The translations under genes and the position numbers were made by a program. A DNA stretch of 64,000 nt, taken from positions 3,537-67,536 of the forward strand of contig CAZYLF010000002.1 of NCBI GenBank assembly GCA_964648765.1, read 5' to 3'. Numbering within the stretch: the stretch's first letter is position 1; every line of letters starts with the position of its first letter. The notes beneath the pieces were generated by a model. That model searched no databases. It worked only from the letters and a program-made list of their open reading frames with translations, and was not told the origin of the DNA. Shown piece by piece: positions 1 to 64,000 of this stretch. This DNA comes from an uncultured Candidatus Saccharibacteria bacterium (GTDB taxonomy: Bacteria; Patescibacteriota; Minisyncoccia; Phycocordibacterales; JACOZG01).

Positions 1-2
1 GC

Positions 3-221
3 GACACATACAAACTCCGGGGTTTCGATACCTTCTCAAGTGAGTGGTACGATCTCGAGGGAGAATACGACAATGAGGCTGCGGCTAAAGCGGCGGCGAA
101 GCACCGCTTAGCCAACCTGGAGAGGACTCAACCAGCCAGGACCTCAGGCGGACAGAACGGAATCCAGGATCGAGTCTTCATCGTCCGTCCCGACGGAAGT
201 CAGTATCGATACTCTGAATGA
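3..221 (+). CDS. 3' end (72 codons) of a gene starting upstream of the window; hypothetical protein
   Basis: Frame 3 is open from the window edge to TGA at 219-221 (…NGIQDRVFIVRPDGSQYRYSE*), and a hairpin+T-run terminator follows. It is absent from the ORF track because there is no start codon in the window. Confidence 0.4.
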   Translation, partial: DTYKLRGFDTFSSEWYDLEGEYDNEAAAKAAAKHRLANLERTQPARTSGGQNGIQDRVFIVRPDGSQYRYSE

Positions 222-237
222 CAAGAGACTGTCGCAA

Positions 238-273
238 GCCGCCATGTACCTTATGGTACAAGGCGGTTTTTTT
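238..273 (+). terminator. rho-independent terminator
   Basis: gccgccatgtacc-ttat-ggtacaaggcgg hairpin followed by T7. Confidence 0.6.
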
Positions 274-290
274 GTTGCCGAAAATGCCCC

Positions 291-320
291 TTGACAAGTG
301 TGTGTATAATATGCTAAAAT
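291..320 (+). promoter_or_regulatory. sigma70-like promoter (TTGACA-N18-tgcTAAAAT)
   Basis: TTGACA at 291-296 and extended -10 atgcTAAAAT at 311-320, upstream of the 390 gene. Confidence 0.5.
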
Positions 321-389
321 AGCCACGGAAATGTTCGGTAAGGTTGTGATTTGATAATCACGATTAAGCCGTAAAAAGGAGGTAAAAAA

Positions 390-596
390 ATGGGCGGACT
401 GATTATCGCTGCCAAATTTATTGTGGGGCTCTGTGTGGGGCTCTTCATTGGGTACGTGACAGAAAAATACATGGAGTCTGAATCTGGGGTAAATAAGTGC
501 CACTGTGGTTGGGACGCAGACGGTCGTACGTGGGGGTTCTGCGGCCAATGTGGCAAAAAAAGAGGAGAGCATATGCAAATCAAATCCCACTGTTAA
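390..596 (+). CDS. small membrane-anchored Cys-rich (zinc-ribbon-like) protein, 68 aa
   Basis: Strong SD AAGGAGGT 7 nt upstream of the ATG. It has an N-terminal TM helix and a CxC…CxxC motif. The antisense 165-aa ORF is rejected. Confidence 0.6.
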   Translation: MGGLIIAAKFIVGLCVGLFIGYVTEKYMESESGVNKCHCGWDADGRTWGFCGQCGKKRGEHMQIKSHC

Positions 597-692
597 CCGA
601 AGAGTTTGGGAGGTCTCACTAAAACCTCCCCCGATACTCAAGTGTGTACTTGGGCTGATGATCCTAAAAAGGTGAAATCAGGAAATTGATCT

Positions 693-1103
693 TTGGAAAA
701 ACGAAGGGAGAAATTAATGATCTGCGGTACGATTTCAGTTGAAAAGAAGCGTTTGCTTCTCTGCCATTTGATGGCTTTGGTCGGTGGCGTAATTGTTCAG
801 ATTGCGTTCCTTGGTTTTGCGAATGAAGTCAGTATCTGGGCCGGAAATGATGTGGACGGAACAGTCTTGCCATTCTTTTTAGCCGGCATACTGCTATCCA
901 TCTTCTACATTCCAGCTCGACCAATCCTCAAAACAAAGGATGCTTGGCTGTGGACGATCCTTATTTCATCCTTTGCTGGAATGGTGATTGTCTTGCAAGT
1001 ATTGGGCATCATGAGTAAAGGGTTGCTTCTTTATTCAGGCGGAATCCTACTCGTGGCAACACTTATGACAACATTTATCGTAGATCCAGAAGGTAATGTA
1101 TAG
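693..1103 (+). CDS. hypothetical integral membrane protein, 136 aa
   Basis: RBS gaaggga precedes the start; 4 predicted TM helices; terminator directly downstream. Confidence 0.55.
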   Translation: MEKRREKLMICGTISVEKKRLLLCHLMALVGGVIVQIAFLGFANEVSIWAGNDVDGTVLPFFLAGILLSIFYIPARPILKTKDAWLWTILISSFAGMVIVLQVLGIMSKGLLLYSGGILLVATLMTTFIVDPEGNV

Positions 1104-1137
1104 CAATAACCTTACCTGATCACAATTCTAACCATCG

Positions 1138-1170
1138 CCGACGCACCCAATGCGTCGGCTTTTTTCTTTT
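1138..1170 (+). terminator. rho-independent terminator
   Basis: gccgacgca-ccca-tgcgtcggc hairpin followed by a T-run. Confidence 0.7.
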
Positions 1171-1394
1171 TAATTTTCCTGCATCAACTTCGTAATCTCC
1201 GCTTGGTGCAATTGCATTACTTGCTGAGCGGCGGTTTGTTGGTCGAGGCCGGTTTTGGTTTTGGCTTCAATTTCGCCAGCGATTTTTTTAAAAAGTTCGG
1301 GATTCTTATTCACCATTTTTAAAACCATATCCACCTGCCCCTCCGGCACCCCCTGCGCCTTCAACATCTTCTTCAAAAAAAAATCTTTAAACAT
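1170..1394 (-). CDS. hypothetical small protein, 74 aa
   Basis: ORF with a K/E-rich helical sequence; weak evidence. Confidence 0.4.
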   Translation of the reverse strand: MFKDFFLKKMLKAQGVPEGQVDMVLKMVNKNPELFKKIAGEIEAKTKTGLDQQTAAQQVMQLHQAEITKLMQEN

Positions 1395-1448
1395 GTTGCC
1401 GAGTGTACCAAATTTATGCTATTTTTACCAAATCGGTTTGTGAAGAAA

Positions 1449-1524
1449 GGGCCCTTAGCTCATTTGGTAGAGCGCATCCATGGCATGGATGAGGCGACCG
1501 GTTCGATCCCGGTAGGGTCCACCA
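1449..1524 (+). tRNA. tRNA-Ala(GGC): tRNA-Ala (anticodon GGC), CCA encoded
   Basis: Cloverleaf is gggccct/agggtcc acceptor with the G3·U70 Ala identity pair. D arm is gctc-atttggta-gagc. Anticodon stem catcc/ggatg carries loop atGGCat. T arm is accgg-ttcgatc-ccggt, followed by ACCA. Confidence 0.9.
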
Positions 1525-1528
1525 CATT

Positions 1529-2875
1529 GTGCAATCAATCACGCAAATTGAGAAAGATAAATTAGAATGGCGAGAAAGAATATTTTCCGCTCCTTTACTG
1601 CGTCTTTTAATCAGCTTCACCGTCCCCTCTTTTATCTCTATTGCCGCGGTTTTTCTTTTTGGTGTTGTAGACACTTACTTCGCCTCCAAGCTTGGCACCA
1701 CCGCGCTAGCCGCCATGGGGGCAAGCTTTCCTGTGCTCTTTATGATTACCACTATTGGTCTCGGACTTGGGGTAGGAACATTAAGCTACATTGCCCCAAA
1801 AATTGGAAGGAGCGAGTTTAACCAAGCAGCTCTAGCCACAGGTCACGGCATAATTTTTATCTTAATCGTCTCGGCAATTATTGCCGTTATTGGATTTTTT
1901 GCCTCTGACATCTATCTTCAAAGTCTGGGAGTTGAGGCGGGTGTTTTTGATCTTGCAAAAACTTACAACAACATTGTTATCTATGGCGCTTTTTTATACA
2001 TTCTCCCAATCGTGCTCGCGGCCATGATCCGAGCCAGTGGCAATGCCAACATGCCAGCTATAATCATGGGAATTGGCTGTTTACTTAATATAATTTTAGA
2101 TCCCATTTTGATGTTTGGTTTAGGACCAGCTCCACGTCTTGAGTTAGCCGGCGCTGCATATGCCACTGTGGCCTCGGCAGCGGTTGCAGGGATAATTGGA
2201 CTCATCTATATGATTCGAGAGCGGATGATCCGCTTTGATTGGACAGGCTTAACAAATTCACTGAAGCACATTTCTTACGTCGGCGGGTTATCAACATTTA
2301 GTAACTTATTATTACCATTCGCTTTTTCCCTCATTACTATGAAGTTAGCTGGTTTTGGTACTGGGGTGATAGGGGGCGCCGGTTTAGGCATGAAGCTTGA
2401 ACCACTATTACTAGCTCTACCTATTGCCATGACCGCTTCAGTGCCGCCAATTGTGGGGATCACCTGGGGCGCAAACAATATTGTCCGCACTCGGCAAACT
2501 ATCAAACTAGCTAATAAAATTGTTTTTGTTTGGCAATTAATAGTTGCGGCAATAATCTGGATTTTAGCCGGATCAATAGTGTCTTTATTCACGCAGGAAG
2601 CGTCAGTGGCAGAAAGTGCTATTTTATATTTACGATTAATTAGTTTAACTTACGGATTCGAGGGTATGTTATTTGTAATTTCATCTTCACTTAATGCCAT
2701 CGGCAAACCCATCCCCTCTTTTTTAATCAACAGCATACGTCTCTTAATTTTAGTTTCTCTGTTATATATTTTTTCCACAGGCTTTTCAATGCTTTGGGTT
2801 TATGGCACAATAATGGCAAGTAATATTACTGCTGGCATACTCGCATTATGGATACAAAAATACATTATAAAATAA
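1529..2875 (+). CDS. MATE family efflux transporter (12-TM), 448 aa
   Basis: Length and 12 hydrophobic segments match the MATE/MurJ-like superfamily. The start lies 5 nt after the tRNA with no SD, so the start is uncertain. Confidence 0.7.
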   Translation: MQSITQIEKDKLEWRERIFSAPLLRLLISFTVPSFISIAAVFLFGVVDTYFASKLGTTALAAMGASFPVLFMITTIGLGLGVGTLSYIAPKIGRSEFNQAALATGHGIIFILIVSAIIAVIGFFASDIYLQSLGVEAGVFDLAKTYNNIVIYGAFLYILPIVLAAMIRASGNANMPAIIMGIGCLLNIILDPILMFGLGPAPRLELAGAAYATVASAAVAGIIGLIYMIRERMIRFDWTGLTNSLKHISYVGGLSTFSNLLLPFAFSLITMKLAGFGTGVIGGAGLGMKLEPLLLALPIAMTASVPPIVGITWGANNIVRTRQTIKLANKIVFVWQLIVAAIIWILAGSIVSLFTQEASVAESAILYLRLISLTYGFEGMLFVISSSLNAIGKPIPSFLINSIRLLILVSLLYIFSTGFSMLWVYGTIMASNITAGILALWIQKYIIK

Positions 2876-3228
2876 TTGCCGATTGCGTCGCGACAATTCA
2901 TGCTGCTTATAACATCTACCTACTTGCTGGGTCGATAATTTCAATTGCGATACCAGGATATGCCCCCTTCCACATTGCGGTTGTATTCATCAACGTTACC
3001 ATCAACCATTTCATTGGTGGCTGTCCGCTTACTCAACTTGAACGTTTTTACCGATTCCAACATGACGAAAATTGCCTATTTGGAGAAACATTTTACGGGC
3101 ATTATTTTTTTGACAAGATTCTTGGTATTGAAGCCACTAAACGCCAAGTCACGCTCTTTCTCTTTTTTACTAAGGTCTTACCGGTAGTTATTCCGATCTC
3201 GGTAGTTATAAAGACTATTCTGAAATAG
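2848..3228 (+). CDS. hypothetical small membrane protein, 126 aa
   Basis: Hydrophobic ORF that overlaps the MATE 3' end and converges with the end of the 834-aa gene by 50 nt. Confidence 0.35.
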   Translation: MDTKIHYKIIADCVATIHAAYNIYLLAGSIISIAIPGYAPFHIAVVFINVTINHFIGGCPLTQLERFYRFQHDENCLFGETFYGHYFFDKILGIEATKRQVTLFLFFTKVLPVVIPISVVIKTILK

Positions 3229-5682
3229 ATTGTTGGGATCATACTGCTGTTTGAGTGCAAAGAATTTTTCTGCTTGTGGGTAAGATTTATTAAACTGGGC
3301 TTTAGTGGCGTGAAGTTCATAAGCGAGATAAAATTTTCCTCCACAGCTGATCGCCAAGTCTATTAACTCACCTACCATCTGCGAGGCATCCGCATAACTC
3401 TCAATATCTCTTCCGCGATTACAGTAAAACATCAGTGAAAAGCAGTCTTCACTCGCGTAAGTAAGGAGGACTTTACTGTCTCCGGCAATAAAGCGCACCG
3501 TTGCTCCAATCACATTGGCATCGTGACGAGTGAGGATAGCTCGGGCTTGAGTCACAAAAGTTTGGAACTTATCAAGCGGAATAAAATATTCCTGCACATA
3601 ATCTACGTTGTAATGGGAATAACGATCAAGAAATTTAAGTGGCGTGGCTGGCGGCCGCTTAGCATTGTTGGTTGTTAATAATACCTTTTTTCCAAATTGA
3701 GAGGCGAGACCCCTTTCTAAACGCCAACAAGCGCTTTTCAACTTAGGAAAATTTCGAGAAAATCCTAAGAAAAATTTATCTCTTAAAACATTCCTTTCGT
3801 CTGTAAGAGCTATTGGTGAAGCTGTTTGGGTTTTTTTGTGGGTGACGATAGACGCCTCAAGAAGTAAGTTAGTGGGCACAATAGACAATCGCGCCGCAAA
3901 TAGTCGCAAGTCGGGGTCTGATTTTCTTAAATCAAAAAAGTACTTGGGGAGATCTTCAACTGGCATAATAGCCATGGTTTGTTCTAAAAATTCATTATCA
4001 ATTAGCTGTAGAGTGACCTCAAGCACAAGTCCAAGGAGGCCGTAGCCTCCAATTACACCGTAGAATAATTCAGGAGATTCCGTAGGTGATACGGTTTTAA
4101 TAGTGCCATCTGCAAAAAGCACACGTAGTGAGAGTATGGTGGTGCTGATAGTGCAAGTGGCAATTTGCCGCCCATGGATATTAGCGGCGATTGATCCTCC
4201 CACAGTAAAATCTATAGACGATTGCATCGCAGCCACCGCTAAGCCCGCTGGATTAATAATGCGATGAACCTCGTCCCAAGTAGTACCGCTACGTACGGTG
4301 ATTATTTTTTTACTAGGATCAAAAGAAACAACACCTCGATATTCTCTCAAATTAATTAGGTGAGAAAGTGGTGCAAATTGTTGCCCTCCCTGACTTTGGC
4401 TAGCACCACAAATCGCTACCGTTTGATGCTTTTCTGTTTTCTTAACAATATCAACAATCTCCTCTTCTTTAGTTGGAGTACTAACTTTATTTACATACCA
4501 TTTTCTTACATGATGCTTATCAGTAACGCCGACATGTGTAGGTTTAAGTTCAAAAAATTTATCGCCCTGGCCGCTATTAAAAAATTTAGGGTAACAAGGG
4601 AAAAAGCATAAATGTTCTGCAATATATTCTAGCGAGGACGGCGCCACGCCCTCACGATTAGGCACGGGGGTGAGTGACGTGGTGCCACCACGCGCCGCAT
4701 CAATCCCCAACTTCCGCTGCCCTCTCACAAACACTGCTGGATCATCAACCAAAATTGGGTATAGCCAGTAGGTTAACTCAGAACATTCCATGCCAATTCT
4801 CTTATATTGAGTTGGCAAATATTTATCATAGAGCTTGCCAATTGCTTGGCACTCCTTAAAGCGGTCAATGTTGTAAGTTCGAAATCGTCGAGCCAAAAGT
4901 TTACGAAGTGGGAGGCTTGGACGCTTTCTGATTTGATCAAGTAAATCCTGGGATTTAAACGCGCGAGTCGATGACCCAATCACCTGGTCAATATCTTTTG
5001 ATAGTAGCGTACAAAGTTGATAAAAAATTCTGTATATAAGTGGGATGGAGAGAACTTTAATCGAAGTATGCTTAATAATTGTACGAAGATAAGAAAAACG
5101 ACTTTGAACTGGATAACTATTTTGAAGGTTTCGCCACTTTTTTTCGAGTTCCGGATCACGGAAAGAAAAAATCGCACCACCCAAAGCGGTCGCAAATTTA
5201 AGCGGTCCAAAACTTACCATCGTGACATCCGCCACGCTGTTATTAAAAGTATCAAATCCAGTAAATACTTGAGCGCTATCTTCAATTAAAAATAATGAAT
5301 GCTTTTTAGCCCAATCAGCAATTTCCCCCAGATCATTTCGGCAACCAAACATATGCGTTATCACCACCGCTTTTATTTTAGGAGTTACAGCGCTCTCTAA
5401 ATCAGCGAGTGACGGCAATAGTGTGTCGGGTGAGACATCGCAACCGATAGGGATAATCTTGTGCGCCCGCACAATCTCAAGCATGCTCGGTATTGTCATC
5501 CCGGGCATAATAATCTCACTTTGTTCAGGAAAGTTTAAAGTAGACAGCAAAGCGTCAAAGCCGGTCCGAACTGAGAAACAAGGTTGGTATTTTTCTCCAA
5601 ACACTCCTCGAGGGCTGAAAAGATAGAGCGTCCCAAACGCTAAATCACGCCACCTAATATCAAGTAACTTTCTTGGATACAT
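3178..5682 (-). CDS. fusion protein: N-terminal DegT/DnrJ/EryC1-type PLP aminotransferase and C-terminal FAD-linked oxidase with an ALO-type C-terminal domain (GlcD/D-arabinono-1,4-lactone oxidase-like)
   Basis: N-terminal half carries …VVITHMFGCRNDLGEIADWAKKHSLFLIEDSAQ… and the SFGPLK PLP-lysine motif. C-terminal half has a PCMH FAD-binding region (VSFDPSKKIITVRSGTTWDEV…) and the ALO motif YPQAEKFFALKQQYDPNNLFQN. Confidence 0.8.
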   Translation of the reverse strand: MYPRKLLDIRWRDLAFGTLYLFSPRGVFGEKYQPCFSVRTGFDALLSTLNFPEQSEIIMPGMTIPSMLEIVRAHKIIPIGCDVSPDTLLPSLADLESAVTPKIKAVVITHMFGCRNDLGEIADWAKKHSLFLIEDSAQVFTGFDTFNNSVADVTMVSFGPLKFATALGGAIFSFRDPELEKKWRNLQNSYPVQSRFSYLRTIIKHTSIKVLSIPLIYRIFYQLCTLLSKDIDQVIGSSTRAFKSQDLLDQIRKRPSLPLRKLLARRFRTYNIDRFKECQAIGKLYDKYLPTQYKRIGMECSELTYWLYPILVDDPAVFVRGQRKLGIDAARGGTTSLTPVPNREGVAPSSLEYIAEHLCFFPCYPKFFNSGQGDKFFELKPTHVGVTDKHHVRKWYVNKVSTPTKEEEIVDIVKKTEKHQTVAICGASQSQGGQQFAPLSHLINLREYRGVVSFDPSKKIITVRSGTTWDEVHRIINPAGLAVAAMQSSIDFTVGGSIAANIHGRQIATCTISTTILSLRVLFADGTIKTVSPTESPELFYGVIGGYGLLGLVLEVTLQLIDNEFLEQTMAIMPVEDLPKYFFDLRKSDPDLRLFAARLSIVPTNLLLEASIVTHKKTQTASPIALTDERNVLRDKFFLGFSRNFPKLKSACWRLERGLASQFGKKVLLTTNNAKRPPATPLKFLDRYSHYNVDYVQEYFIPLDKFQTFVTQARAILTRHDANVIGATVRFIAGDSKVLLTYASEDCFSLMFYCNRGRDIESYADASQMVGELIDLAISCGGKFYLAYELHATKAQFNKSYPQAEKFFALKQQYDPNNLFQNSLYNYRDRNNYR

Positions 5683-5724
5683 CGCTCGATCCTAGCATAT
5701 TACATAAAAGAGAAAACAATTGAA

Positions 5725-6165
5725 TTAATCCCACCTCCACATCCGATCAATTCCCCAAAAGCGCCCAGCTTGAGTGGCGGCAAAAAATAACAAAACTAGT
5801 GCGTAAATAATATGCTCATCTACAATATACGCATGAGCGTTCGGATGTGGGTAATCAAGAATTACCAAATAGTAGAGAATCATCATACCTGCACCTAAGA
5901 GTGAACTTAGGCGCACAAAGGCTCCAAGAATTAAAGCGAGGCCAAGTAAAGTTAAACCCCACTCGTTTAAAAAGTTAGTGATGGGAAGAATGCTCTCACT
6001 GGCAAGCCAAGAGTAAAACCCGGTGAAGTTTTTCGCACCAGCCAAATAACCTGCAGCCGACCACTCGCTATCAAGTACTTTAGTAATACCTGCGTAGAAA
6101 AATAACCATCCCATTGCTACCCGAAGTAAGAGTAATATAAGTTTTGGGGTTTTATATAATTCCAT
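5725..6165 (-). CDS. DoxX family membrane protein
   Basis: 146 aa with 4 TM helices; DoxX-like pattern (GITKVLD…). Confidence 0.65.
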   Translation of the reverse strand: MELYKTPKLILLLLRVAMGWLFFYAGITKVLDSEWSAAGYLAGAKNFTGFYSWLASESILPITNFLNEWGLTLLGLALILGAFVRLSSLLGAGMMILYYLVILDYPHPNAHAYIVDEHIIYALVLLFFAATQAGRFWGIDRMWRWD

Positions 6166-6174
6166 ATTATTATT

Positions 6175-6729
6175 TTATTTTGATAAAACCTTCCCCTGCT
6201 CACGAATCATAATCTCTTTTACCATATCCGGACTACGCAAACCCCTGACCACAAACTCGTTCAATTCTCCCGCCGACTGAATACTTAAGTCACCATAGTG
6301 AAGCAAAGTCGGTAAGATTCCGTGTGAATTTATCGTAATATCTTGTACTGTTTCAAGTCTAATAGTTGCAATGTTACGCGAAAAAAATCCCCGCTGGTCT
6401 ATATCAATAATACGCTTATTGGTGATTTTAACCACATCAAGTGTGTAATCCGTAATCACGGCAAATCCCATAATCCAAATTACCAAAAACCATAACGAGC
6501 CAAAAAAGACCACATGGCCAAGAGAGATTTTGCCAGCAAAACTCCCAACCGTAACAGGTAAACTATTAATAATTAGCAAGATGATAAGCGGCAAGAGGAT
6601 TGCCAACGCAAGCGAAAGCAATTCTACCAAAATTAAAAACCAATGCTTACGCGCATCATGCACCACCAGCTCTCCCTCCTCTAAAATAATTGGGTTTGAG
6701 TATTTCATATAATCTGAAAGTAACTCCAA
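6175..6729 (-). CDS. membrane protein with bacterial PH domain (YdbS/YdbT-like bPH_2)
   Basis: Two N-terminal TM helices followed by a PH-like domain; family resemblance only. Confidence 0.55.
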   Translation of the reverse strand: MELLSDYMKYSNPIILEEGELVVHDARKHWFLILVELLSLALAILLPLIILLIINSLPVTVGSFAGKISLGHVVFFGSLWFLVIWIMGFAVITDYTLDVVKITNKRIIDIDQRGFFSRNIATIRLETVQDITINSHGILPTLLHYGDLSIQSAGELNEFVVRGLRSPDMVKEIMIREQGKVLSK

Positions 6730-6926
6730 ATCATCGCGCCCAAAGCCGCAAGCGACCCGAGATAATACACCGGTCGCGCTAATTTAATGGCTCTAACATC
6801 TCGACCATATCTCCCCCAGTGAAATGAGAGTACGATTGTGGCCACCAAAAATGCCAAAACTGCCGCCAACAGAAATAAGAAATATATTTGATCAACTAAA
6901 AATGTTTTGGTCATAAAAGTTGCCAA
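6705..6926 (-). CDS. small membrane protein, 73 aa
   Basis: Two TM helices; overlaps its neighbours by a few nt (operon-like). Confidence 0.4.
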   Translation of the reverse strand: MATFMTKTFLVDQIYFLFLLAAVLAFLVATIVLSFHWGRYGRDVRAIKLARPVYYLGSLAALGAMIWSYFQII

Positions 6927-7495
6927 GCTTTAATGGCTGCCACCGGGTAAATGAGCATTATAATATTAATAATTAAATTATCTTTTATCCACAGCGCAAG
7001 CAACACTTCAAGCAAAACAAAAAACAGTAGTGACTTTTTAACCGAGAGTTTGGCTGCAATTAGGAAGCCCATGATCATGGCTATCATGTCGCCAACGGAG
7101 TTTAAAATACTGTCGCCATAATAATCAAGAGATATTGTGGCTTCACGATATTTATTTATCACCATGTCGGTGTTCTCCAAAATCTCCCAGCCGCCCTCAA
7201 GCGCTACAGCGATTATTAATCTCGGACCCACCGGCAAACCACGCGCCACCAAATGAAGAAGCGCGTAAAAGCCTAAACCGTGCGTAACATGCGTAAGAGA
7301 GTAGTGGTCAGCGAGGCGTTGAGAGTTTTGTTGACTCCAGATATCTCCCGACCAAAGTCCGGGAACACCGCTTGGTCCCCAAGCAGTGCGGCCCATTTGG
7401 CCTAAGATTAGAGCAGTTGCAATAATTAATACCGTGCAGAAAAGAAAAGTTTTAACATATCTATTCGTCACTGTTGTCATCTTCACCTTCACCAC
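6911..7495 (-). CDS. DUF2585 (UPF0314) family membrane protein
   Basis: Multi-TM protein that resembles the UPF0314 family. Confidence 0.55.
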   Translation of the reverse strand: MVKVKMTTVTNRYVKTFLFCTVLIIATALILGQMGRTAWGPSGVPGLWSGDIWSQQNSQRLADHYSLTHVTHGLGFYALLHLVARGLPVGPRLIIAVALEGGWEILENTDMVINKYREATISLDYYGDSILNSVGDMIAMIMGFLIAAKLSVKKSLLFFVLLEVLLALWIKDNLIINIIMLIYPVAAIKAWQLL

Positions 7496-8090
7496 GAGTC
7501 TTGAATAACTTTATTGGACTTTGAGAAATTTTGCCGTCTACGTCTTTAGACACCGCGCGGTAAAAATACTGAGTCCCGCTTTCTAGATCATCAAGAGTAA
7601 ACGAATGGGTGAGAGATAGATCATCCTCAGAAACCTTAGACGCATCGCCCATCTCAATCTCAGTGCGAGTTTTGGTGTACCACACCATACCGTCAGCTTC
7701 TTTATTTGTCTTCCAGCTGATCATCACAGAATCTGTGCCACGCTCAGTAACTTTGAGCATTTCCACACCTGGTTTTTTGTTCTCAAACTTTAAAATTTTC
7801 CGACAACGAGCTGTTGGCTTTTCATATCCTTTTTTAATACAAAGTGGCTTTTTAACTTCTCTTCCGTCGGCTTGTCTCTGCGGCTTAATTTCAGTTCGCC
7901 CTGTCAACTCCTGAAGTTTGGCCCTTAATGCGTTAATCTGCTTAAAAATCTCTTCAATTTGCGCTTTTTTATTACTGTCAGAAATTGTCTCTTCTGCTTG
8001 AACATTTTGTGCTCCAGCAAAAAATACTACAGCCAAAAACAAAAAGGTTAATGTTATTTTTTTCATAACACTAATTATCTCACTTCTCAA
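7461..8090 (-). CDS. secreted protein with FN3/Ig-like domain and coiled-coil
   Basis: Signal peptide MKKITLTFLFLAVVFFAGAQNVQA; beta-rich C-terminal part resembles a fibronectin type III fold. Confidence 0.55.
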   Translation of the reverse strand: MRSEIISVMKKITLTFLFLAVVFFAGAQNVQAEETISDSNKKAQIEEIFKQINALRAKLQELTGRTEIKPQRQADGREVKKPLCIKKGYEKPTARCRKILKFENKKPGVEMLKVTERGTDSVMISWKTNKEADGMVWYTKTRTEIEMGDASKVSEDDLSLTHSFTLDDLESGTQYFYRAVSKDVDGKISQSPIKLFKTRGEGEDDNSDE

Positions 8091-8106
8091 ACTTTTGTCT
8101 ACAAAA

Positions 8107-9033
8107 CTAGTCGAATATTACAATTAGATACTTATCAATCTCGCGTTGTTCCACATCATAAAAATGGGCATCATCTTTGTGTAATTTAGCTGCCAGCTCC
8201 TCACCCACAAAACGCCAATGCCAAGGTTCAAACTGGTAATACGCATTATTTTCAGGATACGAAAGTACAAAGCCATAACGATAGGCGTTATCGAGTAACC
8301 ATTTATATGCCTCGGTTTTATCAATCCCCTCAAAAGCATTGCCTAGTAAAGCGGTAGTGAGGTCCACAGTTGTGCCAAGTTGGTGCTCTGAGTAACCTTG
8401 ATCGGCCGAGAATTGATTGGCTGTGCCAGCGCCATAAATAAATTTGTAACCATTTTTTACTGCGGTTTGCTCGCTAAAAGAGCGATATGCAGAGATGATT
8501 TTAAGATCATGACCGTCACGTTTAGCTCGACTTAATAAACGCTCAAGAAAAGGCAGTACCTTGGCGTGAATTTGCTCTTTATCGCCAACGGGGAAAATAT
8601 AATCAGAATCAATTTGTACCAAACGATCAGGCACATAATGCTCGTTTAAAAAGTAAACTTTAGAATATTTTTGTAAAAGTTCCTTATCGGTTTTACTTAA
8701 TTTATCTAGATTGGTAACGGTTTTTGAAATGTCTTTAATTTGATCCTCAAAATCATCATTGCGCTCGCGCTCTTCATCAAGTTCGTCATTTAATTCATCA
8801 TTAAACTCCTTTTCTTTTTCGAGATCCTGTTCAAGTTTAGCCACTTTAGCAGTAAAATCTTCAGTACTTGAAGCGAATTGCATTTTAGTTGCCTCGAGTT
8901 CAGCATTTGCCTTTTTGCCCTGAACATAGCTAAAACCCAAGCCCACGCCAAGGCCAATTGCCACGATCGTTAAGATTGAAAGATATACCTTTTCCTTACC
9001 TGCCATAGAGTCCGATTCTAGCATAGTTTCCAA
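8107..9033 (-). CDS. peptidase M15 family D-alanyl-D-alanine carboxypeptidase (VanY-like) with N-terminal TM and coiled-coil
   Basis: Motifs SEHQLGTTVDL and EPWHWRF match the M15B zinc-binding H/D/H arrangement. Confidence 0.75.
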   Translation of the reverse strand: METMLESDSMAGKEKVYLSILTIVAIGLGVGLGFSYVQGKKANAELEATKMQFASSTEDFTAKVAKLEQDLEKEKEFNDELNDELDEERERNDDFEDQIKDISKTVTNLDKLSKTDKELLQKYSKVYFLNEHYVPDRLVQIDSDYIFPVGDKEQIHAKVLPFLERLLSRAKRDGHDLKIISAYRSFSEQTAVKNGYKFIYGAGTANQFSADQGYSEHQLGTTVDLTTALLGNAFEGIDKTEAYKWLLDNAYRYGFVLSYPENNAYYQFEPWHWRFVGEELAAKLHKDDAHFYDVEQREIDKYLIVIFD

Positions 9034-9211
9034 AATAAGTTAAAACAAAAAGCTCCAGGGGCAATAAATAACCACGGGAGCTTAAGAGCGTCGGTGCAAA
9101 CCGATCAAAAAAAGAATAAACAAACCGAAAATGACGATATATAGAGAAAGACCTCCCGGTGGCATACTCGCCTCCTTTCTACATTCAATTTTAGCACCAC
9201 TTAACTACAAA

Positions 9212-9245
9212 AGAAAAAAGCGCGCGATTGTAACAATCGCGCGCT
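9212..9245 (-). terminator. rho-independent terminator (minus strand)
   Basis: Perfect palindrome agcgcgcgattg-taaca-atcgcgcgct with a T-run on the minus strand. Confidence 0.6.
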
Positions 9246-9264
9246 CGTACTTCAAAACACCAAA

Positions 9265-10176
9265 TTACGCAAACCTCACTCCATGAGCCTTTAGCCATTT
9301 CTTAAACTCTGGCACTCGACTCTTGTGAATAAAGATCCGATCGTTAAGATGGGTAATTGTCTTGCCCGCAAAAACCATTTTTTTGGTAGCTCTAATGTGG
9401 CGAGAGAAGAAAATCTCATATGACACAAACCCGAGCTTTTCAGAAATCCCTAGCACGGGGGTGTAATCCCATGGATACTCACGATCCGACTTGAGAATTA
9501 TCGCCCCAACCTCTTGCTTCCAAAGTTTGGCAAAAGTAATGCCAATACTTCCGCCGCAAACATTGGTATCCTTGAAAAGTCCAGAGCTATCTCGAGCCAT
9601 CGTTCTCACAAGTGGGTCCAATTTTTCGGGCATGTCTCGAAGCAGAAGATACTGATCTTTGAGCGGCTTCTTGACGTCAATCACCAAACCCTCAGCGTCA
9701 TCGAGTAATGTCATCCGATGAACATTCTTAGAGTCTGGGCGAAAATAATAAATCTCTTGGGTCATTACATCGCCCACAAAGGCAGCCACCACCTCACCAT
9801 TAATCACAAGTGAAAGCATGGTGCCAATGCCATCTGATTGCCGACGAATAAAAGCCTTAGTACCATCAAGTGGATCAACAGTGAAAAAAGCGTTCACACC
9901 TTTGATTGTGCACGGAATTGATAGGCCTCTCTCTTCTGCGATCACGCCATATCCTGGGAAGTTCTCACGAATAAAGCGGAGATACATTTCCTGAGCCGCA
10001 AGATCCGCACTGGTAAGATAATCTGCTTTACCATTCTTCTTCGGCTTCTCGGTAACATCAAACTTGAACTTTACTCGTCTGATCACCTTAATTGCTCGCC
10101 GCACAGCCTCTTTACCCAAAACTCCTACCGCACTGGGGGTTAACAACCCCGGCATTCGCAAAGTCTTCTTTGCCAT
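9265..10176 (-). CDS. inositol monophosphatase / CysQ-family phosphatase
   Basis: FTVDPLDGTKAF metal-binding motif and a C-terminal WDxxxG-like motif. Confidence 0.75.
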   Translation of the reverse strand: MAKKTLRMPGLLTPSAVGVLGKEAVRRAIKVIRRVKFKFDVTEKPKKNGKADYLTSADLAAQEMYLRFIRENFPGYGVIAEERGLSIPCTIKGVNAFFTVDPLDGTKAFIRRQSDGIGTMLSLVINGEVVAAFVGDVMTQEIYYFRPDSKNVHRMTLLDDAEGLVIDVKKPLKDQYLLLRDMPEKLDPLVRTMARDSSGLFKDTNVCGGSIGITFAKLWKQEVGAIILKSDREYPWDYTPVLGISEKLGFVSYEIFFSRHIRATKKMVFAGKTITHLNDRIFIHKSRVPEFKKWLKAHGVRFA

Positions 10177-10252
10177 GTCAAATCCTCCTTCTAAAGTTAA
10201 GGTTCTGTCTACCTCTTATCTACCACAAAACAACTAAAAAATCAATAGAGAA

Positions 10253-10600
10253 CTAGATCGGGAAATGTTTAGAGAATTGACCCACCACTGGGAGCTCCTT
10301 CTCTTTACCATTGAGAGCATTAATGATGCCAATAACTGCCAGAATCAATACCGCCAAATTGACGATATTTAAAATTGACCAGAAAGCATACGAGTATACT
10401 GCCATTCTTAAGAACCAACAAATGATGCTGATTGCAAAAAGCACTAAACCTTGCTTGATGTGAAATTTAACAAATGAGTTTTTGTTAGCGACTAAATAAG
10501 ACACAATCACCAACGGTCCAATGTAAGCAAGCACACTCATCAACTTATTTTGATCGTGACTTGTTACTGGCGTCGACTGCGAATTTATTGGTTGTTCCAT
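10253..10600 (-). CDS. small membrane protein (DUF4870-like)
   Basis: Three TM helices; weak family resemblance. Confidence 0.45.
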   Translation of the reverse strand: MEQPINSQSTPVTSHDQNKLMSVLAYIGPLVIVSYLVANKNSFVKFHIKQGLVLFAISIICWFLRMAVYSYAFWSILNIVNLAVLILAVIGIINALNGKEKELPVVGQFSKHFPI

Positions 10601-10605
10601 AATTA

Positions 10606-11046
10606 TTATTTATTTTTTTTAATATCCTCCCACACACCCACCACATTACCCTCCGTGTCTTTAACATAGGCATAATATCCCATGCCAGCGATCTCCTTTT
10701 TAGCCATTACTATTGTACCACCAGCGGCGGTAACTTTGCCAAGTGACTCATCAAGGTTTTGCACCACCACGGCCACGGTGGGTGTGGTGATAGGGAATTG
10801 GCCACCGCGCTTAAACATTCCGCCATTTATAAATCCTGGCTCCTTCCACATATTTTTTTCATCCACTGGACCGGTGTGAAGACCGACGTAATTAGATCCA
10901 TCGGGCATTGGCCAATCCATAGTGTTCCAACCGAAAGTGGATTCATAAAACTTTTTCGCCCTTTCCAAATCATCAGCCGGAATCTCAAAATGTTGAACTT
11001 TATCCATAAAATTTAAATTAGGTTTGTAACAGGATAATTTTAGCAT
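10606..11046 (-). CDS. VOC (glyoxalase/bleomycin-resistance) family protein
   Basis: βαβββ VOC fold pattern. The true start is probably the internal Met (MDKVQHF, ~11007), because a -10-like tatgctaaaat lies inside the 5' end of the ORF. Confidence 0.6.
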   Translation of the reverse strand: MLKLSCYKPNLNFMDKVQHFEIPADDLERAKKFYESTFGWNTMDWPMPDGSNYVGLHTGPVDEKNMWKEPGFINGGMFKRGGQFPITTPTVAVVVQNLDESLGKVTAAGGTIVMAKKEIAGMGYYAYVKDTEGNVVGVWEDIKKNK

Positions 11047-11102
11047 AAAAATACCGCCCGGATCACTAGGACCCAGGCGGCGAAATATCTTACACGACTT
11101 GT

Positions 11103-11606
11103 TTACTTCCCTAGACTATAGTCTGGGACAAGACATTCCTTATCAGTCCTGACTTCACGGACCGGCACGTAGCCACGAGGAACATCCAAAAAATTTGCCT
11201 GAAGTACCCACACTTCACCAAGCATAGAGTGCCGAACAATTTGCCCAGCATTGAAGCCCGACCAAGTTCGGCACTTGGTCTTAGCCATACTGGGATATCG
11301 ACCCGTAACTGCGTCACTGAAAGAATTATGGTTGATCAGCCACGGTTCGCCAACAACACCGCATGAGGCATCTACTCGGCATCCCTGCGGGATGAAAAAC
11401 TTTATCTGGTTACCATCTGTGGTAGTGTGAGCAACAACTCCAGAATCCACATCTCCCCAGAGAAGTGAGAAACTCCCATGTTTCTTGTAAAACACAGTAT
11501 CACCAACACCGCTAAGTATGAGGTGACCTCCCATGTTTACTTCCAACATTCCATGGACAACAATAAATGATGGTGGAGTAACCCGGAACAACGTGGTGGC
11601 CGACAT
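11103..11606 (-). CDS. hypothetical protein, 167 aa
   Basis: ORF with a Gly-rich beta-type sequence; no family recognised. Confidence 0.45.
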   Translation of the reverse strand: MSATTLFRVTPPSFIVVHGMLEVNMGGHLILSGVGDTVFYKKHGSFSLLWGDVDSGVVAHTTTDGNQIKFFIPQGCRVDASCGVVGEPWLINHNSFSDAVTGRYPSMAKTKCRTWSGFNAGQIVRHSMLGEVWVLQANFLDVPRGYVPVREVRTDKECLVPDYSLGK

Positions 11607-11806
11607 AAGTCTAACCTCCTATTTTAAGGAACCCTTCGTGGCCCGGCCATCAACCGTAACCACTAACCAACTACTACAATTCGTTGGCTTACTTAACTGC
11701 TTACATACTAGCAAATATATTAATAAATGTCAAGCGCTGATTTAATAAGCAAAAAACCCATAAAACAGAACGTTTTATGGGTTCTCGCTTGCACAAAGTT
11801 TAAAAA

Positions 11807-12007
11807 CTAAGCGCGGGTGACGTTGGTGGCGGCTGGGCCCTTCTCGCCATCGACTACTTCGAAAGAGAGAGTATCGCCAACCTTTAACTCATCGTAAGTC
11901 ACGCCTTGTAACTCCTTTGAATGAAAGAAGAGGTCCTTAGTCTCGCCATCGCGAGCGATAAAGCCAAATCCTTTTGGAGTTAAAGTCTTGATTGTTCCTG
12001 TTGCCAT
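11807..12007 (-). CDS. cold-shock protein (CspA family)
   Basis: KGFGFI RNP1 motif and an overall Csp sequence; 66 aa. Confidence 0.85.
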   Translation of the reverse strand: MATGTIKTLTPKGFGFIARDGETKDLFFHSKELQGVTYDELKVGDTLSFEVVDGEKGPAATNVTRA

Positions 12008-12136
12008 TTGATTTTTTTATAACTTTTTAAATATCCGCGGAAGTCGACTTTGCTGCTACTTCTTAGATTGCCGTATCATAACATAAAAACCCCGTAAAAG
12101 CACACTGTGCTTTTACGGGGCCCTAATTTCTCCTTT

Positions 12137-12733
12137 TTATTTAATTGCGGTTTGGAGAGTTACGCTTGCGCTCAATGCTCCGTCAATATCAAACGCACTA
12201 TTGCAAACATCAAGAAAGCTCCAACCCACATGCCAAGATAAGTGCCAATGTCCAGGCCAATTCAGCGGAATTTCCCCCGTTAGTCCTGGCGTGATGCCGT
12301 AACCCCAAAGATTATCTTTGATTTGATACTTCACTAAACCCTTAAATGTGTCTTCAATTGCGTAACTGACGTGGAAGACTTCGCCCACAATATCCACGCC
12401 AACTCGCCGACCAACTTTAGGATTATCCTCAAATGGATACCACCGCGCACCAAAACCCAAACTCTGTGCGCTACCAAATGGCTTGTCTACATCCACCGCG
12501 CCAGATTGCGCCAAAAGTTGAGCAAACTGGAGTCTAGTGTACACATCCACACCAGGCAGAACCTTGTCGTTCTCAAAACGTAACTCACTAAGCGGGAGCA
12601 AAATGCGCACATTTTTTCCGGCCACATTGGCCTTTACCTGTCGCACGCCACCTCCCAAGGCTGCACGGTTGCACCCTCCCACCAGGAGGATCAGACTTGG
12701 CAACATTGCCATTAAAATCATCACCCAATTCAT
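12137..12733 (-). CDS. putative lipoprotein, 198 aa
   Basis: Signal peptide with lipobox LLVGGC; beta-rich mature part. Confidence 0.5.
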   Translation of the reverse strand: MNWVMILMAMLPSLILLVGGCNRAALGGGVRQVKANVAGKNVRILLPLSELRFENDKVLPGVDVYTRLQFAQLLAQSGAVDVDKPFGSAQSLGFGARWYPFEDNPKVGRRVGVDIVGEVFHVSYAIEDTFKGLVKYQIKDNLWGYGITPGLTGEIPLNWPGHWHLSWHVGWSFLDVCNSAFDIDGALSASVTLQTAIK

Positions 12734-12869
12734 CCGACCCTCCTTTCGTTATAATAAAGGTCTCACTAAGAATTAAGCATGTGCTTGTTTTGATATTTAG
12801 TCAAATAAAAAACCGCGCTGGCAAATGCACCAGCGCGGCGATAATCAAAACCACATAACTAACAACTAA

Positions 12870-13424
12870 CTAGCGTCTATGGCCGGAGAAGGCTCCGAAA
12901 ATGTCTTCTAGCGTAGGAAACATTGGTCGCTCTCGCTCAAGAACAATTTGCCAGTTCTCCCTGATGCCAAGCCGCCCACTCTCCTCGTCAATCTTGCTCC
13001 GGGCTTCGTCCGAAAGTTCAAAATGAACGCAAGTAGCAGCGAGCGAATCCACCGCGTCCAGCATCAACCCCACCTTCTCCAACGCAGCAGTAGAAGTACA
13101 AGCTGCGCACTCACAAGGAGTAGGATCTTCTGGCTTAGTTTGATCGGGTGAGGCTTTCACGCCAAGATTGTCAATGACGGTGTGCATTCTCTTCTTCATA
13201 TGCTCCAGCGCAGCATCATTTCGAGCCTTTTTGATGGCATCTCGATCATCAATGAGACGATTTCGGAGAAAAACAAGCTTCCGAGTATAGGGATCCTCAA
13301 TCACTCCGAGAACCTTTTCTCCACGCTTAAGCTTGTCATCAATGCTCTTAACCTCCTCATCGGGAATGCCCTCTAGTGCCTTTTTCAGATCATCCATAAA
13401 CTTCGACATGTCCATCTCCTTCAA
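12870..13424 (-). CDS. member A of a 3-copy paralogous family of ~175-aa proteins (unknown function)
   Basis: It shares the M..(F/L)M.(W/D)L N-terminus, the EV(I/L)G(V/K)(I/L)(E/T)DPY.RKL motif and a C-terminal LGIRENWQIV motif with the ORFs at 49678..50205 and 52626..53102. Confidence 0.6.
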   Translation of the reverse strand: MKEMDMSKFMDDLKKALEGIPDEEVKSIDDKLKRGEKVLGVIEDPYTRKLVFLRNRLIDDRDAIKKARNDAALEHMKKRMHTVIDNLGVKASPDQTKPEDPTPCECAACTSTAALEKVGLMLDAVDSLAATCVHFELSDEARSKIDEESGRLGIRENWQIVLERERPMFPTLEDIFGAFSGHRR

Positions 13425-13507
13425 AGACCGCTACCTGTGAGCCTACGCGACTCACTCTGCCCATACATCTAGCATCCACCCCGATTTTTGTCAACACAAA
13501 TCTAATA

Positions 13508-13536
13508 TTGACAAAATGCAACTTTCCTACTAGTTT
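13508..13536 (+). promoter_or_regulatory. promoter TTGACA-N17-TAGTTT
   Basis: Matches the recurring promoter consensus. A divergent promoter for the 12870 gene lies on the other strand (TTGACA at ~13490-13495 on the minus strand). Confidence 0.55.
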
Positions 13537-13571
13537 ACGGTTAGGTTCATTTACATGAAAGGAGGAACCTA

Positions 13572-14834
13572 ATGATTCCGAAAAAAGTACACGTAGTAGG
13601 CGGCGGGACAATTTCCCACGTCAGGTCACATTTGGGACTTTGCGCTCCAGCATACGGTTCGACGGCTCGTTTTATCGCCACTCTGGCTCAACTTGAGTCA
13701 GAGGCAATGCAGATTGAACTCCATCTCACCAGGATGGCTGACCCAACGAGTCATATTGAAACCAGCGAAGACTTAAAAGAATTGGTTTTGGAATTGGTTG
13801 ATGATCCGCGGACCAGAATCATTTTCTGGAATCCGGCCATCGTTGATTTTGATGGCACAATTGGTAAAGTTACGTCTGACAAATATGCCACACGTCTCCA
13901 CACTTCGGATGAAGGCGGCAAACCCCTTAGCTACGAGATGCACCTCACACCTGCCGATAAATTGGTGGGGATGATAAGGAATGGTAGTGAGGGGCGCAGA
14001 CCACGCAAGGATATCTTCCTCGTGAGTTTTAAAACCACAGCTGGAGCCACACCTGAAGAACAGTATCTGGCCGGGCTTCATCTGCTTAAAAGCTCGAGTT
14101 CAAACTTGGTGTTGGCTAATGACGTGGTGACCCGGCACAATATGATTATTGTGCCTGAAGAAGCGGTTTACCATGAGACCAAAAGTCGCACAGATGCCAT
14201 TATGGCCTTGGTGCAGATGACCTATTTGCGCTCTCACCTCACCTTCACCAGAAGCACCGTGGTGGCTGGCGAACCTGTGGCTTGGGATTCTGAATTGGTC
14301 CCGCCGGTACTCCGCAAAGTTGTGGACTTCTGCATTGACCGCGGCGCGTACAAAAAGTTCCGCGGTGTTACAGCCGGGCACTTTGCGGTGAAGATTGATG
14401 ACACCACCTTTCTCACCTCACGTCGCAAAACTGACTTTAATGATATGAAGACAGTGGGCCTCGTGATGGTAAAAACGGATGGGCCGGACTCAATCATCGC
14501 CTACGGCTCCAAGCCGTCGGTGGGTGGGCAATCACAAAGGATTGTTTTCACTGATCACCCTGGCACTGATTGCATTGTGCACTTCCATTGCCCAATTAAA
14601 CCGGGCTCAATGGTACCAACGGTGTCACAGCGCGAATATGAGTGTGGTAGCCACGAGTGCGGTAAAAACACTTCTCGAGGGCTTGCTCAGTTTGGTAATT
14701 TGAAAGCGGTGTATCTGGATCAACATGGTCCGAATATCGTTTTCTCCAAGGATATCAACCCACAAGAAGTGATCGACTTTATCGAGGCCAACTTTGACCT
14801 CGAGAAAAAGACGGGTGGCTACAGCGTCACCTGA
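13572..14834 (+). CDS. two-domain protein: N-terminal Rossmann-like (VHVVGGGTISHV) and C-terminal class II aldolase/adducin-like domain
   Basis: RBS gaaaggagg precedes the start. C-terminal …FLTSRRKTDFNDMKTVGLVMV…GSKPSVGG…IVHFHCP resembles the class II aldolase/adducin N-terminal fold. Confidence 0.65.
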   Translation: MIPKKVHVVGGGTISHVRSHLGLCAPAYGSTARFIATLAQLESEAMQIELHLTRMADPTSHIETSEDLKELVLELVDDPRTRIIFWNPAIVDFDGTIGKVTSDKYATRLHTSDEGGKPLSYEMHLTPADKLVGMIRNGSEGRRPRKDIFLVSFKTTAGATPEEQYLAGLHLLKSSSSNLVLANDVVTRHNMIIVPEEAVYHETKSRTDAIMALVQMTYLRSHLTFTRSTVVAGEPVAWDSELVPPVLRKVVDFCIDRGAYKKFRGVTAGHFAVKIDDTTFLTSRRKTDFNDMKTVGLVMVKTDGPDSIIAYGSKPSVGGQSQRIVFTDHPGTDCIVHFHCPIKPGSMVPTVSQREYECGSHECGKNTSRGLAQFGNLKAVYLDQHGPNIVFSKDINPQEVIDFIEANFDLEKKTGGYSVT

Positions 14835-14902
14835 TCAACAAAGTTCTTTCTTCAAAAAAGCAATCCCGCGTTTGGAGTAATCCAAACGCGGGATTTTATT
14901 TT
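14805..14902. repeat. direct repeat copy 1 (gene 3' end + terminator), partner at 20630-20728
   Basis: …gggtggctacagcgtcacctgatcaacaaagttctttcttcaaaaaagcaatcccgcgtttggagtaatccaaacgcgggattttatttt matches the block at 20643-20728. Confidence 0.8.
14862..14902. terminator. bidirectional rho-independent terminator
   Basis: Perfect 15-bp stem aatcccgcgtttgga / tccaaacgcgggatt with loop gtaa; T-run on the + strand and A-rich on the other side. Confidence 0.8.
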
Positions 14903-14983
14903 GCATATATAAAAAAACCGCACCACCAGCCGAAGCTGTTGGTGCGGTATGACTACTTGTTTCTAAACTACAAATGGTTTGGC

Positions 14984-15292
14984 CTAGTTGCCGCGAACCT
15001 TTGTAAAGATCAAAACCTGGTCTCCTTCGTTCAGGGCGATGTCAAAGCTTGAAACTCTTTGTCCATTGAGCCGAACGTCCGAGGATGCATCAACCTTGCT
15101 CTCATACCCACTTGCCTTGAAAGCATCAACGATAGTGCTGCCCTCGGCAAGCTTGTACGCCTTCACCTGACCACCCGGAAATGCTCCCAACTTCATCTCA
15201 AACTTCTTCGCCGGAGCTTCTTTCTTCGCAACTTTCTTTCCGGTAACGCTACCACCCGCACTCTTCCGATTAGATGTCTTTGCCGTTGTCAT
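14984..15292 (-). CDS. ubiquitin-like beta-grasp protein (ThiS/MoaD-like) with Lys-rich disordered N-terminal extension; C-terminus …KVRGN
   Basis: The C-terminal ~70 aa (KLAEGSTIVDAFKASGY…VRLNGQRV…LNEGDQVLIFTKVRGN) follow the MoaD/ThiS/Ubl pattern. It is the last gene of the E2-JAB-E1 operon. Confidence 0.55.
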   Translation of the reverse strand: MTTAKTSNRKSAGGSVTGKKVAKKEAPAKKFEMKLGAFPGGQVKAYKLAEGSTIVDAFKASGYESKVDASSDVRLNGQRVSSFDIALNEGDQVLIFTKVRGN

Positions 15293-15320
15293 AACTTAAT
15301 CCTTTCCTCTAGAGTGTTCC

Positions 15321-16022
15321 CTACTTATACATTTGACCTACGACCATCGTAGGCTGTAACGAAAAGACCAATTCATTTTCAAGCTCGTCAGTGAGAGGTT
15401 TCCCCTCCTTGAGCTTGCTCTGAATTTGCTGCCACCGAATCAACTGCCAAACCGCCAAACCTGAGACAATTTCGGCAGTAGATCCAACTGTAATCGACGC
15501 TCCACACGCTGACACGGGTGCAACATCGTCACCGTAAAGAGTACTTTCCCACCCTTTGACCTGGGTGGGGGCATTGGGGTTTATGGTATAAACCCGCCCA
15601 CTATTTGCCCCCATTCTGGTCTCAATCATAAGTTTGACCGAGGGTTTCAAACGGATGCCTCTTTCCCAGATTTCCTTTCGAGATGCCATCGTGTCAGTCA
15701 ACAGAAAGACAACATCTCCCAATCTTTGTGAGCCATCTACTCGTTCTGGGTGAACAGTAACCTGAGTACCTGTTTGCTCCAGAATAATCTCCGCCAAGGC
15801 CTCTGTTTTTAACCGGCCAACATGATTGTTGCCAAAAGCTTGGTTAGGAATATTGTGCGCCTCAATCTTATCGGGATCCCAAATATCAATCTTGGATATC
15901 CCGAGTTTTGCCAACCCGATCGCAATTCGCGACCCCGTGGCTCCCACTCCGATCACACTAACTCTTTGCTCTCCAAATTGCTCTGGAGCAAAGACCTCGA
16001 GATGGCGTATGGTATCAAGCAT
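15321..16022 (-). CDS. ThiF/MoeB/HesA-family E1-like adenylyltransferase (short, adenylation domain only)
   Basis: Rossmann motif VIGVGATGSRIAIGLAKLG, DIWDPDKIEAHNIPNQ (the D.D.V..SNL.RQ motif) and a conserved Cys in VSACGAS. Confidence 0.8.
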   Translation of the reverse strand: MLDTIRHLEVFAPEQFGEQRVSVIGVGATGSRIAIGLAKLGISKIDIWDPDKIEAHNIPNQAFGNNHVGRLKTEALAEIILEQTGTQVTVHPERVDGSQRLGDVVFLLTDTMASRKEIWERGIRLKPSVKLMIETRMGANSGRVYTINPNAPTQVKGWESTLYGDDVAPVSACGASITVGSTAEIVSGLAVWQLIRWQQIQSKLKEGKPLTDELENELVFSLQPTMVVGQMYK

Positions 16023-16038
16023 CTTTTTCCTTTCATCA

Positions 16039-16809
16039 TTAATCGTCCGTCTGCTGATTAGGACTCATCCACGAAAAAGGTGTCCAGTATTTTTGCGGCT
16101 GCGGGGCGACAGTGATAAATGAATAAGCCTTCACTTTCTCCCGCATCTCCGCACGTAATTCAAACCACAGAGCACGCAACTCATCCAATGAAGGCAAAGC
16201 TGGGCCCCTTAAACGCCAGGGCACGTCATGAATTGCATATCCTCGTCGCCAGTCAAACAAAGACAGATTAACCTCTCCACGCCGATTAAAAATTCCTCGT
16301 AAGAAGAACTCCGAACCTCGGTCACGAAAGACGTCCATCTGTTCATCATCCTGAGTAGAAGGATAAACCGATCCATTAACATGAGAATGGCCCCAAAACC
16401 TGATATTGTTGAAGGCTTCTTCTCCCTTGGGTTTTCTGAGCAACTCCGAAGCAAAATTAAACAAACTATCAGTGGTGATTTCAGTATGTCCACCACTAAC
16501 CCCCTGGTTGAAAAGATAAACATCATTGACGATAGTTTGTCTTTTCTCCCGAACGGCGGTGCCCAACCAACCTACTTCGTACCCAATACCGCTCACGAAC
16601 GCATGCATCTTAAACATTGCAAGCGGTGTGACTTCCACCAAAGCTGAAATCTTGCGAGGCACCCGTAGTCTCTCAACCACGGTGGAAAATTGCTCAGGCT
16701 CATTAAACGTCACTCCTGTTTCCTCAGGATGTGTCCACCTGATCTGACGCAATTCTCGTTTAGGTTTTAACTTCCCTCCCTTTCCGACCACTCCTCTGTA
16801 ATTCCTCAT
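16039..16809 (-). CDS. JAB/MPN (JAMM) metalloprotease domain protein
   Basis: JAMM motif HSHVNGSVYPSTQD (HxH-x7-S-x2-D) in WGHSHVNGSVYPSTQDDEQM. Confidence 0.7.
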   Translation of the reverse strand: MRNYRGVVGKGGKLKPKRELRQIRWTHPEETGVTFNEPEQFSTVVERLRVPRKISALVEVTPLAMFKMHAFVSGIGYEVGWLGTAVREKRQTIVNDVYLFNQGVSGGHTEITTDSLFNFASELLRKPKGEEAFNNIRFWGHSHVNGSVYPSTQDDEQMDVFRDRGSEFFLRGIFNRRGEVNLSLFDWRRGYAIHDVPWRLRGPALPSLDELRALWFELRAEMREKVKAYSFITVAPQPQKYWTPFSWMSPNQQTDD

Positions 16810-16843
16810 AGCAAACTCTCCCTAGTAAGAGACAAAACAATAT

Positions 16844-18556
16844 CTAAGCGGCTTTTTCAGCAACTCGCAATTTCCCCATTGACTCAAGTATTGATGGATT
16901 CACTTTCTTACCATCAAACTCCTTGAGAAAATTTAGAGTCACAATAACCGCTGACTCAATTTCCAGACTTCCCAACAATTCAGGAACCACCAAACTTAAC
17001 TGACCGATACCTACTGCATCCTTTTCCGTTGCTCCCAATTGGGGAACATGTACCGCGCCAAATCTGTCGTGGTAAATTGGAAACGGATTAATGACCCTTA
17101 CTGCATCATCTCGAGTATTAAACTGGAGATGAAGAGGGCCAACTGAATATACTTGGTCAGTGCTTATGTCGGTGACCTCAAGTTGTGAGAAAACTACATG
17201 TAGGGTAGAACCCAACAAATTAATCTCTCGCACCTCTTTGAGTTTCCATAGCTTCTCCAGCTCATTATGAACTTTACTTGCCACTTCTTGGGGTTTTAAA
17301 ACTCCCAGCGTATTAGCAAGCGCAGCATAGAAAACTGACCGACGATTGGCATCAATTTGGTTTAAAAGCTCAACTACTCTAGCTTTCAAACCATGCTCCC
17401 TCGTTTGACGATTTTGAGAATACAATACCTGAAACGCTCTGAGCGTTTCAGGTGATAGCGGCGCTCTTTCCTTCGGGTACTCCATCCTTGCTACAGCCCT
17501 AGGAAAAATTTGAAGGATTCTCTGATACGCATCATCCTCATTTACAGAATCAATAGCTTTCAGAGCAAAAAGAGTTGCTGCTTCAAACTCAAAATTCTGC
17601 AAAAGTTTAATGATCCAAGCGCCTTCACCCTGGCACCAATGTCCTTTAGATCGATCCACATGGGGATGACCGTACTCAGCTGCATAACGTTCATCACGGT
17701 GGAAAGGCCTACGAGTTAGATTAGAAAATGACGCATCAGCCTTGTCTCCAAAACTTAACGTCACCTTAAACTCACCTAACTCATAGAGTTGTTTACCGTC
17801 TCCACTTAACGCATACATTACATGGGTAAACAATATAAGTTTGTCCCCCTGAACCTCAACTTTTTTTATCTCAGGAATATTAGCCAAGAGTTTGATAGCC
17901 CTGTCTGACTCACTGGTGTTATTGGTTATGTCAGCAAATTGCCGATCCAATTCTCCCCGCTGAGCCATGTGTTGCTCTAACTCTGCGCGATGTGCGTGCA
18001 TGGACATCTTGATTCGCCCCAAAAGATCCCGATCGATTGGCGGAAATTCTCCCCGCTGGCATTGCTCCAAAGTGGGCAAACCAATGCGCAAAAATTTCAC
18101 CGCTTCCAAGAGTATCCCCCTATAGATGGCATTTCTGGATTTGCGATCAGAATAACGATCACTGTTTGCGCGAAACAGAAAATACAAGCTATTGCCGACC
18201 AGTTCGGCCATAACATCTCCTGTTTTCGGGTCCACAATCACCAATCCATCACCAGACGGTTCATACATTCTTTCGCCCGATTCACAAATTGCCATTGGGT
18301 GACCCCAAATTTTCTTTGGGGTTAACCTAACTGAGGCAACTTTTGACGGAGTCGCAAAAATGTTAATGACAAATCTGTTATCACGATTTTGTGGAGGAAT
18401 ATGCTTTTGCCTTTCTGTGTCATGCATACCATCATGAATTTCAATCTCATCCATGTATGCCAGCTTATCGCCCAAGACCTCCCTCGTGATACCCTCAAAA
18501 TCCTGTTGAGTCTCCAAACTTCTTGTCCAATCAGTAGTTTTAACCACCAAAGACAT
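16844..18556 (-). CDS. 570-aa protein with central E2/UBC-like domain (putative catalytic Cys in HPHV…GHWCQG)
   Basis: …YELGEFKVTLSFGDKADASFSNLTRRPFHRDERYAAEYGHPHVDRSKGHWCQGEGAWIIKLLQNF… matches the UBC HPN-x(5-7)-G-x-(I/W)C signature. The flanking N- and C-terminal domains are unrecognised. Confidence 0.55.
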   Translation of the reverse strand: MSLVVKTTDWTRSLETQQDFEGITREVLGDKLAYMDEIEIHDGMHDTERQKHIPPQNRDNRFVINIFATPSKVASVRLTPKKIWGHPMAICESGERMYEPSGDGLVIVDPKTGDVMAELVGNSLYFLFRANSDRYSDRKSRNAIYRGILLEAVKFLRIGLPTLEQCQRGEFPPIDRDLLGRIKMSMHAHRAELEQHMAQRGELDRQFADITNNTSESDRAIKLLANIPEIKKVEVQGDKLILFTHVMYALSGDGKQLYELGEFKVTLSFGDKADASFSNLTRRPFHRDERYAAEYGHPHVDRSKGHWCQGEGAWIIKLLQNFEFEAATLFALKAIDSVNEDDAYQRILQIFPRAVARMEYPKERAPLSPETLRAFQVLYSQNRQTREHGLKARVVELLNQIDANRRSVFYAALANTLGVLKPQEVASKVHNELEKLWKLKEVREINLLGSTLHVVFSQLEVTDISTDQVYSVGPLHLQFNTRDDAVRVINPFPIYHDRFGAVHVPQLGATEKDAVGIGQLSLVVPELLGSLEIESAVIVTLNFLKEFDGKKVNPSILESMGKLRVAEKAA

Positions 18557-18607
18557 GTTTTACCTCCTTTACATAGTTTAGTTTTCAAGGTCCCGTTACC
18601 TGTATAT

Positions 18608-18635
18608 TTACTAGCATATAGAAATAATTTGTCAA
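18608..18635 (-). promoter_or_regulatory. promoter (minus strand) TTGACA-N16-tgcTAGTAA for the E2-JAB-E1-Ubl operon
   Basis: Reverse complement of 18608-18635 reads TTGACAaattatttctatatgcTAGTAA. Confidence 0.5.
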
Positions 18636-18640
18636 TAGCT

Positions 18641-18676
18641 AAAATAAAAAGCCCCCACTTTTAGGACAGTGGGGGC
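18641..18676 (-). terminator. rho-independent terminator (minus strand) after the FAD monooxygenase gene
   Basis: gcccccactgtcctaaaagtgggggc hairpin plus T-run on the minus strand. Confidence 0.7.
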
Positions 18677-18698
18677 AAAATGACTTTGTGGGTCATTT

Positions 18699-20231
18699 TT
18701 ACCTAATTCGACGCGTTTTTTTGTACTCTGCAGCTCTCATGATCACTCCAAAAACCAAATCACCCAAAGAGTGGAGCATGCCGGGAATAACAATGGCGTT
18801 GGGATTTTCAGGAGTCTCAACTACACACCCAAATCCAAAGTAACCACGACTCAACCGTTCAGGTTTACGAGGATCAAATTCGTTTGACGCAAATTCGCCA
18901 TCGTAATCAAACAAGGCACATGCCTTTTTTGTGTCGTACGAACAACCCATCATCTCCATGGTTTCTTTGGAATGTTGGTAACCAATCAAGGTCATGATTC
19001 GATCGTACGGGAGCTGATCGAGAAATTTACCCTTTGGACCGAAAATTTGGATCACACCGCCATCAACTTCCCAGTGCTTCACATTGGAGATAATTTTACC
19101 TCCATATAATGCTCGGAAATAGTCATGACGGTATTCTGGCAAATCACCTTGATAATCAACCAAGTTCGGCCGAGATAAATCTCTGAATACCCGATAAACC
19201 CTTTCTCCACTCTCGACATAAGAATTTGGATTGAAAGTCGCCGCCTCGGGGTAATGAGTAAGGATTCGATAATCAACCTCATATCCATTGTCGATAAGTT
19301 TGTGAATCTGGTGGATCATTTCAGCGGTCGAGTTACCAAGACCGATAAGAATGAATCGCTTCCCCTTTGCCTCAGCTGGCCGGAGGAAATACTGCCACCG
19401 TGCACCCGCTTCACTCACCTTTGCAGTAGTAGTCATCCGTAAAGGATCGGAGATCGGTTTGGGTTTACCCATTCCAATCGCATTTATCACAATCGGATAT
19501 GTTGCCGTTTTACCACCCGCAAAACTCAGTAAATGCTTTAGCTTACCCGGCTTAATTCCAGTAACATTCTCAGTCACTGTTTTAAGGGTAGCCAAGTTAT
19601 CCAGAAAAATCCGCACCTCATCCCCATCTCCAGGTGCAGGCTCAAGGACATCCCCGAAAAACTGTAACCGTCGGGGATTATTGCGTGACAATCCATGGAC
19701 ATTATCTTGTGCCCAGATTCCTAATGGCCTACTCTTCTCATAAACCGTGATCTTTTCAAAGCCAACTCTTTGAAGTGCGGCTGAAACAAGGATCCCGGCT
19801 GCCCCATAACCAATTACGGCGACAGGAACACTTCTGAGTGATTGGGGTATACGGACATCGGTAAAGTAAACGCCTGACGCCCCCTCACCAATAAAATTGT
19901 TACCCTCAGCAATCCCGCTACTCGCAAGGGCTTTGCCAATACGACCATTTTCTTCATGTGATCCGTTATACGGAGAAGTCTCGGCGGGTTGTATGTGGGG
20001 GAGAGCCAAAGCATAGTTGTCGATTAACCCGGTATCAGCGTTTGGTTGACGCAATACCAGATTCAACAGTGCGTTGCCAAAAAATCCCTGCTCAGCCAAT
20101 TTGTTAATAGCTGACAAATCAAAACCCTTGTCTTCAATAAACCTCCGAAGTAAACCCAAATCAAGCTGATCTGGCCTTCTAGCACCGAACATCTTTAATA
20201 GTTCAGCTGCTGTAGCTTTGGGGGTAGACAT
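18699..20231 (-). CDS. FAD-dependent monooxygenase (flavin-containing/N-hydroxylating monooxygenase-like) with ~130-aa N-terminal extension
   Basis: Two Rossmann dinucleotide motifs, VAVIGYGAAGILVSAAL and FILIGLGNSTAEM. Confidence 0.7.
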   Translation of the reverse strand: MSTPKATAAELLKMFGARRPDQLDLGLLRRFIEDKGFDLSAINKLAEQGFFGNALLNLVLRQPNADTGLIDNYALALPHIQPAETSPYNGSHEENGRIGKALASSGIAEGNNFIGEGASGVYFTDVRIPQSLRSVPVAVIGYGAAGILVSAALQRVGFEKITVYEKSRPLGIWAQDNVHGLSRNNPRRLQFFGDVLEPAPGDGDEVRIFLDNLATLKTVTENVTGIKPGKLKHLLSFAGGKTATYPIVINAIGMGKPKPISDPLRMTTTAKVSEAGARWQYFLRPAEAKGKRFILIGLGNSTAEMIHQIHKLIDNGYEVDYRILTHYPEAATFNPNSYVESGERVYRVFRDLSRPNLVDYQGDLPEYRHDYFRALYGGKIISNVKHWEVDGGVIQIFGPKGKFLDQLPYDRIMTLIGYQHSKETMEMMGCSYDTKKACALFDYDGEFASNEFDPRKPERLSRGYFGFGCVVETPENPNAIVIPGMLHSLGDLVFGVIMRAAEYKKTRRIR

Positions 20232-20281
20232 GGCATTTCCTCCTTTTTGACTTTATGACCTTGTTACGCTTAAGTGATGTT

Positions 20282-20530
20282 TCAGTTCAGAACTTTAACA
20301 TCAACAGCCCGAAGAAGACGGTTACCATTGGACACATCAAGTGAACCAATTAAAAAATCAACATTCAAACCCCTAGCAAGAGTTACGTCATCATGCGAAG
20401 ACGCAACAACAAACTTTAGCCTATCATACGAGCTGGCTTGATCTTTTACTCGCACAGTCCAATATCCTTTCTCTTTTTGGCCAGTATATCCAACCACAAA
20501 ACCTGTGTGTCGGCGGTTCTCCTCCACCAT
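20282..20530 (-). CDS. hypothetical small protein, 82 aa
   Basis: RBS aaagagg; beta-rich sequence; co-directional and upstream of the monooxygenase. Confidence 0.45.
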   Translation of the reverse strand: MVEENRRHTGFVVGYTGQKEKGYWTVRVKDQASSYDRLKFVVASSHDDVTLARGLNVDFLIGSLDVSNGNRLLRAVDVKVLN

Positions 20531-20629
20531 TATTCACCTCCTTTCTTGTTTAAGAACAACCTCTTTTATTCATGCATAATTTACCAATTTTGTCAATATG
20601 TAACTTAGAACAAAATCTCACTTGAGATG

Positions 20630-20728
20630 AGATAGCTGGTGGCTACAGCATCGCTTAAACTGTAAACAAAGTTCTTTAAGAAAAAACAATCCCGCGTTTG
20701 GAGTAATCCAAACGCGGGATTTTATTTT
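20630..20728. repeat. direct repeat copy 2 (includes a remnant of the 13572-14834 gene 3' end + identical terminator)
   Basis: …ctggtggctacagcatcgcttaaactgtaaacaaagttctttaagaaaaaacaatcccgcgtttggagtaatccaaacgcgggattttatttt. Confidence 0.8.
20688..20728. terminator. bidirectional terminator (identical copy of 14862-14902)
   Basis: Identical 34-nt palindrome plus T-run. Confidence 0.75.
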
Positions 20729-20736
20729 ATCATTGG

Positions 20737-20931
20737 CTATTTCCAGTTCACCCACTTTTGGTACAACACCCCGGCAAGAAAGATTACTCCAGTGAGCGCT
20801 ACCCACATCTTTGTCCTCTCACCCTCCTGACCATAATTCACAGCGAAGACGATAAAGAAAATAAAGAGGAGCAACACCGCAATCAAATGTAACAATCTGT
20901 TTGCCTTACCTGGCTCTTTGATATCAATCAC
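20737..20931 (-). CDS. small membrane protein, 64 aa
   Basis: Two TM helices; ORF only. Confidence 0.35.
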   Translation of the reverse strand: MIDIKEPGKANRLLHLIAVLLLFIFFIVFAVNYGQEGERTKMWVALTGVIFLAGVLYQKWVNWK

Positions 20932-21111
20932 ATGCTATCTCCTAAAAATGTTACTCAAAGTTAACTATTTATAAATTAACACATTATGGCAAAAAAGCAA
21001 ATATTAATAAAACCATAGCAATTTTGAATTTTTTTTGTTACTATCACGCTTGATATTCTGAAAGATGAATATCATATTCCGGCGTGGCGCAGTGGTAGCG
21101 CAGTCGCCTGT

Positions 21112-21693
21112 GGACAGGTTCTTGGCTTACAGATGGTATACTCAACTGAGTTATGCCACGAAAAGAAACAAGAACCTATGCTGATCGAGCAGCCTATATG
21201 GTAAGGGCCGTTTCTTTAAGAAGAATTAAGTTAAGGAAAATGGCTCGAGAATACAAAGGTGGTAAATGTGAAATTTGCGGTTACTCTAGATGTGAGCGAG
21301 CGCTAAGTTTCCATCATCGAGATCCTAAAAAGAAATCCTTCGGGATATCAGACAGAGGTCTAACGTATTCTTGGCAGAGGATAAAAAACGAAATTGATAA
21401 GTGTGTCCTCCTCTGCGCTAATTGTCATATGGAATTGCACGACGGTTTTACGCAGCTTCCCGCTGTAAAGCGGGTTGAAAAATGAGGTGAATTCGGTGAA
21501 GTCCCATGTGGATAATACCGAGCCGAGCCCGCCAACATCCGAAAGGTTGTGGCGGGAAGGTGTAGAGACTATCTCGCAAGAGAGTACTTCTCGCTAAATA
21601 AAATTAACGAGACGGAAGCGCCTCACATCCCACTCACTGAAAAGTGAAGGATGATGATCTAGTCCATCCCTTTAAGCAATTAGAGGATAAATG
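21112..21693 (+). other. group I self-splicing intron (putative) carrying an HNH homing endonuclease ORF
   Basis: It lies between the tRNA halves. The 3'-terminal G, the R/S-like elements (ggtgtagagactatc … gatgatctagtcc) and an internal HNH ORF support the call. The exact P1 and boundaries are unverified. Confidence 0.55.
21153..21485 (+). CDS. HNH homing endonuclease (intron-encoded)
   Basis: CEICG…HHRDPKKK…CANCH zinc-finger/HNH motif; 110 aa. Confidence 0.7.
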   Translation: MPRKETRTYADRAAYMVRAVSLRRIKLRKMAREYKGGKCEICGYSRCERALSFHHRDPKKKSFGISDRGLTYSWQRIKNEIDKCVLLCANCHMELHDGFTQLPAVKRVEK

Positions 21694-21719
21694 TAAGCGA
21701 TTGGTCGTAGGTTCGAATC

Positions 21720-23390
21720 CTACCGCCGGAGCCTGACTGACAAAAGTGGCACATGATGCCACTTTTGTTGTATTTGGCCTGGCTTTTTAGAGGTTCGAGC
21801 GTGCTCTATTTCCTGCATAATAGCTTCTCGTGCTTTTATGAGGCTCAAAAAGAAAGAACTGTAGGAAAGCTGGATCTTTTTGTCGGAAATGGTGAGGTTC
21901 GAGCCAAGGCATGCGAGTATCGCTCTTTTGGTCTTTTCATCTCCATTTGCGTACCAAAGATGGGCGTAGCACGCAAAGTCAAAGGTTTGCTCTGATAGTT
22001 CTGCCCATTGTTCAACTGCCTTATTCTTAATCTTCAACTCGTCTTCAAGAAGGCCCTTCTTTCTGAGTAGGTCTGATTTTAAGGACTGATATTCCTGTTC
22101 GCCAATGATGGTTCGAGCCTTGTTGGATGGTGCGGTGAAGTTTAAGGTTAAAGACTGCAGCTGCTGCGTTACTTCTTCACACTCCTTGTGTTTGGTCCTT
22201 ATTGCAATTGAATCACTCTCGGCCTCAGTCTTGCGGACCTCATGAACATGGCGGACCGCCCAGTCACGATACTCTTCTGAAATTCTTATATCTTTAAGGA
22301 TCGCTCCAATCTGTAGATGTAGCAGTTTTACTTCTACATGCTTTTCAGTACAACCGGCATCATATCTCTTTTTGGTGCAGTTATAGTAGACATAATGATG
22401 GACGTTGCCGTTCTTGCATCGCTTTACTTTTGCTTGAGCTGTAATACTACAACCACAGGTGGCGCATTTCATAAGACCAGTAAAAGCAAACATTCGCTCC
22501 TCATGTCGTGGGCGTGGTTGATTGCTTCGGCCCATAATTTTTTGGACCCTATCAAATTCCTCTTTGGTAACCATTGGCTCATGCGCTCCTTTATTCCAAT
22601 TACCACTGTGTAGCGGAAACTCAAACCAACCGTAATAAAATGGATTCCCTAGGACTGCATAAATTGCTGATCGAGAAAGATGTTCGCCGCCAATGTTTCT
22701 ACGTGGGACCGTCCGGAGATTCAATTGCTTTCTTGAAATATTCCAAATCTGGGCCATTGAATAGTTGCCGGTAAGAGCAAGGTCAAAAAGTCTTCGGACC
22801 AAGGGAAACCTTTCAGGATCTCTTTCCAAAGTCTTATAACCCTTTTGCTTGTTTGGAGTATTGAGGTATCCGATTGGTGCGCCACTTGGCATCCAGCCAT
22901 CTCTCACTTTCTTTTGCAGACCTCGCTTCACATTCACTGATAGGTCTCGAATAAACTGGTTGGCCATTCCAAGTTCCACCTGCATCATGAGGACGTTGTC
23001 TGTCGGATAATAGGTTCGGCCGAAGGTGACGATCTGGGATATCGCACTCTGCTGCAACATCCAGCTTATCTGGCCACCATCGACAGGATTACGGGCTAGG
23101 CGGTCCAGTTTCCAGCACAGGATGCCATTGGCTTCGCCTTTATAGATTCTTTCAAGCATTGAGTTGAATACTTTCCTGCCTGGCTTCTTGGCTGATTGTG
23201 ATTCTTCAAGGATATCCAGGATTTGTAGACCTTGATCCTTTGCAATCTTCATAAGCTCGTCTTTCTGAGCATCTATGGACGCCGCTTGACGGTCTTCTGC
23301 CTCGCTGGATTTACGTGCGTAGAGGAAATATTTAATTGGTTGATTTGTCTGGTTCATTGTTTGTTTGTGTGTCAGATATGTGGGTCTCAT
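21720..23390 (-). CDS. large serine recombinase (resolvase/invertase N-domain + recombinase domain + zinc ribbon)
   Basis: N-terminal YARKSSEAEDRQ…SIDAQ catalytic Ser region, central recombinase domain and C-terminal CATCGC…C cluster. The stop overlaps the tRNA 3' exon by ~12 nt. Confidence 0.85.
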   Translation of the reverse strand: MRPTYLTHKQTMNQTNQPIKYFLYARKSSEAEDRQAASIDAQKDELMKIAKDQGLQILDILEESQSAKKPGRKVFNSMLERIYKGEANGILCWKLDRLARNPVDGGQISWMLQQSAISQIVTFGRTYYPTDNVLMMQVELGMANQFIRDLSVNVKRGLQKKVRDGWMPSGAPIGYLNTPNKQKGYKTLERDPERFPLVRRLFDLALTGNYSMAQIWNISRKQLNLRTVPRRNIGGEHLSRSAIYAVLGNPFYYGWFEFPLHSGNWNKGAHEPMVTKEEFDRVQKIMGRSNQPRPRHEERMFAFTGLMKCATCGCSITAQAKVKRCKNGNVHHYVYYNCTKKRYDAGCTEKHVEVKLLHLQIGAILKDIRISEEYRDWAVRHVHEVRKTEAESDSIAIRTKHKECEEVTQQLQSLTLNFTAPSNKARTIIGEQEYQSLKSDLLRKKGLLEDELKIKNKAVEQWAELSEQTFDFACYAHLWYANGDEKTKRAILACLGSNLTISDKKIQLSYSSFFLSLIKAREAIMQEIEHARTSKKPGQIQQKWHHVPLLSVRLRR

Positions 23391-24231
23391 TTACTGGCTC
23401 TGCCCATTTTTCGCCGTTTTTAAAGGGTGGTTCCGTAGTATCTGATTGGATACTACTGACTTCCCGTAAATTTCCCGTTATATCGGGAAAATTATCTCCG
23501 TTTTCTGTGGGTCTCACTACCTCACTTAAGGGTATGTTTCCTTCATAGGCTGTCTGGACGACATCATGCCCAGAAGGGTCTTGAATAGCAACTTCTAGTG
23601 GTAGCTGCCACTTATGCATTTTTCTTTTAAGAACATCTCCAATGCTAGTTAAAGAATTCGGGGATTTATTATTTTGGTTAGTTAGAGTATCTACGTTAAT
23701 ACTACGGTTCCTGCGTTTTCGGATACTACGGAGATGTATATCTGGATACTGCGCAACTGAATCTTTAAGTTTGAGACGCCCTTTAACATGGGCAATGCTT
23801 TTCCAAAAATCGACCGACTTAAAGTAGTACAGGTTCAGAGTTTTGAATCCACTCTTTGTCTGAACCACACCAAGGATGCTGCACTCAACAAGAAGCCGGA
23901 CCGCATTGGCAACATAGTTTCTATTCTTCTCCCCAGTTAAGTCTTGAATCGTGGTTAAGCTTGGCCAGGCGACTTGTGTCTGTGTATTTCCATGTTTCAA
24001 GATTGCGCAGTAAACAAGCGTGCAGAGCTTTGGCAACTTTTCCATATAGCCATGCTCTACAAATTCATTCTCCACGAAAAATCGAGTAGGCTTTCTCTTA
24101 CCGCGCAATAAGGACCGGTCAATCTGATTCTTCAGTTCCTCGATCTTCGCCTTGTGGTAGGCATGAGCTATCTCCACTTTCTTTTTCTTCGGGTCCAACC
24201 ACTCGAGGAAATACTTCTCGTTGTTGTTCAT
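23332..24231 (-). CDS. putative replication initiator / winged-helix DNA-binding protein
   Basis: wHTH-like segment LCTLVYCAILKHGNTQTQVAWPSLTTIQDLTGEKNRNYVANAVRLL; located next to the iteron-like array. The start may be the internal Met (24045). Confidence 0.45.
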   Translation of the reverse strand: MNNNEKYFLEWLDPKKKKVEIAHAYHKAKIEELKNQIDRSLLRGKRKPTRFFVENEFVEHGYMEKLPKLCTLVYCAILKHGNTQTQVAWPSLTTIQDLTGEKNRNYVANAVRLLVECSILGVVQTKSGFKTLNLYYFKSVDFWKSIAHVKGRLKLKDSVAQYPDIHLRSIRKRRNRSINVDTLTNQNNKSPNSLTSIGDVLKRKMHKWQLPLEVAIQDPSGHDVVQTAYEGNIPLSEVVRPTENGDNFPDITGNLREVSSIQSDTTEPPFKNGEKWAEPVNETHISDTQTNNEPDKSTN

Positions 24232-24388
24232 ATTCTGTAAGCCACACCTTTTTCACAGGCCGATAGACAAGATCAAAGACCGTCAGGAGTTTGGTAGCTT
24301 CTTCAACAAGAATTTCATCTGATGGAACCTCGCCATGTTCCTGGCGATAGATCTCTCGATATTCATCTAGTGCTTGTTTACTTAGCAT
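24119..24388 (-). CDS. small protein homologous to the 33511..33735 ORF (function unknown); C-terminal part overlaps next gene
   Basis: N-terminal 45 aa (DEYREIYRQEHGEVPSDEILVEEATKLLTVFDLVYRPVKK) align with ESFQVLYKTHFNKDISRAEAVEKGTKLLTLMKAVYKPMTKE. Confidence 0.45.
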   Translation of the reverse strand: MLSKQALDEYREIYRQEHGEVPSDEILVEEATKLLTVFDLVYRPVKKVWLTEYEQQREVFPRVVGPEEKESGDSSCLPQGEDRGTEESD

Positions 24389-24499
24389 GATGGTGTAGTG
24401 TTTGGTTAATAATTTCGACCTTTAGTCTCTTCCAGAAATAGAAAGAGCTGAGTCCCAGTTGCAAGTGACTCAGCTCTTTCCATGCAACTGGATGTTATG

Positions 24500-24860
24500 T
24501 ATCGTAGATCCTATTTCGTGCAAAATTGCGTGCATTACTTTGGGACCATCCGATTTGTCTATTCTGAGGCCCTATATTTTCCTAATTGCAGGAATTACTT
24601 CGGACCAAAGAACTATCTAATCCTAGTGCTTAAAAAAAGCAAAACATGGTGTATTACTTTTTATGGCTAGGATTATGGATTTATCCTAAGGTGTATAAAG
24701 TTCCTAACTGTAGGAATTACTCTTACCCCCCGAGGACTGTCTTAATCCTATTGTCTAAAAAGTGAAAAATGCGTTGCATTACTTTCATCTCCTCGGACAG
24801 TCATATCCTAAGAGCAAATGTAGTGCATTTCGGTGTGCATTACTTTTCCTTTAGGACCAG
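24500..24860. repeat. iteron-like array: 6 degenerate tandem repeats of ~61 bp each containing ATCCTA and TGC(G)TGCATTACTTT motifs
   Basis: kGCATTACTTy occurs at 24531, 24591, 24651, 24714, 24776 and 24836. ATCCTA occurs at ~24507, 24619, 24682, 24744 and 24805. The array lies in the intergenic region upstream of the rep-like/recombinase genes. Confidence 0.7.
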
Positions 24861-24975
24861 GTAAGTATGAGGTCCGAAGAAGTGCAAATTAGTGGGTATT
24901 GGCCGAGACAACGTAAAAAGCCCTGAATAGGCTTGGAAAAGCGTACACAGGGCTGTTTAGGGTCAAATTCGGTGT

Positions 24976-27900
24976 CTACAATATGTTCTCTCGCAATAAA
25001 TAAGCTATTACCGAAGCCTTTTCCAAGAGGAAATCCAAAATGATGAGAATCTGATTTTTTAACTGCGGATTAGTCTTGATCTTTTGCCGATTTTTAAGAA
25101 TGTAACTCCTCACAAGATTCTCCAGATAATAAACAGTGTTTACTTCTAGTTCCTTACGAGAAAGATCTGGATTCTTCTGTAGCAAATCACTAATCCAAGC
25201 AATACCCTCAGGAACAAAATTACTACCTATATCATTCAGAAGTTTTGTCAAAGCATACAAGACAGGGGTATTACCTCCCATATCTTCAGATACTTTCTTA
25301 AAGAAAGTCTTTTCTCTGTCTTTCAGAGAGCGCCATTCTTTCGCCCCTTTCTTCCATTGCAATGCTAGGAGGTATTTATGAACAACACTTTCAGCGTATC
25401 TAAGGTGATTTTCATCTGAGCATAGTTCCACAATCTTCGGATAGAAAACCTTCCAAACAGTCCAAAATTCTTCGTATTGATTTATAGAATCTTCCGCAAT
25501 AACAAACGCTTCTAGTACATCAGCCACAGCTTTCCTTCGCCTGAAATCACCAATGAGTTCCGTAAATGGCTTCACATACGTTTCAATTTCTTCTTTTGGA
25601 GAATAGAGGACAAAGTAAGCAAACTTATCTAAAAATCTATGTTCAAGCATATAGTCCAGACGCTCTTCCTTGTCCTCATTCTTAAATGCTTCTATGAGCA
25701 CAGGGCAAATTTCTCGTAAAAACTTCTTATGATTCTCGTCACTAGTTTTTAGCGGTACCAGCAGAAAAGCAGTTACGAGTATGCCGGGATCTATCTCTGC
25801 AACATTCTGTAGATCTGTATAAGAGAGTTGATTTGATAAGGCTTTATTGATCTGGGCTTTGCACTCTTTTTTAAAACGCTTTATGACAGAGATTGTAGAG
25901 AAGTCATATTTTTGTTTCTTTCGACTCTCTTCTCGAATAGACTCGCTTATTTCATCAAACTTAGGTTTAAGAAATAAGTACCCATGGAATATAGCTTTTG
26001 CATCCTCGGGACTTTCTGACCACAGATGTTGCAGAACTGCCGCGACCGCATAATCAGAGACTCGTTGGCTCATACCAATCGGATAGGAGTCGAAAAGAAC
26101 GAGAAGAAGTATCACTTTGATTTTTTCAGCATCCTTGGGAAACTTTTTGATCAATAGAGGAAGGACGTTAACTGATGCTTCTAATCCGTCGCCAACCTGA
26201 TATCGAAAACCTGCCTTCAAAGGCATAGATGCATAATCGAGTACTACTTTTTTACAAAACTCTGTATCCTTAGGAGACAGTTTGTCTGAGTAGTCTCGCA
26301 AAAGTACGGCACAGACATATGATGGAACTGACCGGTAGAATAATCTGAATTGACTCTCTTCGAGTTTATCTTTATCTAGCTGTTCCAGGATTGCTTTCGT
26401 TTCAGAAAGCGCGAGCACAGGATCATTTTCATATTGTGGGTAATTTTTTACTTCTTCCTTTCTTTCAAACTTATGACTCGACCATAATTGCAAAGGTGTA
26501 TATTTCAATGCTTCGGAACTTTTTGCCTGCGCTTCTTCACTGTGTTGTCTTAACTCTGGATCAATCTCAGGGTTGAAACTAATAAGAACTTGATCGTCTT
26601 TTTTCTCTGTAGTTATCTTCATTTTTCGACGATCCATTCTTGCCAAACAAAGTCTCCAGGTTTTATCACCATCAGTCTCTTTTGATTTGTTAGGTAGTTT
26701 TGCATAGTATTCATCAAGTATTTTCCATACCTCTTCCTGTCTAGTTTTAGACACTTCTTCCGCTTCGCCCTCATTCGCAAATAACTGATAGTTAAGTGCC
26801 TGATTTTCAAGTGAGTGATTACGATGCTTATCTTCACAAGTCTGCAGCCTCTCGTTCTTGAATAAGCCCATTGGATCATGGGCCATCGAGTAAGTGAACT
26901 TCGCACTACTCATATCGAGGTACATTCTTGAAGAATCAAAGAAAAAGAAATCCTTAGTTCTGAAAAGAATTTTTGCAATATTGAATAGCTTCGACGGTTC
27001 GGCAAGAACAGCGCTGACTACTACTGCAGTAATCGAGACGGATCGAGAATTTTTGATGAGATAAAGGCACCACTTCTCTACAACTTCAGGATCCCAGGTT
27101 TTTGCTATACCGAGCAACCAATGCTCCAGAGCCATATGAATAGATTCAAGTAATGGTGGAGCAACCTGCGTTCCCCGATATAAATTCCAAATTCTGTGAC
27201 AGGCATATTGTTTGATAGTTTGACCCGAAGCATCTACTACGACATCTATTTCTTCAGCTTCGTACTGCGCGAATTCTGATTTGGCAAAATACCCGATCGA
27301 CTTATTAGTAAATGCTAAAATAAAGTTGACCGTTTCCTGAGGGGCGACTTGCAACATCGTTCCTATTGGTGTCTGAAAAGCACTAGCTGGGTAATACTCA
27401 AGATGGCCCTCCGTGAGATCAAAGTATTGCTCTATGCCATTCCTGTAATCAGAATATGAATGCCTATCTTCACGAGGTTTATAAAACCAAAATAGATTTG
27501 CAAGTTTTATGATTTCTTTCGGAAGATGACGTGCAACTTCGGTGCTATTGATAATTGAAGAAAGCATCACTTTTACCAATTCGTAATATCGAGTTCGATG
27601 GGATGTATCCTGCGCGGCAATGACTCCATCTACAATTTCAGTCAACTCTTCTTTTATTTCCCCTGAGCCACTAAGAATAGTTCTGATGAGTTGCTCTTTG
27701 GAGCTATCACGAGAACTGAAGTAAAAATCATTCTTGGCTGTAAGGGTGTTGTAATAAAACAATGCAATCTGACTTGCTTCCTTAGTAGTTTCTCCTTGCT
27801 TATTACTTCGGTTCCAATCATCCAGTACTGGGAGGATGACATGCATATACATAAGTTGAAGCCTGTCCTTATGTTTGTTGACGAAAGCAATGGCAGAAGA

Positions 27901-29814
27901 CCACCCACTACCTTTAGGAGTCGTAAATATAGTTTCTAGTGTAAGTGCATTTGCTCGAGTTAAACCCAGACGATTCAAGAAATTGTCATCTACAGTCTTG
28001 CAGGCAATTCTCAGCAAGAAGAGAATTCTGTGTAGCAGTCTTTGTTCGATCTTGTAATTAACATTAACCACCCTAATCACTTTGGAAGAGCTTTCGACAG
28101 AAACGACTCGTTCAGGTTCCTTAAGTAATTCTTCTTCAAAAAGATCAAAGAATACTTTTGAATAATCTGAGAGGAGTACTGAGACTAAAACCTCATCTTT
28201 CCAATAATTCTCAACGGAACCATCTTGCACCGTAAATGCAATCAACTTCTTTGCTTTTTCATCACTTGCAAAAAGTTTGTCGGATAGCCAATTTCTAAAG
28301 GCACGTCGAATTGGAAGCGAACTACCTATTTCAGTGTAAAAATTATCGAAGCTGGTAGCAGTGCTAAAGGCCCTCTCGATAATCATATCTAAAGCCCACT
28401 CTTCATATACATCGTGTGTTATGAAGTATCCGCCAGCGTTTGAATCAAATTTGATAATCTCGCTCGCTTCTAGTTTCTGAAGCGCTTCATGATCAGATTC
28501 TCCAGTCCTAACGAAGAATCCTCCCTCATTTGCACGTTGCTTAGCGATCTTCAAAAAAGACTCTTCTCTTCGTCTGTGTAAATTATTTGATTGAAAACCT
28601 GAATTCTGGATCTGCTTCTTCCAAATAATTTCGCGAAAATCAGTATAGCTAATATCTGCCTTCGTCTCAGTATAATCCTGTAAATACTCACTCAGATAAA
28701 GTGGCGTTGAAAGAAGGCTTGCAAGTCTGTCATTTTTAGGAAGCTTGAATTTATGTGTCCTTGCGATTAATTCAATTTCTTCACTGGAAAGATGTGGAAT
28801 ATTCAGGGATGCAAAATTCGCTCCGTAGAATTCTTTTAGTTGGAAACGGAGATCATCAAGATAGTTATGTCGCACTGTAAAAATAACTTTCCAACCATTT
28901 GTGACTAACTCAGACAGAAACATTCTGAACACATCTTGGTCTTCGATTTCTGAAAGTCTTTCAGCCGAGTCAAAGACTACATACTTCTCATTGATATCTT
29001 TATGCTCAGCAATAAATTCTGCTGCAGTGATTTCTCCATAATCCTTGAAAAGTTGGTTTATATGGGAAGCACTTTTAAATTGTGTAACCTTAAAGACGAA
29101 AAAGGGTGTGGAATCCTTTACTGTTTCGTAAAGATCTTTTATTACCGCAGTTTTACCTACCCCTGCACCACCACTTAAAACCACAAGCGGAAAAGTTTGA
29201 GCGGTATCTTTAACACCACCCACAACAGAAGAACGGTCTAGTTTGATTGCACTTTTCCCAAAAGAGATCTCTGAACGGATAGGCTGAAGTACTGAATCAG
29301 TATATTTCTGGAGTTCAATAATGGAGTCGATGATGCCCTTCTTAAGACTAAAGAAATGTTGCGCGATACTAAAGTTCTCTTCGCAAACAAATGGCGATTC
29401 AAAGTAGCTTCCTGTCCGCCATTCGATCTCGACACCTTTTGACTTAGCGTGAGCTTCTATGTCCTTTTTGTATTGAGGATCTGTTTTCTTTTTGTCCTGT
29501 CCAAATTCTTGATTCGTATAGAAAATAATTTTATTTAGCTTCGGATGTCTCTCTTTGCCTTTATCGATGGATTCTTTAAAGTCGGCAGTATGTTGAGAGA
29601 GCGCTGTCGTATAAAATTTCGACTGCCAACCTACAACTAAGCCATTCTGTTCAACAGGATTGGTTTCGATACCAGCATGATTCTTGAACCTAAAAACACC
29701 AATATTTTTATTAAACTCCTTGCAAAATAAAAGATAACAAAGTCGTTCAAAAGCCCCTTGCTTATTACTACTAAATTTCGCACCGAAGTTGTCCCAATTC
29801 ACTTCCTGAATCAT
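24976..29814 (-). CDS. 1612-aa STAND-type P-loop NTPase (Avs-like architecture): putative N-terminal PD-(D/E)xK-like nuclease, central NTPase, long C-terminal helical repeat region
   Basis: Walker A VVLSGGAGVGKTAV, Walker B KYVVFDSAE, sensor VIFTVRHNY (hhhTxR) and then ~1250 aa of helical repeats. The first ~130 aa (…GIETNP…VVGWQSKF…) are a possible E…QxK nuclease-like core, which is speculative. Confidence 0.75.
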   Translation of the reverse strand: MIQEVNWDNFGAKFSSNKQGAFERLCYLLFCKEFNKNIGVFRFKNHAGIETNPVEQNGLVVGWQSKFYTTALSQHTADFKESIDKGKERHPKLNKIIFYTNQEFGQDKKKTDPQYKKDIEAHAKSKGVEIEWRTGSYFESPFVCEENFSIAQHFFSLKKGIIDSIIELQKYTDSVLQPIRSEISFGKSAIKLDRSSVVGGVKDTAQTFPLVVLSGGAGVGKTAVIKDLYETVKDSTPFFVFKVTQFKSASHINQLFKDYGEITAAEFIAEHKDINEKYVVFDSAERLSEIEDQDVFRMFLSELVTNGWKVIFTVRHNYLDDLRFQLKEFYGANFASLNIPHLSSEEIELIARTHKFKLPKNDRLASLLSTPLYLSEYLQDYTETKADISYTDFREIIWKKQIQNSGFQSNNLHRRREESFLKIAKQRANEGGFFVRTGESDHEALQKLEASEIIKFDSNAGGYFITHDVYEEWALDMIIERAFSTATSFDNFYTEIGSSLPIRRAFRNWLSDKLFASDEKAKKLIAFTVQDGSVENYWKDEVLVSVLLSDYSKVFFDLFEEELLKEPERVVSVESSSKVIRVVNVNYKIEQRLLHRILFLLRIACKTVDDNFLNRLGLTRANALTLETIFTTPKGSGWSSAIAFVNKHKDRLQLMYMHVILPVLDDWNRSNKQGETTKEASQIALFYYNTLTAKNDFYFSSRDSSKEQLIRTILSGSGEIKEELTEIVDGVIAAQDTSHRTRYYELVKVMLSSIINSTEVARHLPKEIIKLANLFWFYKPREDRHSYSDYRNGIEQYFDLTEGHLEYYPASAFQTPIGTMLQVAPQETVNFILAFTNKSIGYFAKSEFAQYEAEEIDVVVDASGQTIKQYACHRIWNLYRGTQVAPPLLESIHMALEHWLLGIAKTWDPEVVEKWCLYLIKNSRSVSITAVVVSAVLAEPSKLFNIAKILFRTKDFFFFDSSRMYLDMSSAKFTYSMAHDPMGLFKNERLQTCEDKHRNHSLENQALNYQLFANEGEAEEVSKTRQEEVWKILDEYYAKLPNKSKETDGDKTWRLCLARMDRRKMKITTEKKDDQVLISFNPEIDPELRQHSEEAQAKSSEALKYTPLQLWSSHKFERKEEVKNYPQYENDPVLALSETKAILEQLDKDKLEESQFRLFYRSVPSYVCAVLLRDYSDKLSPKDTEFCKKVVLDYASMPLKAGFRYQVGDGLEASVNVLPLLIKKFPKDAEKIKVILLLVLFDSYPIGMSQRVSDYAVAAVLQHLWSESPEDAKAIFHGYLFLKPKFDEISESIREESRKKQKYDFSTISVIKRFKKECKAQINKALSNQLSYTDLQNVAEIDPGILVTAFLLVPLKTSDENHKKFLREICPVLIEAFKNEDKEERLDYMLEHRFLDKFAYFVLYSPKEEIETYVKPFTELIGDFRRRKAVADVLEAFVIAEDSINQYEEFWTVWKVFYPKIVELCSDENHLRYAESVVHKYLLALQWKKGAKEWRSLKDREKTFFKKVSEDMGGNTPVLYALTKLLNDIGSNFVPEGIAWISDLLQKNPDLSRKELEVNTVYYLENLVRSYILKNRQKIKTNPQLKNQILIILDFLLEKASVIAYLLRENIL

Positions 29815-29819
29815 CGTAT

Positions 29820-30983
29820 TTACCGATTTCCTTTTGCTCGATTGTGTGTCTTACACAACATTTCGCAATTTTTAATATCGGTCTTTCCACCCTTACTCCA
29901 GGCCGAGACATGGTCGGCATCCATATCTGCTAGACTCCAAATCTTATCTTTGTTCGCATCGTGACCGATCGCACAATGTGAACAGTTAGAAGTACCTTTC
30001 TTCTTTGCGGCAGCAGTTTGAGCTTCATAGACTGAACGTTTGGTTGAGTCCTCAAATACTCGAACTTCAAGTAGTTTTGTTTCGACCTCTCCTCCTAAAA
30101 CATACTCAAAAATACCTTTGCGATTTTTTACAAAACCGTCGGCATAGAGTTTCTGAACCGTAGCAGATACTTTAGCGGGATTATATTTTTTCTTATGATA
30201 CGTTTGGTAGAGTCTATTCCACTCAAGGCCTTTCATCTCGCTTTCAACTTCAGTAAATGTAGTTGAAATCCAATCAATAACAATTTCGAAATGCTTTTTT
30301 AGCTCGGTAATGTTTTTGTCGTTGCGATGCTTGCTCATGTAACTATCGATATCACCACCAGAAACCCAATCTAAGGCTCGTTCCAAATATGCCTGGCGTT
30401 TAATATCACCTGCAATGTACGCACTCCATTTCTGGACGTTAGCGTTCTGACTGTTACTAAATTCTTCACGCGCAAGTGTGACAAATGGTCCAGAATATAC
30501 CGCATTAAGAATCTCTTGTTCGGTTAAAGGAACTCCCGCAATATTGATAGTCTTAAACCAGTCTTTGATCTCCGGCTCATCACCCTCACATACATATACC
30601 AACAACTTAGTATTCATGATTTGCTCTCGTTGGCTCTCAGCCATGCCGCTGTAGTACTGTTCATGGCCATTCCTATCTTTGACAGCAAACTTTCCTGTCA
30701 CAAAGCGGCCAATACTTGTGATACGCTGCTGACCATCTAACACCTCAAACTTATCTTTGCCAGCTTGATTAAAATAAATTAAACCTATTGGGTAACCTTT
30801 CAAAATTGAGTCAATCACAGCAACGTCACGCTTACCATCAGCATAAATATAATTACGTTGATACTCTGGTTGAATAGTTAATTTTCCAGATAGACCAAAC
30901 AACCCCTTTCCTTCGAGTTCGTTGTAGACGAAGCCGTCGCAAACTTCTCTAATTGTAATGTCATTTTTTAAGGTTGTTTTCAT
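29820..30983 (-). CDS. DUF262 (ParB-like nuclease/NTPase) – HNH endonuclease fusion (GmrSD/SspE-like architecture)
   Basis: [19 protein letters not shown] motif; C-terminal CSHCAIGH…[12 protein letters not shown]…[17 protein letters not shown] motif. Confidence 0.8.
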
Positions 30984-30985
30984 AA

Positions 30986-32107
30986 TTATTTTTTCTTATG
31001 TTTGATAAATAACTTTTTAAATGTTTCTTTGCCATTTATATAGGTACTACGTCCGTAAACACCTTCAGGATCCTGACCAATTCCTCGGTTTGCACCAAGT
31101 ATCTCAAACTGCTCAGAAGAATATTTGTCCATAAAACTTATCGGCACGCCAATAACACCACCATAGTCGCTTGGGATCGCATCTACATACGAAACATCAA
31201 TGGCATCGTAATTATCATATTTATCATATGATGTTTTACCCTGCATTTTTTTGTTGAACTTTAAGTTATCTTCCATACTCATTAAGCTGAGTGGTTGATG
31301 TCTTCGCCCATGATCCAAATTAGTGTACCAACGCACACCCTGGACTCTCGTGATATAAACTTTTTTACCTTGTTCATTTACCTTTATTTCACGTACCTGG
31401 TCTAGATTAGCTATCGCCTCAGGTATTTCGTAAAACATAGCTCCACCGTTCACTTTTGCATTATTGCCAAACCATACTTTGTTTGCCTTAATCATAGGAA
31501 AAACTTCTTTGTATGTAATCGCGTTCATATTTCCAATGATCAAAAATTGCTTTTCGTAATCAAAAAGTTGCGTAATGTATTCACGAAATAAACTAAATGG
31601 AGGATTGGTGACTACAATGTCAGACTGTTTGAGTAACTCAACACATTCATCACTTCTAAAATCACCATCGCCCTCAAGCGGAGACCACTCGTTATTTTTG
31701 TTAGCTCTAAGTTGCTTAGCAATATCTTCTAGTGTAAAAGAACCATCGCCATCAACATCACCAACCTCGTTAATAATAAATTTGTTAGCAACAACTTTTG
31801 GTCGCCCTTTGACTGGTTTGAGGGTAACGTCATCGCCGAATAGTGTTATTTGAGTGTTCGCAACTGGAGAGGGTTTGTAACTAGTTGTAATAAGTCTTTT
31901 TAGTCCTAAACGATTAAAATTCAAGACGAAGTAACGAAAAAAGTTACTTTCAAACGGGTCATCACAGTTACTGTAAATTACCTTACCTTTAAAAGTATTC
32001 GGGTTATATTCAAGATATGATTCCACCTCTTTTTGAATATCAGAAAATTGAGTATAAAACTCATCATTTTTTGCTTTTTTTGCGTCTCTTAGATTCTTGT
32101 TTGCCAT
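30986..32107 (-). CDS. N6-adenine DNA methyltransferase (gamma-class; DEFYT motif X, NPPF motif IV)
   Basis: NDEFYTQF and [11 protein letters not shown] motifs. The start is set at MANKN (32107), which avoids overlap with the Fic gene; the ORF track extends to 32206. Confidence 0.75.
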
Positions 32108-32111
32108 AAAT

Positions 32112-33014
32112 TTATTTCTGTTTGCCAGGGCTATAAACAAACCCTTCTGCAATCTTCCAAACACCTTTCTCTCGGAAAGCTGGGATGTTTTGACGACGAG
32201 CGGCATTAGTTAGCGCAGATGCTGATGCGTGGCTTGTCTTTGCATAATCAGAAAGAGTAACGATCTTCTCGCCCTTAAGATAAGTAATTCTTTTGTGGAG
32301 TGATTCGGTAAGAGAAAGCGCGAGGATCTTTTCCATCTTCTTTGCAGTCTTCTTGTCTCGATATTCAGCAAAGGTGCTGTAATAATCCTTTTTTTCTTTG
32401 TCTCGAATGATAATTCCAGGGAAACCAAGTCTCTGGAGTTGGTAATTTATAAGTACACGACCAATACGACCATTGCCATCACAGAATGGGTGAATAGTTT
32501 CAAATTCAAGGTGGAATTTTGCAATCCTGTCTACAAAAAATGACTTAACATCAGCAACATACTCTGACAAAAGTGCATCAATCATTTTTTCTACTTGTTC
32601 AGGGGCCGGAGCAACGTGTGTACCAACTCTCACATATTCACCGATCTTTCTGAAACGACCGGCAATATCATCTTTAATCCCGCCAATAAGCATTTGGTGG
32701 AGGAATAAAATAACTTCTCTGTTTACTTCAGTTTCTTGAGATTTATTTCTAATGTAAGCAACAACTCGAGCAAGATTCTTAGCCTCGAACACTTCTCGGA
32801 CCGAAACTTCACGAGCTACTTCCATTTCCAAAAGAATCTTTTCCGTCTCCTGGAGAGTAAGGGTTGAGTTTTCGATGGCGTTTGAGTTATAAACCGCCTC
32901 GGCAACCTCCGCCTCATCTACCATAACCAAAAGTGACTCTTTTCCTTTTTTAAGAGCTTCGTATTCGGTCTTGAGGTTTTGGATTCTATTTACGAGGGGT
33001 TTTGTAATTGCCAT
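32112..33014 (-). CDS. Fic/Doc family protein (AMPylase-type Fic motif)
   Basis: Canonical Fic motif HPFCDGNGRIGR. Confidence 0.85.
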   Translation of the reverse strand: MAITKPLVNRIQNLKTEYEALKKGKESLLVMVDEAEVAEAVYNSNAIENSTLTLQETEKILLEMEVAREVSVREVFEAKNLARVVAYIRNKSQETEVNREVILFLHQMLIGGIKDDIAGRFRKIGEYVRVGTHVAPAPEQVEKMIDALLSEYVADVKSFFVDRIAKFHLEFETIHPFCDGNGRIGRVLINYQLQRLGFPGIIIRDKEKKDYYSTFAEYRDKKTAKKMEKILALSLTESLHKRITYLKGEKIVTLSDYAKTSHASASALTNAARRQNIPAFREKGVWKIAEGFVYSPGKQK

Positions 33015-33039
33015 ATGTTTTAGTTAATTAACCTTTAAT

Positions 33040-33068
33040 ATTATAGGGTTTTCACTACTTCTTGTCAA
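33040..33068 (-). promoter_or_regulatory. promoter (minus strand) TTGACA-N17-TATAAT driving the Fic-MTase-HNH-STAND operon
   Basis: Reverse complement reads TTGACAagaagtagtgaaaacccTATAAT. Confidence 0.6.
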
Positions 33069-33197
33069 TTTTTAGTGAATGATAGGCTATTTTAGCACCT
33101 TATTCACTAGTTTTTGCTATATAACCCAGTAATCTAAGGTACTTATAAGGTGTGGTAAGGCCTTTACTTTTTTGACTTCTAGGAATAATGTTGCGAC

Positions 33198-33506
33198 ATG
33201 AGTCAATTATTAATATCAGTTGTAGGAGGTCTTCTTGTTATAATCATCGCTGCTATATTCGGCCTTGGTGGGAACACAAAGGTAACTGTCCATGGTGGTG
33301 GAAGGGTTAAGAAGACAGGAAAATGGATAATCATTATCTCGGTAGTGATGTTTTTCATAGGACTTTCCCTATGCAAAAAGAGTGATCCAACTCAGTGGGG
33401 CTTTGATCTAAATATTTCCTCTACTCTCTACGGCGTTACAATCATGCTCTACAGTGGATTATTTTTTGTTGTCGGTAAAATTGTAGCCTGGTTTCAAAGA
33501 CCATAA
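33198..33506 (+). CDS. small membrane protein, 102 aa
   Basis: Three TM helices. Confidence 0.45.
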   Translation: MSQLLISVVGGLLVIIIAAIFGLGGNTKVTVHGGGRVKKTGKWIIIISVVMFFIGLSLCKKSDPTQWGFDLNISSTLYGVTIMLYSGLFFVVGKIVAWFQRP

Positions 33507-33510
33507 ACTT

Positions 33511-33735
33511 ATGCAGCTCGCAGACAAAGACATCGAGAGTTTTCAGGTGCTGTATAAAACGCATTTCAATAAAGATATTTCGCGTGCAGAGGCAGTAGAA
33601 AAAGGCACCAAGCTCTTAACATTGATGAAAGCTGTTTATAAACCCATGACCAAGGAACAGTTCGATGCTATCCAGAAACGGAGAAAAGATACATTACCAG
33701 CTTTGATTAAAAGACTGGAACAAGATCAACTCTGA
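33511..33735 (+). CDS. small protein homologous to the 24119..24388 ORF
   Basis: See the alignment above; 74 aa. Confidence 0.5.
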   Translation: MQLADKDIESFQVLYKTHFNKDISRAEAVEKGTKLLTLMKAVYKPMTKEQFDAIQKRRKDTLPALIKRLEQDQL

Positions 33736-34115
33736 AACTCTACCTCGAACGGATACATTCCCATTCCGCAAGTTCCTTGGAGTGTGCCGAGTTTGCCTTC
33801 ACCAATATCAATATCAGTTGAACCTGTTTGTGGAAGCGATTTGCTTATACCCATACTTGGAATTCGAACTGATGATGAACAGTCAAAGGTTCCTTTAGTG
33901 TTGAATCTGATGATTGTTGGAATACCGGCTTTTGCAATACTCTTTCGGGGTTGATATCCACCCCTCGCAGTTATTTCGATAATCTGCTTTCCGTCTACAA
34001 CGCTAACGTTGTTTGCATTTGCCACCTGTCCAGTGTCACCACCACTTCTGGTGAGCATAAAAGCTCCACCGATGAGGACTACTGCTACAATAATTGAGAT
34101 AATAGTTGCTTTCAT
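33726..34115 (-). CDS. membrane-anchored periplasmic beta-sandwich (cupredoxin/CopC-like?) protein
   Basis: N-terminal TM anchor then a beta-rich domain with a GTCGMGMYPFEVEF Met/Cys-rich end. The start is set at the internal Met, which follows TATAAT-N8 (leaderless-like). Confidence 0.45.
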   Translation of the reverse strand: MKATIISIIVAVVLIGGAFMLTRSGGDTGQVANANNVSVVDGKQIIEITARGGYQPRKSIAKAGIPTIIRFNTKGTFDCSSSVRIPSMGISKSLPQTGSTDIDIGEGKLGTLQGTCGMGMYPFEVEFQS

Positions 34116-34128
34116 AATTGGAATTATA

Positions 34129-35160
34129 CTAGAAGTTAAAGACTGGCGGAATAACCCCAATCACGACCAAACTATTAATAAGATTGAAGAGAGCGAACAT
34201 GATCACGATCAGTCCTGCCGTCTTGAAGAAGATACCTGCCTTTGAACTCTTTTGAATACTGAACGAGCTGAAGCTGATGAGAGCCAGGACCGGCAACGTA
34301 CCGAGTGCGAATGCGAGCATGGTAAGTCCTCCGGTGAGAAAACTTCCTGTGGTAAGGGTATAAAGCTGCATCGATTGAGTGAATCCGCATGGCAGGAAGA
34401 AGGTTGCAATACCAACGAGAAGCGGCGTGAGAGTGTGATTGAACTTCGATACACCATGAGCATGCTTGGCGATAAACTTCGGCATTGATGGCTGAAGTTT
34501 CTTGGCCCAGTGAAATGTGTCGAGGAGATTGATACCAAGGATAAGCATGACGATACCAATTATCAAACTCAATACAAATGTTGCAGAAGTGTTGAGTGTG
34601 AACGCCGATCCAATAGCACCTATAACTCCACCCAGGACAAAGAATGAGGCGATTCGTCCGGCATGGAACATGAGCTGAGGTCGAACCTTGTCACCCTCTT
34701 TGGCGAAAGTGGCGGACATCGATAGGACCAGACCACCGACAACTGCCATACAAGTTGAAAGCGATGCGATAATACCGATCACAAATGCGGTCCCGTAAGT
34801 TACGTTGCCTGCACTGACAAGATTTACAATTCCCATTTTCTGCAGCACTACGAAGAGCACCGCGAAGCCTAGTGCGATCGGGACGGCAATCTTGAAGTCT
34901 CCCCATTTGGCATTGTGCTGCTGTTTTTCAACCGAGACAGTATAGCCATGAGGTTTGAGCGGTATGGTGAGTTCCTCTGCAATCTGCTCCGGTGTCTTAC
35001 CACCAAAGTCTCCGGTGACTTCCATTGAATGGTGCTTTAGACTTAATTTAACATGGGTGACATTTGGCAAATCTCCAATCTCGCTTTCGGTCATAAGTAC
35101 ACATGCGTTGCAGTGCATTCCATGTACGTGAAAGGTGTATTTTTGTGTTTGTGTAGTCAT
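34129..35160 (-). CDS. heavy-metal-associated (HMA) domain fused to a multi-TM membrane domain (DsbD/CcdA- or TauE-like)
   Basis: N-terminal HVHGMHCNACV HMA motif followed by ~8 TM helices. Confidence 0.65.
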   Translation of the reverse strand: MTTQTQKYTFHVHGMHCNACVLMTESEIGDLPNVTHVKLSLKHHSMEVTGDFGGKTPEQIAEELTIPLKPHGYTVSVEKQQHNAKWGDFKIAVPIALGFAVLFVVLQKMGIVNLVSAGNVTYGTAFVIGIIASLSTCMAVVGGLVLSMSATFAKEGDKVRPQLMFHAGRIASFFVLGGVIGAIGSAFTLNTSATFVLSLIIGIVMLILGINLLDTFHWAKKLQPSMPKFIAKHAHGVSKFNHTLTPLLVGIATFFLPCGFTQSMQLYTLTTGSFLTGGLTMLAFALGTLPVLALISFSSFSIQKSSKAGIFFKTAGLIVIMFALFNLINSLVVIGVIPPVFNF

Positions 35161-35174
35161 TGGTAATTTCAGTC

Positions 35175-35390
35175 TTATCTCTGCTCTCTTTCAAGTTGTC
35201 GACGATAGAGAGCGCATACACCGGCTGAGATCGAGATGAGCGTGAGAACGATGGCATCATTGATGCAGTGCTGATACGTAAAGCCCCAGATAGTTCCGCC
35301 TTCGCCTGCAAGCCATGCGCCGATAAGCGCTAGTGCTCCCCAGATTGCCGTTGCGATTGATACTCCATGGATAAATGATGATTTTTTCAT
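35175..35390 (-). CDS. small membrane protein, 71 aa
   Basis: Two TM helices. Confidence 0.4.
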   Translation of the reverse strand: MKKSSFIHGVSIATAIWGALALIGAWLAGEGGTIWGFTYQHCINDAIVLTLISISAGVCALYRRQLEREQR

Positions 35391-35420
35391 AAGATTTATG
35401 TTAATTATTTTTAAATAAGT

Positions 35421-36062
35421 TTACTTGTACCACTGAACATACCAAGACTGCATCTGCTGAATCTCCTTTGATTGTGAGGAGATAATGTTCTTTGCGAGCT
35501 GCTGCATTTCAGGACGATTTGTACCTGACTGAAGCATGTTCGCCATCATGATCGCCAACTGGTGATGCGGAATCATTTCCTCGATAAATGCCTTGTCAAA
35601 ATCAGAGGCGTTTTCTAGTGCTGTCATATCCTCCTGTCCACCCATGTGCATTCCATATCCAGACATCATGCCGCCACCCATCATTCCTGTGCTTACCTTT
35701 GGCACAGCGCTTCCGAACCAATCCTGGTACCAGCCATTCATACTTTGAATCTCCGTTGTCTGAGCTGCAATAATGGCCGTTGCTAGAGTTTTAATTTCAG
35801 GATGCTTTGCTTTTTGAAGCGCAAGGTTTGCCATGGCGATAGCTCCCTCATGGTGAGGAATCATCTGCTCGATAAAGTGTTTGTCGATGGTGCTGGCGAC
35901 TTGGTTATTTCCAGGCACTCTTTGGTCATACGATGAGTTATTTCGCCAGTTCATCATTCCGTAGCCTCCATATCGAAACATCGGAGTGAGCACTGAAACA
36001 AGAAGAATTCCAATAACTATTCCTCCTATTCCATATAATATTTTGTTGTTTTGATTGTTCAT
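35421..36062 (-). CDS. DUF305 family protein (duplicated HH(E/Q)xAI motifs)
   Basis: MIPHHEGAIAMA and MIPHHQLAIMMA repeats are typical of DUF305, which is associated with copper resistance. Confidence 0.7.
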   Translation of the reverse strand: MNNQNNKILYGIGGIVIGILLVSVLTPMFRYGGYGMMNWRNNSSYDQRVPGNNQVASTIDKHFIEQMIPHHEGAIAMANLALQKAKHPEIKTLATAIIAAQTTEIQSMNGWYQDWFGSAVPKVSTGMMGGGMMSGYGMHMGGQEDMTALENASDFDKAFIEEMIPHHQLAIMMANMLQSGTNRPEMQQLAKNIISSQSKEIQQMQSWYVQWYK

Positions 36063-36085
36063 ATTTTTGTAGTTAGATTAATAAG

Positions 36086-36286
36086 TTACTCTCCGGCGTA
36101 CTTCACAGGATCGGCTGTGAAATGATTCTTGCAGTGGATAGCGCAAAAGTAATAGGTTTTACCTTTGTAGTCTGCGCTTGCCTTAATACTGTCTGCATCA
36201 AGTTCCATTCCGCAGACCAAGTCGAAAGCAACTGCCGGATCAAGATTTTTATACTTTTTATTGCCTTTAAGCTTTTTTGTTTGCAT
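36086..36286 (-). CDS. YHS/TRASH-domain small metal-binding protein
   Basis: VCGMELD…YYFCAIHC motif. Confidence 0.65.
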   Translation of the reverse strand: MQTKKLKGNKKYKNLDPAVAFDLVCGMELDADSIKASADYKGKTYYFCAIHCKNHFTADPVKYAGE

Positions 36287-36399
36287 AGATTTTTGAGATT
36301 AGAAATAGTAATAGAAGCTCTATGCAAAGAGGGGCTGTTTTCAAATAATGAAAGCCAACGGGTAATTTTCCGAGGACGACTAAGTTGCCGTTCTGGATC

Positions 36400-36720
36400 A
36401 AGTCGTACTCGACATAATATCCGACTGGCTAGGATAGAATCTCGATGTTTTATGTAAAGGAATCCTAGGCTGAGAAATACAGCAAATAGAAGCGCGAGTA
36501 AGAAAATAAATGGAACTGATGGGACCACGCTGAAGAACGATATGAATGCTTGGATGTGATGGACCGACATTGCCGCAATGTTTTCCGGACATGGTGTATT
36601 GTCTACGGCCGATGCAATACAACCAGTGGCATGATTAGCCCCATGACTCATTGAGGTAAAACCGAACACCCCTATTACCAGGACACTTGTGATTATTAGT
36701 AATGAGAGGAGTTTTTTCAT
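36400..36720 (-). CDS. small secreted/membrane His/Cys-rich protein (N-terminal part of ORF 36103..36720)
   Basis: Signal/TM then SMSHGANHATGCIASAVDNTPCPENIAAMSVHH. The ORF reads on through the YHS gene in another frame, and that tail looks non-coding, so the 3' end is uncertain. Confidence 0.35.
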
Positions 36721-39053
36721 TATAGTTTTTTAGCTTTAATTCGGAGCGAGTTCGACACCACAGACACCGACGACATTGCCATAGCAAAGCCCGCGAATAC
36801 TGGATTCAAAAGCCAACCGAAGACCGGATACAATGCCCCTGCTGCAAGCGGAATACCCACAATGTTGTAGATGAAAGCCCAGAAAAGATTCTGTTTGATT
36901 CCACGCATGGTTATTTTCGAAAGCTTGATAGCTTTCACGAGCTTTGAAATATCTCCACCAAGGAGCGTAATACCGGCCGATTCTATCGCTACGTCAGTTC
37001 CGGTCCCCATGGCAATACCAACATCAGCCTGGGCGAGCGCAGGGGCATCGTTTACGCCATCACCTGCCATTGCAACCACTCGACCCTGTGATTGCAGCTC
37101 CTGAATCTTTTTCAATTTATCTTCAGGAAGCACGTGAGCAACTACATCATCGATGCCGACAAGAGATGCAATGTACTTAGCGGCCTTTTCATCATCCCCA
37201 GTAAGCATAACCACTTTAATACCGAGAGTGTGGAGATTCTTTACGGCCTCAACTGATTCAGCTTTTATTTCATCAGCAACCATAACAAAGCCGAGGACTT
37301 TCTCTTTGGTAGCTAGAATGACAGGTGTTTTTCCTTGAGAAGTAAACTCATTAAGTTTTGCGGTATCAAAAGGAATTTTGAGATCACTTACAAGTTTTGC
37401 GTTTCCAACAAAGTATTCGGTGCCATTGATCGAACCCTTGAGTCCTTTGCCTTGTATGCCTTCAAAATTTGAAATATCTGAAATAGAAATATTCTTTTCT
37501 TGTGCGTAGCTCACGATCGCATGTGCAATCGGATGTTCTGATCTCTTTTCTAGTGAAGCAAGAATCGAAACAAGTTCTTCGTCTTTAATATCAGAAAGAT
37601 TTTGTGTATCGACAAGAGTTGGCTTGCCCTTAGTAATGGTTCCTGTCTTATCAACCACAACTGTATTTACCTTATGGAGTTTCTCAAGTGTTGCCGCATC
37701 TTTGATAAGAATGCCTTCCTTGGCTCCTTTACCGACTCCAACAATGATCGCTGTGGGTGTAGCTAAGCCGAGAGCACATGGACATGCAATTACGAGAATG
37801 CCGACAAATGATACAAGGCCAAATGACAGTGCCTGTGAAAATCCTAGATATTGCGAGCCGAAGATAAGCCATGCGCCAAGTGTTAGAAATGCGATTACCA
37901 AAACAATAGGCACAAAGACTGATGAGATTTTATCTGCGAGTGCCTGAATCGGCGCTTTGCTACCCTGAGCATCTTCGACCATCTTAATTATCTGAGCGAG
38001 AAGCGTTTCGGACCCGACTTTTGTAGCTTTAAATGTAAATGAGCCACTTGTATTGATAGTTCCGGATACTACGCTGTCACCAATCTTTTTCTGGGCTGGC
38101 ATAGGCTCTCCTGTGACCATTGATTCATCGATGAACGAGCTACCTTCGGTGATAACACCGTCCACCGGAATCTTTGCGCCTGGTTTAACGATGATAAGAT
38201 CTCCATGTTTTACCTCATTTACCGAAATCTCCACTTCCTTTCCATCACGAATAACCAAGGCTGTTTTAGCTTGGAGATTGAGGAGTTTTTCTATAGCGTC
38301 ACCTGTCTTTATTTTCGATCGAGCTTCAAGATATTTACCGAGAGCAATAAAGGTAATGACCACAATCGTTACATCGTAATACTGATAGTCGACGTTTATA
38401 AATGGTCGCAGTGCTTCCTCAAAAGCGGTAACCGCAAAGCTGTATAAAAAGGCTGCTGTGGTTCCAATACCGATCAGCGTATCCATGTTTGCCTTGCCGT
38501 ATCGAAGGAATCTGTAAAAGCCAAGTAGGTATGGCTTGCCGACAACGAAGAGGATATATGTCGCTAATATTGGGAGAAGATGATGGATAAACTCTTTGAT
38601 GGTGTAACTCATTTCACCTACGACTCCGTATTGTGCAAGGATATCCCAACCCATAACCAGCGCAGCAAAGATAGCGATTGGAATTGCAGAAAGCAGCATT
38701 GTTCGCATACCTGCAACCTCCGCTAGTTTCTCTTTCTTTGATTGATTGAGTCCAAGGTGTGTAGCGTGCTCATCGGCAGACATGCCCATCTCTTCTGCCG
38801 ATTGACCACCATGATCATGCGACATCTCTTGTTGATCTAGAGCCAGGGAGTAACCGAGGGGTTCTATCTTCTTTGAAAGCTCTTGTGCACTCGTTTTTGA
38901 TTCATCAAAAGCTACTTTAGCCTTTTCGGTTCCATAGTTTACTTCAGCAGAGTGGACCCCTTCAGTCTTCTTGAAAGTCTTCTCGATAATACCAGCGCAA
39001 GAAGCGCAATGCATTCCTTTTACTCTGTAAGTTTTAGTTTGAGGATGATTCAT
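36720..39053 (-). CDS. copA: copper-translocating P1B-type ATPase
   Basis: HMA GMHCASCAG, CPC motif IACPCALGLATP, DKTGTIT and GDGVNDAP. The start is placed at MNHPQT (39053), which abuts the csoR stop. Confidence 0.9.
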   Translation of the reverse strand: MNHPQTKTYRVKGMHCASCAGIIEKTFKKTEGVHSAEVNYGTEKAKVAFDESKTSAQELSKKIEPLGYSLALDQQEMSHDHGGQSAEEMGMSADEHATHLGLNQSKKEKLAEVAGMRTMLLSAIPIAIFAALVMGWDILAQYGVVGEMSYTIKEFIHHLLPILATYILFVVGKPYLLGFYRFLRYGKANMDTLIGIGTTAAFLYSFAVTAFEEALRPFINVDYQYYDVTIVVITFIALGKYLEARSKIKTGDAIEKLLNLQAKTALVIRDGKEVEISVNEVKHGDLIIVKPGAKIPVDGVITEGSSFIDESMVTGEPMPAQKKIGDSVVSGTINTSGSFTFKATKVGSETLLAQIIKMVEDAQGSKAPIQALADKISSVFVPIVLVIAFLTLGAWLIFGSQYLGFSQALSFGLVSFVGILVIACPCALGLATPTAIIVGVGKGAKEGILIKDAATLEKLHKVNTVVVDKTGTITKGKPTLVDTQNLSDIKDEELVSILASLEKRSEHPIAHAIVSYAQEKNISISDISNFEGIQGKGLKGSINGTEYFVGNAKLVSDLKIPFDTAKLNEFTSQGKTPVILATKEKVLGFVMVADEIKAESVEAVKNLHTLGIKVVMLTGDDEKAAKYIASLVGIDDVVAHVLPEDKLKKIQELQSQGRVVAMAGDGVNDAPALAQADVGIAMGTGTDVAIESAGITLLGGDISKLVKAIKLSKITMRGIKQNLFWAFIYNIVGIPLAAGALYPVFGWLLNPVFAGFAMAMSSVSVVSNSLRIKAKKL

Positions 39054-39057
39054 ATTT

Positions 39058-39330
39058 TTATTTGCGCTTAAGCTTATAAACCTTAAGGATTTCATCGACA
39101 GCCTTCTTTTCACTGCCATGCTTCATTTGATGAACAACGTGTGTTGAAAGATGGTTCTCAAGAACCAAGTCCTCAATGCCGGTGAGTGCCTCTTTAATGG
39201 CGGACACTTGGGTGATAATGTCGATACAATATTTTTCCTCCTCAACCATCTTTTGCAAACCTCTGATTTGTCCCTCAGTAATTTTTAATCGGCGAATAGC
39301 TTTTGTTTTGATATCTTGTCTCATATACAT
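39058..39330 (-). CDS. csoR: CsoR/RcnR-family metal-sensing transcriptional repressor
   Basis: 90-aa helical protein with the conserved C…H…C (YCIDI…HLSTHVVH) CsoR pattern; lies upstream of copA. Confidence 0.75.
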   Translation of the reverse strand: MYMRQDIKTKAIRRLKITEGQIRGLQKMVEEEKYCIDIITQVSAIKEALTGIEDLVLENHLSTHVVHQMKHGSEKKAVDEILKVYKLKRK

Positions 39331-39335
39331 ACATA

Positions 39336-39352
39336 ATACCCCCTAGGGGTAT
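39336..39352. promoter_or_regulatory. candidate CsoR operator (GC-tract palindrome ATACCCCCTAGGGGTAT)
   Basis: Near-perfect inverted repeat immediately upstream of the csoR start. It resembles known CsoR operators (TACCC-N-GGGTA type). Confidence 0.55.
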
Positions 39353-39609
39353 AGGAGTCAATCGCAAGATATCAACATTTTTTAAACCAGAGCCAGCTGT
39401 TCGCTTGTTGGCCGGACCAAAGGATAGATCCCATCCTTCAAATTAGGGATGTAATGGTAGTTACTTGTGGTCCTGAAATAGGTAGTTATTTCATCAACAA
39501 CGCGGAGCAAAATTAAGCGCCCATTGAGGGCGTTTTAATTTTGCGAACGGCGGAGCAATAAAGATTAGACACTGTGTTTTACCTTTTAAATTGAGTCTTT
39601 TTATGGTTA

Positions 39610-39639
39610 TTGACAAGTATAGTAACTTCGTGTATAATG
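39610..39639 (+). promoter_or_regulatory. promoter TTGACA-N18-TATAAT
   Basis: Consensus hexamers upstream of the 39720 gene. Confidence 0.6.
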
Positions 39640-39719
39640 CGACACAGAGCATAAGGTTATCTTGGGTATAACCCCCAAACCTACGTTCATTCACAAAACT
39701 TTAAATAGGGAGGTCAGAG

Positions 39720-40184
39720 ATGAGATTACCTGATGAGAATCGCTCTATCGCACTTGGTACGTTGTTCCAATTACCCATGATAGGCATCTACCTCACAATC
39801 ATCTATCTATACGAACCACTAGTTAAGGTGTCGCCGTGGATCTGGTTGTCTCACGCAGGTTTTGTCCTTTTTTGCTACTGTCTCGTACACTTGTATGTAA
39901 TGAGGAAAAGAGACAATCAGCTGATAGTAACAGGACCTTTTCGGTACACCAGGCACCCTATGTACACTGGCATAATGCTGATGAATTTGCAGTTCTGGTT
40001 ACCCTTCCCCGTCTCGTTCGCACCGTCGTTCATTTTTATTCAACTTGCTTTTGTTGGTTGCCTTATTATGGCGGCCTACTTCCAAGAGAAGGAAACGGTC
40101 GCGAGATTTGGTAAGATAGCGGAAGAATATTATGAAAGAACTCCTCGGTTGTTCTTTCTCTATCCGCTAATCCGAACTGGATGA
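39720..40184 (+). CDS. isoprenylcysteine carboxyl methyltransferase (ICMT)/phospholipid methyltransferase family membrane protein
   Basis: RBS agggagg; TM helices; C-terminal motif YTRHPMYTG. Confidence 0.7.
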   Translation: MRLPDENRSIALGTLFQLPMIGIYLTIIYLYEPLVKVSPWIWLSHAGFVLFCYCLVHLYVMRKRDNQLIVTGPFRYTRHPMYTGIMLMNLQFWLPFPVSFAPSFIFIQLAFVGCLIMAAYFQEKETVARFGKIAEEYYERTPRLFFLYPLIRTG

Positions 40185-40349
40185 TACTACAGCCGCCCCA
40201 GCGAAAAGTCGCTCCCGGGCGGCTTTTCTTTTTAATAATTTTCTCCGACAAATTGAGAGCTAATCATTTTCTTTACCTCCATCCAACTCTGTGCTAGTTA
40301 TTTAGTCAGATGTTTGGACACAATAACGACATTTAAAAAGGAGCCCAAC

Positions 40350-40697
40350 ATGTCGAATCCAAGAGGAGGAAGTCCAATAAATCCGCACTTCTTCAACACA
40401 CCAGAAAATGAGCAAGTGGTCAGCAGAAAAGTTTGGACGGAAGACGAAATTCTTAAAATATGGGAGCAATCAGCTGGAGAATTACGCGGTTTCCAGGCCC
40501 ACCTTCAACCAAAATCTCCAATCACTGCCAGCCAACTTGGTTTAGCCCTACAACTGGCAAACGCTGAATTCGAACGATTACGGGATAGCCGAGCTAATCA
40601 TTCAAGTGGTCGTCGGTGTGAAAATTGTAGTGCCCCTCTCCCTTCAGGACACACGGCCATTTACTGCTCGAATGAATGTGCACATGACGATGCCTAA
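40350..40697 (+). CDS. hypothetical protein with C-terminal zinc ribbon (CENCSAPLP…CSNEC)
   Basis: RBS aaaaggag; the start is set at MSNPRGG. Confidence 0.5.
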   Translation: MSNPRGGSPINPHFFNTPENEQVVSRKVWTEDEILKIWEQSAGELRGFQAHLQPKSPITASQLGLALQLANAEFERLRDSRANHSSGRRCENCSAPLPSGHTAIYCSNECAHDDA

Positions 40698-40983
40698 TCC
40701 TTACCCCTGCCCCAGAGATCACATCAAAGGGGCTTTTTTCTTTAGTTGACGCAGATTAAGAATTTGCTAAGATGTTGAGGTAACGTTCTTTGACAACAGA
40801 ATATATATCAAGAGTGAGCTGAGGGAATGGCCCGATGAAGCTCCGACAACCTGCCCCATAATCTGTGGGCAAGGTGCCAAATCCAACCCCTGCGGGAAGA
40901 TATCTATCTGTTTAAAGTAATTCAATAGAAACAACACCGCACTCGCGGTGTTGTTTCGTGTTTATCTTTAATAAGGAGAGAAA

Positions 40984-41640
40984 ATGGAAGATCTAAACCT
41001 CGATGAGAGAAAAAATGACTTGCTTGGCGAGCTTGATTATTTAAACTCTTTTATCGGTCTGGCAAAATCTTTTATCACAGAAAGTAGGACCAAGAAAATG
41101 TTGACTGACATTCAAAATGACATCTTTATCATCCAAGCCAACGTCGCCAGCCCAACCAACGTAAGATACTTACCGGAAAATATTGGTCGTCAACGTATCA
41201 TTGATATTCAAAAAGAAACCTTTTACATCGAAAAGGGCCTTAGGAATATCAACCACTTCATCATTCCTGAAGGTACTACTGCGGCCTCAGCTGTTAATTG
41301 TGTCAGGACAATCGCTAGAAAGGTTGAAAGAAAAATTGTTGGCTACCTTAAGCAACCGAGCACCTTATCTATGTACCTTGATCAAGTCGCCTGCTTGATG
41401 TTTGCTCTGAGTCGCCAGATTAACCAAAAACAGGGCATTCAAGAAAAGGCTCCGAGTTATTTTGTTTCTAGAAACCTTAAGTCAAACAAAGGAGATCGTC
41501 ATGGACAGAAAAGAAATGGGTCTAAAGAATCTGCAAAAATGCGCGCAAAAAATGGAAGAGGTCAAAAAGCAGGCCGATCAAAGGAGAGAAGAAGAATTTC
41601 GTCTCCGAGAAGCCGAACGCCAAGAAACCGAAAAAAATAG
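40984..41640 (+). CDS. hypothetical protein; highly basic C-terminal tail overlaps next gene (3' end uncertain)
   Basis: RBS taaggagag. The last ~45 aa are K/R-rich and overlap the 41501 gene in another frame. Confidence 0.45.
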   Translation: MEDLNLDERKNDLLGELDYLNSFIGLAKSFITESRTKKMLTDIQNDIFIIQANVASPTNVRYLPENIGRQRIIDIQKETFYIEKGLRNINHFIIPEGTTAASAVNCVRTIARKVERKIVGYLKQPSTLSMYLDQVACLMFALSRQINQKQGIQEKAPSYFVSRNLKSNKGDRHGQKRNGSKESAKMRAKNGRGQKAGRSKERRRISSPRSRTPRNRKK

Positions 41641-42028
41641 ACGAGAGTGGTTGCGCCAAAATGAAATTCCTGCCAGGGAAGCCGCAACCACCATCTGGCG
41701 GTGGTACAAAGACCTTATTGTTCTACCGGAGTTTCAGAAAATCACGACGTCGATGAAAAAGATTAATCACGCATGGTTGGCTGTCTCTCGAGAGATCAAG
41801 GTCAGTAACATTGCTGGTTACGGAAGTTTTTTTGAAGGAACCTACCTCTTTACTCTTGATATCCGAGAAAATAAATTGCACATACACAGACTGGTAAAAT
41901 ACGGCAAAAGCAAGATGATAGATACGATGGAGGATCTTCTCCGTTTGGTGCCAATCCCCATCCTGATTGAGTTTGCCAAGACCATAACTGATGACAGCAT
42001 TTGGGACGTTATCAATTTTGAGACTTGA
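41501..42028 (+). CDS. hypothetical protein with N-terminal E/K/R-rich coiled coil
   Basis: Strong RBS aaaggag 6 nt before ATG at 41501. Confidence 0.55.
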   Translation: MDRKEMGLKNLQKCAQKMEEVKKQADQRREEEFRLREAERQETEKNRREWLRQNEIPAREAATTIWRWYKDLIVLPEFQKITTSMKKINHAWLAVSREIKVSNIAGYGSFFEGTYLFTLDIRENKLHIHRLVKYGKSKMIDTMEDLLRLVPIPILIEFAKTITDDSIWDVINFET

Positions 42029-42042
42029 CCCCATCGGAACAA

Positions 42043-42090
42043 CCGCGTCAGAAGTAGGCCTCCAAGCCTGCCTCTGACGCGGTTTTTTAT
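42043..42090 (+). terminator. rho-independent terminator
   Basis: ccgcgtcagaagtaggcc…ggcctgcctctgacgcgg hairpin plus T6. Confidence 0.7.
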
Positions 42091-42182
42091 TTCAAATCCA
42101 GTGCGTAGATATAGCTGCCTTACTCTCGTTAGGGTAAAAACGCCGGAGCCAAACCAAAAATAAATCATGATATAATTCAGGC

Positions 42183-42455
42183 ATGATAAAAGATCCGCTA
42201 CATGAGATAGAGAATGCCACAATGAGGGCGAATCATTTTATGAGAGACAAAACTCGGAGTGTGTTTAGTCGGTACCCAGTGATCTTCTCCTTCTTAGTCC
42301 TGTTTGGAGTGATGTCTGTTTTGCACGGCTTTGATGAGGTTATTTTTAAAATCCCACTACTGCAAAATCACCCGATAATCGTTTTCATAATTGGCCTCTT
42401 TATTTTAATCTTTACTGGCACCTTATATAAACGTCTCCAAAAAAGGATTGATTAA
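42183..42455 (+). CDS. small membrane protein, 90 aa
   Basis: Two TM helices. Confidence 0.45.
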   Translation: MIKDPLHEIENATMRANHFMRDKTRSVFSRYPVIFSFLVLFGVMSVLHGFDEVIFKIPLLQNHPIIVFIIGLFILIFTGTLYKRLQKRID

Positions 42456-42466
42456 GCCGAAAATAT

Positions 42467-43006
42467 TTAATCGGCCTTAAGAATAATCTTTGCCACTTCG
42501 CGGGCTATTGTTTCCGGTGTCTTGTTGTCTGTATCTACGATCGGTAAATTATATCGTTCAAAAACTTTGCGGAGTTCGGGTAAAAACGAAACGCACTGCT
42601 CCACAAACTCATCAAGTGAGACTCCCGCGGCTCTCTCAATTTCCTTCCGGCTTTCAGGGGTCACATGCCGGCCGTATAGACGCTTTTTTAAAGCATCCAC
42701 AGACGCATCCAATAATATAATTTGCGCTGGAACATCTTTGTCTGGATTATGAATCTTTTTAAATTGCTCTGGATTCGTAAAGCCAGTTATAACAGTATTT
42801 TTGCCAGTTAGCGCATTTAAATTTGCTATATCAATCCAATGTCGCGTCTCGGCATCGAGCCACACTTGTCCCCCACCATCGGGCACACCCCTTTCATCAA
42901 TGTCGCGAACTTCATACTCGTCTGCTGGTAATATTTTTTTAAGATGTTCAAGAATTGATGTTTTACCCACACCAGAACTTCCTGAAATAAAATAGATTTT
43001 AATCAT
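42467..43006 (-). CDS. P-loop NTPase/kinase (AAA_18 / nucleoside-kinase-like)
   Basis: Walker A ISGSSGVGKTS in a 179-aa protein. Confidence 0.6.
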   Translation of the reverse strand: MIKIYFISGSSGVGKTSILEHLKKILPADEYEVRDIDERGVPDGGGQVWLDAETRHWIDIANLNALTGKNTVITGFTNPEQFKKIHNPDKDVPAQIILLDASVDALKKRLYGRHVTPESRKEIERAAGVSLDEFVEQCVSFLPELRKVFERYNLPIVDTDNKTPETIAREVAKIILKAD

Positions 43007-43019
43007 ATTGGTTTAATTA

Positions 43020-43241
43020 TTACCGATGCCCGCAACCCGCCCAGCAGCAGGGTCGGCGCATTCCGCCAGCAAGCTTGGAGAGTGCCTTCTCAATTCGGAT
43101 CAGCCTAGTCTCGGCTTTTTTACCGGAAGTGACCCAACAGATCCACTCATTACGCGCGAGCGGTGTGATATCCTCCCACACCACTAGAGCTCTTGGGGTT
43201 TCCGTTATGGCCTTTCGGAAATCCTCTGGTAATTTATGCAT
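43020..43241 (-). CDS. YdeI/OmpD-associated family small protein
   Basis: Resembles the PF13376 pattern (…RNEWICWVTSGKKAETRLIRIEK…). Confidence 0.5.
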   Translation of the reverse strand: MHKLPEDFRKAITETPRALVVWEDITPLARNEWICWVTSGKKAETRLIRIEKALSKLAGGMRRPCCWAGCGHR

Positions 43242-43380
43242 AACTCTATTTTATCATTAAAACAGCTTTACAGATCAGAAAAAAAGTTCCGGTAGCTCAT
43301 TTGACAAAGACGGAGTAAATATGCTAGTTAAATAGTGGTGTTTTTGGGATTCGATGTTCTTTTCACAGAAAGAGGAAAAA

Positions 43381-44139
43381 ATGAAGAAGGAATTGTGGTC
43401 ACGGTTGCAGGGTTATCAGTTTGAAAATTTGGTCTCACCCAGTCTGCTGGATCAGATCAAGAGTGTCTTTGTTGGGTCAAATCCATCAATGAAGGCATTT
43501 GCAGGGAAACTCTCTCGCAAGCTGGGCTGGACCACCTCTTTTGCCATGAGAGCAATCGAGGAGTACAAGAGGTTTGTCTATCTTGGTATTGTAAGTGATT
43601 CTGGTGTTACTCCGTCAAGAATAATTGATCAAGTCTGGCACGAGCATCAACTTTTTACTCGGGCATATCGAGAGTTTTGTAATGACGTACTCCGTAAAAA
43701 TTTTGATCACTTTCCGGAACTAGTTCCGATTGATGAACAAACGAGTGCCTTCCAAGATCAATACACCGAGACAGTTGCCCTTTACCAGCGTGAGTTCAAC
43801 TCTGCACCACCGGCCGACATATGGGCAACAACCAAGTTTAAAACTGAAAAGAAAGTAGGGGTTGTTAAACGCTCAACTGCGGTTACACAACCTGCACCTT
43901 CTTCACCCCATGATTCATGCGGATCAGATGATCTGCCGCTGCACATGCTTTGGCATGACACAAATCATCACTCTCGAAGTAGTCATACAGACTATAACGA
44001 GCCGATAGGCAATCACGTTCCTGATCACTCGCCTACCCACGACTCTCATCATAGTGATGTGGGGAGTGACAGTGGAAGCAGTGGTGATAGTGGTGGGGGC
44101 AGTTCCTGTTCTTCAAGCTGTGGCGGCGGAGGAGATTAG
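43381..44139 (+). CDS. glycine-rich-domain (GRDP/DUF1399)-like protein with S/G/H/D low-complexity tail
   Basis: DQVWHEHQL motif; tail SDSGSSGDSGGGSSCSSSCGGGG. The start is set at MKKELW after the agaggaaaaa RBS. Confidence 0.5.
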   Translation: MKKELWSRLQGYQFENLVSPSLLDQIKSVFVGSNPSMKAFAGKLSRKLGWTTSFAMRAIEEYKRFVYLGIVSDSGVTPSRIIDQVWHEHQLFTRAYREFCNDVLRKNFDHFPELVPIDEQTSAFQDQYTETVALYQREFNSAPPADIWATTKFKTEKKVGVVKRSTAVTQPAPSSPHDSCGSDDLPLHMLWHDTNHHSRSSHTDYNEPIGNHVPDHSPTHDSHHSDVGSDSGSSGDSGGGSSCSSSCGGGGD

Positions 44140-44170
44140 CTAGATTCTAGACCTTTTTAGTAACTATTAG

Positions 44171-44205
44171 CACCGAGAGAATTATCTCTCGGTGCTTTTT
44201 ATTTA
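44171..44205 (+). terminator. rho-independent terminator
   Basis: gcaccgagagaattatctctcggtgc hairpin plus T-run. Confidence 0.7.
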
Positions 44206-44215
44206 AACTAAAGAA

Positions 44216-44244
44216 TTGACAAAAAAGTTGTTCTGTGCTAGTAA
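44216..44244 (+). promoter_or_regulatory. promoter TTGACA-N17-tgcTAGTAA
   Basis: Consensus match. Confidence 0.55.
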
Positions 44245-44334
44245 ATAGGTAGTCCAAAAAGTCATCAGACAAATCGTTCTGATGTGGTATCCGTGCCATC
44301 CACGGACCTGAACCAGTTAACGGCAGGAGGAAGA

Positions 44335-44880
44335 ATGTACATTGTTAAGACGTTAAAGAATGGTGTGCGAGTGTGGATCATCGTTCGTCGAAAGACCAAG
44401 GAACGTTTGCGGACCAAATGTTTCCGCGGCCTCGCTCAGCCGCTGGCGGGCAACTTCTCGCACTGGGAATCAGCTGAGGGACTGTTTAATGACCCCGAAA
44501 TGATGAAGCAGTTCTTGGCTGAACTCAGCGAGGTGTGGTCCGATCAAGACTTCAGCACTCACAGCGTTAGCCTGGTGCACACCACGCCTGTTGGATGGGA
44601 AAGTTCAGCTCCGCTTGAAAGCTATGCGCCAGAGGATCTCGAACGGTTTAAACCAAACCGCAAGAGTTCGGGTCTGCGAGTGAAGCCTACTCGCATTGAC
44701 CTGCTGGCCCCACAAACAAATGAGCTCACGATTGTGTATGAGTTCAAACCGGAAGATGGTCAAGCTGTCGCCATCATCCATTCCATTTACCCCGGCCGTG
44801 ATATTGGTAATTTGGATGGTGATGTGACCAACCGAGAGAAGCGGATCTTCTTTGACTGGAATCATCCCGGGAAACCCTGA
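44335..44880 (+). CDS. hypothetical protein, 181 aa
   Basis: SD aggagga 6 nt upstream of the ATG at 44335; the ORF track start at 44284 lacks an RBS. Confidence 0.5.
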   Translation: MYIVKTLKNGVRVWIIVRRKTKERLRTKCFRGLAQPLAGNFSHWESAEGLFNDPEMMKQFLAELSEVWSDQDFSTHSVSLVHTTPVGWESSAPLESYAPEDLERFKPNRKSSGLRVKPTRIDLLAPQTNELTIVYEFKPEDGQAVAIIHSIYPGRDIGNLDGDVTNREKRIFFDWNHPGKP

Positions 44881-44907
44881 CAAAAAAGAAAGAAAGGATG
44901 GTAGAAA

Positions 44908-45219
44908 ATGCCAAGAAAGAAGGTACCCGAAACTCTTGGGAAACGTATCTTGATGGGGCTTTTCCATGGAGGATGTCGCACTTGGGAGGATCGCATGGTA
45001 TTACGGAATGAGGCGATAAGCCTTTATTTTAAAACCAGGGCGGTCAGGATGGACGATAAAGAGATCGTCTACGAGCCTGATGATTCAGAGGCTGTGGAGG
45101 CTCATAAGTGGTACGGTGGTCTACTGAATGTTATACGGCGAGCATCTGGTGAATTTAATGCGGAAGTAGACGCAGCCCAAAGATATCTAGAGACCAAACC
45201 AGAGACCGCCACTGTATAA
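44908..45219 (+). CDS. hypothetical protein, 103 aa
   Basis: RBS aaaggatgg. Confidence 0.5.
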   Translation: MPRKKVPETLGKRILMGLFHGGCRTWEDRMVLRNEAISLYFKTRAVRMDDKEIVYEPDDSEAVEAHKWYGGLLNVIRRASGEFNAEVDAAQRYLETKPETATV

Positions 45220-45246
45220 TTTATTTTCCAAACCACAGTAAAACAA

Positions 45247-45280
45247 AGCCCCGCAAATCATCGCGGGGCTTTTTCTTTTT
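45247..45280 (+). terminator. rho-independent terminator
   Basis: gccccgcaaatcatcgcggggc hairpin plus T-run. Confidence 0.75.
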
Positions 45281-45297
45281 CTAAAATCCCATAAAAA

Positions 45298-45306
45298 TGC
45301 TAGAAT
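45298..45306 (+). promoter_or_regulatory. extended -10 (TGcTAGAAT) placed 6 nt before ATG: leaderless-type promoter
   Basis: The same module recurs at 45998-46006 and 57697-57705. Confidence 0.45.
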
Positions 45307-45312
45307 CAAAAT

Positions 45313-45588
45313 ATGAATAAAAAAATAATTTATATTGTCATCATTTTAATAGTAATTATTGGCGGTTATTTTATTTCCAAACAAAAAGCGGTGGAACCGC
45401 CCACCGACTCCGACTCGCAATCCAAACTCAACATTAATGTGGTCTGCGAGAGCGCGCTGGCTTACATGACCTTCCCCGATCAAGTTAGCGCCGACAAATT
45501 TGTGGAAGAATGCAAAAATGGAGAACACCCTGACGTGATCGAACGCTACAAAGCCGACATGAATCTCGGCGATGGCGCTGCGATTTAA
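45313..45588 (+). CDS. small secreted/membrane-anchored protein, 91 aa
   Basis: N-terminal TM/signal segment; no SD (leaderless). Confidence 0.5.
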   Translation: MNKKIIYIVIILIVIIGGYFISKQKAVEPPTDSDSQSKLNINVVCESALAYMTFPDQVSADKFVEECKNGEHPDVIERYKADMNLGDGAAI

Positions 45589-45600
45589 AACGGCACTAGT

Positions 45601-45630
45601 TTGACAAAAAAGTAAATATTCATATAGTTA
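45601..45630 (+). promoter_or_regulatory. promoter TTGACA-N18-TAGTTA
   Basis: Consensus match. Confidence 0.5.
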
Positions 45631-45701
45631 CTTTAGATGAGATCTGCGATGAAATGTAAGTAATCGCCACATGCTGTTTTGATAAAATAAGGAAGTGAAA
45701 A

Positions 45702-45932
45702 ATGACCAAAGAAAAGTACCCACCAATTTCTCCTGGAACAAAGGTGAGGACTACCCAAGAGAACCCTTCTTCCATTAACCAGTGGACCAACGAAGGCCGC
45801 GCCAAGAAAAAATGGGGTATTCGAGGGAACGTCCTCGCTCATCACGACTCACATGGCCTGTGTTATGACGTACAACATGAAGACGGAACAAAGGGCTGTT
45901 ACGATCCCGCTGAACTGGCAGTTATACCATAA
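45702..45932 (+). CDS. hypothetical small protein, 76 aa
   Basis: RBS aaggaagtg. Confidence 0.5.
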   Translation: MTKEKYPPISPGTKVRTTQENPSSINQWTNEGRAKKKWGIRGNVLAHHDSHGLCYDVQHEDGTKGCYDPAELAVIP

Positions 45933-45997
45933 CCACCACCCACCGAAAGCCACACGGCTCTGGTCGGGTGGTTTTCTTTTTCTAAAATCCCCTAAAA

Positions 45998-46006
45998 TGC
46001 TATAAT
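45998..46006 (+). promoter_or_regulatory. extended -10 (TGcTATAAT) placed 6 nt before ATG: leaderless-type promoter
   Basis: Paralogous to the 45270-45312 module. Confidence 0.45.
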
Positions 46007-46012
46007 CAGCAT

Positions 46013-46318
46013 ATGCAAAACAAATCAATTAAGAATGCCATATTCGCGGCGGTTTATATTGCCGTGGTGGCAACAGTGATGTTTTATGGACCAAAATTAG
46101 CTGGCAAAGAGAACACTCCCGACACACTCCTCGCCCCTATCGCCATGATCTCCCTCCTCACGCTCTCCGTGGCTGTGATGGGTTATCTCTTCTTCTGGAC
46201 CCCGTTCGAACTTTACCAAAGTGGTGATAAATTGGGCGCCGTCAAAACCTTACTCCACACTATCGCTACATTTGGAGTTATCACCGTCATCTTTTTGGCG
46301 TTGCTGATTTTGATTTAA
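46013..46318 (+). CDS. small membrane protein, 101 aa
   Basis: Three TM helices; its 3' end is duplicated at 46979-47050. Confidence 0.5.
   Translation: MQNKSIKNAIFAAVYIAVVATVMFYGPKLAGKENTPDTLLAPIAMISLLTLSVAVMGYLFFWTPFELYQSGDKLGAVKTLLHTIATFGVITVIFLALLILI
46249..46318 (+). repeat. duplicated segment copy 1 (3' end of the 46013 gene)
   Basis: ctactccacactatcgctacatttggagttatcaccgtcatctttttggcgttgctgattttgatttaa. Confidence 0.8.
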
Positions 46319-46440
46319 GAGGCCTAAGGTTGAAAGTTAAACGTATTGACAAATAATTGCCGGTATGCTAGTCTGATTATTGCGGTTTTCTCTCTCCGCG
46401 AAACAGAGAGTGCTCTTTTATAGGAAGGAAAGGAGTTTCA

Positions 46441-46668
46441 ATGAATCTTGAGCTTGTGATTTTGTTGGTGCTGTATGCCCTCTTGGTTATTGGTGCAGTA
46501 CTCCTTGAGATATCTATAAGGGTTCTCAAGAGAAGTTGCGATTTTCCCAAATATCGCCGAATCTCGAGATGGGGTTGGCGAATCATAACAATCGCAATTA
46601 TGGGCATAAGTTTGCACATGGGCATCTTCATCTGGGTACATGACATACCCACCCCGTGGTTACCGTAA
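46441..46668 (+). CDS. small membrane protein, 75 aa
   Basis: RBS aaaggag; two TM helices. Confidence 0.45.
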   Translation: MNLELVILLVLYALLVIGAVLLEISIRVLKRSCDFPKYRRISRWGWRIITIAIMGISLHMGIFIWVHDIPTPWLP

Positions 46669-46708
46669 ACAAAATTTACTACCGCTTTTAGCTGAAAGGA
46701 GATAGGGA

Positions 46709-46894
46709 GTGACAATACTTTCTAAGTTCTTCAGACTTTTGCACGCAGTGTTCGTGTATTTTGTTTACGATTCACACAAACACAAGTGCCCTAACTGTAG
46801 TCATATATGGGAGCATGGTGACGAGTGTGCTGGGAGCCGAGAAGAACACACCTGTGTAAAATGCGGCACCCTTCAGTGTGAGAAGTACTTCTAA
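46709..46894 (+). CDS. small zinc-ribbon protein, 61 aa (GTG start)
   Basis: RBS aaaggag; CPNC…C…CVKC. Confidence 0.45.
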   Translation: MTILSKFFRLLHAVFVYFVYDSHKHKCPNCSHIWEHGDECAGSREEHTCVKCGTLQCEKYF

Positions 46895-46978
46895 ATATTA
46901 GAACATCAGTAAATCCATCAGGATTAACGAGGCCCTAGCGATAATATCAACGGGGCATTTTTCTTTTTTTAAATTCGC

Positions 46979-47050
46979 TACTCTTCCACACTATCGCTAC
47001 ATTTGGAGTTATCACCGTCATCTTTTTGGCGTTACTGATTTTGGTTTAAG
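46979..47050 (+). repeat. duplicated segment copy 2 (orphan gene-3'-end fragment, ~95% identical to 46249-46318)
   Basis: ctactcttccacactatcgctacatttggagttatcaccgtcatctttttggcgttactgattttggtttaa with no upstream ORF. Confidence 0.8.
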
Positions 47051-47117
47051 TTGACTTATTTATTTGATATGGTAGTATAGATATCGGCAATAGTGCCTTG
47101 AAAGAAAGAGGAAAAAG

Positions 47118-47411
47118 GTGGCGACAAGATTAGATCAAGACCTTGCAAATTTCCGGAACAAGTCTAGCTACTGGGAGCACGATGGAGCGTTCTCTGTTGA
47201 ACTTACGCCTGAGGCAGACATGGGCATTGTACCAAGCAGCGCAGAGATTCGCGGCAACACTGTCCATGTTCGACAAGGAAGAATCAAGCAAAAAATGGGC
47301 GCAATTCAATTTCATTCTGTCGAATCTCCATTTTATTGGGGTTACAAGTTTATCAAGGTCATCCGCGATGGAGATGGGAACTTACTTTGGGTAAATTATG
47401 ATCACAGATGA
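47118..47411 (+). CDS. hypothetical protein, 97 aa (GTG start)
   Basis: RBS agaggaaaaagg. Confidence 0.45.
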   Translation: MATRLDQDLANFRNKSSYWEHDGAFSVELTPEADMGIVPSSAEIRGNTVHVRQGRIKQKMGAIQFHSVESPFYWGYKFIKVIRDGDGNLLWVNYDHR

Positions 47412-47438
47412 TTCATGTCTGTCCATGGCCTACAATCA

Positions 47439-47480
47439 CCGGGCGTTAGCTTCGCTAACGCCCGGTTTTTTCTTTTTCTC
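47439..47480 (+). terminator. rho-independent terminator
   Basis: ccgggcgttagcttcgctaacgcccgg hairpin plus T-run. Confidence 0.75.
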
Positions 47481-47518
47481 ATTTGCCACTCATCCACAAA
47501 TAAGCTAACTTTAAACAA

Positions 47519-47896
47519 ATGCCACCGGAAAAAGATAAAAAGAGATTGTGGAGGGAGAGGAAGTTTATAGACATGTGGTCATTGGTGCACTTGTTCGCCG
47601 GCTTTGCGATTTGTGGTGCCTTAATGCTTTTAAATATTGAGGTCTACATTGCTTCGGCCATAGCCGTAGCCCTCTTAGTAAGTTGGGAAATTACGGAGAT
47701 TGTCACCAGAATTCACGAGCATGCATCCAACAGCTTAAGCGACGTGATCGTAGGTTACGCCGGCTTCTTCATCGCTCAACTTTACGTCTTCGCCTTTGGC
47801 GCCACCATGACTTGGCAACTCCCCCTCACCGTCGCCATCATCGCCATCGCCCTCGAAGTTTGGGGTGTCATCGACTTTTTGAATCGAAAGAGGTGA
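47519..47896 (+). CDS. small membrane protein, 125 aa
   Basis: Four TM helices. Confidence 0.5.
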   Translation: MPPEKDKKRLWRERKFIDMWSLVHLFAGFAICGALMLLNIEVYIASAIAVALLVSWEITEIVTRIHEHASNSLSDVIVGYAGFFIAQLYVFAFGATMTWQLPLTVAIIAIALEVWGVIDFLNRKR

Positions 47897-47933
47897 TTTA
47901 TGAATCCCGGTCGGTTGAAGTTAGAGATGTTTT

Positions 47934-48377
47934 TTGAGTATAATTATCCAAATGAGATTTTCTCGATTTTATTATCTCTACTGCTTAGTGTTTATTTTTG
48001 CTATCCCGGCACTCGCCCTAGGCTACCTAATTTATCCACTCATCGATAAGCAAAATCTATTAATCTTTATGATTGGGATAACCATTATAGGTAGTCTATG
48101 GGATGTTTGGGCCACTCGCCATGGCAAACGTGACCCAGTCTGGTTATGGCAGTTTAATAAAAAAGATACTCTCGGGCTAACGTTTTTGGGCTTACCAATC
48201 GAGGAGTATCTGTTTTATCTGGTCACTAGCGGTTACATTATTTTTACCTGGGAGTCCTTGAGGCTAGTCCAGGAGCTACCCGTGATGCAAACAATATTAC
48301 CTTGTGTGGCCGTTTGGACTTTATTTTTTATCGGCCTACCTTATGCTGTGGGGTATAAAAACAAGGATAAATTTTAA
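47934..48377 (+). CDS. lycopene-cyclase-domain (CrtYcd-like) membrane protein
   Basis: LPIEEYLFYL matches the PxEE(x)2FF motif of lycopene cyclase domain proteins. Confidence 0.5.
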   Translation: MSIIIQMRFSRFYYLYCLVFIFAIPALALGYLIYPLIDKQNLLIFMIGITIIGSLWDVWATRHGKRDPVWLWQFNKKDTLGLTFLGLPIEEYLFYLVTSGYIIFTWESLRLVQELPVMQTILPCVAVWTLFFIGLPYAVGYKNKDKF

Positions 48378-48379
48378 TT

Positions 48380-49156
48380 ATGAACAAGAAAAATAACACA
48401 TCGTGGGGGAAGGTGGCGGAGTGGTATGGTGAATATTTGGAAGGTGATGACACTTACCAAAGTAAAGTAATTTTGCCGAACTTAATTCGGCTTTTGAGCG
48501 ATCAAAAAAATAAAGAAAACCTGCCTGGCTCGCAGAGACGGGTTTTAGACCTCGCCTGTGGCCAGGGATTTTTTACAAAAGAAATCACAAAGCTCGGCGC
48601 CAACTGCGTTGGCGCCGACATTTCTCCTGAATTAATCGCGCAAGCGCGCAAACTTGTTCCTACCGCCAGTTTTTATATTACATCTGCCTCTGCACTCGCC
48701 TTTGCCAAGGATGGTGAATTCGATCTCGCCTACTGCATTCTCGCTCTCCAAAATATTGAAGACATCGCCAAAACTTTCGCCGAAGTGAAGCGAGTATTGA
48801 AGCCCGGCGGAAGATTCATCATGGTGCTTAATCACCCCACCTTCCGTGTGATTAAAGGTTCGAGTTGGGGTTATGACCCTGAAAATAATGCGCAATATCG
48901 TCGCATAGACACTTATCTCACCGCCGGCAAATTTGGCATTGAGATGAATCCCGGCGCGGAGAAAGTTGAACAAACCATCTCCTACCATCGCTCGCTCCAA
49001 GACTTCTTCAAACCGCTCACCAAAGCCGGGCTCAGTGTTACCCGCCTCGAGGAGTGGGTCTCACATAAAAAGAGCGCCCCCGGCCCCCGCCAAAAAGCTG
49101 AAGATAAAGCCCGCAAAGAGATTCCCCTGTTCTTAATGCTTGAAGCGCGAGGTTAA
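48380..49156 (+). CDS. class I SAM-dependent methyltransferase
   Basis: Motif I VLDLACGQGFF; post-I acidic residue D. Confidence 0.75.
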   Translation: MNKKNNTSWGKVAEWYGEYLEGDDTYQSKVILPNLIRLLSDQKNKENLPGSQRRVLDLACGQGFFTKEITKLGANCVGADISPELIAQARKLVPTASFYITSASALAFAKDGEFDLAYCILALQNIEDIAKTFAEVKRVLKPGGRFIMVLNHPTFRVIKGSSWGYDPENNAQYRRIDTYLTAGKFGIEMNPGAEKVEQTISYHRSLQDFFKPLTKAGLSVTRLEEWVSHKKSAPGPRQKAEDKARKEIPLFLMLEARG

Positions 49157-49203
49157 GTGTGGTAGTTATAGATGAGCAATGTTCATTTTTTTGGAGATAT
49201 AGA

Positions 49204-49569
49204 ATGTTGAATTTGGTAATTACCTTTAGGGAAAAAATCGTGCGCTTAGTTTCTAAGGGTGAAGGTGAGGTCAAAACTATCGTGGTGGCAACCGGAGAAG
49301 TGGTAGAGGCCACGGGAGAAGAGAAAGCAAAATTCGCTAAGTTTCCATTAGTTGGTGATAGTTACGCGGCTGGACCTGGGGCCGTTTACCCTGAGGATAT
49401 AATTAAACATTTCGACGAAGAAAGAAACTCCCTCACTTTTGAGAAAGGTTGGACTATATCAGGAGATGGGAAGATCTTCAGGATCACCTGTCCTGGTCGG
49501 AACATTGGGCGACTGCAATGCAATCTCCTGACTGAAAACATTGTGAGTATAAACTTCGTCAACTCCTAG
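49204..49569 (+). CDS. hypothetical protein, 121 aa
   Basis: The start is set at MLNLV after ggag; the ORF track start at 49159 is a GTG without an RBS. Confidence 0.45.
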   Translation: MLNLVITFREKIVRLVSKGEGEVKTIVVATGEVVEATGEEKAKFAKFPLVGDSYAAGPGAVYPEDIIKHFDEERNSLTFEKGWTISGDGKIFRITCPGRNIGRLQCNLLTENIVSINFVNS

Positions 49570-49589
49570 TTTCGTCTGTTAACCCAGAG

Positions 49590-49616
49590 CTCCGCAACAC
49601 ATCGCGGAGTTTTTTT
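49590..49616 (+). terminator. rho-independent terminator
   Basis: ctccgcaacacatcgcggag hairpin plus T7. Confidence 0.65.
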
Positions 49617-49639
49617 AAAAATAAAAATGGGGCTGGTCA

Positions 49640-49675
49640 TAAAATAAATTATGACCAGCCCCGTAAATTTCCAAT
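49640..49675 (-). terminator. rho-independent terminator (minus strand)
   Basis: ggggctggtcat…atgaccagcccc hairpin with a T-run on the minus strand. Confidence 0.65.
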
Positions 49676-49677
49676 AA

Positions 49678-50205
49678 CTACTTGCGACACATAGCACCGA
49701 GCAAGATGCCAAACGGTGGCATACCAAATCCCAAGCCGCCAATCGAGATTTCTGGTTCAGGTTCCTGAGGTATGGCTACAATTTGCCAACCCTTACGAAT
49801 GCCAATGTCCCCGCTTTTTTTATCCACCTTCTCTTGGCTTTCGGGAGGCAACTCCTCCCTCAAAGCAGCCCAAAAGAGGTTATCAATGGCGCTCTTTCTA
49901 GCAATGATGGATTCAATTTCACGCAGAGCTTTAGAAGCCATACTCCTGACGGACTCACCGTCATCCTCTCGGCCAGATCTGCTCTTTTCAGTTATTAGAT
50001 CCTCAGCATCACGTGCCAACTTCCTGGACATTTCCAAGATAGAATCAGTAAGAGTAAGACGCACGGTGTTCATGCGGCGAAGATCTGGGCTCTCCAACAC
50101 ACCAATTACTTCGTCACCTTCCTGAATATCATCAGGCGGCTCCATGATATCTGCCGGCCTGATAGACGCCATTGCATCTCGCAACCATCCCATTAACTTT
50201 GACAT
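49678..50205 (-). CDS. member B of the 3-copy paralogous family (unknown function)
   Basis: MSKLMGWLRD…EVIGVLESPDL…IGIRKGWQIVAI; placed upstream of the AAA ATPase. Confidence 0.6.
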   Translation of the reverse strand: MSKLMGWLRDAMASIRPADIMEPPDDIQEGDEVIGVLESPDLRRMNTVRLTLTDSILEMSRKLARDAEDLITEKSRSGREDDGESVRSMASKALREIESIIARKSAIDNLFWAALREELPPESQEKVDKKSGDIGIRKGWQIVAIPQEPEPEISIGGLGFGMPPFGILLGAMCRK

Positions 50206-50295
50206 GACTTGCCTCCCACTTAAATGTACATAGACAGATCTCCTTGATCTATCTCCGCTAATACAACTACCATACCCGGTGAGTTTATGTCAACT

Positions 50296-50334
50296 ACAAA
50301 AAAACGGGCCTGTCCGTGAAAACGAACAGGCCCG
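50296..50334 (-). terminator. rho-independent terminator (minus strand) after AAA ATPase gene
   Basis: cgggcctgttcgttttcacggacaggcccg hairpin plus T-run on the minus strand. Confidence 0.7.
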
Positions 50335-50363
50335 CGTACTAACTACAAAGAACAAAAAGTGGA

Positions 50364-51893
50364 TCAGCTAGCCGCAACGGCATGAGCACGACCATTACTG
50401 GCCACCTCCTCGCGAAGCGAGTCTGCAATACCACCAAGGGCATCAGCCAGAACTTGGCGGTGAACATGTGTCGTGTCCACCTTCTGGGGTTGGAAGAGAT
50501 TGAACTCGTCCGTAACCTCTTTGGCAACTGCGGCCAAATCCTCACCAGTGATCAAACCACCAACATCTCCAGTCCGACGGATCGACTCCAAGCGAGCTCG
50601 ACCCACCGTCTCACGCACTCGAGCGGGTACCTGACCAGCCAAAATAGACTTGGCCAAATCAAGATCTGTCCCCGGCTCAAGAGCCTCACCAGTGAACTCT
50701 TCAATCATCCGACCAACAGTTTCTTCATCGGGAGGCTTGACCTCAAGCACGAGATCAATACGACCAGGGCGCCGCATAGCAGCGTTAATCCGATCAGCAT
50801 GATTTGACGTAACAATCGTCATGATCTTGACGGCCTTGCCATCAATACCATCGAGCTGATTGAGGAGCTGGTTGACTGACTCGGTCCGCTCCAAACCAGC
50901 AATTCGATCCACATCTTCAGCAAACACCACCACTGGTTGATACTGCTGCGCATAACGCAGCGCCATCGGCAGTTCCGCTGAATTCTTGACGTAGATGAAG
51001 GTCCAGCCAGCCGCCGTTGCCGCGCGAGCCACATGACTCGCAAGCAACGTCTTGCCAACACCGTACTCACCCACAAAAGCCACACCACGCTTAAGCGACT
51101 CGCCCTTCGCCGCCAACTTTTCAGCATGACGGATCGGGACAAAGATATTGCGCTCAATCGCAGTGGAGAGCTCTCGACTAAAAATCGGTTGCTCGGGAGT
51201 GAGGCGGAAGAACTTGGGCATCGGCATCTTGATCGGTTGACCCGACTCATCATTGAAGGCAATGCTGAAGGCCTTGCCGCGATGCAAACTCTCCTTTTCT
51301 GCAATGTCTCGGATTGTGTCGAGCAAACGACGCAACCGCGACTCAAATCGACGTTCACATTTCACCTCGCACTGGAACACCATCCGACCATCCTTCATGG
51401 TCACACCAGTAGAGATGGTCGCCCCAGACATCGTGGCGAGAGCGAAAGTTCCCCAAGGTACTGAGGTGGTTTTCCCTACACCAATTTCAACATCAAATTG
51501 AGTTGGTGGGCAGCAACCAGCATCGCAACCGTTGTGGATCACCACGCCGAGTTCCCGCTGCAAGGCCTCGCGCAAAGCATAGGCCCCATCCCAAGGTGAT
51601 ACAGGCAGTTCAGTCACAAATCTGACCACTTGCCCTTCACTCTGCTGTTGACGCTTAAGAGCACTGATCACTTCTCCCAGATCCGCCCCCTCGGGAATCA
51701 AGATCTTGTCGCCCTCGCGGACAACTGTGGGATTGTAGACCTTGCCGTCTCCGGCAGTGCCACCAGCAAGTACCGCCAGAGCATTTACAAGACCTTGCGC
51801 CCGAGCGTCTCCACCAAACATCTTCCTGAGCATTTCCACTTCGTTCGACATAACTACGCTACTCCTTTCGTCATCTGTAACGCTCCTTAACAC
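50364..51893 (-). CDS. classical-clade AAA ATPase with ~250-aa N-terminal domain
   Basis: Walker A GEYGVGKTLLA, Walker B VVVFAEDVD and second region of homology TSNHADRINAAMRRPGRID. Confidence 0.85.
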   Translation of the reverse strand: MLRSVTDDERSSVVMSNEVEMLRKMFGGDARAQGLVNALAVLAGGTAGDGKVYNPTVVREGDKILIPEGADLGEVISALKRQQQSEGQVVRFVTELPVSPWDGAYALREALQRELGVVIHNGCDAGCCPPTQFDVEIGVGKTTSVPWGTFALATMSGATISTGVTMKDGRMVFQCEVKCERRFESRLRRLLDTIRDIAEKESLHRGKAFSIAFNDESGQPIKMPMPKFFRLTPEQPIFSRELSTAIERNIFVPIRHAEKLAAKGESLKRGVAFVGEYGVGKTLLASHVARAATAAGWTFIYVKNSAELPMALRYAQQYQPVVVFAEDVDRIAGLERTESVNQLLNQLDGIDGKAVKIMTIVTSNHADRINAAMRRPGRIDLVLEVKPPDEETVGRMIEEFTGEALEPGTDLDLAKSILAGQVPARVRETVGRARLESIRRTGDVGGLITGEDLAAVAKEVTDEFNLFQPQKVDTTHVHRQVLADALGGIADSLREEVASNGRAHAVAAS

Positions 51894-51909
51894 CTGGACC
51901 GCCCAAGCA

Positions 51910-52386
51910 TTAACTTACGTTTACACCTTGGTTCAATTCTTTTGCAACAATTTCCACCATACGGCGAACCACCAAAAGCCGAGCTTCACAATTATCGGGC
52001 AGACCGTCTATAAGTTCATCTGCCTCATCGATTGTGTTAATGTCGCCCAACTTTTGGGTAACCAATTGCTGAAGCTTGATTCGTAAAACCAATATCTCGG
52101 GGACATCAAGTCTCCAATCATTGAGGAAATCAGAAAGTTCAGATATGTCGGTATCTATTTCTAAATACCGACGAAGAACTACACTCCTGACCTCACTTCC
52201 AGCCGGACACTGATTGTACAGATAGTTTACACCACTAAGAGTTACTGCTTCCGGGATTCCCCTAATAATATCTTCTTGTTCCTCAAAAGGTAAACCTAGC
52301 GCAACAAGGACCTCTGAATGATTAATGTAGCTCGACTCAATGTCAATTTTACCAGCAATGGCTTCGGCTTCATCTTTAGTCCACAA
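51910..52386 (-). CDS. hypothetical acidic protein, 158 aa (first gene of operon with the AAA ATPase)
   Basis: There is a 16-nt gap to the ATPase gene; no recognised domain. Confidence 0.5.
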   Translation of the reverse strand: MWTKDEAEAIAGKIDIESSYINHSEVLVALGLPFEEQEDIIRGIPEAVTLSGVNYLYNQCPAGSEVRSVVLRRYLEIDTDISELSDFLNDWRLDVPEILVLRIKLQQLVTQKLGDINTIDEADELIDGLPDNCEARLLVVRRMVEIVAKELNQGVNVS

Positions 52387-52541
52387 AACATCCTCCCTTC
52401 TGAGTAAAATAGCCCGAAATCGACTGTCGATTTCAATGACCTGATCAACCTACACACCTAGCACGACTGTGTTTTTTTGTCAAATTCCACCGGCCCCCGC
52501 GGGGTATCACCTCAATGGGACTTTCATTATTTTAAATCAAT

Positions 52542-52570
52542 TTGACACTTATTTGTTTCTGAGTTAGTTA
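52542..52570 (+). promoter_or_regulatory. promoter TTGACA-N17-TAGTTA
   Basis: Consensus match upstream of paralog C. Confidence 0.55.
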
Positions 52571-52580
52571 TATAGATAGA

Positions 52581-52598
52581 GCAAATCACGTGATTTGC
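52581..52598. promoter_or_regulatory. perfect 18-bp palindrome GCAAATCACGTGATTTGC (candidate operator) between -10 and start codon
   Basis: Exact inverted repeat with a CACGTG core. Confidence 0.5.
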
Positions 52599-52625
52599 AA
52601 AGGACACTCATATAGGAGACGAGAC

Positions 52626-53102
52626 ATGCCAAATTTGATGAAGTGGCTGGGGGATGAATTGGAGACCATCAAGCAATCGGAGATTGAAGTTTCTCCCGGT
52701 GGCGATCTGGGAAGCGAAGAAGAAGAAGTCATCGGCAAACTCACCGACCCCTACCTCAAGAAGCTTTTTGTCTTTCGGACAATCTGGAGTGGTCGGTGCA
52801 AGACGGCAATGAGGGAACTCTCCCATCGAGCCGTTGAGATTATGGACGAGCCTCACAAAAAGGAGGACCATGACCCGACGACATGTGAAGAATGTTCGAT
52901 TAAGCGAGAGATGTTTATGATGCAGATAAAGTCAGAATTTATCAACAATTTCTTTTGGACGGCACTACGCCACGAGCTCACAGTCGAAGCGCAAGCTAAA
53001 ATGCTTGCGGCTGGTGGCCAGATTGGTGTTCTCAAAAACTGGGAAGTCGTAGCGGTCACTCCGACCCATCCGAACTTGAAAGAAATGCTGATGCGCACGT
53101 AA
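52626..53102 (+). CDS. member C of the 3-copy paralogous family (unknown function)
   Basis: MPNLMKWLGDE…EVIGKLTDPYLKKLFVF…IGVLKNWEVVAV. The start is set at the ATG after the aggagacgag RBS. Confidence 0.6.
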   Translation: MPNLMKWLGDELETIKQSEIEVSPGGDLGSEEEEVIGKLTDPYLKKLFVFRTIWSGRCKTAMRELSHRAVEIMDEPHKKEDHDPTTCEECSIKREMFMMQIKSEFINNFFWTALRHELTVEAQAKMLAAGGQIGVLKNWEVVAVTPTHPNLKEMLMRT

Positions 53103-53135
53103 CCCAACTACTAAATCGTTCTGTTTTCGATCACT

Positions 53136-53170
53136 GGCGACCGTATTACTACGGTCGCCTTTTTCTTTTC
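53136..53170 (+). terminator. rho-independent terminator
   Basis: ggcgaccgtattactacggtcgcc hairpin plus T-run. Confidence 0.75.
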
Positions 53171-53232
53171 CTCAAAATTTCTCAAATTTCTGCTACAATA
53201 AGCTAAAGTTTAAAAATTTAAATAAAATTAAT

Positions 53233-53613
53233 ATGGCAAAATATGTTGACGGATTTGTGCTTGTGGTGCCGGCGGATAAAGTGGCAGATTATAAAGTAAT
53301 GGCCGAGGAGGGCGCCAAAACTTGGATGGAGTGCGGGGCGTTAGAATATTATGAATGCCAGGGTGATGATCTCAAGCCTGCCAGCATGGGCCCAATGACA
53401 GCACTCTCCTTCCCCGAGCTCACCAACTTAAAGGACGGTGAGACGGTGTGGTTCTCGTTTATCACTTTCAACTCCCGCGAGCATCGCGATGAGGTTAATA
53501 AAAAAGTAATGGAGAAGATGGGCCAAGATGCCGAAAAGCACAAGGACTTCGTGATGCCCTTCGACATGAAGCGTATGGCCTACGGCGGCTTTAAGGTTGA
53601 GGTTAGTGGGTAG
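53233..53613 (+). CDS. DUF1428 family protein
   Basis: MAKYVDGFVLVVP… N-terminus is typical of DUF1428. Confidence 0.6.
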   Translation: MAKYVDGFVLVVPADKVADYKVMAEEGAKTWMECGALEYYECQGDDLKPASMGPMTALSFPELTNLKDGETVWFSFITFNSREHRDEVNKKVMEKMGQDAEKHKDFVMPFDMKRMAYGGFKVEVSG

Positions 53614-53766
53614 AGTTTCCCCCCTACAACTGCTTTACAAAGATTCTATCCTGTGGTAGCTTTGGGATTGGATATCTGTCATGTTGGCAGAACGCAAGCA
53701 ACTTATGGTGCTTGTAAGAGGAAAGCCCTTCCTAAACATGGGCAAGTTCTTGGCAAGGAGTTCCTT

Positions 53767-54162
53767 ATGGAACCTACAAAGAGGTTGGAAGTAGTTGGCG
53801 GACCATCAAAGTTCGATCTGATGAATGCGGTGTTTTTTAGAAAGCACCCGCGACAGTCGATCGAGCTGAAAATCTTGGATGAAAACGGCAAAGAAAAGAT
53901 AATCTCGTTTAATGTTGAATGCATTATGCCGTACGATCAAGGCAAGTCTCCTGGCGATGAAGGAAGTTCCTGGAGAATGTGTGGTTCAACGTACGATCTT
54001 GAATACAATCATCGGTCAGTCATAACGACTCACTGCCTACTCGATTACTCAACAAAAACCAGGGTTGGTTGGTTGGAGTCGTTAGGTCGTAAGTGGATGC
54101 GAGTCTACCACTCATTGGGCATTAAGTTTGCCTACGCAACAGAGGAAGATTTGTCTTGGTGA
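53767..54162 (+). CDS. hypothetical protein, 131 aa
   Basis: The start is set at MEPTK after aaggag; the track start at 53653 lacks an RBS. Confidence 0.45.
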   Translation: MEPTKRLEVVGGPSKFDLMNAVFFRKHPRQSIELKILDENGKEKIISFNVECIMPYDQGKSPGDEGSSWRMCGSTYDLEYNHRSVITTHCLLDYSTKTRVGWLESLGRKWMRVYHSLGIKFAYATEEDLSW

Positions 54163-54191
54163 ATAATTCCACCAATTAACTGAGCAAGATC

Positions 54192-54225
54192 GCCCCGCAA
54201 CTCACCGCGGGGCTTTTTTCTTTTC
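54192..54225 (+). terminator. rho-independent terminator
   Basis: gccccgcaactcaccgcggggc hairpin plus T-run; the same hairpin recurs at 54979. Confidence 0.75.
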
Positions 54226-54281
54226 TTTTCGATCTGTATCTTACTTCCACAACAGTCGTATAATCACTAAGATATTGAATA

Positions 54282-54309
54282 TTGACAAACTACCTAGGCA
54301 TGATAGTTT
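54282..54309 (+). promoter_or_regulatory. promoter TTGACA-N16-TAGTTT
   Basis: Consensus match. Confidence 0.5.
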
Positions 54310-54357
54310 GAAAGCAGAAATTGTGATCCAGAGTCATTCTGATTAAAGGAGGAGCGA

Positions 54358-54639
54358 ATGCCCCAAACTGTTTACTTGTGTGAAGTGTGTAAGGCTGTGT
54401 ATAAAAAACATGAAGACGCGGTGAAATGTGAAGCAAAAAAACCAAAGTATACTGTTGGTGAAAAAGTTTGTTTTGAATCTGCGGCGGGGGACCGCCTGGC
54501 TACCATAAAAGAGTGGTATGCCGAAGATCTCAGTTACCTTATGATAGATTGCACCCACGTAATAATGTATGTTGTCGAATGGGGAAGCGGCAGGATTGGT
54601 CGCGTCGCGGAAAATTTCCTTTCTCGCGCAACCCGTTAA
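54358..54639 (+). CDS. hypothetical Cys-containing small protein, 93 aa
   Basis: Strong RBS aaaggagga; CEVC…C. Confidence 0.5.
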   Translation: MPQTVYLCEVCKAVYKKHEDAVKCEAKKPKYTVGEKVCFESAAGDRLATIKEWYAEDLSYLMIDCTHVIMYVVEWGSGRIGRVAENFLSRATR

Positions 54640-54771
54640 TTGCTTCCTTCAGCAAAATTAACCGTCACATCTCTCAAGGTGCGGCGGTTTTTTCTTTTTA
54701 ATAAATGTCTAGTTGAAATCAATAAATAAATTAGTTACCTTAAATATGGAATAGTTCAAGAAAGGAGAACG

Positions 54772-54954
54772 ATGATGAGTCCACAATTACTGAAGTTGAT
54801 CGAGATGTCACGAGGTTACAAAATGAGCCGAGAGGAGAGACGGGCTCAGAGGGTCAGCTTTGCCTTTGGCAATGCGGCAATTGAGAATCCAAACATCACT
54901 CGCGAAATGGTAGAAAAGGAGGATCAAAAAATCCACCCTGAAGATTACAAGTAA
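54772..54954 (+). CDS. hypothetical small protein, 60 aa
   Basis: RBS gaaaggag. Confidence 0.45.
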   Translation: MMSPQLLKLIEMSRGYKMSREERRAQRVSFAFGNAAIENPNITREMVEKEDQKIHPEDYK

Positions 54955-54978
54955 CACAAAGTATTCACCTACCACCAA

Positions 54979-55009
54979 GCCCCGCAACTCACCGCGGGGC
55001 TTTTTCTTT
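54979..55009 (+). terminator. rho-independent terminator
   Basis: gccccgcaactcaccgcggggc hairpin plus T-run. Confidence 0.75.
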
Positions 55010-55044
55010 ATAGTTGATGTCAAGAGGAACCCTTGCTGTGGGTA

Positions 55045-55073
55045 TTGACAAGTTCTATTTGGAATGCTAGCAT
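55045..55073 (+). promoter_or_regulatory. promoter TTGACA-N17-tgcTAGCAT
   Basis: Consensus match. Confidence 0.5.
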
Positions 55074-55141
55074 CCAATAAGAGTTCCAGGGTCGTCCTGA
55101 GAACAATTTAACCCGCAGGATGCTCACGAAAGGAGCGCAAG

Positions 55142-55657
55142 ATGGGTAGTATATTGTCGCAGGTGTTGTTGGCACACAAGTTCATGCCAGTTCAGGGTAC
55201 AACCGAGAAGGTTGGAGTAGAAAAAAAGACAGTCTCGAAAGGTGCCCCGTTTACTTGGGACACCAACAACGGTGTGTCTGTGGTCTACGATGAGAATGGT
55301 CACCCTTGGATTGTGCGCGGAGAGTTCAATCCACGCCGCCTCTATATGAGCTATAAGGTTGATCTACTCACGCGAGGTGCATACGTCCCACACTCGAACG
55401 ATGGCGGGCAATACATCCAGATGATTGCCAGGACGGAAGAAGGGACTACACCATCACCCGCGAGAAAAATGAAAAGTCTATCTATCGTACTTGCCAAGAT
55501 TCTGGCTCGGGCAGAAAAGGTTGCAAACACTACAACCTCGGGTGGAGATAACCACATAGGAAAAATCATGGACCTGTGTGAACTCGGCCAATCAATTTGT
55601 TCCGAGAAAGACGAGGCTCATTTCCTGGAAGATCTTAATAAACTGATTTTGATCTGA
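55142..55657 (+). CDS. hypothetical protein, 171 aa
   Basis: RBS aaaggagcg. Confidence 0.5.
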   Translation: MGSILSQVLLAHKFMPVQGTTEKVGVEKKTVSKGAPFTWDTNNGVSVVYDENGHPWIVRGEFNPRRLYMSYKVDLLTRGAYVPHSNDGGQYIQMIARTEEGTTPSPARKMKSLSIVLAKILARAEKVANTTTSGGDNHIGKIMDLCELGQSICSEKDEAHFLEDLNKLILI

Positions 55658-55661
55658 AAAA

Positions 55662-55696
55662 GTTCAAAAGTGGGGCGATCAAAAATGATCGCCCCT
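55662..55696 (+). terminator. rho-independent terminator
   Basis: ggggcgatcaaaaatgatcgcccc hairpin plus T-rich tail. Confidence 0.7.
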
Positions 55697-55703
55697 TTCC
55701 TTT

Positions 55704-55768
55704 TTCATAAAACCCTGATTTCCCGCCCACTTTAGCATTTCTGGTGATGGGTTTCCAGCCGGTTGACA
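55704..55768. repeat. ~65-bp repeated promoter-region element, copy 1 (partner 56685-56744)
   Basis: ttttcataaaaccctgatttcccgcccactttagcatttctggtgatgggtttccagccggttgaca. Confidence 0.7.
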
Positions 55769-55790
55769 GGATGTATTTCCATGCTAGTTT
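55763..55790 (+). promoter_or_regulatory. promoter TTGACA-N16-tgcTAGTTT
   Basis: Consensus match. Confidence 0.5.
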
Positions 55791-55846
55791 GACATAAGTC
55801 TTGGAGACAATTGGGTCTCCAAACTTGAAAACAAAGGAGAAGTGGA

Positions 55847-56164
55847 ATGGCAAAAGAAAATGGGGTTCGCCCGATTACACCTGATGAGGTCGCATCCGTG
55901 AAGGAGAATATTCTACCAGATGCGATGATTGAGGCGTTCAATGAGATGATCGCTCGGCGTTGGAGTGGTGGTAAGTCCAAGTTTGCGTCGCATGAAATTG
56001 TAAGTCTAATGAAAGAAAAAGGACTTTCTGATGATGATATAAGCAATAATCGCTGGCGTGGTGTGCTCGATGTTTTTGAGAAGCATGGCTGGGATGTGGA
56101 GACTGACACCCCGTCATGGGACGAGAACGGCGAAGAAACGTTAACCTTCCGTAGAAAAAAATAG
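55847..56164 (+). CDS. hypothetical protein, 105 aa
   Basis: RBS aaaggagaag. Confidence 0.5.
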   Translation: MAKENGVRPITPDEVASVKENILPDAMIEAFNEMIARRWSGGKSKFASHEIVSLMKEKGLSDDDISNNRWRGVLDVFEKHGWDVETDTPSWDENGEETLTFRRKK

Positions 56165-56187
56165 TCTCGCTCTACCGCGGGGCAAAA

Positions 56188-56220
56188 AGCCGCTCTTGGG
56201 TTGAGAGCGGTTTTTCTTTT
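56188..56220 (+). terminator. rho-independent terminator
   Basis: agccgctct-tgggttg-agagcggtt hairpin plus T-run. Confidence 0.65.
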
Positions 56221-56257
56221 TCATATTTGATGTCAAGGTTACACCTTGCTAGAACTA

Positions 56258-56692
56258 CTATCCTGGATTAACTAGTAAATACGCGATTCCGACAGGAATT
56301 AGATACATTGATTGTATAATCCTGTCAGTGTCCTTTTTTCTGTATTCATTTCTGTCCCCACCGTTGTTTACATTTCCACCAATATAAAATTCCTCGCGTC
56401 TTTCAGGAGAAAAATAGTCTTTATCTGATTGATAAACACCAGCTCCTAAATATACACTAAATGAAAAAAATATTAATCCAAAAATAGCAAAGATTCTAGT
56501 AAAAAATTCTTGGTTAGTGAGAAAGACATAAAGAGGAAAAATAAAAAATAAAAAAATAAAAATTGCCGGAAATACTATAAATACAAGCGATACTTCTAGA
56601 TCATAGACTTTCATCAAAATAAGCCCGTAAGAAGAATATAGGATAGCTCCAGTTAGAAGAAGAATGGGGGTTACAAATTTTTTCATAACCAT
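56258..56692 (-). CDS. membrane protein, 144 aa
   Basis: Four TM helices, with a Gly/Asn-rich loop. Confidence 0.5.
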   Translation of the reverse strand: MVMKKFVTPILLLTGAILYSSYGLILMKVYDLEVSLVFIVFPAIFIFLFFIFPLYVFLTNQEFFTRIFAIFGLIFFSFSVYLGAGVYQSDKDYFSPERREEFYIGGNVNNGGDRNEYRKKDTDRIIQSMYLIPVGIAYLLVNPG

Positions 56693-56744
56693 TATTTTCC
56701 ACCCATTTTAGCATTTTTGGTGATGGGTTTCGAGTTGGTTGACA
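56685..56744. repeat. ~65-bp repeated promoter-region element, copy 2
   Basis: ttttcataaccattattttccacccattttagcatttttggtgatgggtttcgagttggttgaca. Confidence 0.7.
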
Positions 56745-56767
56745 AATATGTACTTATATGATAAGAT
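56739..56767 (+). promoter_or_regulatory. promoter TTGACA-N17-TAAGAT
   Basis: Consensus match. Confidence 0.5.
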
Positions 56768-56832
56768 TACAGAGGAGACGGAGCTAATGTGGCTCAAAAT
56801 CAGTACATTTAAACCTAAAGAGGAGAAAACTC

Positions 56833-57621
56833 ATGTGCAAGGCGATATATTTTGCCGGTGTGGCTCTGGTTATTTATTGGGTGCTACTTCAGACGCAAAA
56901 CGACAAAAGAGCGAATGATACACCCGTATCTGCGACAGAATACCAGACTGAGAAGGCGTCTCATATTCGCGAGATCCCGCCAAAGTCAGGAGCAACTGAA
57001 GTTGGTTACCAGGCAGTGGTGCCCCAATGGAAGTGGGTTGAAGTCTTAAACGAAGAGCCTGTCGTTCAGCGTTTCAGAAACAGTAACTACGAACTGACCA
57101 CAGGCAGAAATTGCGGAATCGAATTCGGCGGCTTGGTCACAGTTAAAGAGGTGCTGGGAGACAACTTGCTCGTGGAATACACAGCTCCCGGAAATCCCCT
57201 AGGCACGCCATGTCCATCAGGAGTAAGATTCAACATGAGCACAACGGAGTTTGGTACGATGAGCGACCATTACGTTGTGATCCGCGACACCATTGAATCC
57301 GAGAAAGAATTGGTTAAGCGACTGCTTGCCCAAAATTTCTACGGTGAAAAGAAAGACGCGGGCAACTGGCACTGGATCGAGGTAGTAAACATTGACCCAG
57401 TCGTCCAGAATTATTCCAACGTCAACAGTTATCTCTCCTACGGTGACACGTGTGGTGCCGGGCGATCCGACCACGGAGATGACAGCTACACCATCGAGGG
57501 CGGAACTATCCAGGTCAGAGGTATGGAGGGCAGCATGGTACTCTACGAGTACACTGCTTATGGCAAACCATTGGGAACGCCATGTCCATCTGGAGTTCTC
57601 TTCTTCGGTGGAGTAAAGTAA
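56833..57621 (+). CDS. membrane-anchored/secreted protein made of two tandem homologous ~100-aa domains each ending …PLGTPCPSGV
   Basis: Repeat 1 is WKWVEVLNEEPVVQRF…GNPLGTPCPSGVRF. Repeat 2 is WHWIEVVNIDPVVQNY…GKPLGTPCPSGVLF. The RBS is agaggagaa. Confidence 0.6.
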   Translation: MCKAIYFAGVALVIYWVLLQTQNDKRANDTPVSATEYQTEKASHIREIPPKSGATEVGYQAVVPQWKWVEVLNEEPVVQRFRNSNYELTTGRNCGIEFGGLVTVKEVLGDNLLVEYTAPGNPLGTPCPSGVRFNMSTTEFGTMSDHYVVIRDTIESEKELVKRLLAQNFYGEKKDAGNWHWIEVVNIDPVVQNYSNVNSYLSYGDTCGAGRSDHGDDSYTIEGGTIQVRGMEGSMVLYEYTAYGKPLGTPCPSGVLFFGGVK

Positions 57622-57643
57622 ATAAAAAGGAAAGGGAAAACGA

Positions 57644-57676
57644 GAGGCAATCAAGGATGATTGCCTCTTTCTTTTT
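57644..57676 (+). terminator. rho-independent terminator
   Basis: gaggcaatcaaggatgattgcctc hairpin plus T-run. Confidence 0.7.
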
Positions 57677-57711
57677 GTAAATTTATATTTAACTTTTGCT
57701 ATACTGAAAAT

Positions 57712-58632
57712 ATGCAAAATCAAAAAATTGTTCCGCATTTGTGGTTTGATAAGGAGGCGAAGGAAGCGGCAGGGTTTTATGCGACGTTGTTTTCCGCCCA
57801 CGGCGAATCGAGTGTGGATAATGTGACCACGCTCCACGACACGCCGTCGGGTGACTGTGACATTGTGTCGTTTACTTTGGCTGGGCAAAAGTTTATGGCC
57901 ATCTCGGCCGGCCCGTACTTTAAGATCAATCCGTCCATTTCTTTTTTCGTTAACTTCGATCCATCACGTAACCCTAAGGCTGAAGAAGACTTGAACGCTT
58001 TGTGGGCCGGGCTCTCGGCGGGAGGCAAGGCGCTGATGCCGCTCGATAAATATCCATTTAGCCAGCGCTATGGTTGGATCCAAGATAAGTATGGCGTCTC
58101 GTGGCAATTAATGCTCACTGATCCGAGTGGCGAGCCGCGACCGTTTATTGTGCCATCACTGATGTTTACCCAAAGTGTGGCCAGCAAAGCAGAAGAAGCC
58201 ACGGATTTTTATTTATCTGTTTTTAAGAATAGTAAGAGGGGCGCGCTGGCGCGTTATCCGGCTGGCATGGCGCCCGACAAAGAAGGTACGCTGATGTTCA
58301 CCGACTTTATACTTGAGGGTCAGTGGTTTGCGGCGATGGACTCGGCTCACGCTCACGAATTTATTTTTACTGAAGCAGTTTCTCTGATCGTCAATTGTGA
58401 GGATCAAAAAGAGATTGATTATTATTGGGAAAAGTTGAGCGCCGTGCCGGAGAGTGAGCAATGCGGCTGGCTGAAGGATAAATACGGCGTCTCGTGGCAG
58501 ATCACCTCGCGCGCGATGGACGAGATGATGAAGAATGGTGACCAGGCCAAAATCAACCGCCTCACCCAATCGCTCCTCAAAATGAAGAAGATTGATATAG
58601 CTGAATTGGAGAAGGCTGCAGAGGGGAAGTAA
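57712..58632 (+). CDS. tandem two-domain VOC-superfamily protein (PhnB/3-demethylubiquinone-9 3-methyltransferase-like domains)
   Basis: [23 protein letters not shown] is the typical start of a PF06983-like domain; a second repeat follows at [10 protein letters not shown]…. The start is set at the ATG 6 nt after tgcTATACT (leaderless); the track start at 57661 lies inside the terminator. Confidence 0.65.
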
Positions 58633-58778
58633 CCCTTGACAAATACATTTATATAAACTACAATCGAGAGCAGAAGCTCCTTGAATTTGGAGTCTCAATT
58701 TTAGCTGCAACTAGTCTCAATGTGAGTTAGTTGGAACAGCTAAATCTGTAAAAACGGTCAATTTAAAAGGAGAAAAAA

Positions 58779-59582
58779 ATGGCCGAACAACAGACCCCCA
58801 AGCTGATCGGGGTGTTAGCAGAACATCAGCAATACTTTGGGGCAATGTCGAAAGGTGACGCCCAGTGGGTCATCCAAAACACAGCCACAGCAATTGCCCT
58901 CTTTGTGAGCGCTGTTAAAATGCGAAACAAGGGCAAATCAATCATTGGTTCGCTAGTAAGAAATATTCAACAGAAATCGAAAAATATCTGGTGGACCGCT
59001 GTCGCTCATTCGGAAGAATATGCTAGCGCACTTAGGATGATGAAGGTAGATATCGATACCTTGAAAAACAAAAGAATGGTGATCAAAGTCACTACGACAA
59101 TAGGTGTCGTCTACCTCGTACCTGAACATACTTGCGGTTCCCCTTATGGTGGTGATTGGCAAATGATTCTGCAGGCCAGACTTGAGTACGGCGAGCAGAC
59201 CCAAATTGGCGGCGGTACAACCAGCGTTCACATCCTTGAGGATGAGATGTTCGCCGAGGTCATGCAGGCCATTGTAGAAAATAAAACAGAGATCGTATCT
59301 GAGCGCTGGAGATTTAATCAACCTGTCGCGAAACCAGCCACTCCTCCGTCCTCTGGAAACAATGATCTCACAGTAGTAAGCGAGGTTATCAGAGATTGGA
59401 GGAACGGTGCTGGTGTGGGGGTTGTTGTACCAACAATTTTGGGTATGCTTGAGCAATTAATGCGCGCATACCAGAATGATTTTTCGGCAGACAAAGCTAT
59501 GGAAGCACTTGGAGACTTATCCAAAACTGCGATGCAAATTCGAGAAAATATCTCGAAAGCTAAGTCAGTTGCTCAATCTTGA
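58779..59582 (+). CDS. hypothetical protein, 267 aa
   Basis: RBS aaaaggagaaaaaa. Confidence 0.5.
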   Translation: MAEQQTPKLIGVLAEHQQYFGAMSKGDAQWVIQNTATAIALFVSAVKMRNKGKSIIGSLVRNIQQKSKNIWWTAVAHSEEYASALRMMKVDIDTLKNKRMVIKVTTTIGVVYLVPEHTCGSPYGGDWQMILQARLEYGEQTQIGGGTTSVHILEDEMFAEVMQAIVENKTEIVSERWRFNQPVAKPATPPSSGNNDLTVVSEVIRDWRNGAGVGVVVPTILGMLEQLMRAYQNDFSADKAMEALGDLSKTAMQIRENISKAKSVAQS

Positions 59583-59597
59583 TTCAAATCCAACAAG

Positions 59598-59627
59598 GCC
59601 CCACCCACGGTGGGGCCTTTAATTTTG
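59598..59627 (+). terminator. rho-independent terminator
   Basis: ggccccacccacggtggggcc hairpin plus T-rich tail. Confidence 0.65.
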
Positions 59628-59739
59628 TAAAACCACGAAGAAGTAATTTGACTCCCCAACTAATTTGGCGTAGTTTGGATGTGGATGATTGATGCCTGAC
59701 GACATCAACAAATGACCTTTGTTTTGGGAGGAAATAGTC

Positions 59740-59934
59740 ATGTCAGAAAGATCCAAAACTAAAGTGAACTTCAAGGCAGTCGCAGCAATGGTGATACTGC
59801 TTGGAATCGGCTTTATTGGTGGCGCAATGTGGTGTCTGTTTTATATCCAAAGTTCGCTAGGTCCAAACTATGACCACAACCCCGAAAACAATGTTTCCAC
59901 AGCCGAAGCCATGAAAAATCTGGAGAAACTGTGA
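59740..59934 (+). CDS. small membrane protein, 64 aa
   Basis: RBS gggagg; the start is set at MSERSK. Confidence 0.45.
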   Translation: MSERSKTKVNFKAVAAMVILLGIGFIGGAMWCLFYIQSSLGPNYDHNPENNVSTAEAMKNLEKL

Positions 59935-59940
59935 TCACCA

Positions 59941-59996
59941 CCCCGCGACGTCGTCGCGGGGTTTTTGTTTGTGAAAAAGTAAGAAAAATGGTAGTA
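59941..59996 (+). repeat. terminator–promoter module copy 1 (CCCCGCGACGTCGTCGCGGGG hairpin + tttgtttgtgaaaaagtaagaaaaatggTAGTAA)
   Basis: Near-identical to 61347-61397; the hairpin alone recurs at 60561-60582. Confidence 0.75.
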
Positions 59997-60109
59997 AGAG
60001 GGTTGGAGAACCTTGTCCAATTTGGAGAAAAAAGATGGGAAGAAAGAGGAGTCCAAGAAAGATGTTCCGTATTCCATACTATTTTTAATGAAGTCAGAAG
60101 GAGAATCTG

Positions 60110-60544
60110 ATGAAGATTAAAGTTCGTGAGATGAAGCTTTCGGATTGGGAGGGTGGGTTACGGGATGTATTGGCCAACCTAAGCACAGTAGAGAGAATTC
60201 CAAAAAGGAAGTACGAGCAGATCTTTAAGGATCGTCGTAAAACTGGTCACCACACTTTTGTGGCAGAAGTAGATGGACAGATTGTGGGTACAGCCACGCT
60301 CATTGTGGGCTACAAATTACTCCGAGGTGGAGTACGATCCGGACGAGTGTCTGATGTGGCCACGCATCCCAATTGGCAGCGGCGAGGTGTTGGCCGAGCT
60401 CTAATGAAGAAGATCATTAAAGTTGCCAAAGCTCAAAACTGCTACAAGTTGACTCTTAATTGCCAAGAGAAGAACGTTGAGTTTTATGAGAATTTTGGCT
60501 TCACACGACACGAAGTGTCTATGAGGAATTGCTCCATTAAATGA
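60110..60544 (+). CDS. GNAT family N-acetyltransferase
   Basis: Motif A QRRGVGRALMKKI; RBS gaaggag. Confidence 0.7.
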   Translation: MKIKVREMKLSDWEGGLRDVLANLSTVERIPKRKYEQIFKDRRKTGHHTFVAEVDGQIVGTATLIVGYKLLRGGVRSGRVSDVATHPNWQRRGVGRALMKKIIKVAKAQNCYKLTLNCQEKNVEFYENFGFTRHEVSMRNCSIK

Positions 60545-60560
60545 TCGTTCATTTACCACA

Positions 60561-60590
60561 CCCCGCGACGTACGTCGCGGGGTTTTTTCT
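60561..60590 (+). terminator. rho-independent terminator
   Basis: ccccgcgacgtacgtcgcgggg hairpin plus T-run. Confidence 0.8.
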
Positions 60591-60657
60591 TGCTCATAAT
60601 TGCGCAAAATGCTAGTACATAATTAGTTATTTAGGACAAAACATAGGAGGTATTGAA

Positions 60658-61332
60658 ATGAGTAGACCGAAAATTTTGGTTTTGGCTTCTGGCACAGCAG
60701 AAGGTGGTGGTTCAGGATTTGAAAATTTAGTAAAAGCTTCTCGTGGTGGAGTTCTGGAAGCTGAAATTGTGGCGGTGGTATCTAATTATCAAAGTGGAGG
60801 AGTGAGAATGCGGGCCAACAAGCTTGGCATCCCTTTTATCCACTTTCCGGCCCCTTGGGACGCAACAAGTTATCAGAATTTGGCCCAGGAATCTGGAGCA
60901 GAATTTTTTGCCAGTTCAGGCTGGTTAAAGTTGATTACTGGACTTGATCCAAACACCAACTTTAATTCGCAAACCGTCTTCAATATCCATCCAGCTCCCC
61001 TGCCACAATTTGGTGGGAGAGGTTTCTTTGGTCAACATGTCCACGAGCGAGTCCTGGCCGCATTCCGTGAGCGTCAGATTTCACACTCTGCGGTATGCAT
61101 GCACTTTGTGACTGGTGAGTATGATCTTGGGCCAATCTTTTTTCATTGCCCGGTTGAGATTAAGGAAGATGACACGCCAAGTACGCTACAAGCTCGAGTT
61201 AACCGAATCGAGCACATTTATCAGCCAGCGGTCACCAATATGGTGGTTAATGGTTCGATCAAATGGGATGGTGTTAATCCCCAATCACTGGCCCTCCCAC
61301 GAGACTACTCAATCAGTCGAGAAATTTGCTAA
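60658..61332 (+). CDS. formyltransferase-domain protein (PurN/Fmt-like)
   Basis: N-terminal KILVLASG…, and the FNIHPAPLPQFGGRG formyl-transferase active-site motif (N…H…D). Confidence 0.65.
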   Translation: MSRPKILVLASGTAEGGGSGFENLVKASRGGVLEAEIVAVVSNYQSGGVRMRANKLGIPFIHFPAPWDATSYQNLAQESGAEFFASSGWLKLITGLDPNTNFNSQTVFNIHPAPLPQFGGRGFFGQHVHERVLAAFRERQISHSAVCMHFVTGEYDLGPIFFHCPVEIKEDDTPSTLQARVNRIEHIYQPAVTNMVVNGSIKWDGVNPQSLALPRDYSISREIC

Positions 61333-61346
61333 AGTTTTATCCCCCA

Positions 61347-61397
61347 CCCCGCGACGTACGTCGCGGGGTTTTTGTTTGTGAAAAAGTGAGAAAAATG
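61347..61397 (+). repeat. terminator–promoter module copy 2
   Basis: ccccgcgacgtacgtcgcggggtttttgtttgtgaaaaagtgagaaaaatggtagttaa. Confidence 0.75.
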
Positions 61398-61450
61398 GTA
61401 GTTAATAGTTAGAGTTAATTGAACAATGGACATTAATAAGGAGATCGATC

Positions 61451-61822
61451 ATGTTGCCAGTAATCAAGGTTTGGGGTTTGGACGGAAAACAATCTGAAGA
61501 TGACCTGAGGATACTACATCAGAAAATTGTTGCGGCAGTGGTGGGTGTGAGCGAACTAGAATGCAAAGATGAGAACGATATGACGGTTCTCTTCCCCACT
61601 GATCTGATGAAGTACGGTCAGGGTCAAGAAATTATTGTTGAAATTTCTGGCCTTTTTGGAAAAAATGCCCAGAAGCAATGGGTACAAAATCGCCTAGCCA
61701 GAGACGTTGGAATCACAATTGCTTCCCTTTATTCTGAAGCCTGCGTGGATGTAATGGTTCAACTACCACTTACATCCCAGCTTGGGTTTTGGTCTAACAT
61801 CAACTACTCGTGGCCCCCGTGA
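61451..61822 (+). CDS. hypothetical protein, 123 aa
   Basis: RBS taaggagat. Confidence 0.5.
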   Translation: MLPVIKVWGLDGKQSEDDLRILHQKIVAAVVGVSELECKDENDMTVLFPTDLMKYGQGQEIIVEISGLFGKNAQKQWVQNRLARDVGITIASLYSEACVDVMVQLPLTSQLGFWSNINYSWPP

Positions 61823-61868
61823 TGACGCCGAAGGAGTAAACAAGATCACCAAACAAGGAGATAAGTTT

Positions 61869-62330
61869 ATGAATGGGAGAGTTGAGGCAATCTGCATCTG
61901 CGCAGTGGCAGGTGCTCCAATGCAACTAGTTTCAAAGGTTGAAGCCATTGTAGGTCAAGGGTTAATGGGCGACAGATACGCCACTGGCGAAGGTAGCTTT
62001 AACAAAGGGAAACCAGGAGAACGCCAAGTGACGTTGATCAACGAAATATTTTTTGCAGGTAGCGGCTTTGGGTACGCCGACAGTCGACGCAACATTGTAA
62101 CAAGTGGTGTTGAATTGGTGTGGCTAATCGGGAGAAATTTTGAAATTGGTAATGCTCGATTCCGAGGTGTGAAATACTGCGATCCCTGCACTCGCCCGAG
62201 CAAGTTGGCCGGTAAACAAAAAAGTTTTAGAGAGACCTTCTTTGATCGCGGAGGAATTATTGCAGAAGTCATCGAGGGTGGTCTGATTAAACAAGGAGAC
62301 TTGATCATCCCACCGACAAAAGGGTATTAA
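61869..62330 (+). CDS. MOSC domain-containing protein
   Basis: MOSC pattern with the conserved Cys (…GVKYCDPCTRPS…). The start is set at MNGRVE after the caaggag RBS. Confidence 0.6.
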   Translation: MNGRVEAICICAVAGAPMQLVSKVEAIVGQGLMGDRYATGEGSFNKGKPGERQVTLINEIFFAGSGFGYADSRRNIVTSGVELVWLIGRNFEIGNARFRGVKYCDPCTRPSKLAGKQKSFRETFFDRGGIIAEVIEGGLIKQGDLIIPPTKGY

Positions 62331-62336
62331 CGCCCA

Positions 62337-62366
62337 CCCCGCACCACAATGGTGCGGGGCTTTTTA
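62337..62366 (+). terminator. rho-independent terminator
   Basis: ccccgcaccacaatggtgcgggg hairpin plus T-run. Confidence 0.75.
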
Positions 62367-62450
62367 TATTCAGATTTTAACAATGGTAATAATTTTAATC
62401 ACCAAACGGCATAGGATATAGCTAGTTTAATAAAAAAATAATAAATATAT

Positions 62451-62681
62451 ATGACAACAATAATCAACACACCGCCAACAACAAATGTAACCCACGAGAA
62501 TGCAGATTCTGGTTTAGGAGTATTACTCGGGGTAATAATCGGCATTATTGCGATTGTGCTTTTCTTTGTTTACGCCTTTCCTCAAGCTCGCATAAACACT
62601 ACACCAGAAACAAACAACGTAGATTTTAATGTAACCGTTCCTACCCCAGCCCCAATCGCTCCCATTACCAACACAAACTAA
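62451..62681 (+). CDS. small membrane protein, 76 aa
   Basis: Single TM helix; A/T-rich context. Confidence 0.4.
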   Translation: MTTIINTPPTTNVTHENADSGLGVLLGVIIGIIAIVLFFVYAFPQARINTTPETNNVDFNVTVPTPAPIAPITNTN

Positions 62682-62735
62682 ATAATACCCACTTGCTATT
62701 TTGTCGGTCAATTTTGATCATGCTATAATTTAGAC

Positions 62736-63719
62736 ATGAAAAAATTAACATTATCTTTAATCGTTTTGGCGGGACTTGGTTTGGGATTTATTTCAACTGA
62801 AAAAGTTGATGCTCAAACTCCTCCCACCTGCGACTTTACGAGAGATTTAGATGTGGGTGACACTGGTGAGGATGTGCTTTGTTTACAAAAGTTTTTAAAC
62901 GCGGGTGGCTTTATCATTACCAGCACTGGCGCTGGCTCGCCCGGTAATGAAACTGACCTTTTTGGCACACTTACTAAAGAAGCTTTGGCCAAATGGCAAA
63001 CCGCTCAGGGGCTCTCCCCTGCTAGCGGTTACTTTGGTCCTAAGTCACGTGCGACCTACAAAACTCCCGGCACGCCGGCCGTAAATCCTGCTTCCCCTTC
63101 AACAGCCACTCCAGGGATGCCATCAATTCAAGAAGTTGTAGCCAAATTAAGTGAATACGCTGACTTAATTAAAAAGCTCCAAGATGAAAATGCCGAGCTA
63201 AAACAAAATACGAGCCAAGGCAGTGGCAACGACACCGTAAGAGAGATGCTAAAAGATGCTCACAATATGGTTGAGGATGCTGAAGATGCAATCGACGACG
63301 CAGAGGACGATGGTGAGGATGTGAGCGAAGATAAGGACAATCTGAGCGATGCAGAAGAAGAAATTTCTGATGGTCTTATCGCTTTCATTGAAGAAGATTA
63401 TGTGAAGGCTGAAAGTCATGCTGAGGACGCAATTGAGGCACTTGAGGATATTATTAGTGACTTAGGCGGCGATGAAGAGGACGCTCAAGACGCCCTTGAT
63501 GATGCTGAAGAAGCTATTGATGATGCTAAAGATGAAATCAATGAAGCCGATGACGACGATGATGATGTAGATGAGGCTGAAGATTTACTCGACGATGCGG
63601 AAGATAAATTTGAAGATGCGGAAGATGCCTTTGATGATGAGGACTTCGACGACGCTATCGAGCTTGCTGAAGAGGCTCAAGACCTTGCCGAACAAGCTGT
63701 GGACGCCATCGGGAATTAG
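62736..63719 (+). CDS. secreted peptidoglycan-binding-domain protein with long poly-acidic (D/E-rich) C-terminal tail
   Basis: Signal peptide, then a PG_binding_1-like segment (DVGDTGEDVLCLQKFLN…GYFGPKSRATY), then ~170 aa that are >50% D/E. Confidence 0.65.
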   Translation: MKKLTLSLIVLAGLGLGFISTEKVDAQTPPTCDFTRDLDVGDTGEDVLCLQKFLNAGGFIITSTGAGSPGNETDLFGTLTKEALAKWQTAQGLSPASGYFGPKSRATYKTPGTPAVNPASPSTATPGMPSIQEVVAKLSEYADLIKKLQDENAELKQNTSQGSGNDTVREMLKDAHNMVEDAEDAIDDAEDDGEDVSEDKDNLSDAEEEISDGLIAFIEEDYVKAESHAEDAIEALEDIISDLGGDEEDAQDALDDAEEAIDDAKDEINEADDDDDDVDEAEDLLDDAEDKFEDAEDAFDDEDFDDAIELAEEAQDLAEQAVDAIGN

Positions 63720-63744
63720 TTAATAATTTATTTTAAAACAACAA

Positions 63745-63775
63745 TGCTCCAATCCGGGGCATTTTTGTTTTATTA
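63745..63775 (+). terminator. rho-independent terminator
   Basis: atgctccaatccggggcat hairpin plus T-run. Confidence 0.55.
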
Positions 63776-63793
63776 AACTGCTATAATAATCTA

Positions 63794-64000
63794 ATGAATG
63801 AAAATTATGAGGTACAGAAAAATACAGAATTTATATCCCTTGCAACAGAGTTAAGTGTGGAAATAAGTGGTGAGAGATTCCCTTTCCCAGGTATTGATCC
63901 AGATGCTTACCTCAAACTTAAAGCAGTTGATGCCGAGTATCCCGGCTACACTACTCCCACCGATGAACTGATCACTAGATTGGAAAATGAGGGATTTAAA
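63794..64000 (+). CDS. 5' part of a gene continuing beyond window end; hypothetical
   Basis: ATG follows a TATAAT element and the frame stays open to the window edge (MNENYEVQKNTEF…). Confidence 0.4.
   Translation, partial: MNENYEVQKNTEFISLATELSVEISGERFPFPGIDPDAYLKLKAVDAEYPGYTTPTDELITRLENEGFK

Follow-up and report, generated by a model that had tools for sequence, protein, structure and literature searches.

Serine integrases have been described as targeting protein-coding or intergenic sites, and Mx8, a tailed phage of Myxococcus with a tyrosine recombinase, targets a tRNA locus. The mobile elements of CPR/Patescibacteria are little known. The analysis in a large systematic survey was confined to target genes that code for proteins, and tRNA was not mentioned there (PMC10083194). 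The closest serine-recombinase precedent for the locus studied here, judged by its described arrangement, is found in streptococcal ICEs at rumA, where a direct repeat lies inside the integrase gene, the 3' ends are swapped with the target gene and the C-terminus of the integrase is altered (Ambroset et al. 2016, PMC4701971). The tyrosine integrases of archaeal SSV1, pTN3 and pT26-2 have attP in their ORF, and integration into tRNA genes splits the integrase gene to both ends of the element; this arrangement has been stated to be exclusive to Archaea (PMC7253208, PMC8371274). In Mx8, attP is located in the 3' part of int and integration gives the gene a new 3' end, leaving the prophage enzyme modified but not destroyed (PMC6070905, citing Tojo 1996 and Magrini 1999).

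In the window (the whole stretch of 64,000 nucleotides that was analysed), a large serine recombinase (LSR) gene ends inside a tRNA gene, and the initial annotation was right to regard a tRNA-targeting LSR as unusual. The protein shares the domain series of the phiC31, Bxb1, A118 and SPbeta SprA enzymes, i.e. Resolvase with R-x-S-S, Recombinase, a Cys4 zinc ribbon and a long coiled coil, and like those of phage and ICE LSRs its att sites are short with a very small identity core. Whereas phage and ICE LSRs target protein-coding genes, the clade of the window LSR targets the 3' ends of tRNAs of many isoacceptors, has attP within the integrase ORF and is almost absent from viral contigs. At rumA the target is protein-coding and both reading frames are changed, whereas here the tRNA stays intact. 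A conserved displaced tail or frame restoration is not described for the rumA ICEs, whereas the window family has a conserved tail of 40 residues; furthermore, those ICEs are conjugative and reside in Firmicutes, whereas the present element has a CPR host and no conjugation genes. With the SSV type the element has in common an attP in the ORF, a gene parted to both ends, varying tRNA targets and a plasmid-like backbone. However, the SSV enzyme is a tyrosine recombinase (Phage_integr_3, PF16795), whereas Pfam detected only serine-recombinase domains in the window LSR. The SSV split separates a short N-part from a catalytic C-part to give two inactive pseudogenes; here, of 594 residues, only the 40 at the C-terminus are lost, and the large ORF stays intact. 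Mx8 represents a single system, in contrast to the large clade with many tRNA targets found here. The P4/lambda-like tRNA islands (Islander/TIGER) likewise use the tRNA 3' site, keep the integrase beside a functional tRNA and carry defence or metal-resistance cargo. The tRNA 3' segment that they duplicate to rebuild the gene is long, typically tens of bp, compared to 6 bp in the window and up to 13 in its relatives, and the window element replaces the terminator and not the tRNA body.

Attachment cores, empty site and target tRNA

The mobile element comprises 17,776 bp (21733-39508) and has inserted where a tRNA-Asn(GUU) gene ends on its 3' side. The same 6-mer, CGGAGC, is present at both ends as a direct repeat, with the attL core at 21727-21732 (tRNA positions 69-74) and the attR core at 39503-39508, and it covers the acceptor 3' strand, the discriminator and the first C of CCA. 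In the metagenome collection, the reconstructed attB 24-mer (...CCTACCGCCGGAGCAAAATTAAGCGCCC...) has a single occurrence. L082, an independent contig of metagenomic origin, represents the exact empty site: it aligns up to 21732 and picks up again at 39503, with the 6-nt core as the precise overlap of the two blocks. The comparison with a sequence lacking the island, as recommended in the initial annotation, was therefore available and, together with the core at both ends, bears out its proposal that the LSR is the integration module of a tRNA-inserted island. Taken together, attL, attR, the empty site and an attP-form relative (L081) are, by comparison, consistent with an LSR-type exchange at a small shared core.

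Across the loci, the acceptor 3' strand at the junction co-varies with each host's own 5' strand. Past GGAGCC the sequence belongs to the element and is identical in the window and L001 despite unrelated host flanks. The backbone module is 91% identical between these two, which argues for recent mobility.

The original terminator of tRNA-Asn (39509-39545, plus strand; host B' arm) was called as an intrinsic terminator and has been moved by 17.8 kb; in the empty site it lies directly 3' of the tRNA (98% identity). A terminator-like hairpin borne by the element (21736-21771, plus strand; P' arm) is situated just past the tRNA end, within the LSR coding region, and has a folding energy of -18.9 kcal/mol (RNAfold), although it was not called by a simple terminator scan. 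It is identical in L001 despite the unrelated host, and the majority of 49 split loci have a matching hairpin at this position, with a median dG of -16.4 and a median z of -2.7.

The target gene itself was identified with ARAGORN in intron mode, which placed tRNA-Asn(gtt) at 21078-21733, interrupted at position 35 by an intron of 582 nt. Neither default ARAGORN nor Rfam at the gathering threshold called the tRNA, because this group I intron interrupts it. The 5' exon (21078-21111, plus strand) belongs to the host and is 100% identical to L082; the 3' exon (21694-21733, plus strand) is host sequence up to the core. The junction 21111|21694 is the sole join that gives a canonical Asn tRNA and agrees with the group I splice rules, i.e. 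U preceding the 5' and G preceding the 3' splice site. The intron (21112-21693, plus strand), located in the anticodon loop, matches RF00028 with 54 bits (E 1.7e-12; gathering score 50) and contains an HNH homing-endonuclease ORF (21153-21485; Pfam HNH). It is a host feature outside the mobile element, is missing in L001 and is shorter and devoid of the HNH ORF in L082.

No circular contig and no attP junction of the window element (predicted circle junction ...TTCATCAACAACGCGGAGCCTGACTGACAAAAGTGG...) were found; none of 21 complete contigs had a terminal overlap when tested for circularity, and an exact scan of viral contigs for the P' arm gave 0 matches. L081 was considered as the free form of the window element and rejected, as its P arm has no match in the window; it is a related element. 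An episomal form is nevertheless suggested by L081, itself linear and unclosed.

Split integrase gene and its family

In the integrated state, the 5' part of the LSR gene (21720-23390, minus strand) encodes 556 aa (Pfam PF00239, PF07508 and PF13408; PHROG 95 integrase). The overlap of its stop codon with the tRNA 3' exon, already seen in the initial annotation, was confirmed: the TAG (cta, 21720-21722) lies inside the 3' strand of the T-stem, and only the last two codons and the stop are derived from the tRNA. The gene had been described as occupying the classic integrase position beside a tRNA. The ORF does end in the tRNA, but the arrangement is more than adjacency, since the site of recombination is inside the LSR ORF, about 40 codons ahead of its stop, and integration therefore splits the ORF.

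The Resolvase domain (PF00239, E 1.5e-20) spans residues 22-165. R26, K27 and S28 are invariant in 37 LSR homologues, as are C309, C312, C338 and C347 of the zinc ribbon among the homologues, and an AlphaFold2 model of an intact relative, P0002, contains long helices at 361-471. The 556-aa product retains the Resolvase, Recombinase, zinc-ribbon and coiled-coil regions. As no recognised LSR domain is lost, catalysis may be little affected by the split. By sequence, the nearest solved structure is SPbeta SprA/YokA (9dxh, E 1e-10). No NCBIfam family reached its cut-off with the window LSR, the similarity to characterised members is weak, and an exact-protein look-up returned no record.

The displaced 3' segment of the gene was located at the far end of the element (39382-39504, minus strand), with 40 codons at 39385-39504 followed by a stop at 39382-39384. 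When attL and attR are joined at CGGAGC, an in-frame ORF of 594 aa results, ending in the tail RVVDEITTYFRTTSNYHYIPNLKDGIYPLVRP... Homologues of this restored tail form the uninterrupted C-termini of P0002 and P0023, both intact, and are also present as displaced tails in L003, L013 and L018. P0002 is an intact LSR of 584 aa, 96% identical, and its contig L081 carries no tRNA. Pairwise identity of the tails at codon positions 1, 2 and 3 was 0.61, 0.64 and 0.41, the third position being least conserved. This pattern indicates that the tail is a coding sequence under purifying selection and conserved at the protein level.

Among 80 loci with related LSRs, the LSR ORF was informative in 72, and in at least 48 of these it terminates within or at a convergent tRNA; five further loci with antisense-T-arm 'DSN' tails were overlooked by the positional rule. 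In comparison, only 7 of 1132 other ORFs of at least 150 aa from the same loci (0.6%) end at a convergent tRNA, giving a roughly 100-fold enrichment. At least nine isoacceptor types are targeted (Asn, Lys, Ser, Thr, His, Gln, Leu, Ile and Arg). An unbiased core search anchored on the tRNA end restored the frame in all eight loci with both ends in reach; it replaced a naive longest-common-substring core finder and a frame-forced version of it, both of which produced spurious cores. In seven of the eight, the cores measure 6-13 nt and lie no more than 3 nt from the tRNA 3' end, while the core of L008 is weak (4 nt); the elements are 6.7-17.8 kb in size. The scan of viral contigs for the family yielded a single true relative, and literature searches brought up no serine integrase described from a tRNA gene or from Patescibacteria. 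The split-integrase design is common to a large clade of serine integrases of CPR bacteria that target tRNAs, a clade not described in the literature searched.

Backbone and cargo

The LSR gene adjoins a gene for an HTH_36 protein (23332-24231, minus strand; Pfam PF13730) with a putative function in replication or maintenance; no Rep family in NCBIfam or PHROGs matched this protein. The same neighbourhood was found in L001, L003-L005, L008, L014, L015, L081 and the P0006 contig. It is followed by iteron-like repeats, six units that contain ATTACT and are spaced by about 61 bp, which together with the conserved backbone end occupy 24499-24969; an inverted repeat (24914-24959) marks this end. 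The backbone, composed of LSR, HTH_36 protein and iterons, is plasmid-like, and L081 shows a circularly permuted gene order. Genes for a relaxase, a coupling protein or VirB4 were not found in the element. Homology with L001, L005, L007, L010, L013, L014, L015 and L019 ends at 24962-24969. Position 24970 was considered as the far end of the element for this reason, but was rejected in favour of a backbone/cargo boundary, since the empty site contradicts it and the Fic/MTase/REase genes, like the copper operon, are present again upstream of LSRs at other loci.

The cargo begins with a full-length Avs4 STAND NTPase of 1612 aa (24976-29814, minus strand; PADLOC Avs4, 1964 bits). Next to it, a type II restriction-modification (R-M) system comprises a GmrSD_N-HNH REase (29820-30983, minus strand; Pfam, PADLOC REase_II) and an EcoRI-like MTase (30986-32206, minus strand; Pfam, PADLOC MTase_II), a pair also present in L081, L038 and the P0006 contig. 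A Fic-domain protein (32112-33014, minus strand; Pfam Fic, PADLOC PDC-S04 / SoFic) has counterparts in L008, L080, L081 and the P0006 contig, and the Fic/MTase/REase cargo recurs in other loci with its order kept. The initial annotation had placed replication-type and defence genes in this block, in agreement with the HTH_36, Avs4, R-M and Fic assignments. Two small ORFs on the plus strand (33198-33735) encode a membrane protein of 102 aa and a second protein of 74 aa; a homologous segment is present in L003, and a 102-aa ORF adjoins Fic in the P0006 contig. The remainder is a copper-resistance operon (33726-39330, minus strand; Pfam) encoding cupredoxin, DsbD_2-HMA, DUF305, a 205-aa protein, a P-type ATPase and CsoR. 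Its segment 33730-38824 has about 80% DNA identity to a segment located upstream of the LSR in L010.

Proposed mechanism, alternatives and meaning

We consider it highly probable, judging from the sequence comparisons, that 21733-39508 is an integrative plasmid-like element inserted by its own LSR, whose ORF holds attP. The free element would encode the 594-aa LSR, with an attP core that mimics tRNA positions 69-74. Recombination of attP with the tRNA 3' end as attB would leave the tRNA intact and split the LSR gene, with the element hairpin taking the place of the tRNA's own terminator and probably terminating its transcription. The 5' part, with all catalytic and DNA-binding domains, would then read two codons into the antisense tRNA and stop, the 40-codon tail would stay at the far end beside the displaced native terminator, and excision would rebuild the full LSR gene. 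Integration would be carried out by the full-length enzyme, and in the integrated state the loss of the tail may modify rather than abolish activity, as in Mx8. If tail loss alters activity, the att site would double as a sensor of the integration state. The HTH_36 protein and the iterons would permit episomal replication.

A more far-reaching version is that this CPR serine-integrase clade independently evolved the archaeal attP-in-own-gene design, with the tail as an integration-state switch and a coding att core that evolves to match different tRNA 3' ends. We put this forward only tentatively. The full-length enzyme, made from the free element only, would integrate, the tail-less enzyme, made from the integrated element only, would have altered directionality or activity, and the tail could replace a separate recombination directionality factor (RDF).

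The split may instead be real but functionally neutral, with attP overlapping a dispensable LSR 3' end in a compact element, the truncated enzyme integrating and excising like the full-length one, and the tail conserved as P-arm DNA bound by the enzyme. The retention of all four domain regions in the 556-aa product would fit, as would the low confidence of tail and linker in the AlphaFold model of P0002 (pLDDT 32-51), the location of the first ~9 codons of the tail where the P-arm half-site is expected and the intact integrated-copy ORFs in dozens of diverged loci, suggesting that these are no dead ends. However, the third codon position is least conserved also in the distal tail, 30-60 bp from the core (0.57/0.57/0.37) and outside the usual extent of an LSR half-site, the motif D(D/E)(V/I)RT(Y/F)(F/W) is shared with unsplit members from other phyla, and the 40-codon frame is open past the core in 11 of 11 tails examined. 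We regard neutrality as unlikely.

It is likewise rather doubtful that the integrase is 'suicidal' as in the SSV type, where tail removal would inactivate the LSR and lock the element unless a related episome supplied the full-length enzyme. The formal analogy with archaeal SSV/pTN3/pT26-2, with attP in the own ORF and tRNA targets (PMC7253208, PMC8371274), the purifying selection on the tail and the finding of two thirds of the family in the split state all accord with such a lock. Against it, the tail makes up only 40 of 594 residues and includes no part of any known domain for catalysis or DNA binding, nearly all of the split 5' parts are full-length ORFs across 40-97% sequence divergence and not decayed pseudogenes, and the 91% identity of the backbones in unrelated hosts implies recent mobility.

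The initial annotation had proposed an AT-rich island with a block of ~11 kb and had advised looking for a second tRNA 3' segment near 33.0-33.2 kb or further right, which suggests an island that ends near 33.0-33.2 kb, with the LSR simply beside attL. The GC content is indeed low (0.37-0.40) between 25 and 34 kb, where the genes are those of defence, but the element also includes the copper operon with ordinary GC content. No att repeat was found near 33.0-33.2 kb; a window-wide k-mer search for a repeat of the tRNA 3' exon or of the hairpin region gave only chance-level 10-12-mers, among them a 12-mer inside the Fic gene that was discarded as an att repeat, and the second copy is the 6-bp core at the far end. 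The empty site joins 21732 directly to 39503 and refutes these shorter limits, and the copper operon lies upstream of the LSR also in L010. A resident chromosomal recombinase converging on the tRNA by chance, for example an XisF/SpoIVCA-like developmental excisase, is almost certainly not the explanation: the best NCBIfam matches are XisF and Ccr, but far below cut-offs, the uninterrupted tRNA leaves no gene to be restored by excision, and the ~100-fold enrichment, the empty site and the closely similar module in an unrelated host flank refute it.

Unlike the partial precedents (rumA ICE, Mx8, SSV type), the present family combines a serine integrase, a tRNA target and a conserved displaced tail across a CPR clade. 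For annotation, the 'DSN...' C-terminal tails of many database LSRs result from reading on into the antisense strand of a tRNA, and the orphan ORFs of 40 codons at the ends of islands represent the 3' ends that these integrases lack. With one clade acting on at least nine tRNA species at their 3' ends, the known recognition range of serine integrases widens, and natural enzyme/att pairs become available for sites that are universally conserved. A bacterial serine-recombinase counterpart of the archaeal design would be convergent, and why the design persists, as RDF-free control of directionality or as a lock, becomes testable. For CPR/Patescibacteria, the locus provides a precisely bounded, apparently recently mobile element that would move Avs4, R-M, Fic and copper resistance between unrelated hosts.

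The recombinase gene and the intron-containing tRNA-Asn gene

The 556-aa ORF at 21720-23390 (minus strand) encodes the full domain set of a large serine recombinase (LSR) and ends with a TAG stop at 21720-22, within the T-stem of a tRNA-Asn gene. The initial annotation, which had described an LSR stop codon overlapping a tRNA 3' exon (21694-23390), was therefore correct in coordinates and description. Neither default ARAGORN nor Rfam at the gathering threshold reported a tRNA near 21.7 kb. The T-arm and the acceptor 3' strand are visible in the sequence at 21707-21733, and the corresponding 5' half occupies 21078-21111. The two are separated by a group I intron of 582 nt (21112-21693; Rfam RF00028, 54 bits vs gathering score 50, E 1.7e-12) that contains a 110-aa HNH endonuclease ORF (21153-21485). 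Among all possible joins, only 21111|21694 yielded a canonical tRNA, Asn (gtt). At this join a U precedes the 5' splice site and a G the 3' splice site, as group I splicing requires; ARAGORN in intron mode made the same call. The intron lies in the anticodon loop of tRNA-Asn(GUU), between positions 35 and 36.

Eighty loci with a related LSR gene were retrieved, almost all from Patescibacteria (candidate phyla radiation, CPR) genomes. The tRNA-Asn intron differs among relatives: it is absent in L001, 269-569 nt long in L008, L002 and L003, and about 340 nt, shorter than in the window and without the HNH ORF, in the metagenome contig L082. ARAGORN also found introns of 200-570 nt in the tRNA-Thr genes beside the LSRs of L017, L021, L025 and L032.

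The LSR of L001 is 97% identical at the protein level. Despite 91% DNA identity to window positions 21694-24969, L001 has an unrelated host flank and a tRNA-Asn without intron. When the tRNA ends of nine hosts were aligned, the acceptor 3' strand complemented the 5' strand of its own host in each case (CGCCGGA/TCCGGCG in the window, CCACGGA/TCCGTGG in L001), whereas the sequence beyond GGAGCC was common element sequence. This alignment places the host/element junction at the extreme 3' end of the tRNA, and the hairpin directly downstream of it (21736-21771) is part of the element, though located inside the LSR coding region.

The far end, the displaced tail and the empty site

The initial annotation had proposed looking for a repeat of the tRNA 3' segment; a k-mer search of the window revealed none. 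Homology with many loci ends at 24962-24969. This position was rejected as the far end of the element and is only a backbone/cargo boundary, because cargo genes (Fic, MTase/REase or the copper operon) recur upstream of LSRs at other loci. The decisive clue came from L081, a contig without tRNA, whose 584-aa LSR (P0002, 96% identical) continues past ...SVRL into DMVRDIGTFWKTNKEHIWLPNIKQGFFGIVQPTEAEMAEYR. On the minus strand, window positions 39385-39504 encode RVVDEITTYFRTTSNYHYIPNLKDGIYPLVRPTSEQLALV, without a plausible start codon within the segment; homologous segments lie upstream of the LSRs in L003 and L013. When the CGGAGC copies at 21727-21732 (attL) and 39503-39508 (attR) were merged, an in-frame ORF of 594 aa resulted. 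The latter copy is closely followed by a terminator hairpin (39515-39535), as would be expected for the original terminator of the tRNA.

The reconstructed empty site, CTACCGCCGGAGCAAAATTAAGCG, was used as query against metagenome contigs and had an exact match in one only, L082, from a groundwater sample. The 5' exon of L082 is 100% identical to that of the window; the 3' part of the intron and the 3' exon align up to 21732 and then directly with 39503-39556 at 98% identity. The final two alignment blocks share the 6-nt core, so the comparison delimits an element of 17,776 bp (21733-39508). Forty nt beyond attR there is a second tRNA-end-like motif, CGGCGGAGC (39548-39556), directly after which the window and L082 part; past that point L082 resembles the far flank of L003 (GCGAGTG...CACTCGCGT.AGGATTCGAAA). 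The motif and the divergence could stem from a previous recombination event that left a scar, or from a strain-specific indel.

The backbone is plasmid-like and consists of the LSR, an HTH_36 protein, a small conserved ORF, six ATTACT-containing repeats spaced about 61 bp apart and a conserved terminal inverted repeat. No Rep family match for the backbone was found in NCBIfam or PHROG, and none of 21 complete contigs checked for terminal overlap was circular. The cargo comprises a full-length Avs4 anti-phage STAND NTPase (24976-29814; PADLOC, 1964 bits), an adjoining type II R-M pair (GmrSD_N-HNH fusion REase and EcoRI-like MTase), Fic, two small ORFs and a copper operon (cupredoxin, DsbD_2-HMA, DUF305, a 205-aa protein, P-type ATPase and CsoR). 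The perfect palindrome ATACCCCCTAGGGGTAT (39336-39352) directly precedes the gene of the CsoR-family repressor (39058-39330) and is probably the operator of this repressor at the copper operon promoter. Two small ORFs of the element, 24119-24388 (minus strand) and 33511-33735 (plus strand), are paralogue-like (..EEATKLLTVFDLVYRPVKK.. and ..EKGTKLLTLMKAVYKPMTK..) and had no family match in Pfam, NCBIfam or PHROG; the former, upstream of the HTH_36 gene and overlapping its start, lies in a segment conserved at DNA level in several loci. Both are candidates for a regulator or directionality factor. Just outside the element, a SAM (S-box) riboswitch (40802-40906; Rfam, 66.6 bits) precedes a Cob_adeno_trans-family gene (40984-41640).

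Recurrence across the recombinase family

The LSR ORF ended in or at a convergent tRNA in 48 of 72 informative loci (Asn 19, Lys 7, Ser 6, Thr 5, His 5, Gln 3, and Tyr, Leu and Ile 1 each), the Tyr call and one Thr call probably being Asn with introns; among other ORFs of the same loci, 7 of 1132 (0.6%) did so. The positional rule overlooked five further loci with antisense-T-arm 'DSN/ESN' tails, including tRNA-Leu, tRNA-Arg and tRNA-Ser, and such tails terminate 39 of the 120 closest database homologues. Many deposited proteins among P0003-P0120 end in ...RRQDSNL, ...DQGSNLGHPP or ...WDSNPRPIG; these peptides are translations of antisense tRNA T-arms, i.e. annotation read-through across attL, and not genuine C-termini. 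At about 14 loci, many of them in phyla other than the CPR, the LSR is intact and has the tail motif D(D/E)(V/F)RT. Members of the family hardly occur on viral contigs.

An unbiased search for the longest k-mer common to the tRNA-end zone and the tail-start zone restored the frame in all eight loci, the window included, that had both ends within the 10-kb flanks. The cores (tRNA sense) were CGGAGC (L003) and GAGCCAA (L018) at tRNA-Asn, CGGAGCA at tRNA-Thr (L017), and CCCTCCGCCAATT (L024), CTCCGC (L047) and TCCGCA (L035) at tRNA-Ser; L008 (tRNA-Asn) had a weak core of 4 nt. These seven relatives are elements of 6.7-10.5 kb, each with a separate, distinct terminator-like hairpin on the host side of attR. 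In L013, the LSR (10001-11728) runs into an intact tail of another type (AWQDAFRTYDW...) with no tRNA nearby, and 9 kb upstream there is a tail exon of the window type (2450-2602). This suggests tandem or hybrid elements, comparable to the chimeric integrases reported among the archaeal suicidal type.

Tail, hairpin and proposed consequences of integration

Pairwise nucleotide identity among 11 tails (P arm) was 0.61/0.64/0.41 at codon positions 1/2/3, and 0.57/0.57/0.37 in the distal tail, past any plausible half-site. Since third positions are least conserved, distal tail included, the tail is conserved at the protein level. On the P' arm, most of the 49 split loci have a stable hairpin 4-7 nt past the tRNA end (median dG -16.4 kcal/mol, median z -2.7), with sequences that vary by locus and an encoded peptide that is not conserved. 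This hairpin would substitute for the displaced tRNA terminator; a simple scan did not call the one in the window as a terminator. AlphaFold modelled the catalytic, recombinase, zinc-ribbon and coiled-coil parts of intact P0002 well; pLDDT was below 50 in the linker encoded by the hairpin (519-549) and over most of the tail, the sole structured bit being a short helix (542-555). In this model the tail resembles a short motif attached through a flexible linker.

Sequence comparison establishes the boundaries, the core, the empty site, the split and its restoration, the recurrence and the coding conservation of the tail. The 594-aa enzyme would be made by a free, probably replicating, form and would carry out integration at the tRNA 3' end; once integrated, the element would be able to make the 556-aa enzyme only, and loss of the tail would alter LSR activity. 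Tentatively, we favor modified activity or directionality. That the loss locks the element by inactivating the enzyme is unlikely, and a neutral loss is equally improbable.

According to reviews, own-gene-disrupting integrases are exclusive to Archaea and all are SSV-type tyrosine recombinases (PMC7253208, PMC8371274). For the bacterial phage Mx8, a passage of PMC6070905 describes a tyrosine integrase with attP inside int, where integration creates a new int 3' end and modified activity. The closest serine precedent for attP in an integrase ORF is that of streptococcal ICEs, which insert at rumA by a single serine integrase whose gene contains one of the direct repeats, so that integration swaps the 3' ends of integrase gene and rumA (PMC4701971). 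In the literature we found no report of serine integrases at tRNA genes or of this CPR clade, though large island databases may contain uncommented calls; a systematic LSR survey (PMC10083194) does not mention tRNA. The enzyme class and the idea of attP within the ORF are already known. What is new is the target class (the 3' ends of many tRNA species), a conserved tail that is displaced and whose rejoining restores the frame, a terminator-like hairpin that the element supplies from within its coding sequence, and the CPR lineage.

Follow-up and report, generated by a model that had tools for sequence, protein, structure and literature searches.

A conserved tandem-repeat array and a structured terminator-like element upstream of the recombinase operon in tRNA-associated islands of Candidatus Saccharibacteria

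Introduction

Tandem repeats placed ahead of an operon are known from several types of mobile element. Asymmetric, directly repeated operators occur in temperate elements, as in the direct repeats of the P2 C repressor and the monomer operators of P1 C1. In the type III toxin-antitoxin system ToxIN, tandem RNA repeats are followed by a terminator and a protein gene, and the near-identical 36-nt repeats of ToxI are processed by the endoribonuclease ToxN. The res region of the Tn3 family packs three sites into about 120 bp and operates on cointegrates as a pair, and large serine recombinases are known to use simple att sites that have no accessory sites. Among plasmids, pAES7, pMARC3 and pMOS2 of Paracoccus encode initiators with an HTH_36 domain, and two iteron-like repeats of 18-39 bp are located upstream of the initiator gene (PMC3832669).

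In Saccharibacteria and other ultra-small bacteria of the candidate phyla radiation, hardly any mobile elements, promoters, regulators or replicons have been characterised. Here, we analyze a repeat array in the genome of an uncultured Candidatus Saccharibacteria bacterium, within a stretch of 64,000 nucleotides (GCA_964648765.1 CAZYLF010000002.1:3537-67536) that is referred to as the window. A prediction made from this sequence alone had described the array as an iteron-type origin or an autoregulatory binding array located immediately upstream of a winged-helix (wHTH) gene. We compared the array and its surroundings with related loci, and we tentatively favor a role of the array in the control of a recombinase operon. 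In the literature, we found no description of this island family or of its leader.

Results

The array consists of six degenerate units at 24494-24858 (Table 1) and lies in the intergenic region 24389-24975, between a gene for a 1612-aa STAND/NACHT-like protein (24976-29814) and the operon, both of which are on the minus strand; the minus strand is also the gene-sense strand of the array. On the plus strand, ATTACT starts at 24534, 24594, 24653, 24716, 24778 and 24839, that is, at intervals of 60, 59, 63, 62 and 61 bp, and the array holds six of the 24 ATTACT copies of the whole window. Read on the minus strand, every window unit contains aAAAGTAAT[G/T]C, with TAnGAT 33 nt further on. The original prediction had assigned to each unit an ATCCTA motif and, about 24 bp later, a (T)GCATTACTT core. 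ATCCTA was present in five of the six units, 26-34 nt upstream of ATTACT (start to start), and CCCTA took its place in the remaining one; the figure of 24 bp holds roughly as the gap between the two motifs and not as a start-to-start offset. The predicted core was exact in three to four units, and the others carried GGAATTACT or GTATTACT. The window contained six matches to AAAGTAATNC, four of them inside the array, against a chance expectation of 0.85.

Unbiased repeat finding recovered the regular spacing only in part. A repeat-family search returned three-copy families with spacings of 60 and 119-125, because two unit types alternate, and plain autocorrelation peaked at lags of 60-62, 119-125 and 184. 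The best z was 4.1 (lag 122), and values of about 3-4 were unexceptional against random windows. TRF (minimum score 30) reported zero tandem repeats for the array, since its copies are less than 70% alike. The mean column identity among units was 53%, and the common part was confined to a core of 8-10 nt. The array is real but statistically modest on a single sequence, and the comparative evidence is decisive.

Table 1. Coordinates of the island core and neighboring features in the window (plus-strand numbering).
Feature	Position	Strand	Description
tRNA-His(GUG) gene, island attachment site	21078..21733	+	sequence reading; split by group I intron
Large serine recombinase	21720..23390	-	Pfam Resolvase + Recombinase + Zn_ribbon_recom
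wHTH protein (HTH_36), 299 aa	23332..24231	-	Pfam HTH_36, E=3.8e-8
89-aa ORF	24119..24388	-	residues 1-52 conserved, helical hairpin; tail overlaps wHTH start
T2	24430..24491	-	two interleaved sense-strand helices, U-rich tail
Unit 1 (operon-side)	24494..24553	-	core AAAGTAATGCACGCAATTTTGCAC, TAGGAT + TACGAT boxes; HMM E=1e-8
Unit 2	24554..24613	-	core GAAGTAATTCCTGCAATTAGGAA (T type), degenerate box TAGGGC / CAGAAT; HMM E=2.1e-6
Unit 3	24613..24672	-	core AAAGTAATACACC, TAGGAT box; HMM E=2.6e-7
Unit 4	24676..24735	-	core GAGTAATTCCTACAGTTAGGAA (T type), TAGGAT box; HMM E=2.9e-9
Unit 5	24738..24797	-	core AAAGTAATGCAACGC, TAGGAT box; HMM E=4.7e-8
Unit 6 (distal)	24799..24858	-	core AAAGTAATGCACACC, TAGGAT box; HMM E=9.5e-7
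Possible degenerate seventh unit	24871..24900	-	ACTAATTTGCAC...CATACT; weak HMM match, E=6
T1 block	24901..24969	-	boundary sequence CCCTAAAnnGCCCTGTGTACGCTTTTCC, then intrinsic-terminator hairpin 24918-24934 + T run
Probable far island end	39399..39514	-	~100-nt block, about 90% identical to L001:1237-1358

An HMM was built from the six window units alone and was used to search related loci from genomes and metagenomes (numbered with the prefix L), the hosts of which are Candidatus Saccharibacteria / Patescibacteria MAGs. In 38 related loci, one to six tandem, co-oriented units were found upstream of a homologue of the wHTH gene, always on the sense strand and with one array per island; the last unit of the array loci was 290-335 nt distant from the wHTH gene. 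The HMM gave zero matches elsewhere in the related loci and zero arrays on 1.06 Mb of unrelated control contigs. An IMG/VR scan for the 16-mer AAAGTAATTCCTRCAG yielded more than 120 single matches, which is near a rough chance estimate, and no arrays. The six degenerate tandem repeats of about 61 bp are thus borne out, both by the ATTACT spacing of 59-63 bp and by the arrays at the same place in related loci. Their predicted position immediately upstream of the wHTH gene is incorrect, as a structured element (24440-24491, within T2) and an 89-aa ORF intervene.

Over 101 distinct units, the sense consensus was aAAAGTAAT[G/T]C, in which AGTAAT is essentially invariant, with a T-rich tract at +22 to +26 and TAnGAT at a fixed +33; the array period across loci was 56-68 bp. 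The units are not homogenised copies. Unit types, such as GCACG(T/C)AATTTTGCAC on the operon side and TTCCTACAGTTAGGAA, are each conserved between genomes as distinct units, whole units are orthologous between genomes, and among orthologues the inter-box spacers are about as conserved as the boxes. Distal units of related loci degenerate to variant cores such as AATTGATTCC. The Unit 1 type is the best conserved and is retained in the single-unit loci L032-L038, and some elements carry a single canonical unit plus T2. We rejected a CRISPR array, in view of the degenerate repeats and of 'spacers' that are orthologous and conserved between genomes; an Rfam CRISPR-DR match was at chance level and located in T1. 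An attC-like reading of the array was also rejected.

The presence of the array tracked the recombinase clade, recombinase identity being at least 67% in loci with an array and about 42% in those without, and it was tied more tightly to the small ORF than to the wHTH protein. The array and T2 are both absent from distantly related operons (L046:1170-2484; also L047-L049 and L052), which are ~35-42% identical and located at tRNA-His; in their place, an OmpR-like winged-helix gene and a DUF5659-like gene are found directly upstream of the small ORF. An R104-to-P change in the recognition helix was considered as a correlate of array loss and was ruled out by L041.

The array is part of a core that belongs to a tRNA-integrating genomic island of Candidatus Saccharibacteria. 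Between-genome homology extends precisely over 21709-24969 (3.26 kb), with about 91% identity to L006, L007 and L012, and both flanks are unrelated between genomes. In gene sense, the core is ordered as T1, array, T2, 89-aa ORF, HTH_36 protein, large serine recombinase and tRNA 3' end, and the last codons of the recombinase gene, stop included, share sequence with the tRNA 3' end. In the window this tRNA is tRNA-His, and homologous cores in other genomes abut either tRNA-Asn or tRNA-His. The group I intron that splits the window's tRNA-His gene (Rfam Intron_gpI, 21360-21686, 54 bits) carries an HNH homing-endonuclease-like ORF (21153-21485), and the intron-split tRNA was missed by both ARAGORN and a whole-window Rfam scan. 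The core is mosaic: L016 and L030 are about 89% identical in the leader with the small ORF and again where the recombinase gene starts, but the intervening wHTH gene has diverged strongly.

The upstream cargo is different in every genome (restriction-modification systems, STAND and others) and usually ends within a few nucleotides of T1. The T1 block is unique in the window, and its hairpin was also picked up by a terminator scan. This block is present in L001, L003, L006, L007, L009 and L033 with the compensatory hairpin variants AAGCCTATTCAGGGCTT, AAGCCCCATATCGGGGCTT and AACCCCTAGTCGGGGTT, and it forms a sharp edge between variable cargo and conserved core, between-genome BLAST homology stopping at 24969. 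T1 may be a cargo-exchange junction. Another block, listed in Table 1 as the probable far end, is cargo-distal in both the window and L001, the island interiors of which are otherwise unrelated. Because this block is common to the two, the comparison suggests that the window island spans about 21709-39514, and the view of the 3.26-kb core as the whole element is weakened. Direct repeats delimiting the island were not found, as would be expected for a serine integrase, and an empty-site search via a flanking protein returned a single short contig.

Some other features of the window were recorded. The far-end block loosely resembles an array unit (GGACC..AAGTAAC..AAGGAT). A copper/metal-resistance cluster inside the putative island (33726-39330) comprises cupredoxin-like, DsbD/HMA and DUF305 genes, a P-type ATPase with an HMA domain and a CsoR-like 90-aa ORF at 39058-39330, and it is adjoined by defence genes (STAND, GmrSD-HNH, EcoRI-type methylase and Fic). 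A SAM riboswitch (S box; 40802-40906, plus strand, 66.6 bits) is located upstream of an ORF with a cobalamin adenosyltransferase-like domain (40984-41640). A perfect 42-nt direct repeat at 20687-20728 and 14861-14902 contains a terminator-like hairpin, CAATCCCGCGTTTGGAGTAATCCAAACGCGGGATTTTATTTT, with more short matches around.

T2 is composed of helix A (9 bp; 24483-24491 with 24455-24463) and helix B (15 bp; 24467-24481 with 24440-24454), the latter followed by the U-rich tail UCUAUUUCU. Across 21 distinct sequences, standard pairs filled 504 of 504 cells (100%), with double-sided changes in 10 of the 24 pairs and with G-U pairs that are valid on the sense strand only; in the control, partners slid by 1-3 columns paired at 37-51%. 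The helix linkers are 1 and 0 nt, and A and B cannot both form fully; being mutually exclusive, the two helices are therefore predicted to act in the sense RNA as a terminator switch with two states. Helix A begins 9 nt past the TAnGAT box of the last unit, and T2 is situated about 50 nt before the first ORF. This proximity and the sense-strand covariation together place the start of transcription at the last unit or further upstream and predict that the transcript is attenuated, and a sense-strand structure proven by covariation implies that the region acts as a transcribed control leader. Judged from its sequence, T2 appears to qualify as an intrinsic terminator/attenuator, with a hairpin and U tract, an exclusive alternative helix and covariation. 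Rfam gave no gathering-score match in 24300-25000, and an E-value scan of the array and T2 returned only noise (E at least 0.24). We regard T2, which precedes the recombinase operon, as a candidate for a new motif of cis-regulatory RNA.

The 89-aa ORF shares 113 nt with the wHTH gene, relative to which it is in the +1 frame, and its conservation at the protein level is limited to the first 52 residues. Homologues of 89 aa are called in many assemblies, and AlphaFold modelled residues 1-59 with pLDDT >90; searches of Pfam, PHROG and NCBIfam gave no match, and a fold search was uninformative. The helical hairpin is possibly a partner of the recombinase. A programmed frameshift joining this ORF to the wHTH gene was rejected, as the A-AAA-AAG-like site is not conserved and the needed shift is +1. 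Wherever the sequence of a locus extends far enough, the recombinase gene comes directly after the wHTH gene in the order of the operon, and in the array loci conservation is much stronger for the recombinase (at least 67% identity) than for the wHTH protein (at least 37%).

The wHTH protein is modelled with a long helix at the N-terminus, a single winged helix and a disordered tail in which short motifs are conserved. In the tail (residues about 180-299), the motifs DTLTN, VAIQ.PSG, ITGNLRE and NGEK are invariant, being kept even at 35% overall identity, and they are possible docking motifs. For this protein, Pfam matched HTH_36 alone, NCBIfam gave nothing, and a PDB profile search gave nothing relevant. 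Among the array loci, its identity falls to 37-58%, whereas the leader retains about 89% identity. At the recognition helix, the sequence is RNYVANAV, RSSIIKAI, RNTTMKAL or PNSIATAI, all in loci with the invariant AAAGTAAT box, and the boxes thus show no co-variation with the DNA-reading residues of the wHTH protein.

These observations bear on the first reading in the original prediction. If the array were an iteron-type origin, the excised circle would replicate, with the HTH_36 protein as the initiator that binds the boxes and recruits host replication proteins via its disordered tail. The direct repeats upstream of a wHTH gene, and the use of the same domain by Paracoccus plasmid initiators with upstream iteron-like repeats, suit such an origin, and the unit number, from one to six, is variable as iteron numbers are. 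The units, however, have only 8-10 nt in common, each is a distinct conserved type, and the period of 56-68 bp is without helical phasing, whereas an iteron array would contain at least three near-identical repeats of ~17-22 bp with regular, helically phased spacing; moreover, some elements have one canonical unit, and distant relatives of the same operon have none. The wHTH protein matched the PHROG 'replication initiation O-like' family marginally (E=0.009), and RepA_N, DnaD-N and RctB domain 1 were among its many generic winged-helix fold matches, but these were all at E values of 0.04 or higher, the protein has a single winged helix, and its divergence beside an invariant box is not what an initiator and its iterons would lead one to expect. 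Relatives of the wHTH protein were found neither by tblastn in PLSDB and GenBank phages nor in IMG/VR, collections in which plasmids of this phylum are hardly represented.

The composition of the core can be set beside these findings. About 0.5 kb of conserved non-coding DNA within 3.26 kb is much for regulation alone, which favors an origin, but the DnaA box TTATCCACA (up to one mismatch) occurred 0 times in 21709-24969 compared with 28 times in the whole window, and no 40-bp stretch of the core exceeds 78% A+T. The maximum, 77.5% per 40 bp, lies inside a gene, and the array itself is 62% A+T. In addition, the array is bracketed by terminators, and T2 marks a transcription leader. We therefore consider an iteron-type origin unlikely. 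What holds of the prediction of an iteron origin or an autoregulatory binding array is that conserved, directional repeats are strictly linked to the wHTH/recombinase operon; the hallmarks of an origin are missing, and the array resembles a gene-control region more closely than it does a plasmid-type origin of replication.

The boxes sit within an imperfect palindrome, the arms of which differ from unit to unit, and the units can be read as RNA. In such a leader or non-coding RNA, a promoter between T1 and the first unit would give rise to a sense transcript of the array, the unit hairpins would present AAAGUAAU with an AAU bulge, and the hairpins would bind a protein or RNA polymerase and bias T2, with transcripts that end at T2 accumulating as a ~400-nt RNA. 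The same three-stem hairpin was found in nearly every unit (mean z -2.4 versus shuffles), but RNAalifold on 100 units gave no consensus structure. The 5' and 3' flanks of a unit pair better with each other than across units (median rank 8 of 36, permutation p ~2e-4; 36 cluster representatives), the apical stem is kept in both unit types despite different sequences (GCA/UGC versus UCCUA/UAGGA), and A-to-G changes in the outer stem retain G-U pairing. By contrast, the 5' stem halves are invariant and the 3' halves show uncompensated decay, which points to sequence readout rather than pairing.

The array does lie between two sense-strand terminators, T2 is certainly an RNA-level element, and the 456-nt region folds with z = -5.8; yet the antisense strand folds well too (z = -4.8), the array has no strand preference (consensus energy -40.1 sense and -43.0 antisense), and the per-unit difference between strands is not significant at the cluster level (p=0.27). 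A search of the units for promoters, by consensus scan and by-eye sigma-70, sigma-54, sigma-H-like and ECF-like readings, found none that was convincing, and no Rfam family was matched, both of which speak against a leader RNA. A sigma-70 reading as TTGCAC/TAnGAT has spacers of 11-12 nt. In the last unit, TTGCAC followed after 16 nt by TATAAA or TACATA is a weak candidate that failed the scan criteria. On balance, a leader RNA is possible, although we hold it to be doubtful. A more specific proposal, which we think improbable, is that mobile islands of the candidate phyla radiation possess, in the array and T2, a cis-regulatory RNA device that has not been described before. Up to six hairpins, each showing the invariant AAAGUAAU, would load a protein or act on RNA polymerase and would set a 'threaded' switch, in which the anti-terminator helix pairs with the terminator loop, and would so decide whether transcription ends ahead of the recombinase operon.

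Finally, the serine recombinase, alone or together with its small partner protein, might use the units as accessory sites and build on them a defined nucleoprotein architecture for the control of directionality or for autoregulation of its own gene, like res II/III of Tn3-family resolvases. Each unit is a ~50-bp imperfect palindrome, the size of the att site of a large serine recombinase, but the arm spacing varies between units and a rigid dimer could not fit. That the array tracks the recombinase clade, and the small ORF more than the wHTH protein, agrees with such sites, and the res sites upstream of tnpR in Tn3 double as operators. The simple att sites of large serine recombinases, the single array per island and the resemblance of units to island junction sequences only in short, chance-level words nevertheless make accessory sites very improbable.

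Discussion

We favor, with a probability of roughly 0.4, the reading of the array as a tandem operator or regulatory-module array, that is, as the cis-control region of the 89-aa / HTH_36 / recombinase operon, acting together with T2. The units are diverged copies of one ~60-bp module, with the invariant asymmetric AAAGTAAT[G/T]C box and the TAnGAT box 33 nt downstream. Terminator T1 would insulate the array from cargo transcription, and the array feeds directly into T2, where the 15-bp terminator hairpin may compete with the 9-bp helix. The modules may serve as tandem operators for a sequence-specific factor, which could be the small protein, the wHTH protein, the recombinase or a host protein, and operator occupancy and T2 together would set the transcription that reaches the recombinase operon and hence excision and integration. 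Within this scheme, we observe the array with its motifs, its strict linkage, orientation and distance relative to the operon, T1, T2 and the island context, and we infer the binding of a protein, the identity of the binder, the position of the promoter and the regulatory outcome.

Support for an operator array comes from the occurrence of arrays solely upstream of the homologous operon, on the sense strand, with none in control DNA, and from the invariance of the AGTAAT core in 101 units with TAnGAT at +33. T1 is a conserved terminator with compensatory variants, T2 pairs perfectly, relatives that lack the array carry regulator-like genes in the same position, and origin hallmarks are absent. 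A single canonical unit plus T2, as found in some elements, fits a promoter-proximal operator better than an iteron set. Other observations count against operators: no unit contains a convincing sigma-70-type promoter, the wHTH recognition helix varies while the AAAGTAAT box is constant, and the spacers are about as conserved as the boxes. The unit-specific arm complementarity (p ~2e-4, mean fold z -2.4) is not needed by a plain operator and hints at a single-stranded form, either RNA or DNA.

This study defines a widespread family of tRNA-gene-targeting islands, which are driven by a serine integrase and carry defence and metal-resistance cargo, together with their 0.5-kb conserved control region, consisting of the repeat array and an RNA switch proven by covariation. 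If the region is an operator array or an RNA control device, it offers a handle on how such islands decide on excision; if it is an origin, organisms for which there are currently no genetic vectors would gain, in the 3.26-kb core, a candidate replicon and integration tool. In both cases, binding experiments have a precise target in the invariant AAAGTAAT box.

Compared with known replicons, the locus resembles the HTH_36 rep genes of Paracoccus in having direct repeats upstream of a winged-helix HTH_36 gene, and the lambda ori iterons, which are bound by the O protein, in the internal dyad symmetry of each repeat. The Paracoccus and lambda repeats are 18-39 bp long, near-identical and tightly spaced, whereas the window units are ~60 bp long and irregularly spaced and share 8-10 nt. 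Furthermore, the former belong to autonomous replicons and lie near A+T-rich DNA and DnaA or IHF boxes; the window array, by contrast, resides in a chromosomal island between two terminators, without an A+T-rich stretch or a DnaA box.

Like ToxIN, the locus has tandem repeats and, after them, an intrinsic terminator, which controls read-through into the genes downstream. The window repeats are degenerate, unlike those of ToxI, and what follows them is a helical hairpin, a wHTH protein and a recombinase; ToxI-like repeats were rejected, given that the copies are not identical and that the downstream proteins bear no signature of ToxN, AbiQ or another nuclease. As in Tn3 res, which doubles as an operator, the gene for a serine recombinase is preceded by several sites that are imperfect inverted repeats and vary in arm spacing, but here the enzyme is a large serine integrase, and each element has one array of up to six or seven units over about 370 bp. 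The operators of P2 C and P1 C1 recur at one to two helical turns, whereas the window array has a period of ~61 bp, a second fixed box and long palindromic arms. Nevertheless, like these operators, the array consists of short asymmetric boxes in one orientation before the integration/early operon of an integrative element.

Follow-up and report, generated by a model that had tools for sequence, protein, structure and literature searches.

Four consecutive genes on the minus strand of the window (the whole stretch of 64,000 nt of DNA that was analysed) raise the question of whether their products act together as one immune system or belong to a defence island of separate systems. An earlier note on this DNA had recognised a Fic protein, an R-M-like pair of an N6-adenine methyltransferase and a ParB-like/HNH nuclease, and a giant STAND NTPase, and Pfam agrees with these gene-level calls. 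It had further proposed that the four genes (i) function together as one interdependent system and (ii) represent, as a combination not yet described, a new one. We consider it probable instead that the locus holds three independently mobile defence modules of known type, arranged as one transcription unit on a Patescibacteria-type mobile element, in a slot whose cargo varies.

Gene and promoter layout

The features referred to below are, in window coordinates:

33073..33109, minus strand: operator-like palindrome TAGTGAAT-N21-ATTCACTA, ending 4 nt 5' of the -35 box
33040..33068, minus strand: sigma-70-type promoter, TTGACA-17-TATAAT, 25 nt 5' of the Fic ATG
32112..33014, minus strand: Fic, predicted class II Fic protein (300 aa)
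30986..32107, minus strand: MTase, EcoRI-family N6-adenine DNA methyltransferase (373 aa; NPPF motif)
29820..30983, minus strand: predicted restriction endonuclease with DUF262 (ParB-like, DGQQR motif) and HNH domains (387 aa)
24976..29814, minus strand: Avs4 (AVAST type 4), with Mrr-like nuclease (N-terminal), STAND NTPase and sensor (C-terminal) regions (1612 aa)
24918..24934, minus strand: terminator-like hairpin with T-run, about 40 nt past the Avs4 stop codon, found by consensus scan only
24510..24866, no strand assigned: iteron-like array of six units, each about 61 nt long with an invariant core AGTAATnC, forming the right flank of the cargo slot
24231..23332: HTH_36 gene (Pfam), adjoining the iteron-like array
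23390..21720: large serine recombinase gene (Pfam), near the iteron-like array

The open reading frames lie where the earlier note had placed them, with intergenic gaps of 4 nt, 2 nt (MTase to nuclease) and 5 nt (nuclease to Avs4), and the perfect consensus promoter that it had reported is present. The MTase starts at an ATG 4 nt past the Fic stop codon, which gives 373 aa, the length likewise assigned by gene callers on identical metagenome contigs; a 406-aa frame that opens mechanically at 32206 overlaps Fic and is an unlikely start. The G+C content of the block (0.37-0.41) is below that of the flanks.

In a consensus scan of positions 24000..33800 the promoter was the sole 12/12 match, every other match scoring 9/12, and promoter-like matches of at least 9/12 were not enriched overall (15 observed, 23 expected). 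Homologous Fic loci keep this promoter, which was found with at most one mismatch per hexamer 5' of 59 of 82 Fic homologues. Intergenic terminator-like hairpins were not detected within the four-gene block by consensus scan. Judged solely from their spacing, the four genes would be co-transcribed and translationally coupled; a single fic-M-R-avs4 mRNA would start from the promoter at 33068..33040, beside a conserved palindromic operator, and end at the hairpin 24934..24918.

The STAND NTPase

The 1612-aa STAND NTPase is, by its sequence, an orthologue of Avs4, a described single-gene system. Its matches to the Pfam NACHT/AAA models were weak; the NCBIfam equivalog NF041815 matched with 2051.7 bits (cut-off 1500; protein 6-1612, model 1-1579 of 1579), the PADLOC Avs4 model with 1964 bits, and EcAvs4 (PDB 8DGF_A) over the full length with 1354 bits (5-1612 against 4-1587). 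In the alignment the nuclease core GIETNP..GWQSKFY, the Walker A motif GVGKTAVIK and V(V)DSAE are identical or nearly so in EcAvs4. EcAvs4 is triggered by the phage portal protein, and its effector consists of Mrr nuclease tetramers (bioRxiv 10.64898/2026.08.25.746987). The C-terminal sensor of the protein encoded here would bind a phage portal protein, upon which the STAND NTPase would oligomerise and the Mrr-like nuclease would be activated, providing a second, abortive line of defence. The four homologues surveyed, which are the nearest outside the 90% cluster (94, 85, 79 and 78% identity), have upstream regions of their own and unrelated neighbours, with Fic or R-M genes beside none of them (0/4).

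The methyltransferase and nuclease pair

The MTase matched the Pfam model EcoRI_methylase (404 bits) and, across its full length, PADLOC MTase_II (343 bits). The nuclease matched Pfam GmrSD_N (81.7 bits) and HNH (PF01844; 28.8 bits), with no match to DUF1524, and PADLOC REase_II (PDLC03418; 285 bits, protein 6-386, model 5-371 of 372); comparison with PDB sequences gave no match for either protein. Homologues of the nuclease at 70-93% identity occur in more than 585 species, an unusually high conservation compared with 40-95% for the MTase, and of 67 informative loci from different species, 66 have the MTase 5' of the nuclease homologue and in the same orientation. Where 3 kb or more of downstream sequence was available (57 loci), Avs4 was never found near the pair; Fic was found in 2 of 80 loci, both weak matches.

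As in type II R-M systems, the genes are adjacent, separate and co-inherited, the MTase carries the family motif and the nuclease matches the REase model; by these features the pair is an autonomous two-gene R-M module. We rejected the view that the nuclease is a GmrSD-type (type IV) enzyme on account of the C-terminal HNH instead of DUF1524 and the nearly constant MTase partner. The obligate pairing with an MTase argues for cutting that is blocked by, rather than dependent on, modification. The EcoRI-family MTase would methylate adenine at sites in the host DNA and the DUF262-HNH nuclease would cut incoming DNA that lacks this methylation, making R-M the first line of defence; with M ahead of R, protection would precede restriction. 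A search of the 64-kb window for avoided palindromes that might reveal the R-M site showed no significant avoidance, with observed/expected ratios of 0.98 for AATT, 0.94 for GAATTC and 0.72 for CAATTG (z = -1.4).

The Fic protein and its promoter region

The Fic protein matched the Pfam Fic model (73.7 bits), and its best PADLOC match was the candidate system PDC-S04 (PDLC04836; 125 bits, protein 39-229, model 28-221 of 244), the SoFic model scoring 90.7 bits. Orthology to SoFic was rejected, since NF046030 gave 31.9 bits against a cut-off of 550 and, in the PDB, SoFic structures reached only 36 bits, well below the best match, FICD (87 bits). Engel and colleagues are said to have defined in 2012 an active site HxFx(D/E)GNGRxxR and an N-terminal inhibitory helix (S/T)xxxE(G/N). 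The catalytic motif HPFCDGNGRIGR and the N-terminal inhibitory motif SNAIEN, both invariant in an alignment of 12 homologues, correspond to these definitions and place the protein in class II, while the best PDB match makes it FICD-like. Such a protein would be an autoinhibited AMPylase that most likely works by itself, as a toxin or in abortive infection, in the manner of SoFic / PDC-S04. The C-terminal domain of about 50 aa is conserved, its fold unassigned; in the C-terminal 80 aa neither an HTH match in Pfam at E <= 1 nor an hhalign match to an HTH_17 protein was found, and the AlphaFold2 model from the 12-sequence alignment reached a pLDDT of only 42.7. That this domain binds DNA is a guess.

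The palindrome TAGTGAAT-N21-ATTCACTA has one match in the window and none in 100 shuffles, and a third half-site, TAGTGAA, lies within the promoter spacer. Among 176 loci it was found in 32, all of them Fic loci and each time immediately 5' of Fic, with invariant half-sites and a variable spacer; R-M-only and Avs4-only loci contained none. An operator so specific to Fic loci, adjoining and overlapping the promoter, could mean that Fic is an autoregulated leader or controller whose C-terminal domain acts on the palindrome and thereby gates the cargo, or else that Fic is a PrrC-like back-up toxin for R-M. The arrangement of the cargo agrees with such a role: cargo genes begin 2-6 nt past Fic, with a recurrent junction TAA-aatat-ATG, and R-M genes of type I, II or III lie directly 3' of Fic in 13 of 46 loci and 5' in none of 45, a comparison biased by a query set taken from downstream genes. 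This frequency of Fic followed by R-M, well above apparent chance, hints at more than neighbourliness. A Fic/DOC gene within a type I R-M locus is on record (PMC9881135), and a literature search for a functional link between Fic and R-M gave no more than an anecdotal locus description.

We nevertheless regard the controller or back-up role as unlikely. The palindrome is equally common with and without R-M cargo (7/19 and 6/27), which fits plain autoregulation of a toxin gene; Fic homologues may stand ahead of R-M systems, but others are solitary and many have housekeeping genes next downstream; the R-M pair in turn is almost never found with Fic; and neither the HTH searches nor the poor structural model support a DNA-binding C-terminus. 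There is a small chance that this Fic family is the autoregulated leader of a Patescibacteria-type platform for defence expression, functionally tied to interchangeable cargo. If so, the Fic promoter and operator would drive type I, II or III R-M, Pycsar or Avs4 genes spliced in only a few nucleotides from the Fic stop codon, and Fic would either gate their transcription, so that toxic defence genes are delayed or tuned, or be a back-up toxin released upon inhibition of restriction. The R-M and Avs4 modules would then stay mechanistically independent, under the control of Fic.

Sister elements and gene-precise junctions

In the loci surveyed, the complete set of four is confined to the window, the identical metagenome contigs (L001-L003) and one second context (L089; about 89% DNA identity, proteins 90-95% identical). 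Other relatives, no less close, hold subsets. One (L095) has a copper cluster with Fic-M-R and lacks Avs4, homology ending at the REase stop codon; another (L084) has the copper cluster with Avs4 only; a third (L175) has M-R-Avs4, Fic being replaced by AAA_14/DUF4143 and DUF7695 genes. In L091, with the same left and right flanks, Fic is followed by a type III R-M system and then by Pycsar. The breakpoints of DNA homology coincide with the gene boundaries at 33120, 32111-32121, 29814-29820 and 24977. The junctions are not ephemeral, since the block is kept in L089 and M-R-Avs4 in L175, and selection for co-expression or synergy of the four-gene block is conceivable.

These relatives bear on the proposal of one interdependent composite system, in which Fic or Avs4 might, for instance, monitor the R-M pair. 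The gaps of 2-5 nt, the single promoter and the retention of the block in L089 speak for it, but every sub-combination occurs among close relatives, and conserved co-occurrence across diverged lineages was not found in the surveys (Avs4 beside the R-M pair in 0/57 species, R-M beside the nearest Avs4 homologues in 0/4, Fic near the pair in 2/80). Fic, MTase, nuclease and Avs4 each match a separate known model over the full length, so that the supposedly undescribed combination essentially resolves into separate known systems, the STAND protein being Avs4. We therefore hold a composite system to be very improbable.

The mobile element

The flank 24962..24414, which contains the iteron-like array, is kept in L175 and, with other cargo, in L091. 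The array was found by repeat search and manual alignment; its units are only about 65% alike, for which reason Tandem Repeats Finder returned nothing in this region. The same mobile element also carries a copper-resistance cluster. No convincing integron-like repeats were seen at the module junctions, and a megablast of the whole block against plasmids gave no match.

Both R-M systems and Fic/Doc toxins are well-known examples of addiction modules, and here they lie on an element with metal-resistance cargo that also has a serine recombinase and an iteron-like array; that Fic and R-M mainly stabilise it by post-segregational killing, leaving Avs4 as the sole true anti-phage cargo, is nonetheless hardly tenable, given that such a role is compatible with defence, that the R-M pair usually sits in the chromosomes of widely differing MAGs that lack an element of this kind, and that Fic has an intramolecular inhibitory helix and not a labile antitoxin partner.

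Read as separate modules in one transcription unit, the locus is an ordinary defence island in which a Fic module is joined by a type II R-M pair and Avs4, and not a new four-component immune system. It offers a clean natural example of gene-precise defence cassettes that were shuffled and fused into one transcription unit, in genomes that are streamlined and probably belong to the CPR. Two leads follow from the survey: (i) Fic with its conserved operator recurs in first position before very different R-M and other defence cargos, which is testable, and (ii) the pair of DUF262-HNH nuclease and EcoRI-family MTase is very widespread, has no solved structure and merits characterisation as a restriction enzyme.

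Comparison with known systems

The R-M pair resembles type II systems in its separate MTase and nuclease, in the order M then R, in the full-length PADLOC matches to MTase_II and REase_II and in its strict pairing across hundreds of species. It differs from type II REases in the ParB-like DUF262 N-terminus of the nuclease, as found in type IV GmrSD and BrxU, and NTP dependence is possible in view of this domain. With GmrSD, BrxU and SspE the nuclease shares the N-terminal DUF262 with DGQQR and a C-terminal His-Me finger nuclease, but it has a classical HNH (PF01844) with CxxC pairs instead of DUF1524.

SoFic is a Fic protein that acts in defence on its own (bioRxiv 10.1101/2022.05.11.491447; PMC12249575). 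Like SoFic and PDC-S04, the Fic protein here has the canonical Fic motif, forms a single-gene module and lies in a defence island. It is not an orthologue of SoFic, being nearer to FICD-type class II Fic proteins, and it differs from both in being shorter (300 aa), in lacking a small downstream antitoxin such as AS1 and in having a conserved palindromic operator in its promoter.

The Avs4 protein is collinear with EcAvs4 over the full length and shares its Mrr-like core, Walker A/B motifs and long C-terminal sensor. Its relatives have upstream regions of their own, whereas this gene begins 5 nt after that of the restriction endonuclease; the loss of the private upstream region implies that it depends on read-through, a coupling that would be regulatory and real.

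The slot as a whole is comparable to the hotspots of P2/P4 prophages, in which conserved flanks enclose swappable defence cargo. Here the left flank is Fic with its promoter and the right flank the iteron-like region, and sister elements differ in the defence cargo between them. It departs from those hotspots in that the cargo is fused to the transcription unit of the leader gene by junctions of 2-6 nt, in its Patescibacteria-like host lineage and in the serine recombinase of the element.

Layout and expression signals of the four-gene block

Four head-to-tail open reading frames on the minus strand were found at the coordinates claimed in the earlier note, and the layout and gene identities that it proposed (Fic, N6-adenine MTase, DUF262/HNH nuclease and STAND NTPase) proved correct. 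The features of the region are as follows.

33014..32112, minus strand, Fic protein, 300 aa
32107..30986, minus strand, MTase, 373 aa
30983..29820, minus strand, DUF262/HNH nuclease, 387 aa
29814..24976, minus strand, large NTPase (Avs4), 1612 aa
33073..33109, palindrome TAGTGAAT-N21-ATTCACTA, abutting the -35 box of the Fic promoter
24510..24866, iteron-like array of six periodic ~61-nt units that share an invariant AGTAATnC core, bordered by the Avs4 stop codon on one side and by an HTH_36 gene on the other
33726..39119, copper/heavy-metal cluster (cupredoxin, HMA-DsbD_2, DUF305, P-type ATPase), directly upstream of the block

Sequence inspection placed the MTase ATG 4 nt past the Fic stop codon and gave 2 and 5 nt for the remaining gaps, in agreement with the 2-5 nt claimed. 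A 406-aa mechanical MTase reading frame that overlaps Fic is unlikely to be the gene, as gene callers give 373 aa on identical metagenome contigs. The consensus promoter reported at 33040-33068 was present as TTGACA-17-TATAAT (33068..33040), the only 12/12 match within 24000..33800. A scan for terminator-like hairpins found none between the four genes and one at 24934..24918, past the last stop codon of the block. The G+C content of the block (0.37-0.41) is below that of the flanks. The spacing suggests that the four genes are co-transcribed and translationally coupled.

Avs4

The 1612-aa protein matched the NCBIfam equivalog NF041815 end to end (2051.7 bits, cut-off 1500) and the PADLOC Avs4 model (1964 bits), and its sole PDB match was EcAvs4 (8DGF_A; 1354 bits, full-length and collinear). 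The Mrr-like nuclease core GIETNP...GWQSKFY, the Walker A motif GVGKTAVIK and the Walker B motif DSAE are kept, and the NTPase was assigned to Avs4. Avs4 has been described as a single-gene system that is activated by the phage portal protein and works through tetramers of its Mrr nuclease domains (bioRxiv 10.64898/2026.08.25.746987). Outside the 90% cluster, the closest homologues (94, 85, 79, and 78% identity) each have a private upstream region of 60-280 nt, often with a small HTH_3 gene, and neither Fic nor the restriction-modification (R-M) pair of the window accompanies any of them.

The MTase-nuclease pair

Matches to Pfam EcoRI_methylase (404 bits) and PADLOC MTase_II (343 bits), together with an NPPF motif, identify the MTase as an EcoRI-family adenine methyltransferase. 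In the nuclease, a ParB-like DUF262 domain with a DGQQR motif is joined to a classical HNH domain that bears CxxC pairs, and the protein gave a full-length match (285 bits) to PDLC03418, a PADLOC model for type II REases. Homologues with 70-93% identity occur in more than 585 species genomes spanning Patescibacteria, Bacteroidota, Chloroflexota, Proteobacteria, Elusimicrobiota and others. Among 80 of these loci (L004-L083), surveyed with flanks of at most 10 kb per side, an EcoRI-family MTase gene preceded the nuclease gene on the same strand in 66 of the 67 informative loci, Avs4 was found in none of the 57 loci having at least 3 kb downstream, and Fic gave two weak matches only.

In 16 of the surveyed loci the two genes are kept 0.5-3 kb apart by extra DNA. 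Across very distant phyla the nuclease (70-93% identity) is better conserved than the MTase that accompanies it (40-95%), an unusual pattern for a restriction enzyme. At one Fic locus (L154, 1094..1180) a 68%-identical Fic is apparently followed directly by the N terminus of a DUF262-HNH nuclease with no MTase between, at the contig end.

Fic as the first gene of variable cargo

Both the active-site motif HPFCDGNGRIGR and an inhibitory N-terminal motif, SNAIEN, were invariant among homologues, and the protein was classified as a class II Fic. An HTH in its conserved C-terminal domain was not demonstrable by profile search, profile alignment or structure model. Two close homologues stand alone beside housekeeping genes (L088, 96% identity; L093, 88%), and others sit ahead of quite different cargo. 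A metagenome survey of 80 further Fic loci (64-90% identity) revealed many with type I, II or III R-M systems directly downstream, often after 2-6 nt and with the recurring junction TAA-aatat-ATG. Three type I architectures were seen (HsdM-Ymh-HsdS-HsdR-YgjP, an HsdR-x-HsdM/S fusion, and RadC-HsdR-DUF3800-HsdM); at further loci the genes after Fic are housekeeping ones, e.g., for an epimerase, an M24 peptidase or PolA. Of 46 informative loci, 13 had R-M genes downstream of Fic, and none of 45 had them upstream (Fisher p = 9e-5); the query set was limited and drawn from downstream genes, and several loci are mutually related. A Fic/DOC gene within a type I R-M locus was noted earlier (PMC9881135).

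The palindrome, with an invariant TAGTGAAT-N19-21-ATTCACTA form across Fic loci, occurred once in the window and in none of 100 shuffles. Among all 176 loci it was restricted to Fic loci (32/176), always just upstream of Fic; it was present in 31 of 82 Fic loci, including all six of at least 85% identity, and was sometimes duplicated (L096, L165). Comparison of the Fic loci found no specific link to R-M cargo. The simplest reading would be autoregulation of a toxin-like Fic gene; the cargo is packed too tightly to hold a promoter of its own and would, as a result, come under the same control.

A cargo slot in a mobile element

The four-gene synteny recurred only in the identical metagenome contigs and in L089, a related element with ~89% DNA identity over the block. 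Other sister elements (related mobile elements) share the copper-resistance cluster, which accompanies the slot in L084, L089, L095 and L175, and differ in their defence subsets. L095 has Fic, MTase and nuclease without Avs4, its homology to the window ending exactly at the REase stop codon; L084 lacks both Fic and R-M and has an Avs4 of 94% identity. L175 has MTase, nuclease and Avs4, with homology from 32121, directly preceded by an AAA_14/DUF4143 ATPase and a 62-aa DUF7695 gene (4224..5703) in place of Fic and its promoter. L091 (8001..15063) shares both flanks (left 33120..32111, right 24962..24414) around a tightly packed array of Fic (90% identity), a type III Mod/Res pair, Pycsar (PycC 339 bits, PycTM 129 bits) and a YgjP-like metallopeptidase. 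All breakpoints of DNA homology fell at gene boundaries (33120, 32111-32121, 29814-29820, and 24977). With the differing subsets, this makes the region a slot bordered by conserved flanks, where defence modules are exchanged whole as cargo. L092 contains the same kind of Fic-headed array as L091, and the 241-aa YgjP-like gene is also last in the type I R-M arrays of L101, L102 and L108.

Past the right flank come the HTH_36 gene and one for a large serine recombinase, so the region belongs to a mobile element. The iteron-like units of the right flank, conserved in L091 and L175, may serve this element as an origin of replication or as a binding array for a recombinase or regulator. The named relatives of the window proteins belong to Paceibacterota/Patescibacteria and suggest a host of that kind.

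Elsewhere in the window, a 509-aa AAA/nSTAND3-like ATPase (50364..51893) in a G+C-rich patch (0.51-0.54) with weak PADLOC IetA matches (38 bits) could be another defence-related gene. The N-terminal ~100 aa of a 233-aa protein (15321..16022) matched many CBASS-associated E1-E2 models of PADLOC in their E1 region (up to 59 bits), and probably form a ThiF/MoeB-like E1 domain. A SAM riboswitch (Rfam RF00162, 66.6 bits; 40802..40906, plus strand) and a tRNA-Ala(GGC) (1449..1524) were also found.

Putative function and relation to known systems

The analysis established the gene identities, the autonomy of the modules and the mosaic junctions. In the scheme that we infer, including its transcription unit, activities, triggers and any synergy, one promoter would drive a layered defence. 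The DUF262-HNH nuclease would restrict as the first line while the EcoRI-family MTase protects self, Avs4 would form a second line as a portal-sensing abortive nuclease, and Fic, a putative autoinhibited AMPylase, would work on its own as a toxin or an abortive-infection module. Two things remain of interest: the DUF262-HNH R-M pair, which is uncharacterised and very widespread, and the Fic-led cargo slot with its operator-like palindrome.

SoFic is an accepted stand-alone defence protein (bioRxiv 10.1101/2022.05.11.491447; PMC12249575). Orthology of the window Fic to it was rejected (equivalog 31.9 bits, far under the cut-off of 550); the closest solved structures are FICD-type class II Fic proteins (87 bits, vs. 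only 36 bits for SoFic), and the top defence-database match is the PADLOC candidate PDC-S04 (125 bits). Because each of the components maps to a separate known kind and they assort independently in nature, the novel composite four-gene system proposed in the earlier note is unsupported.
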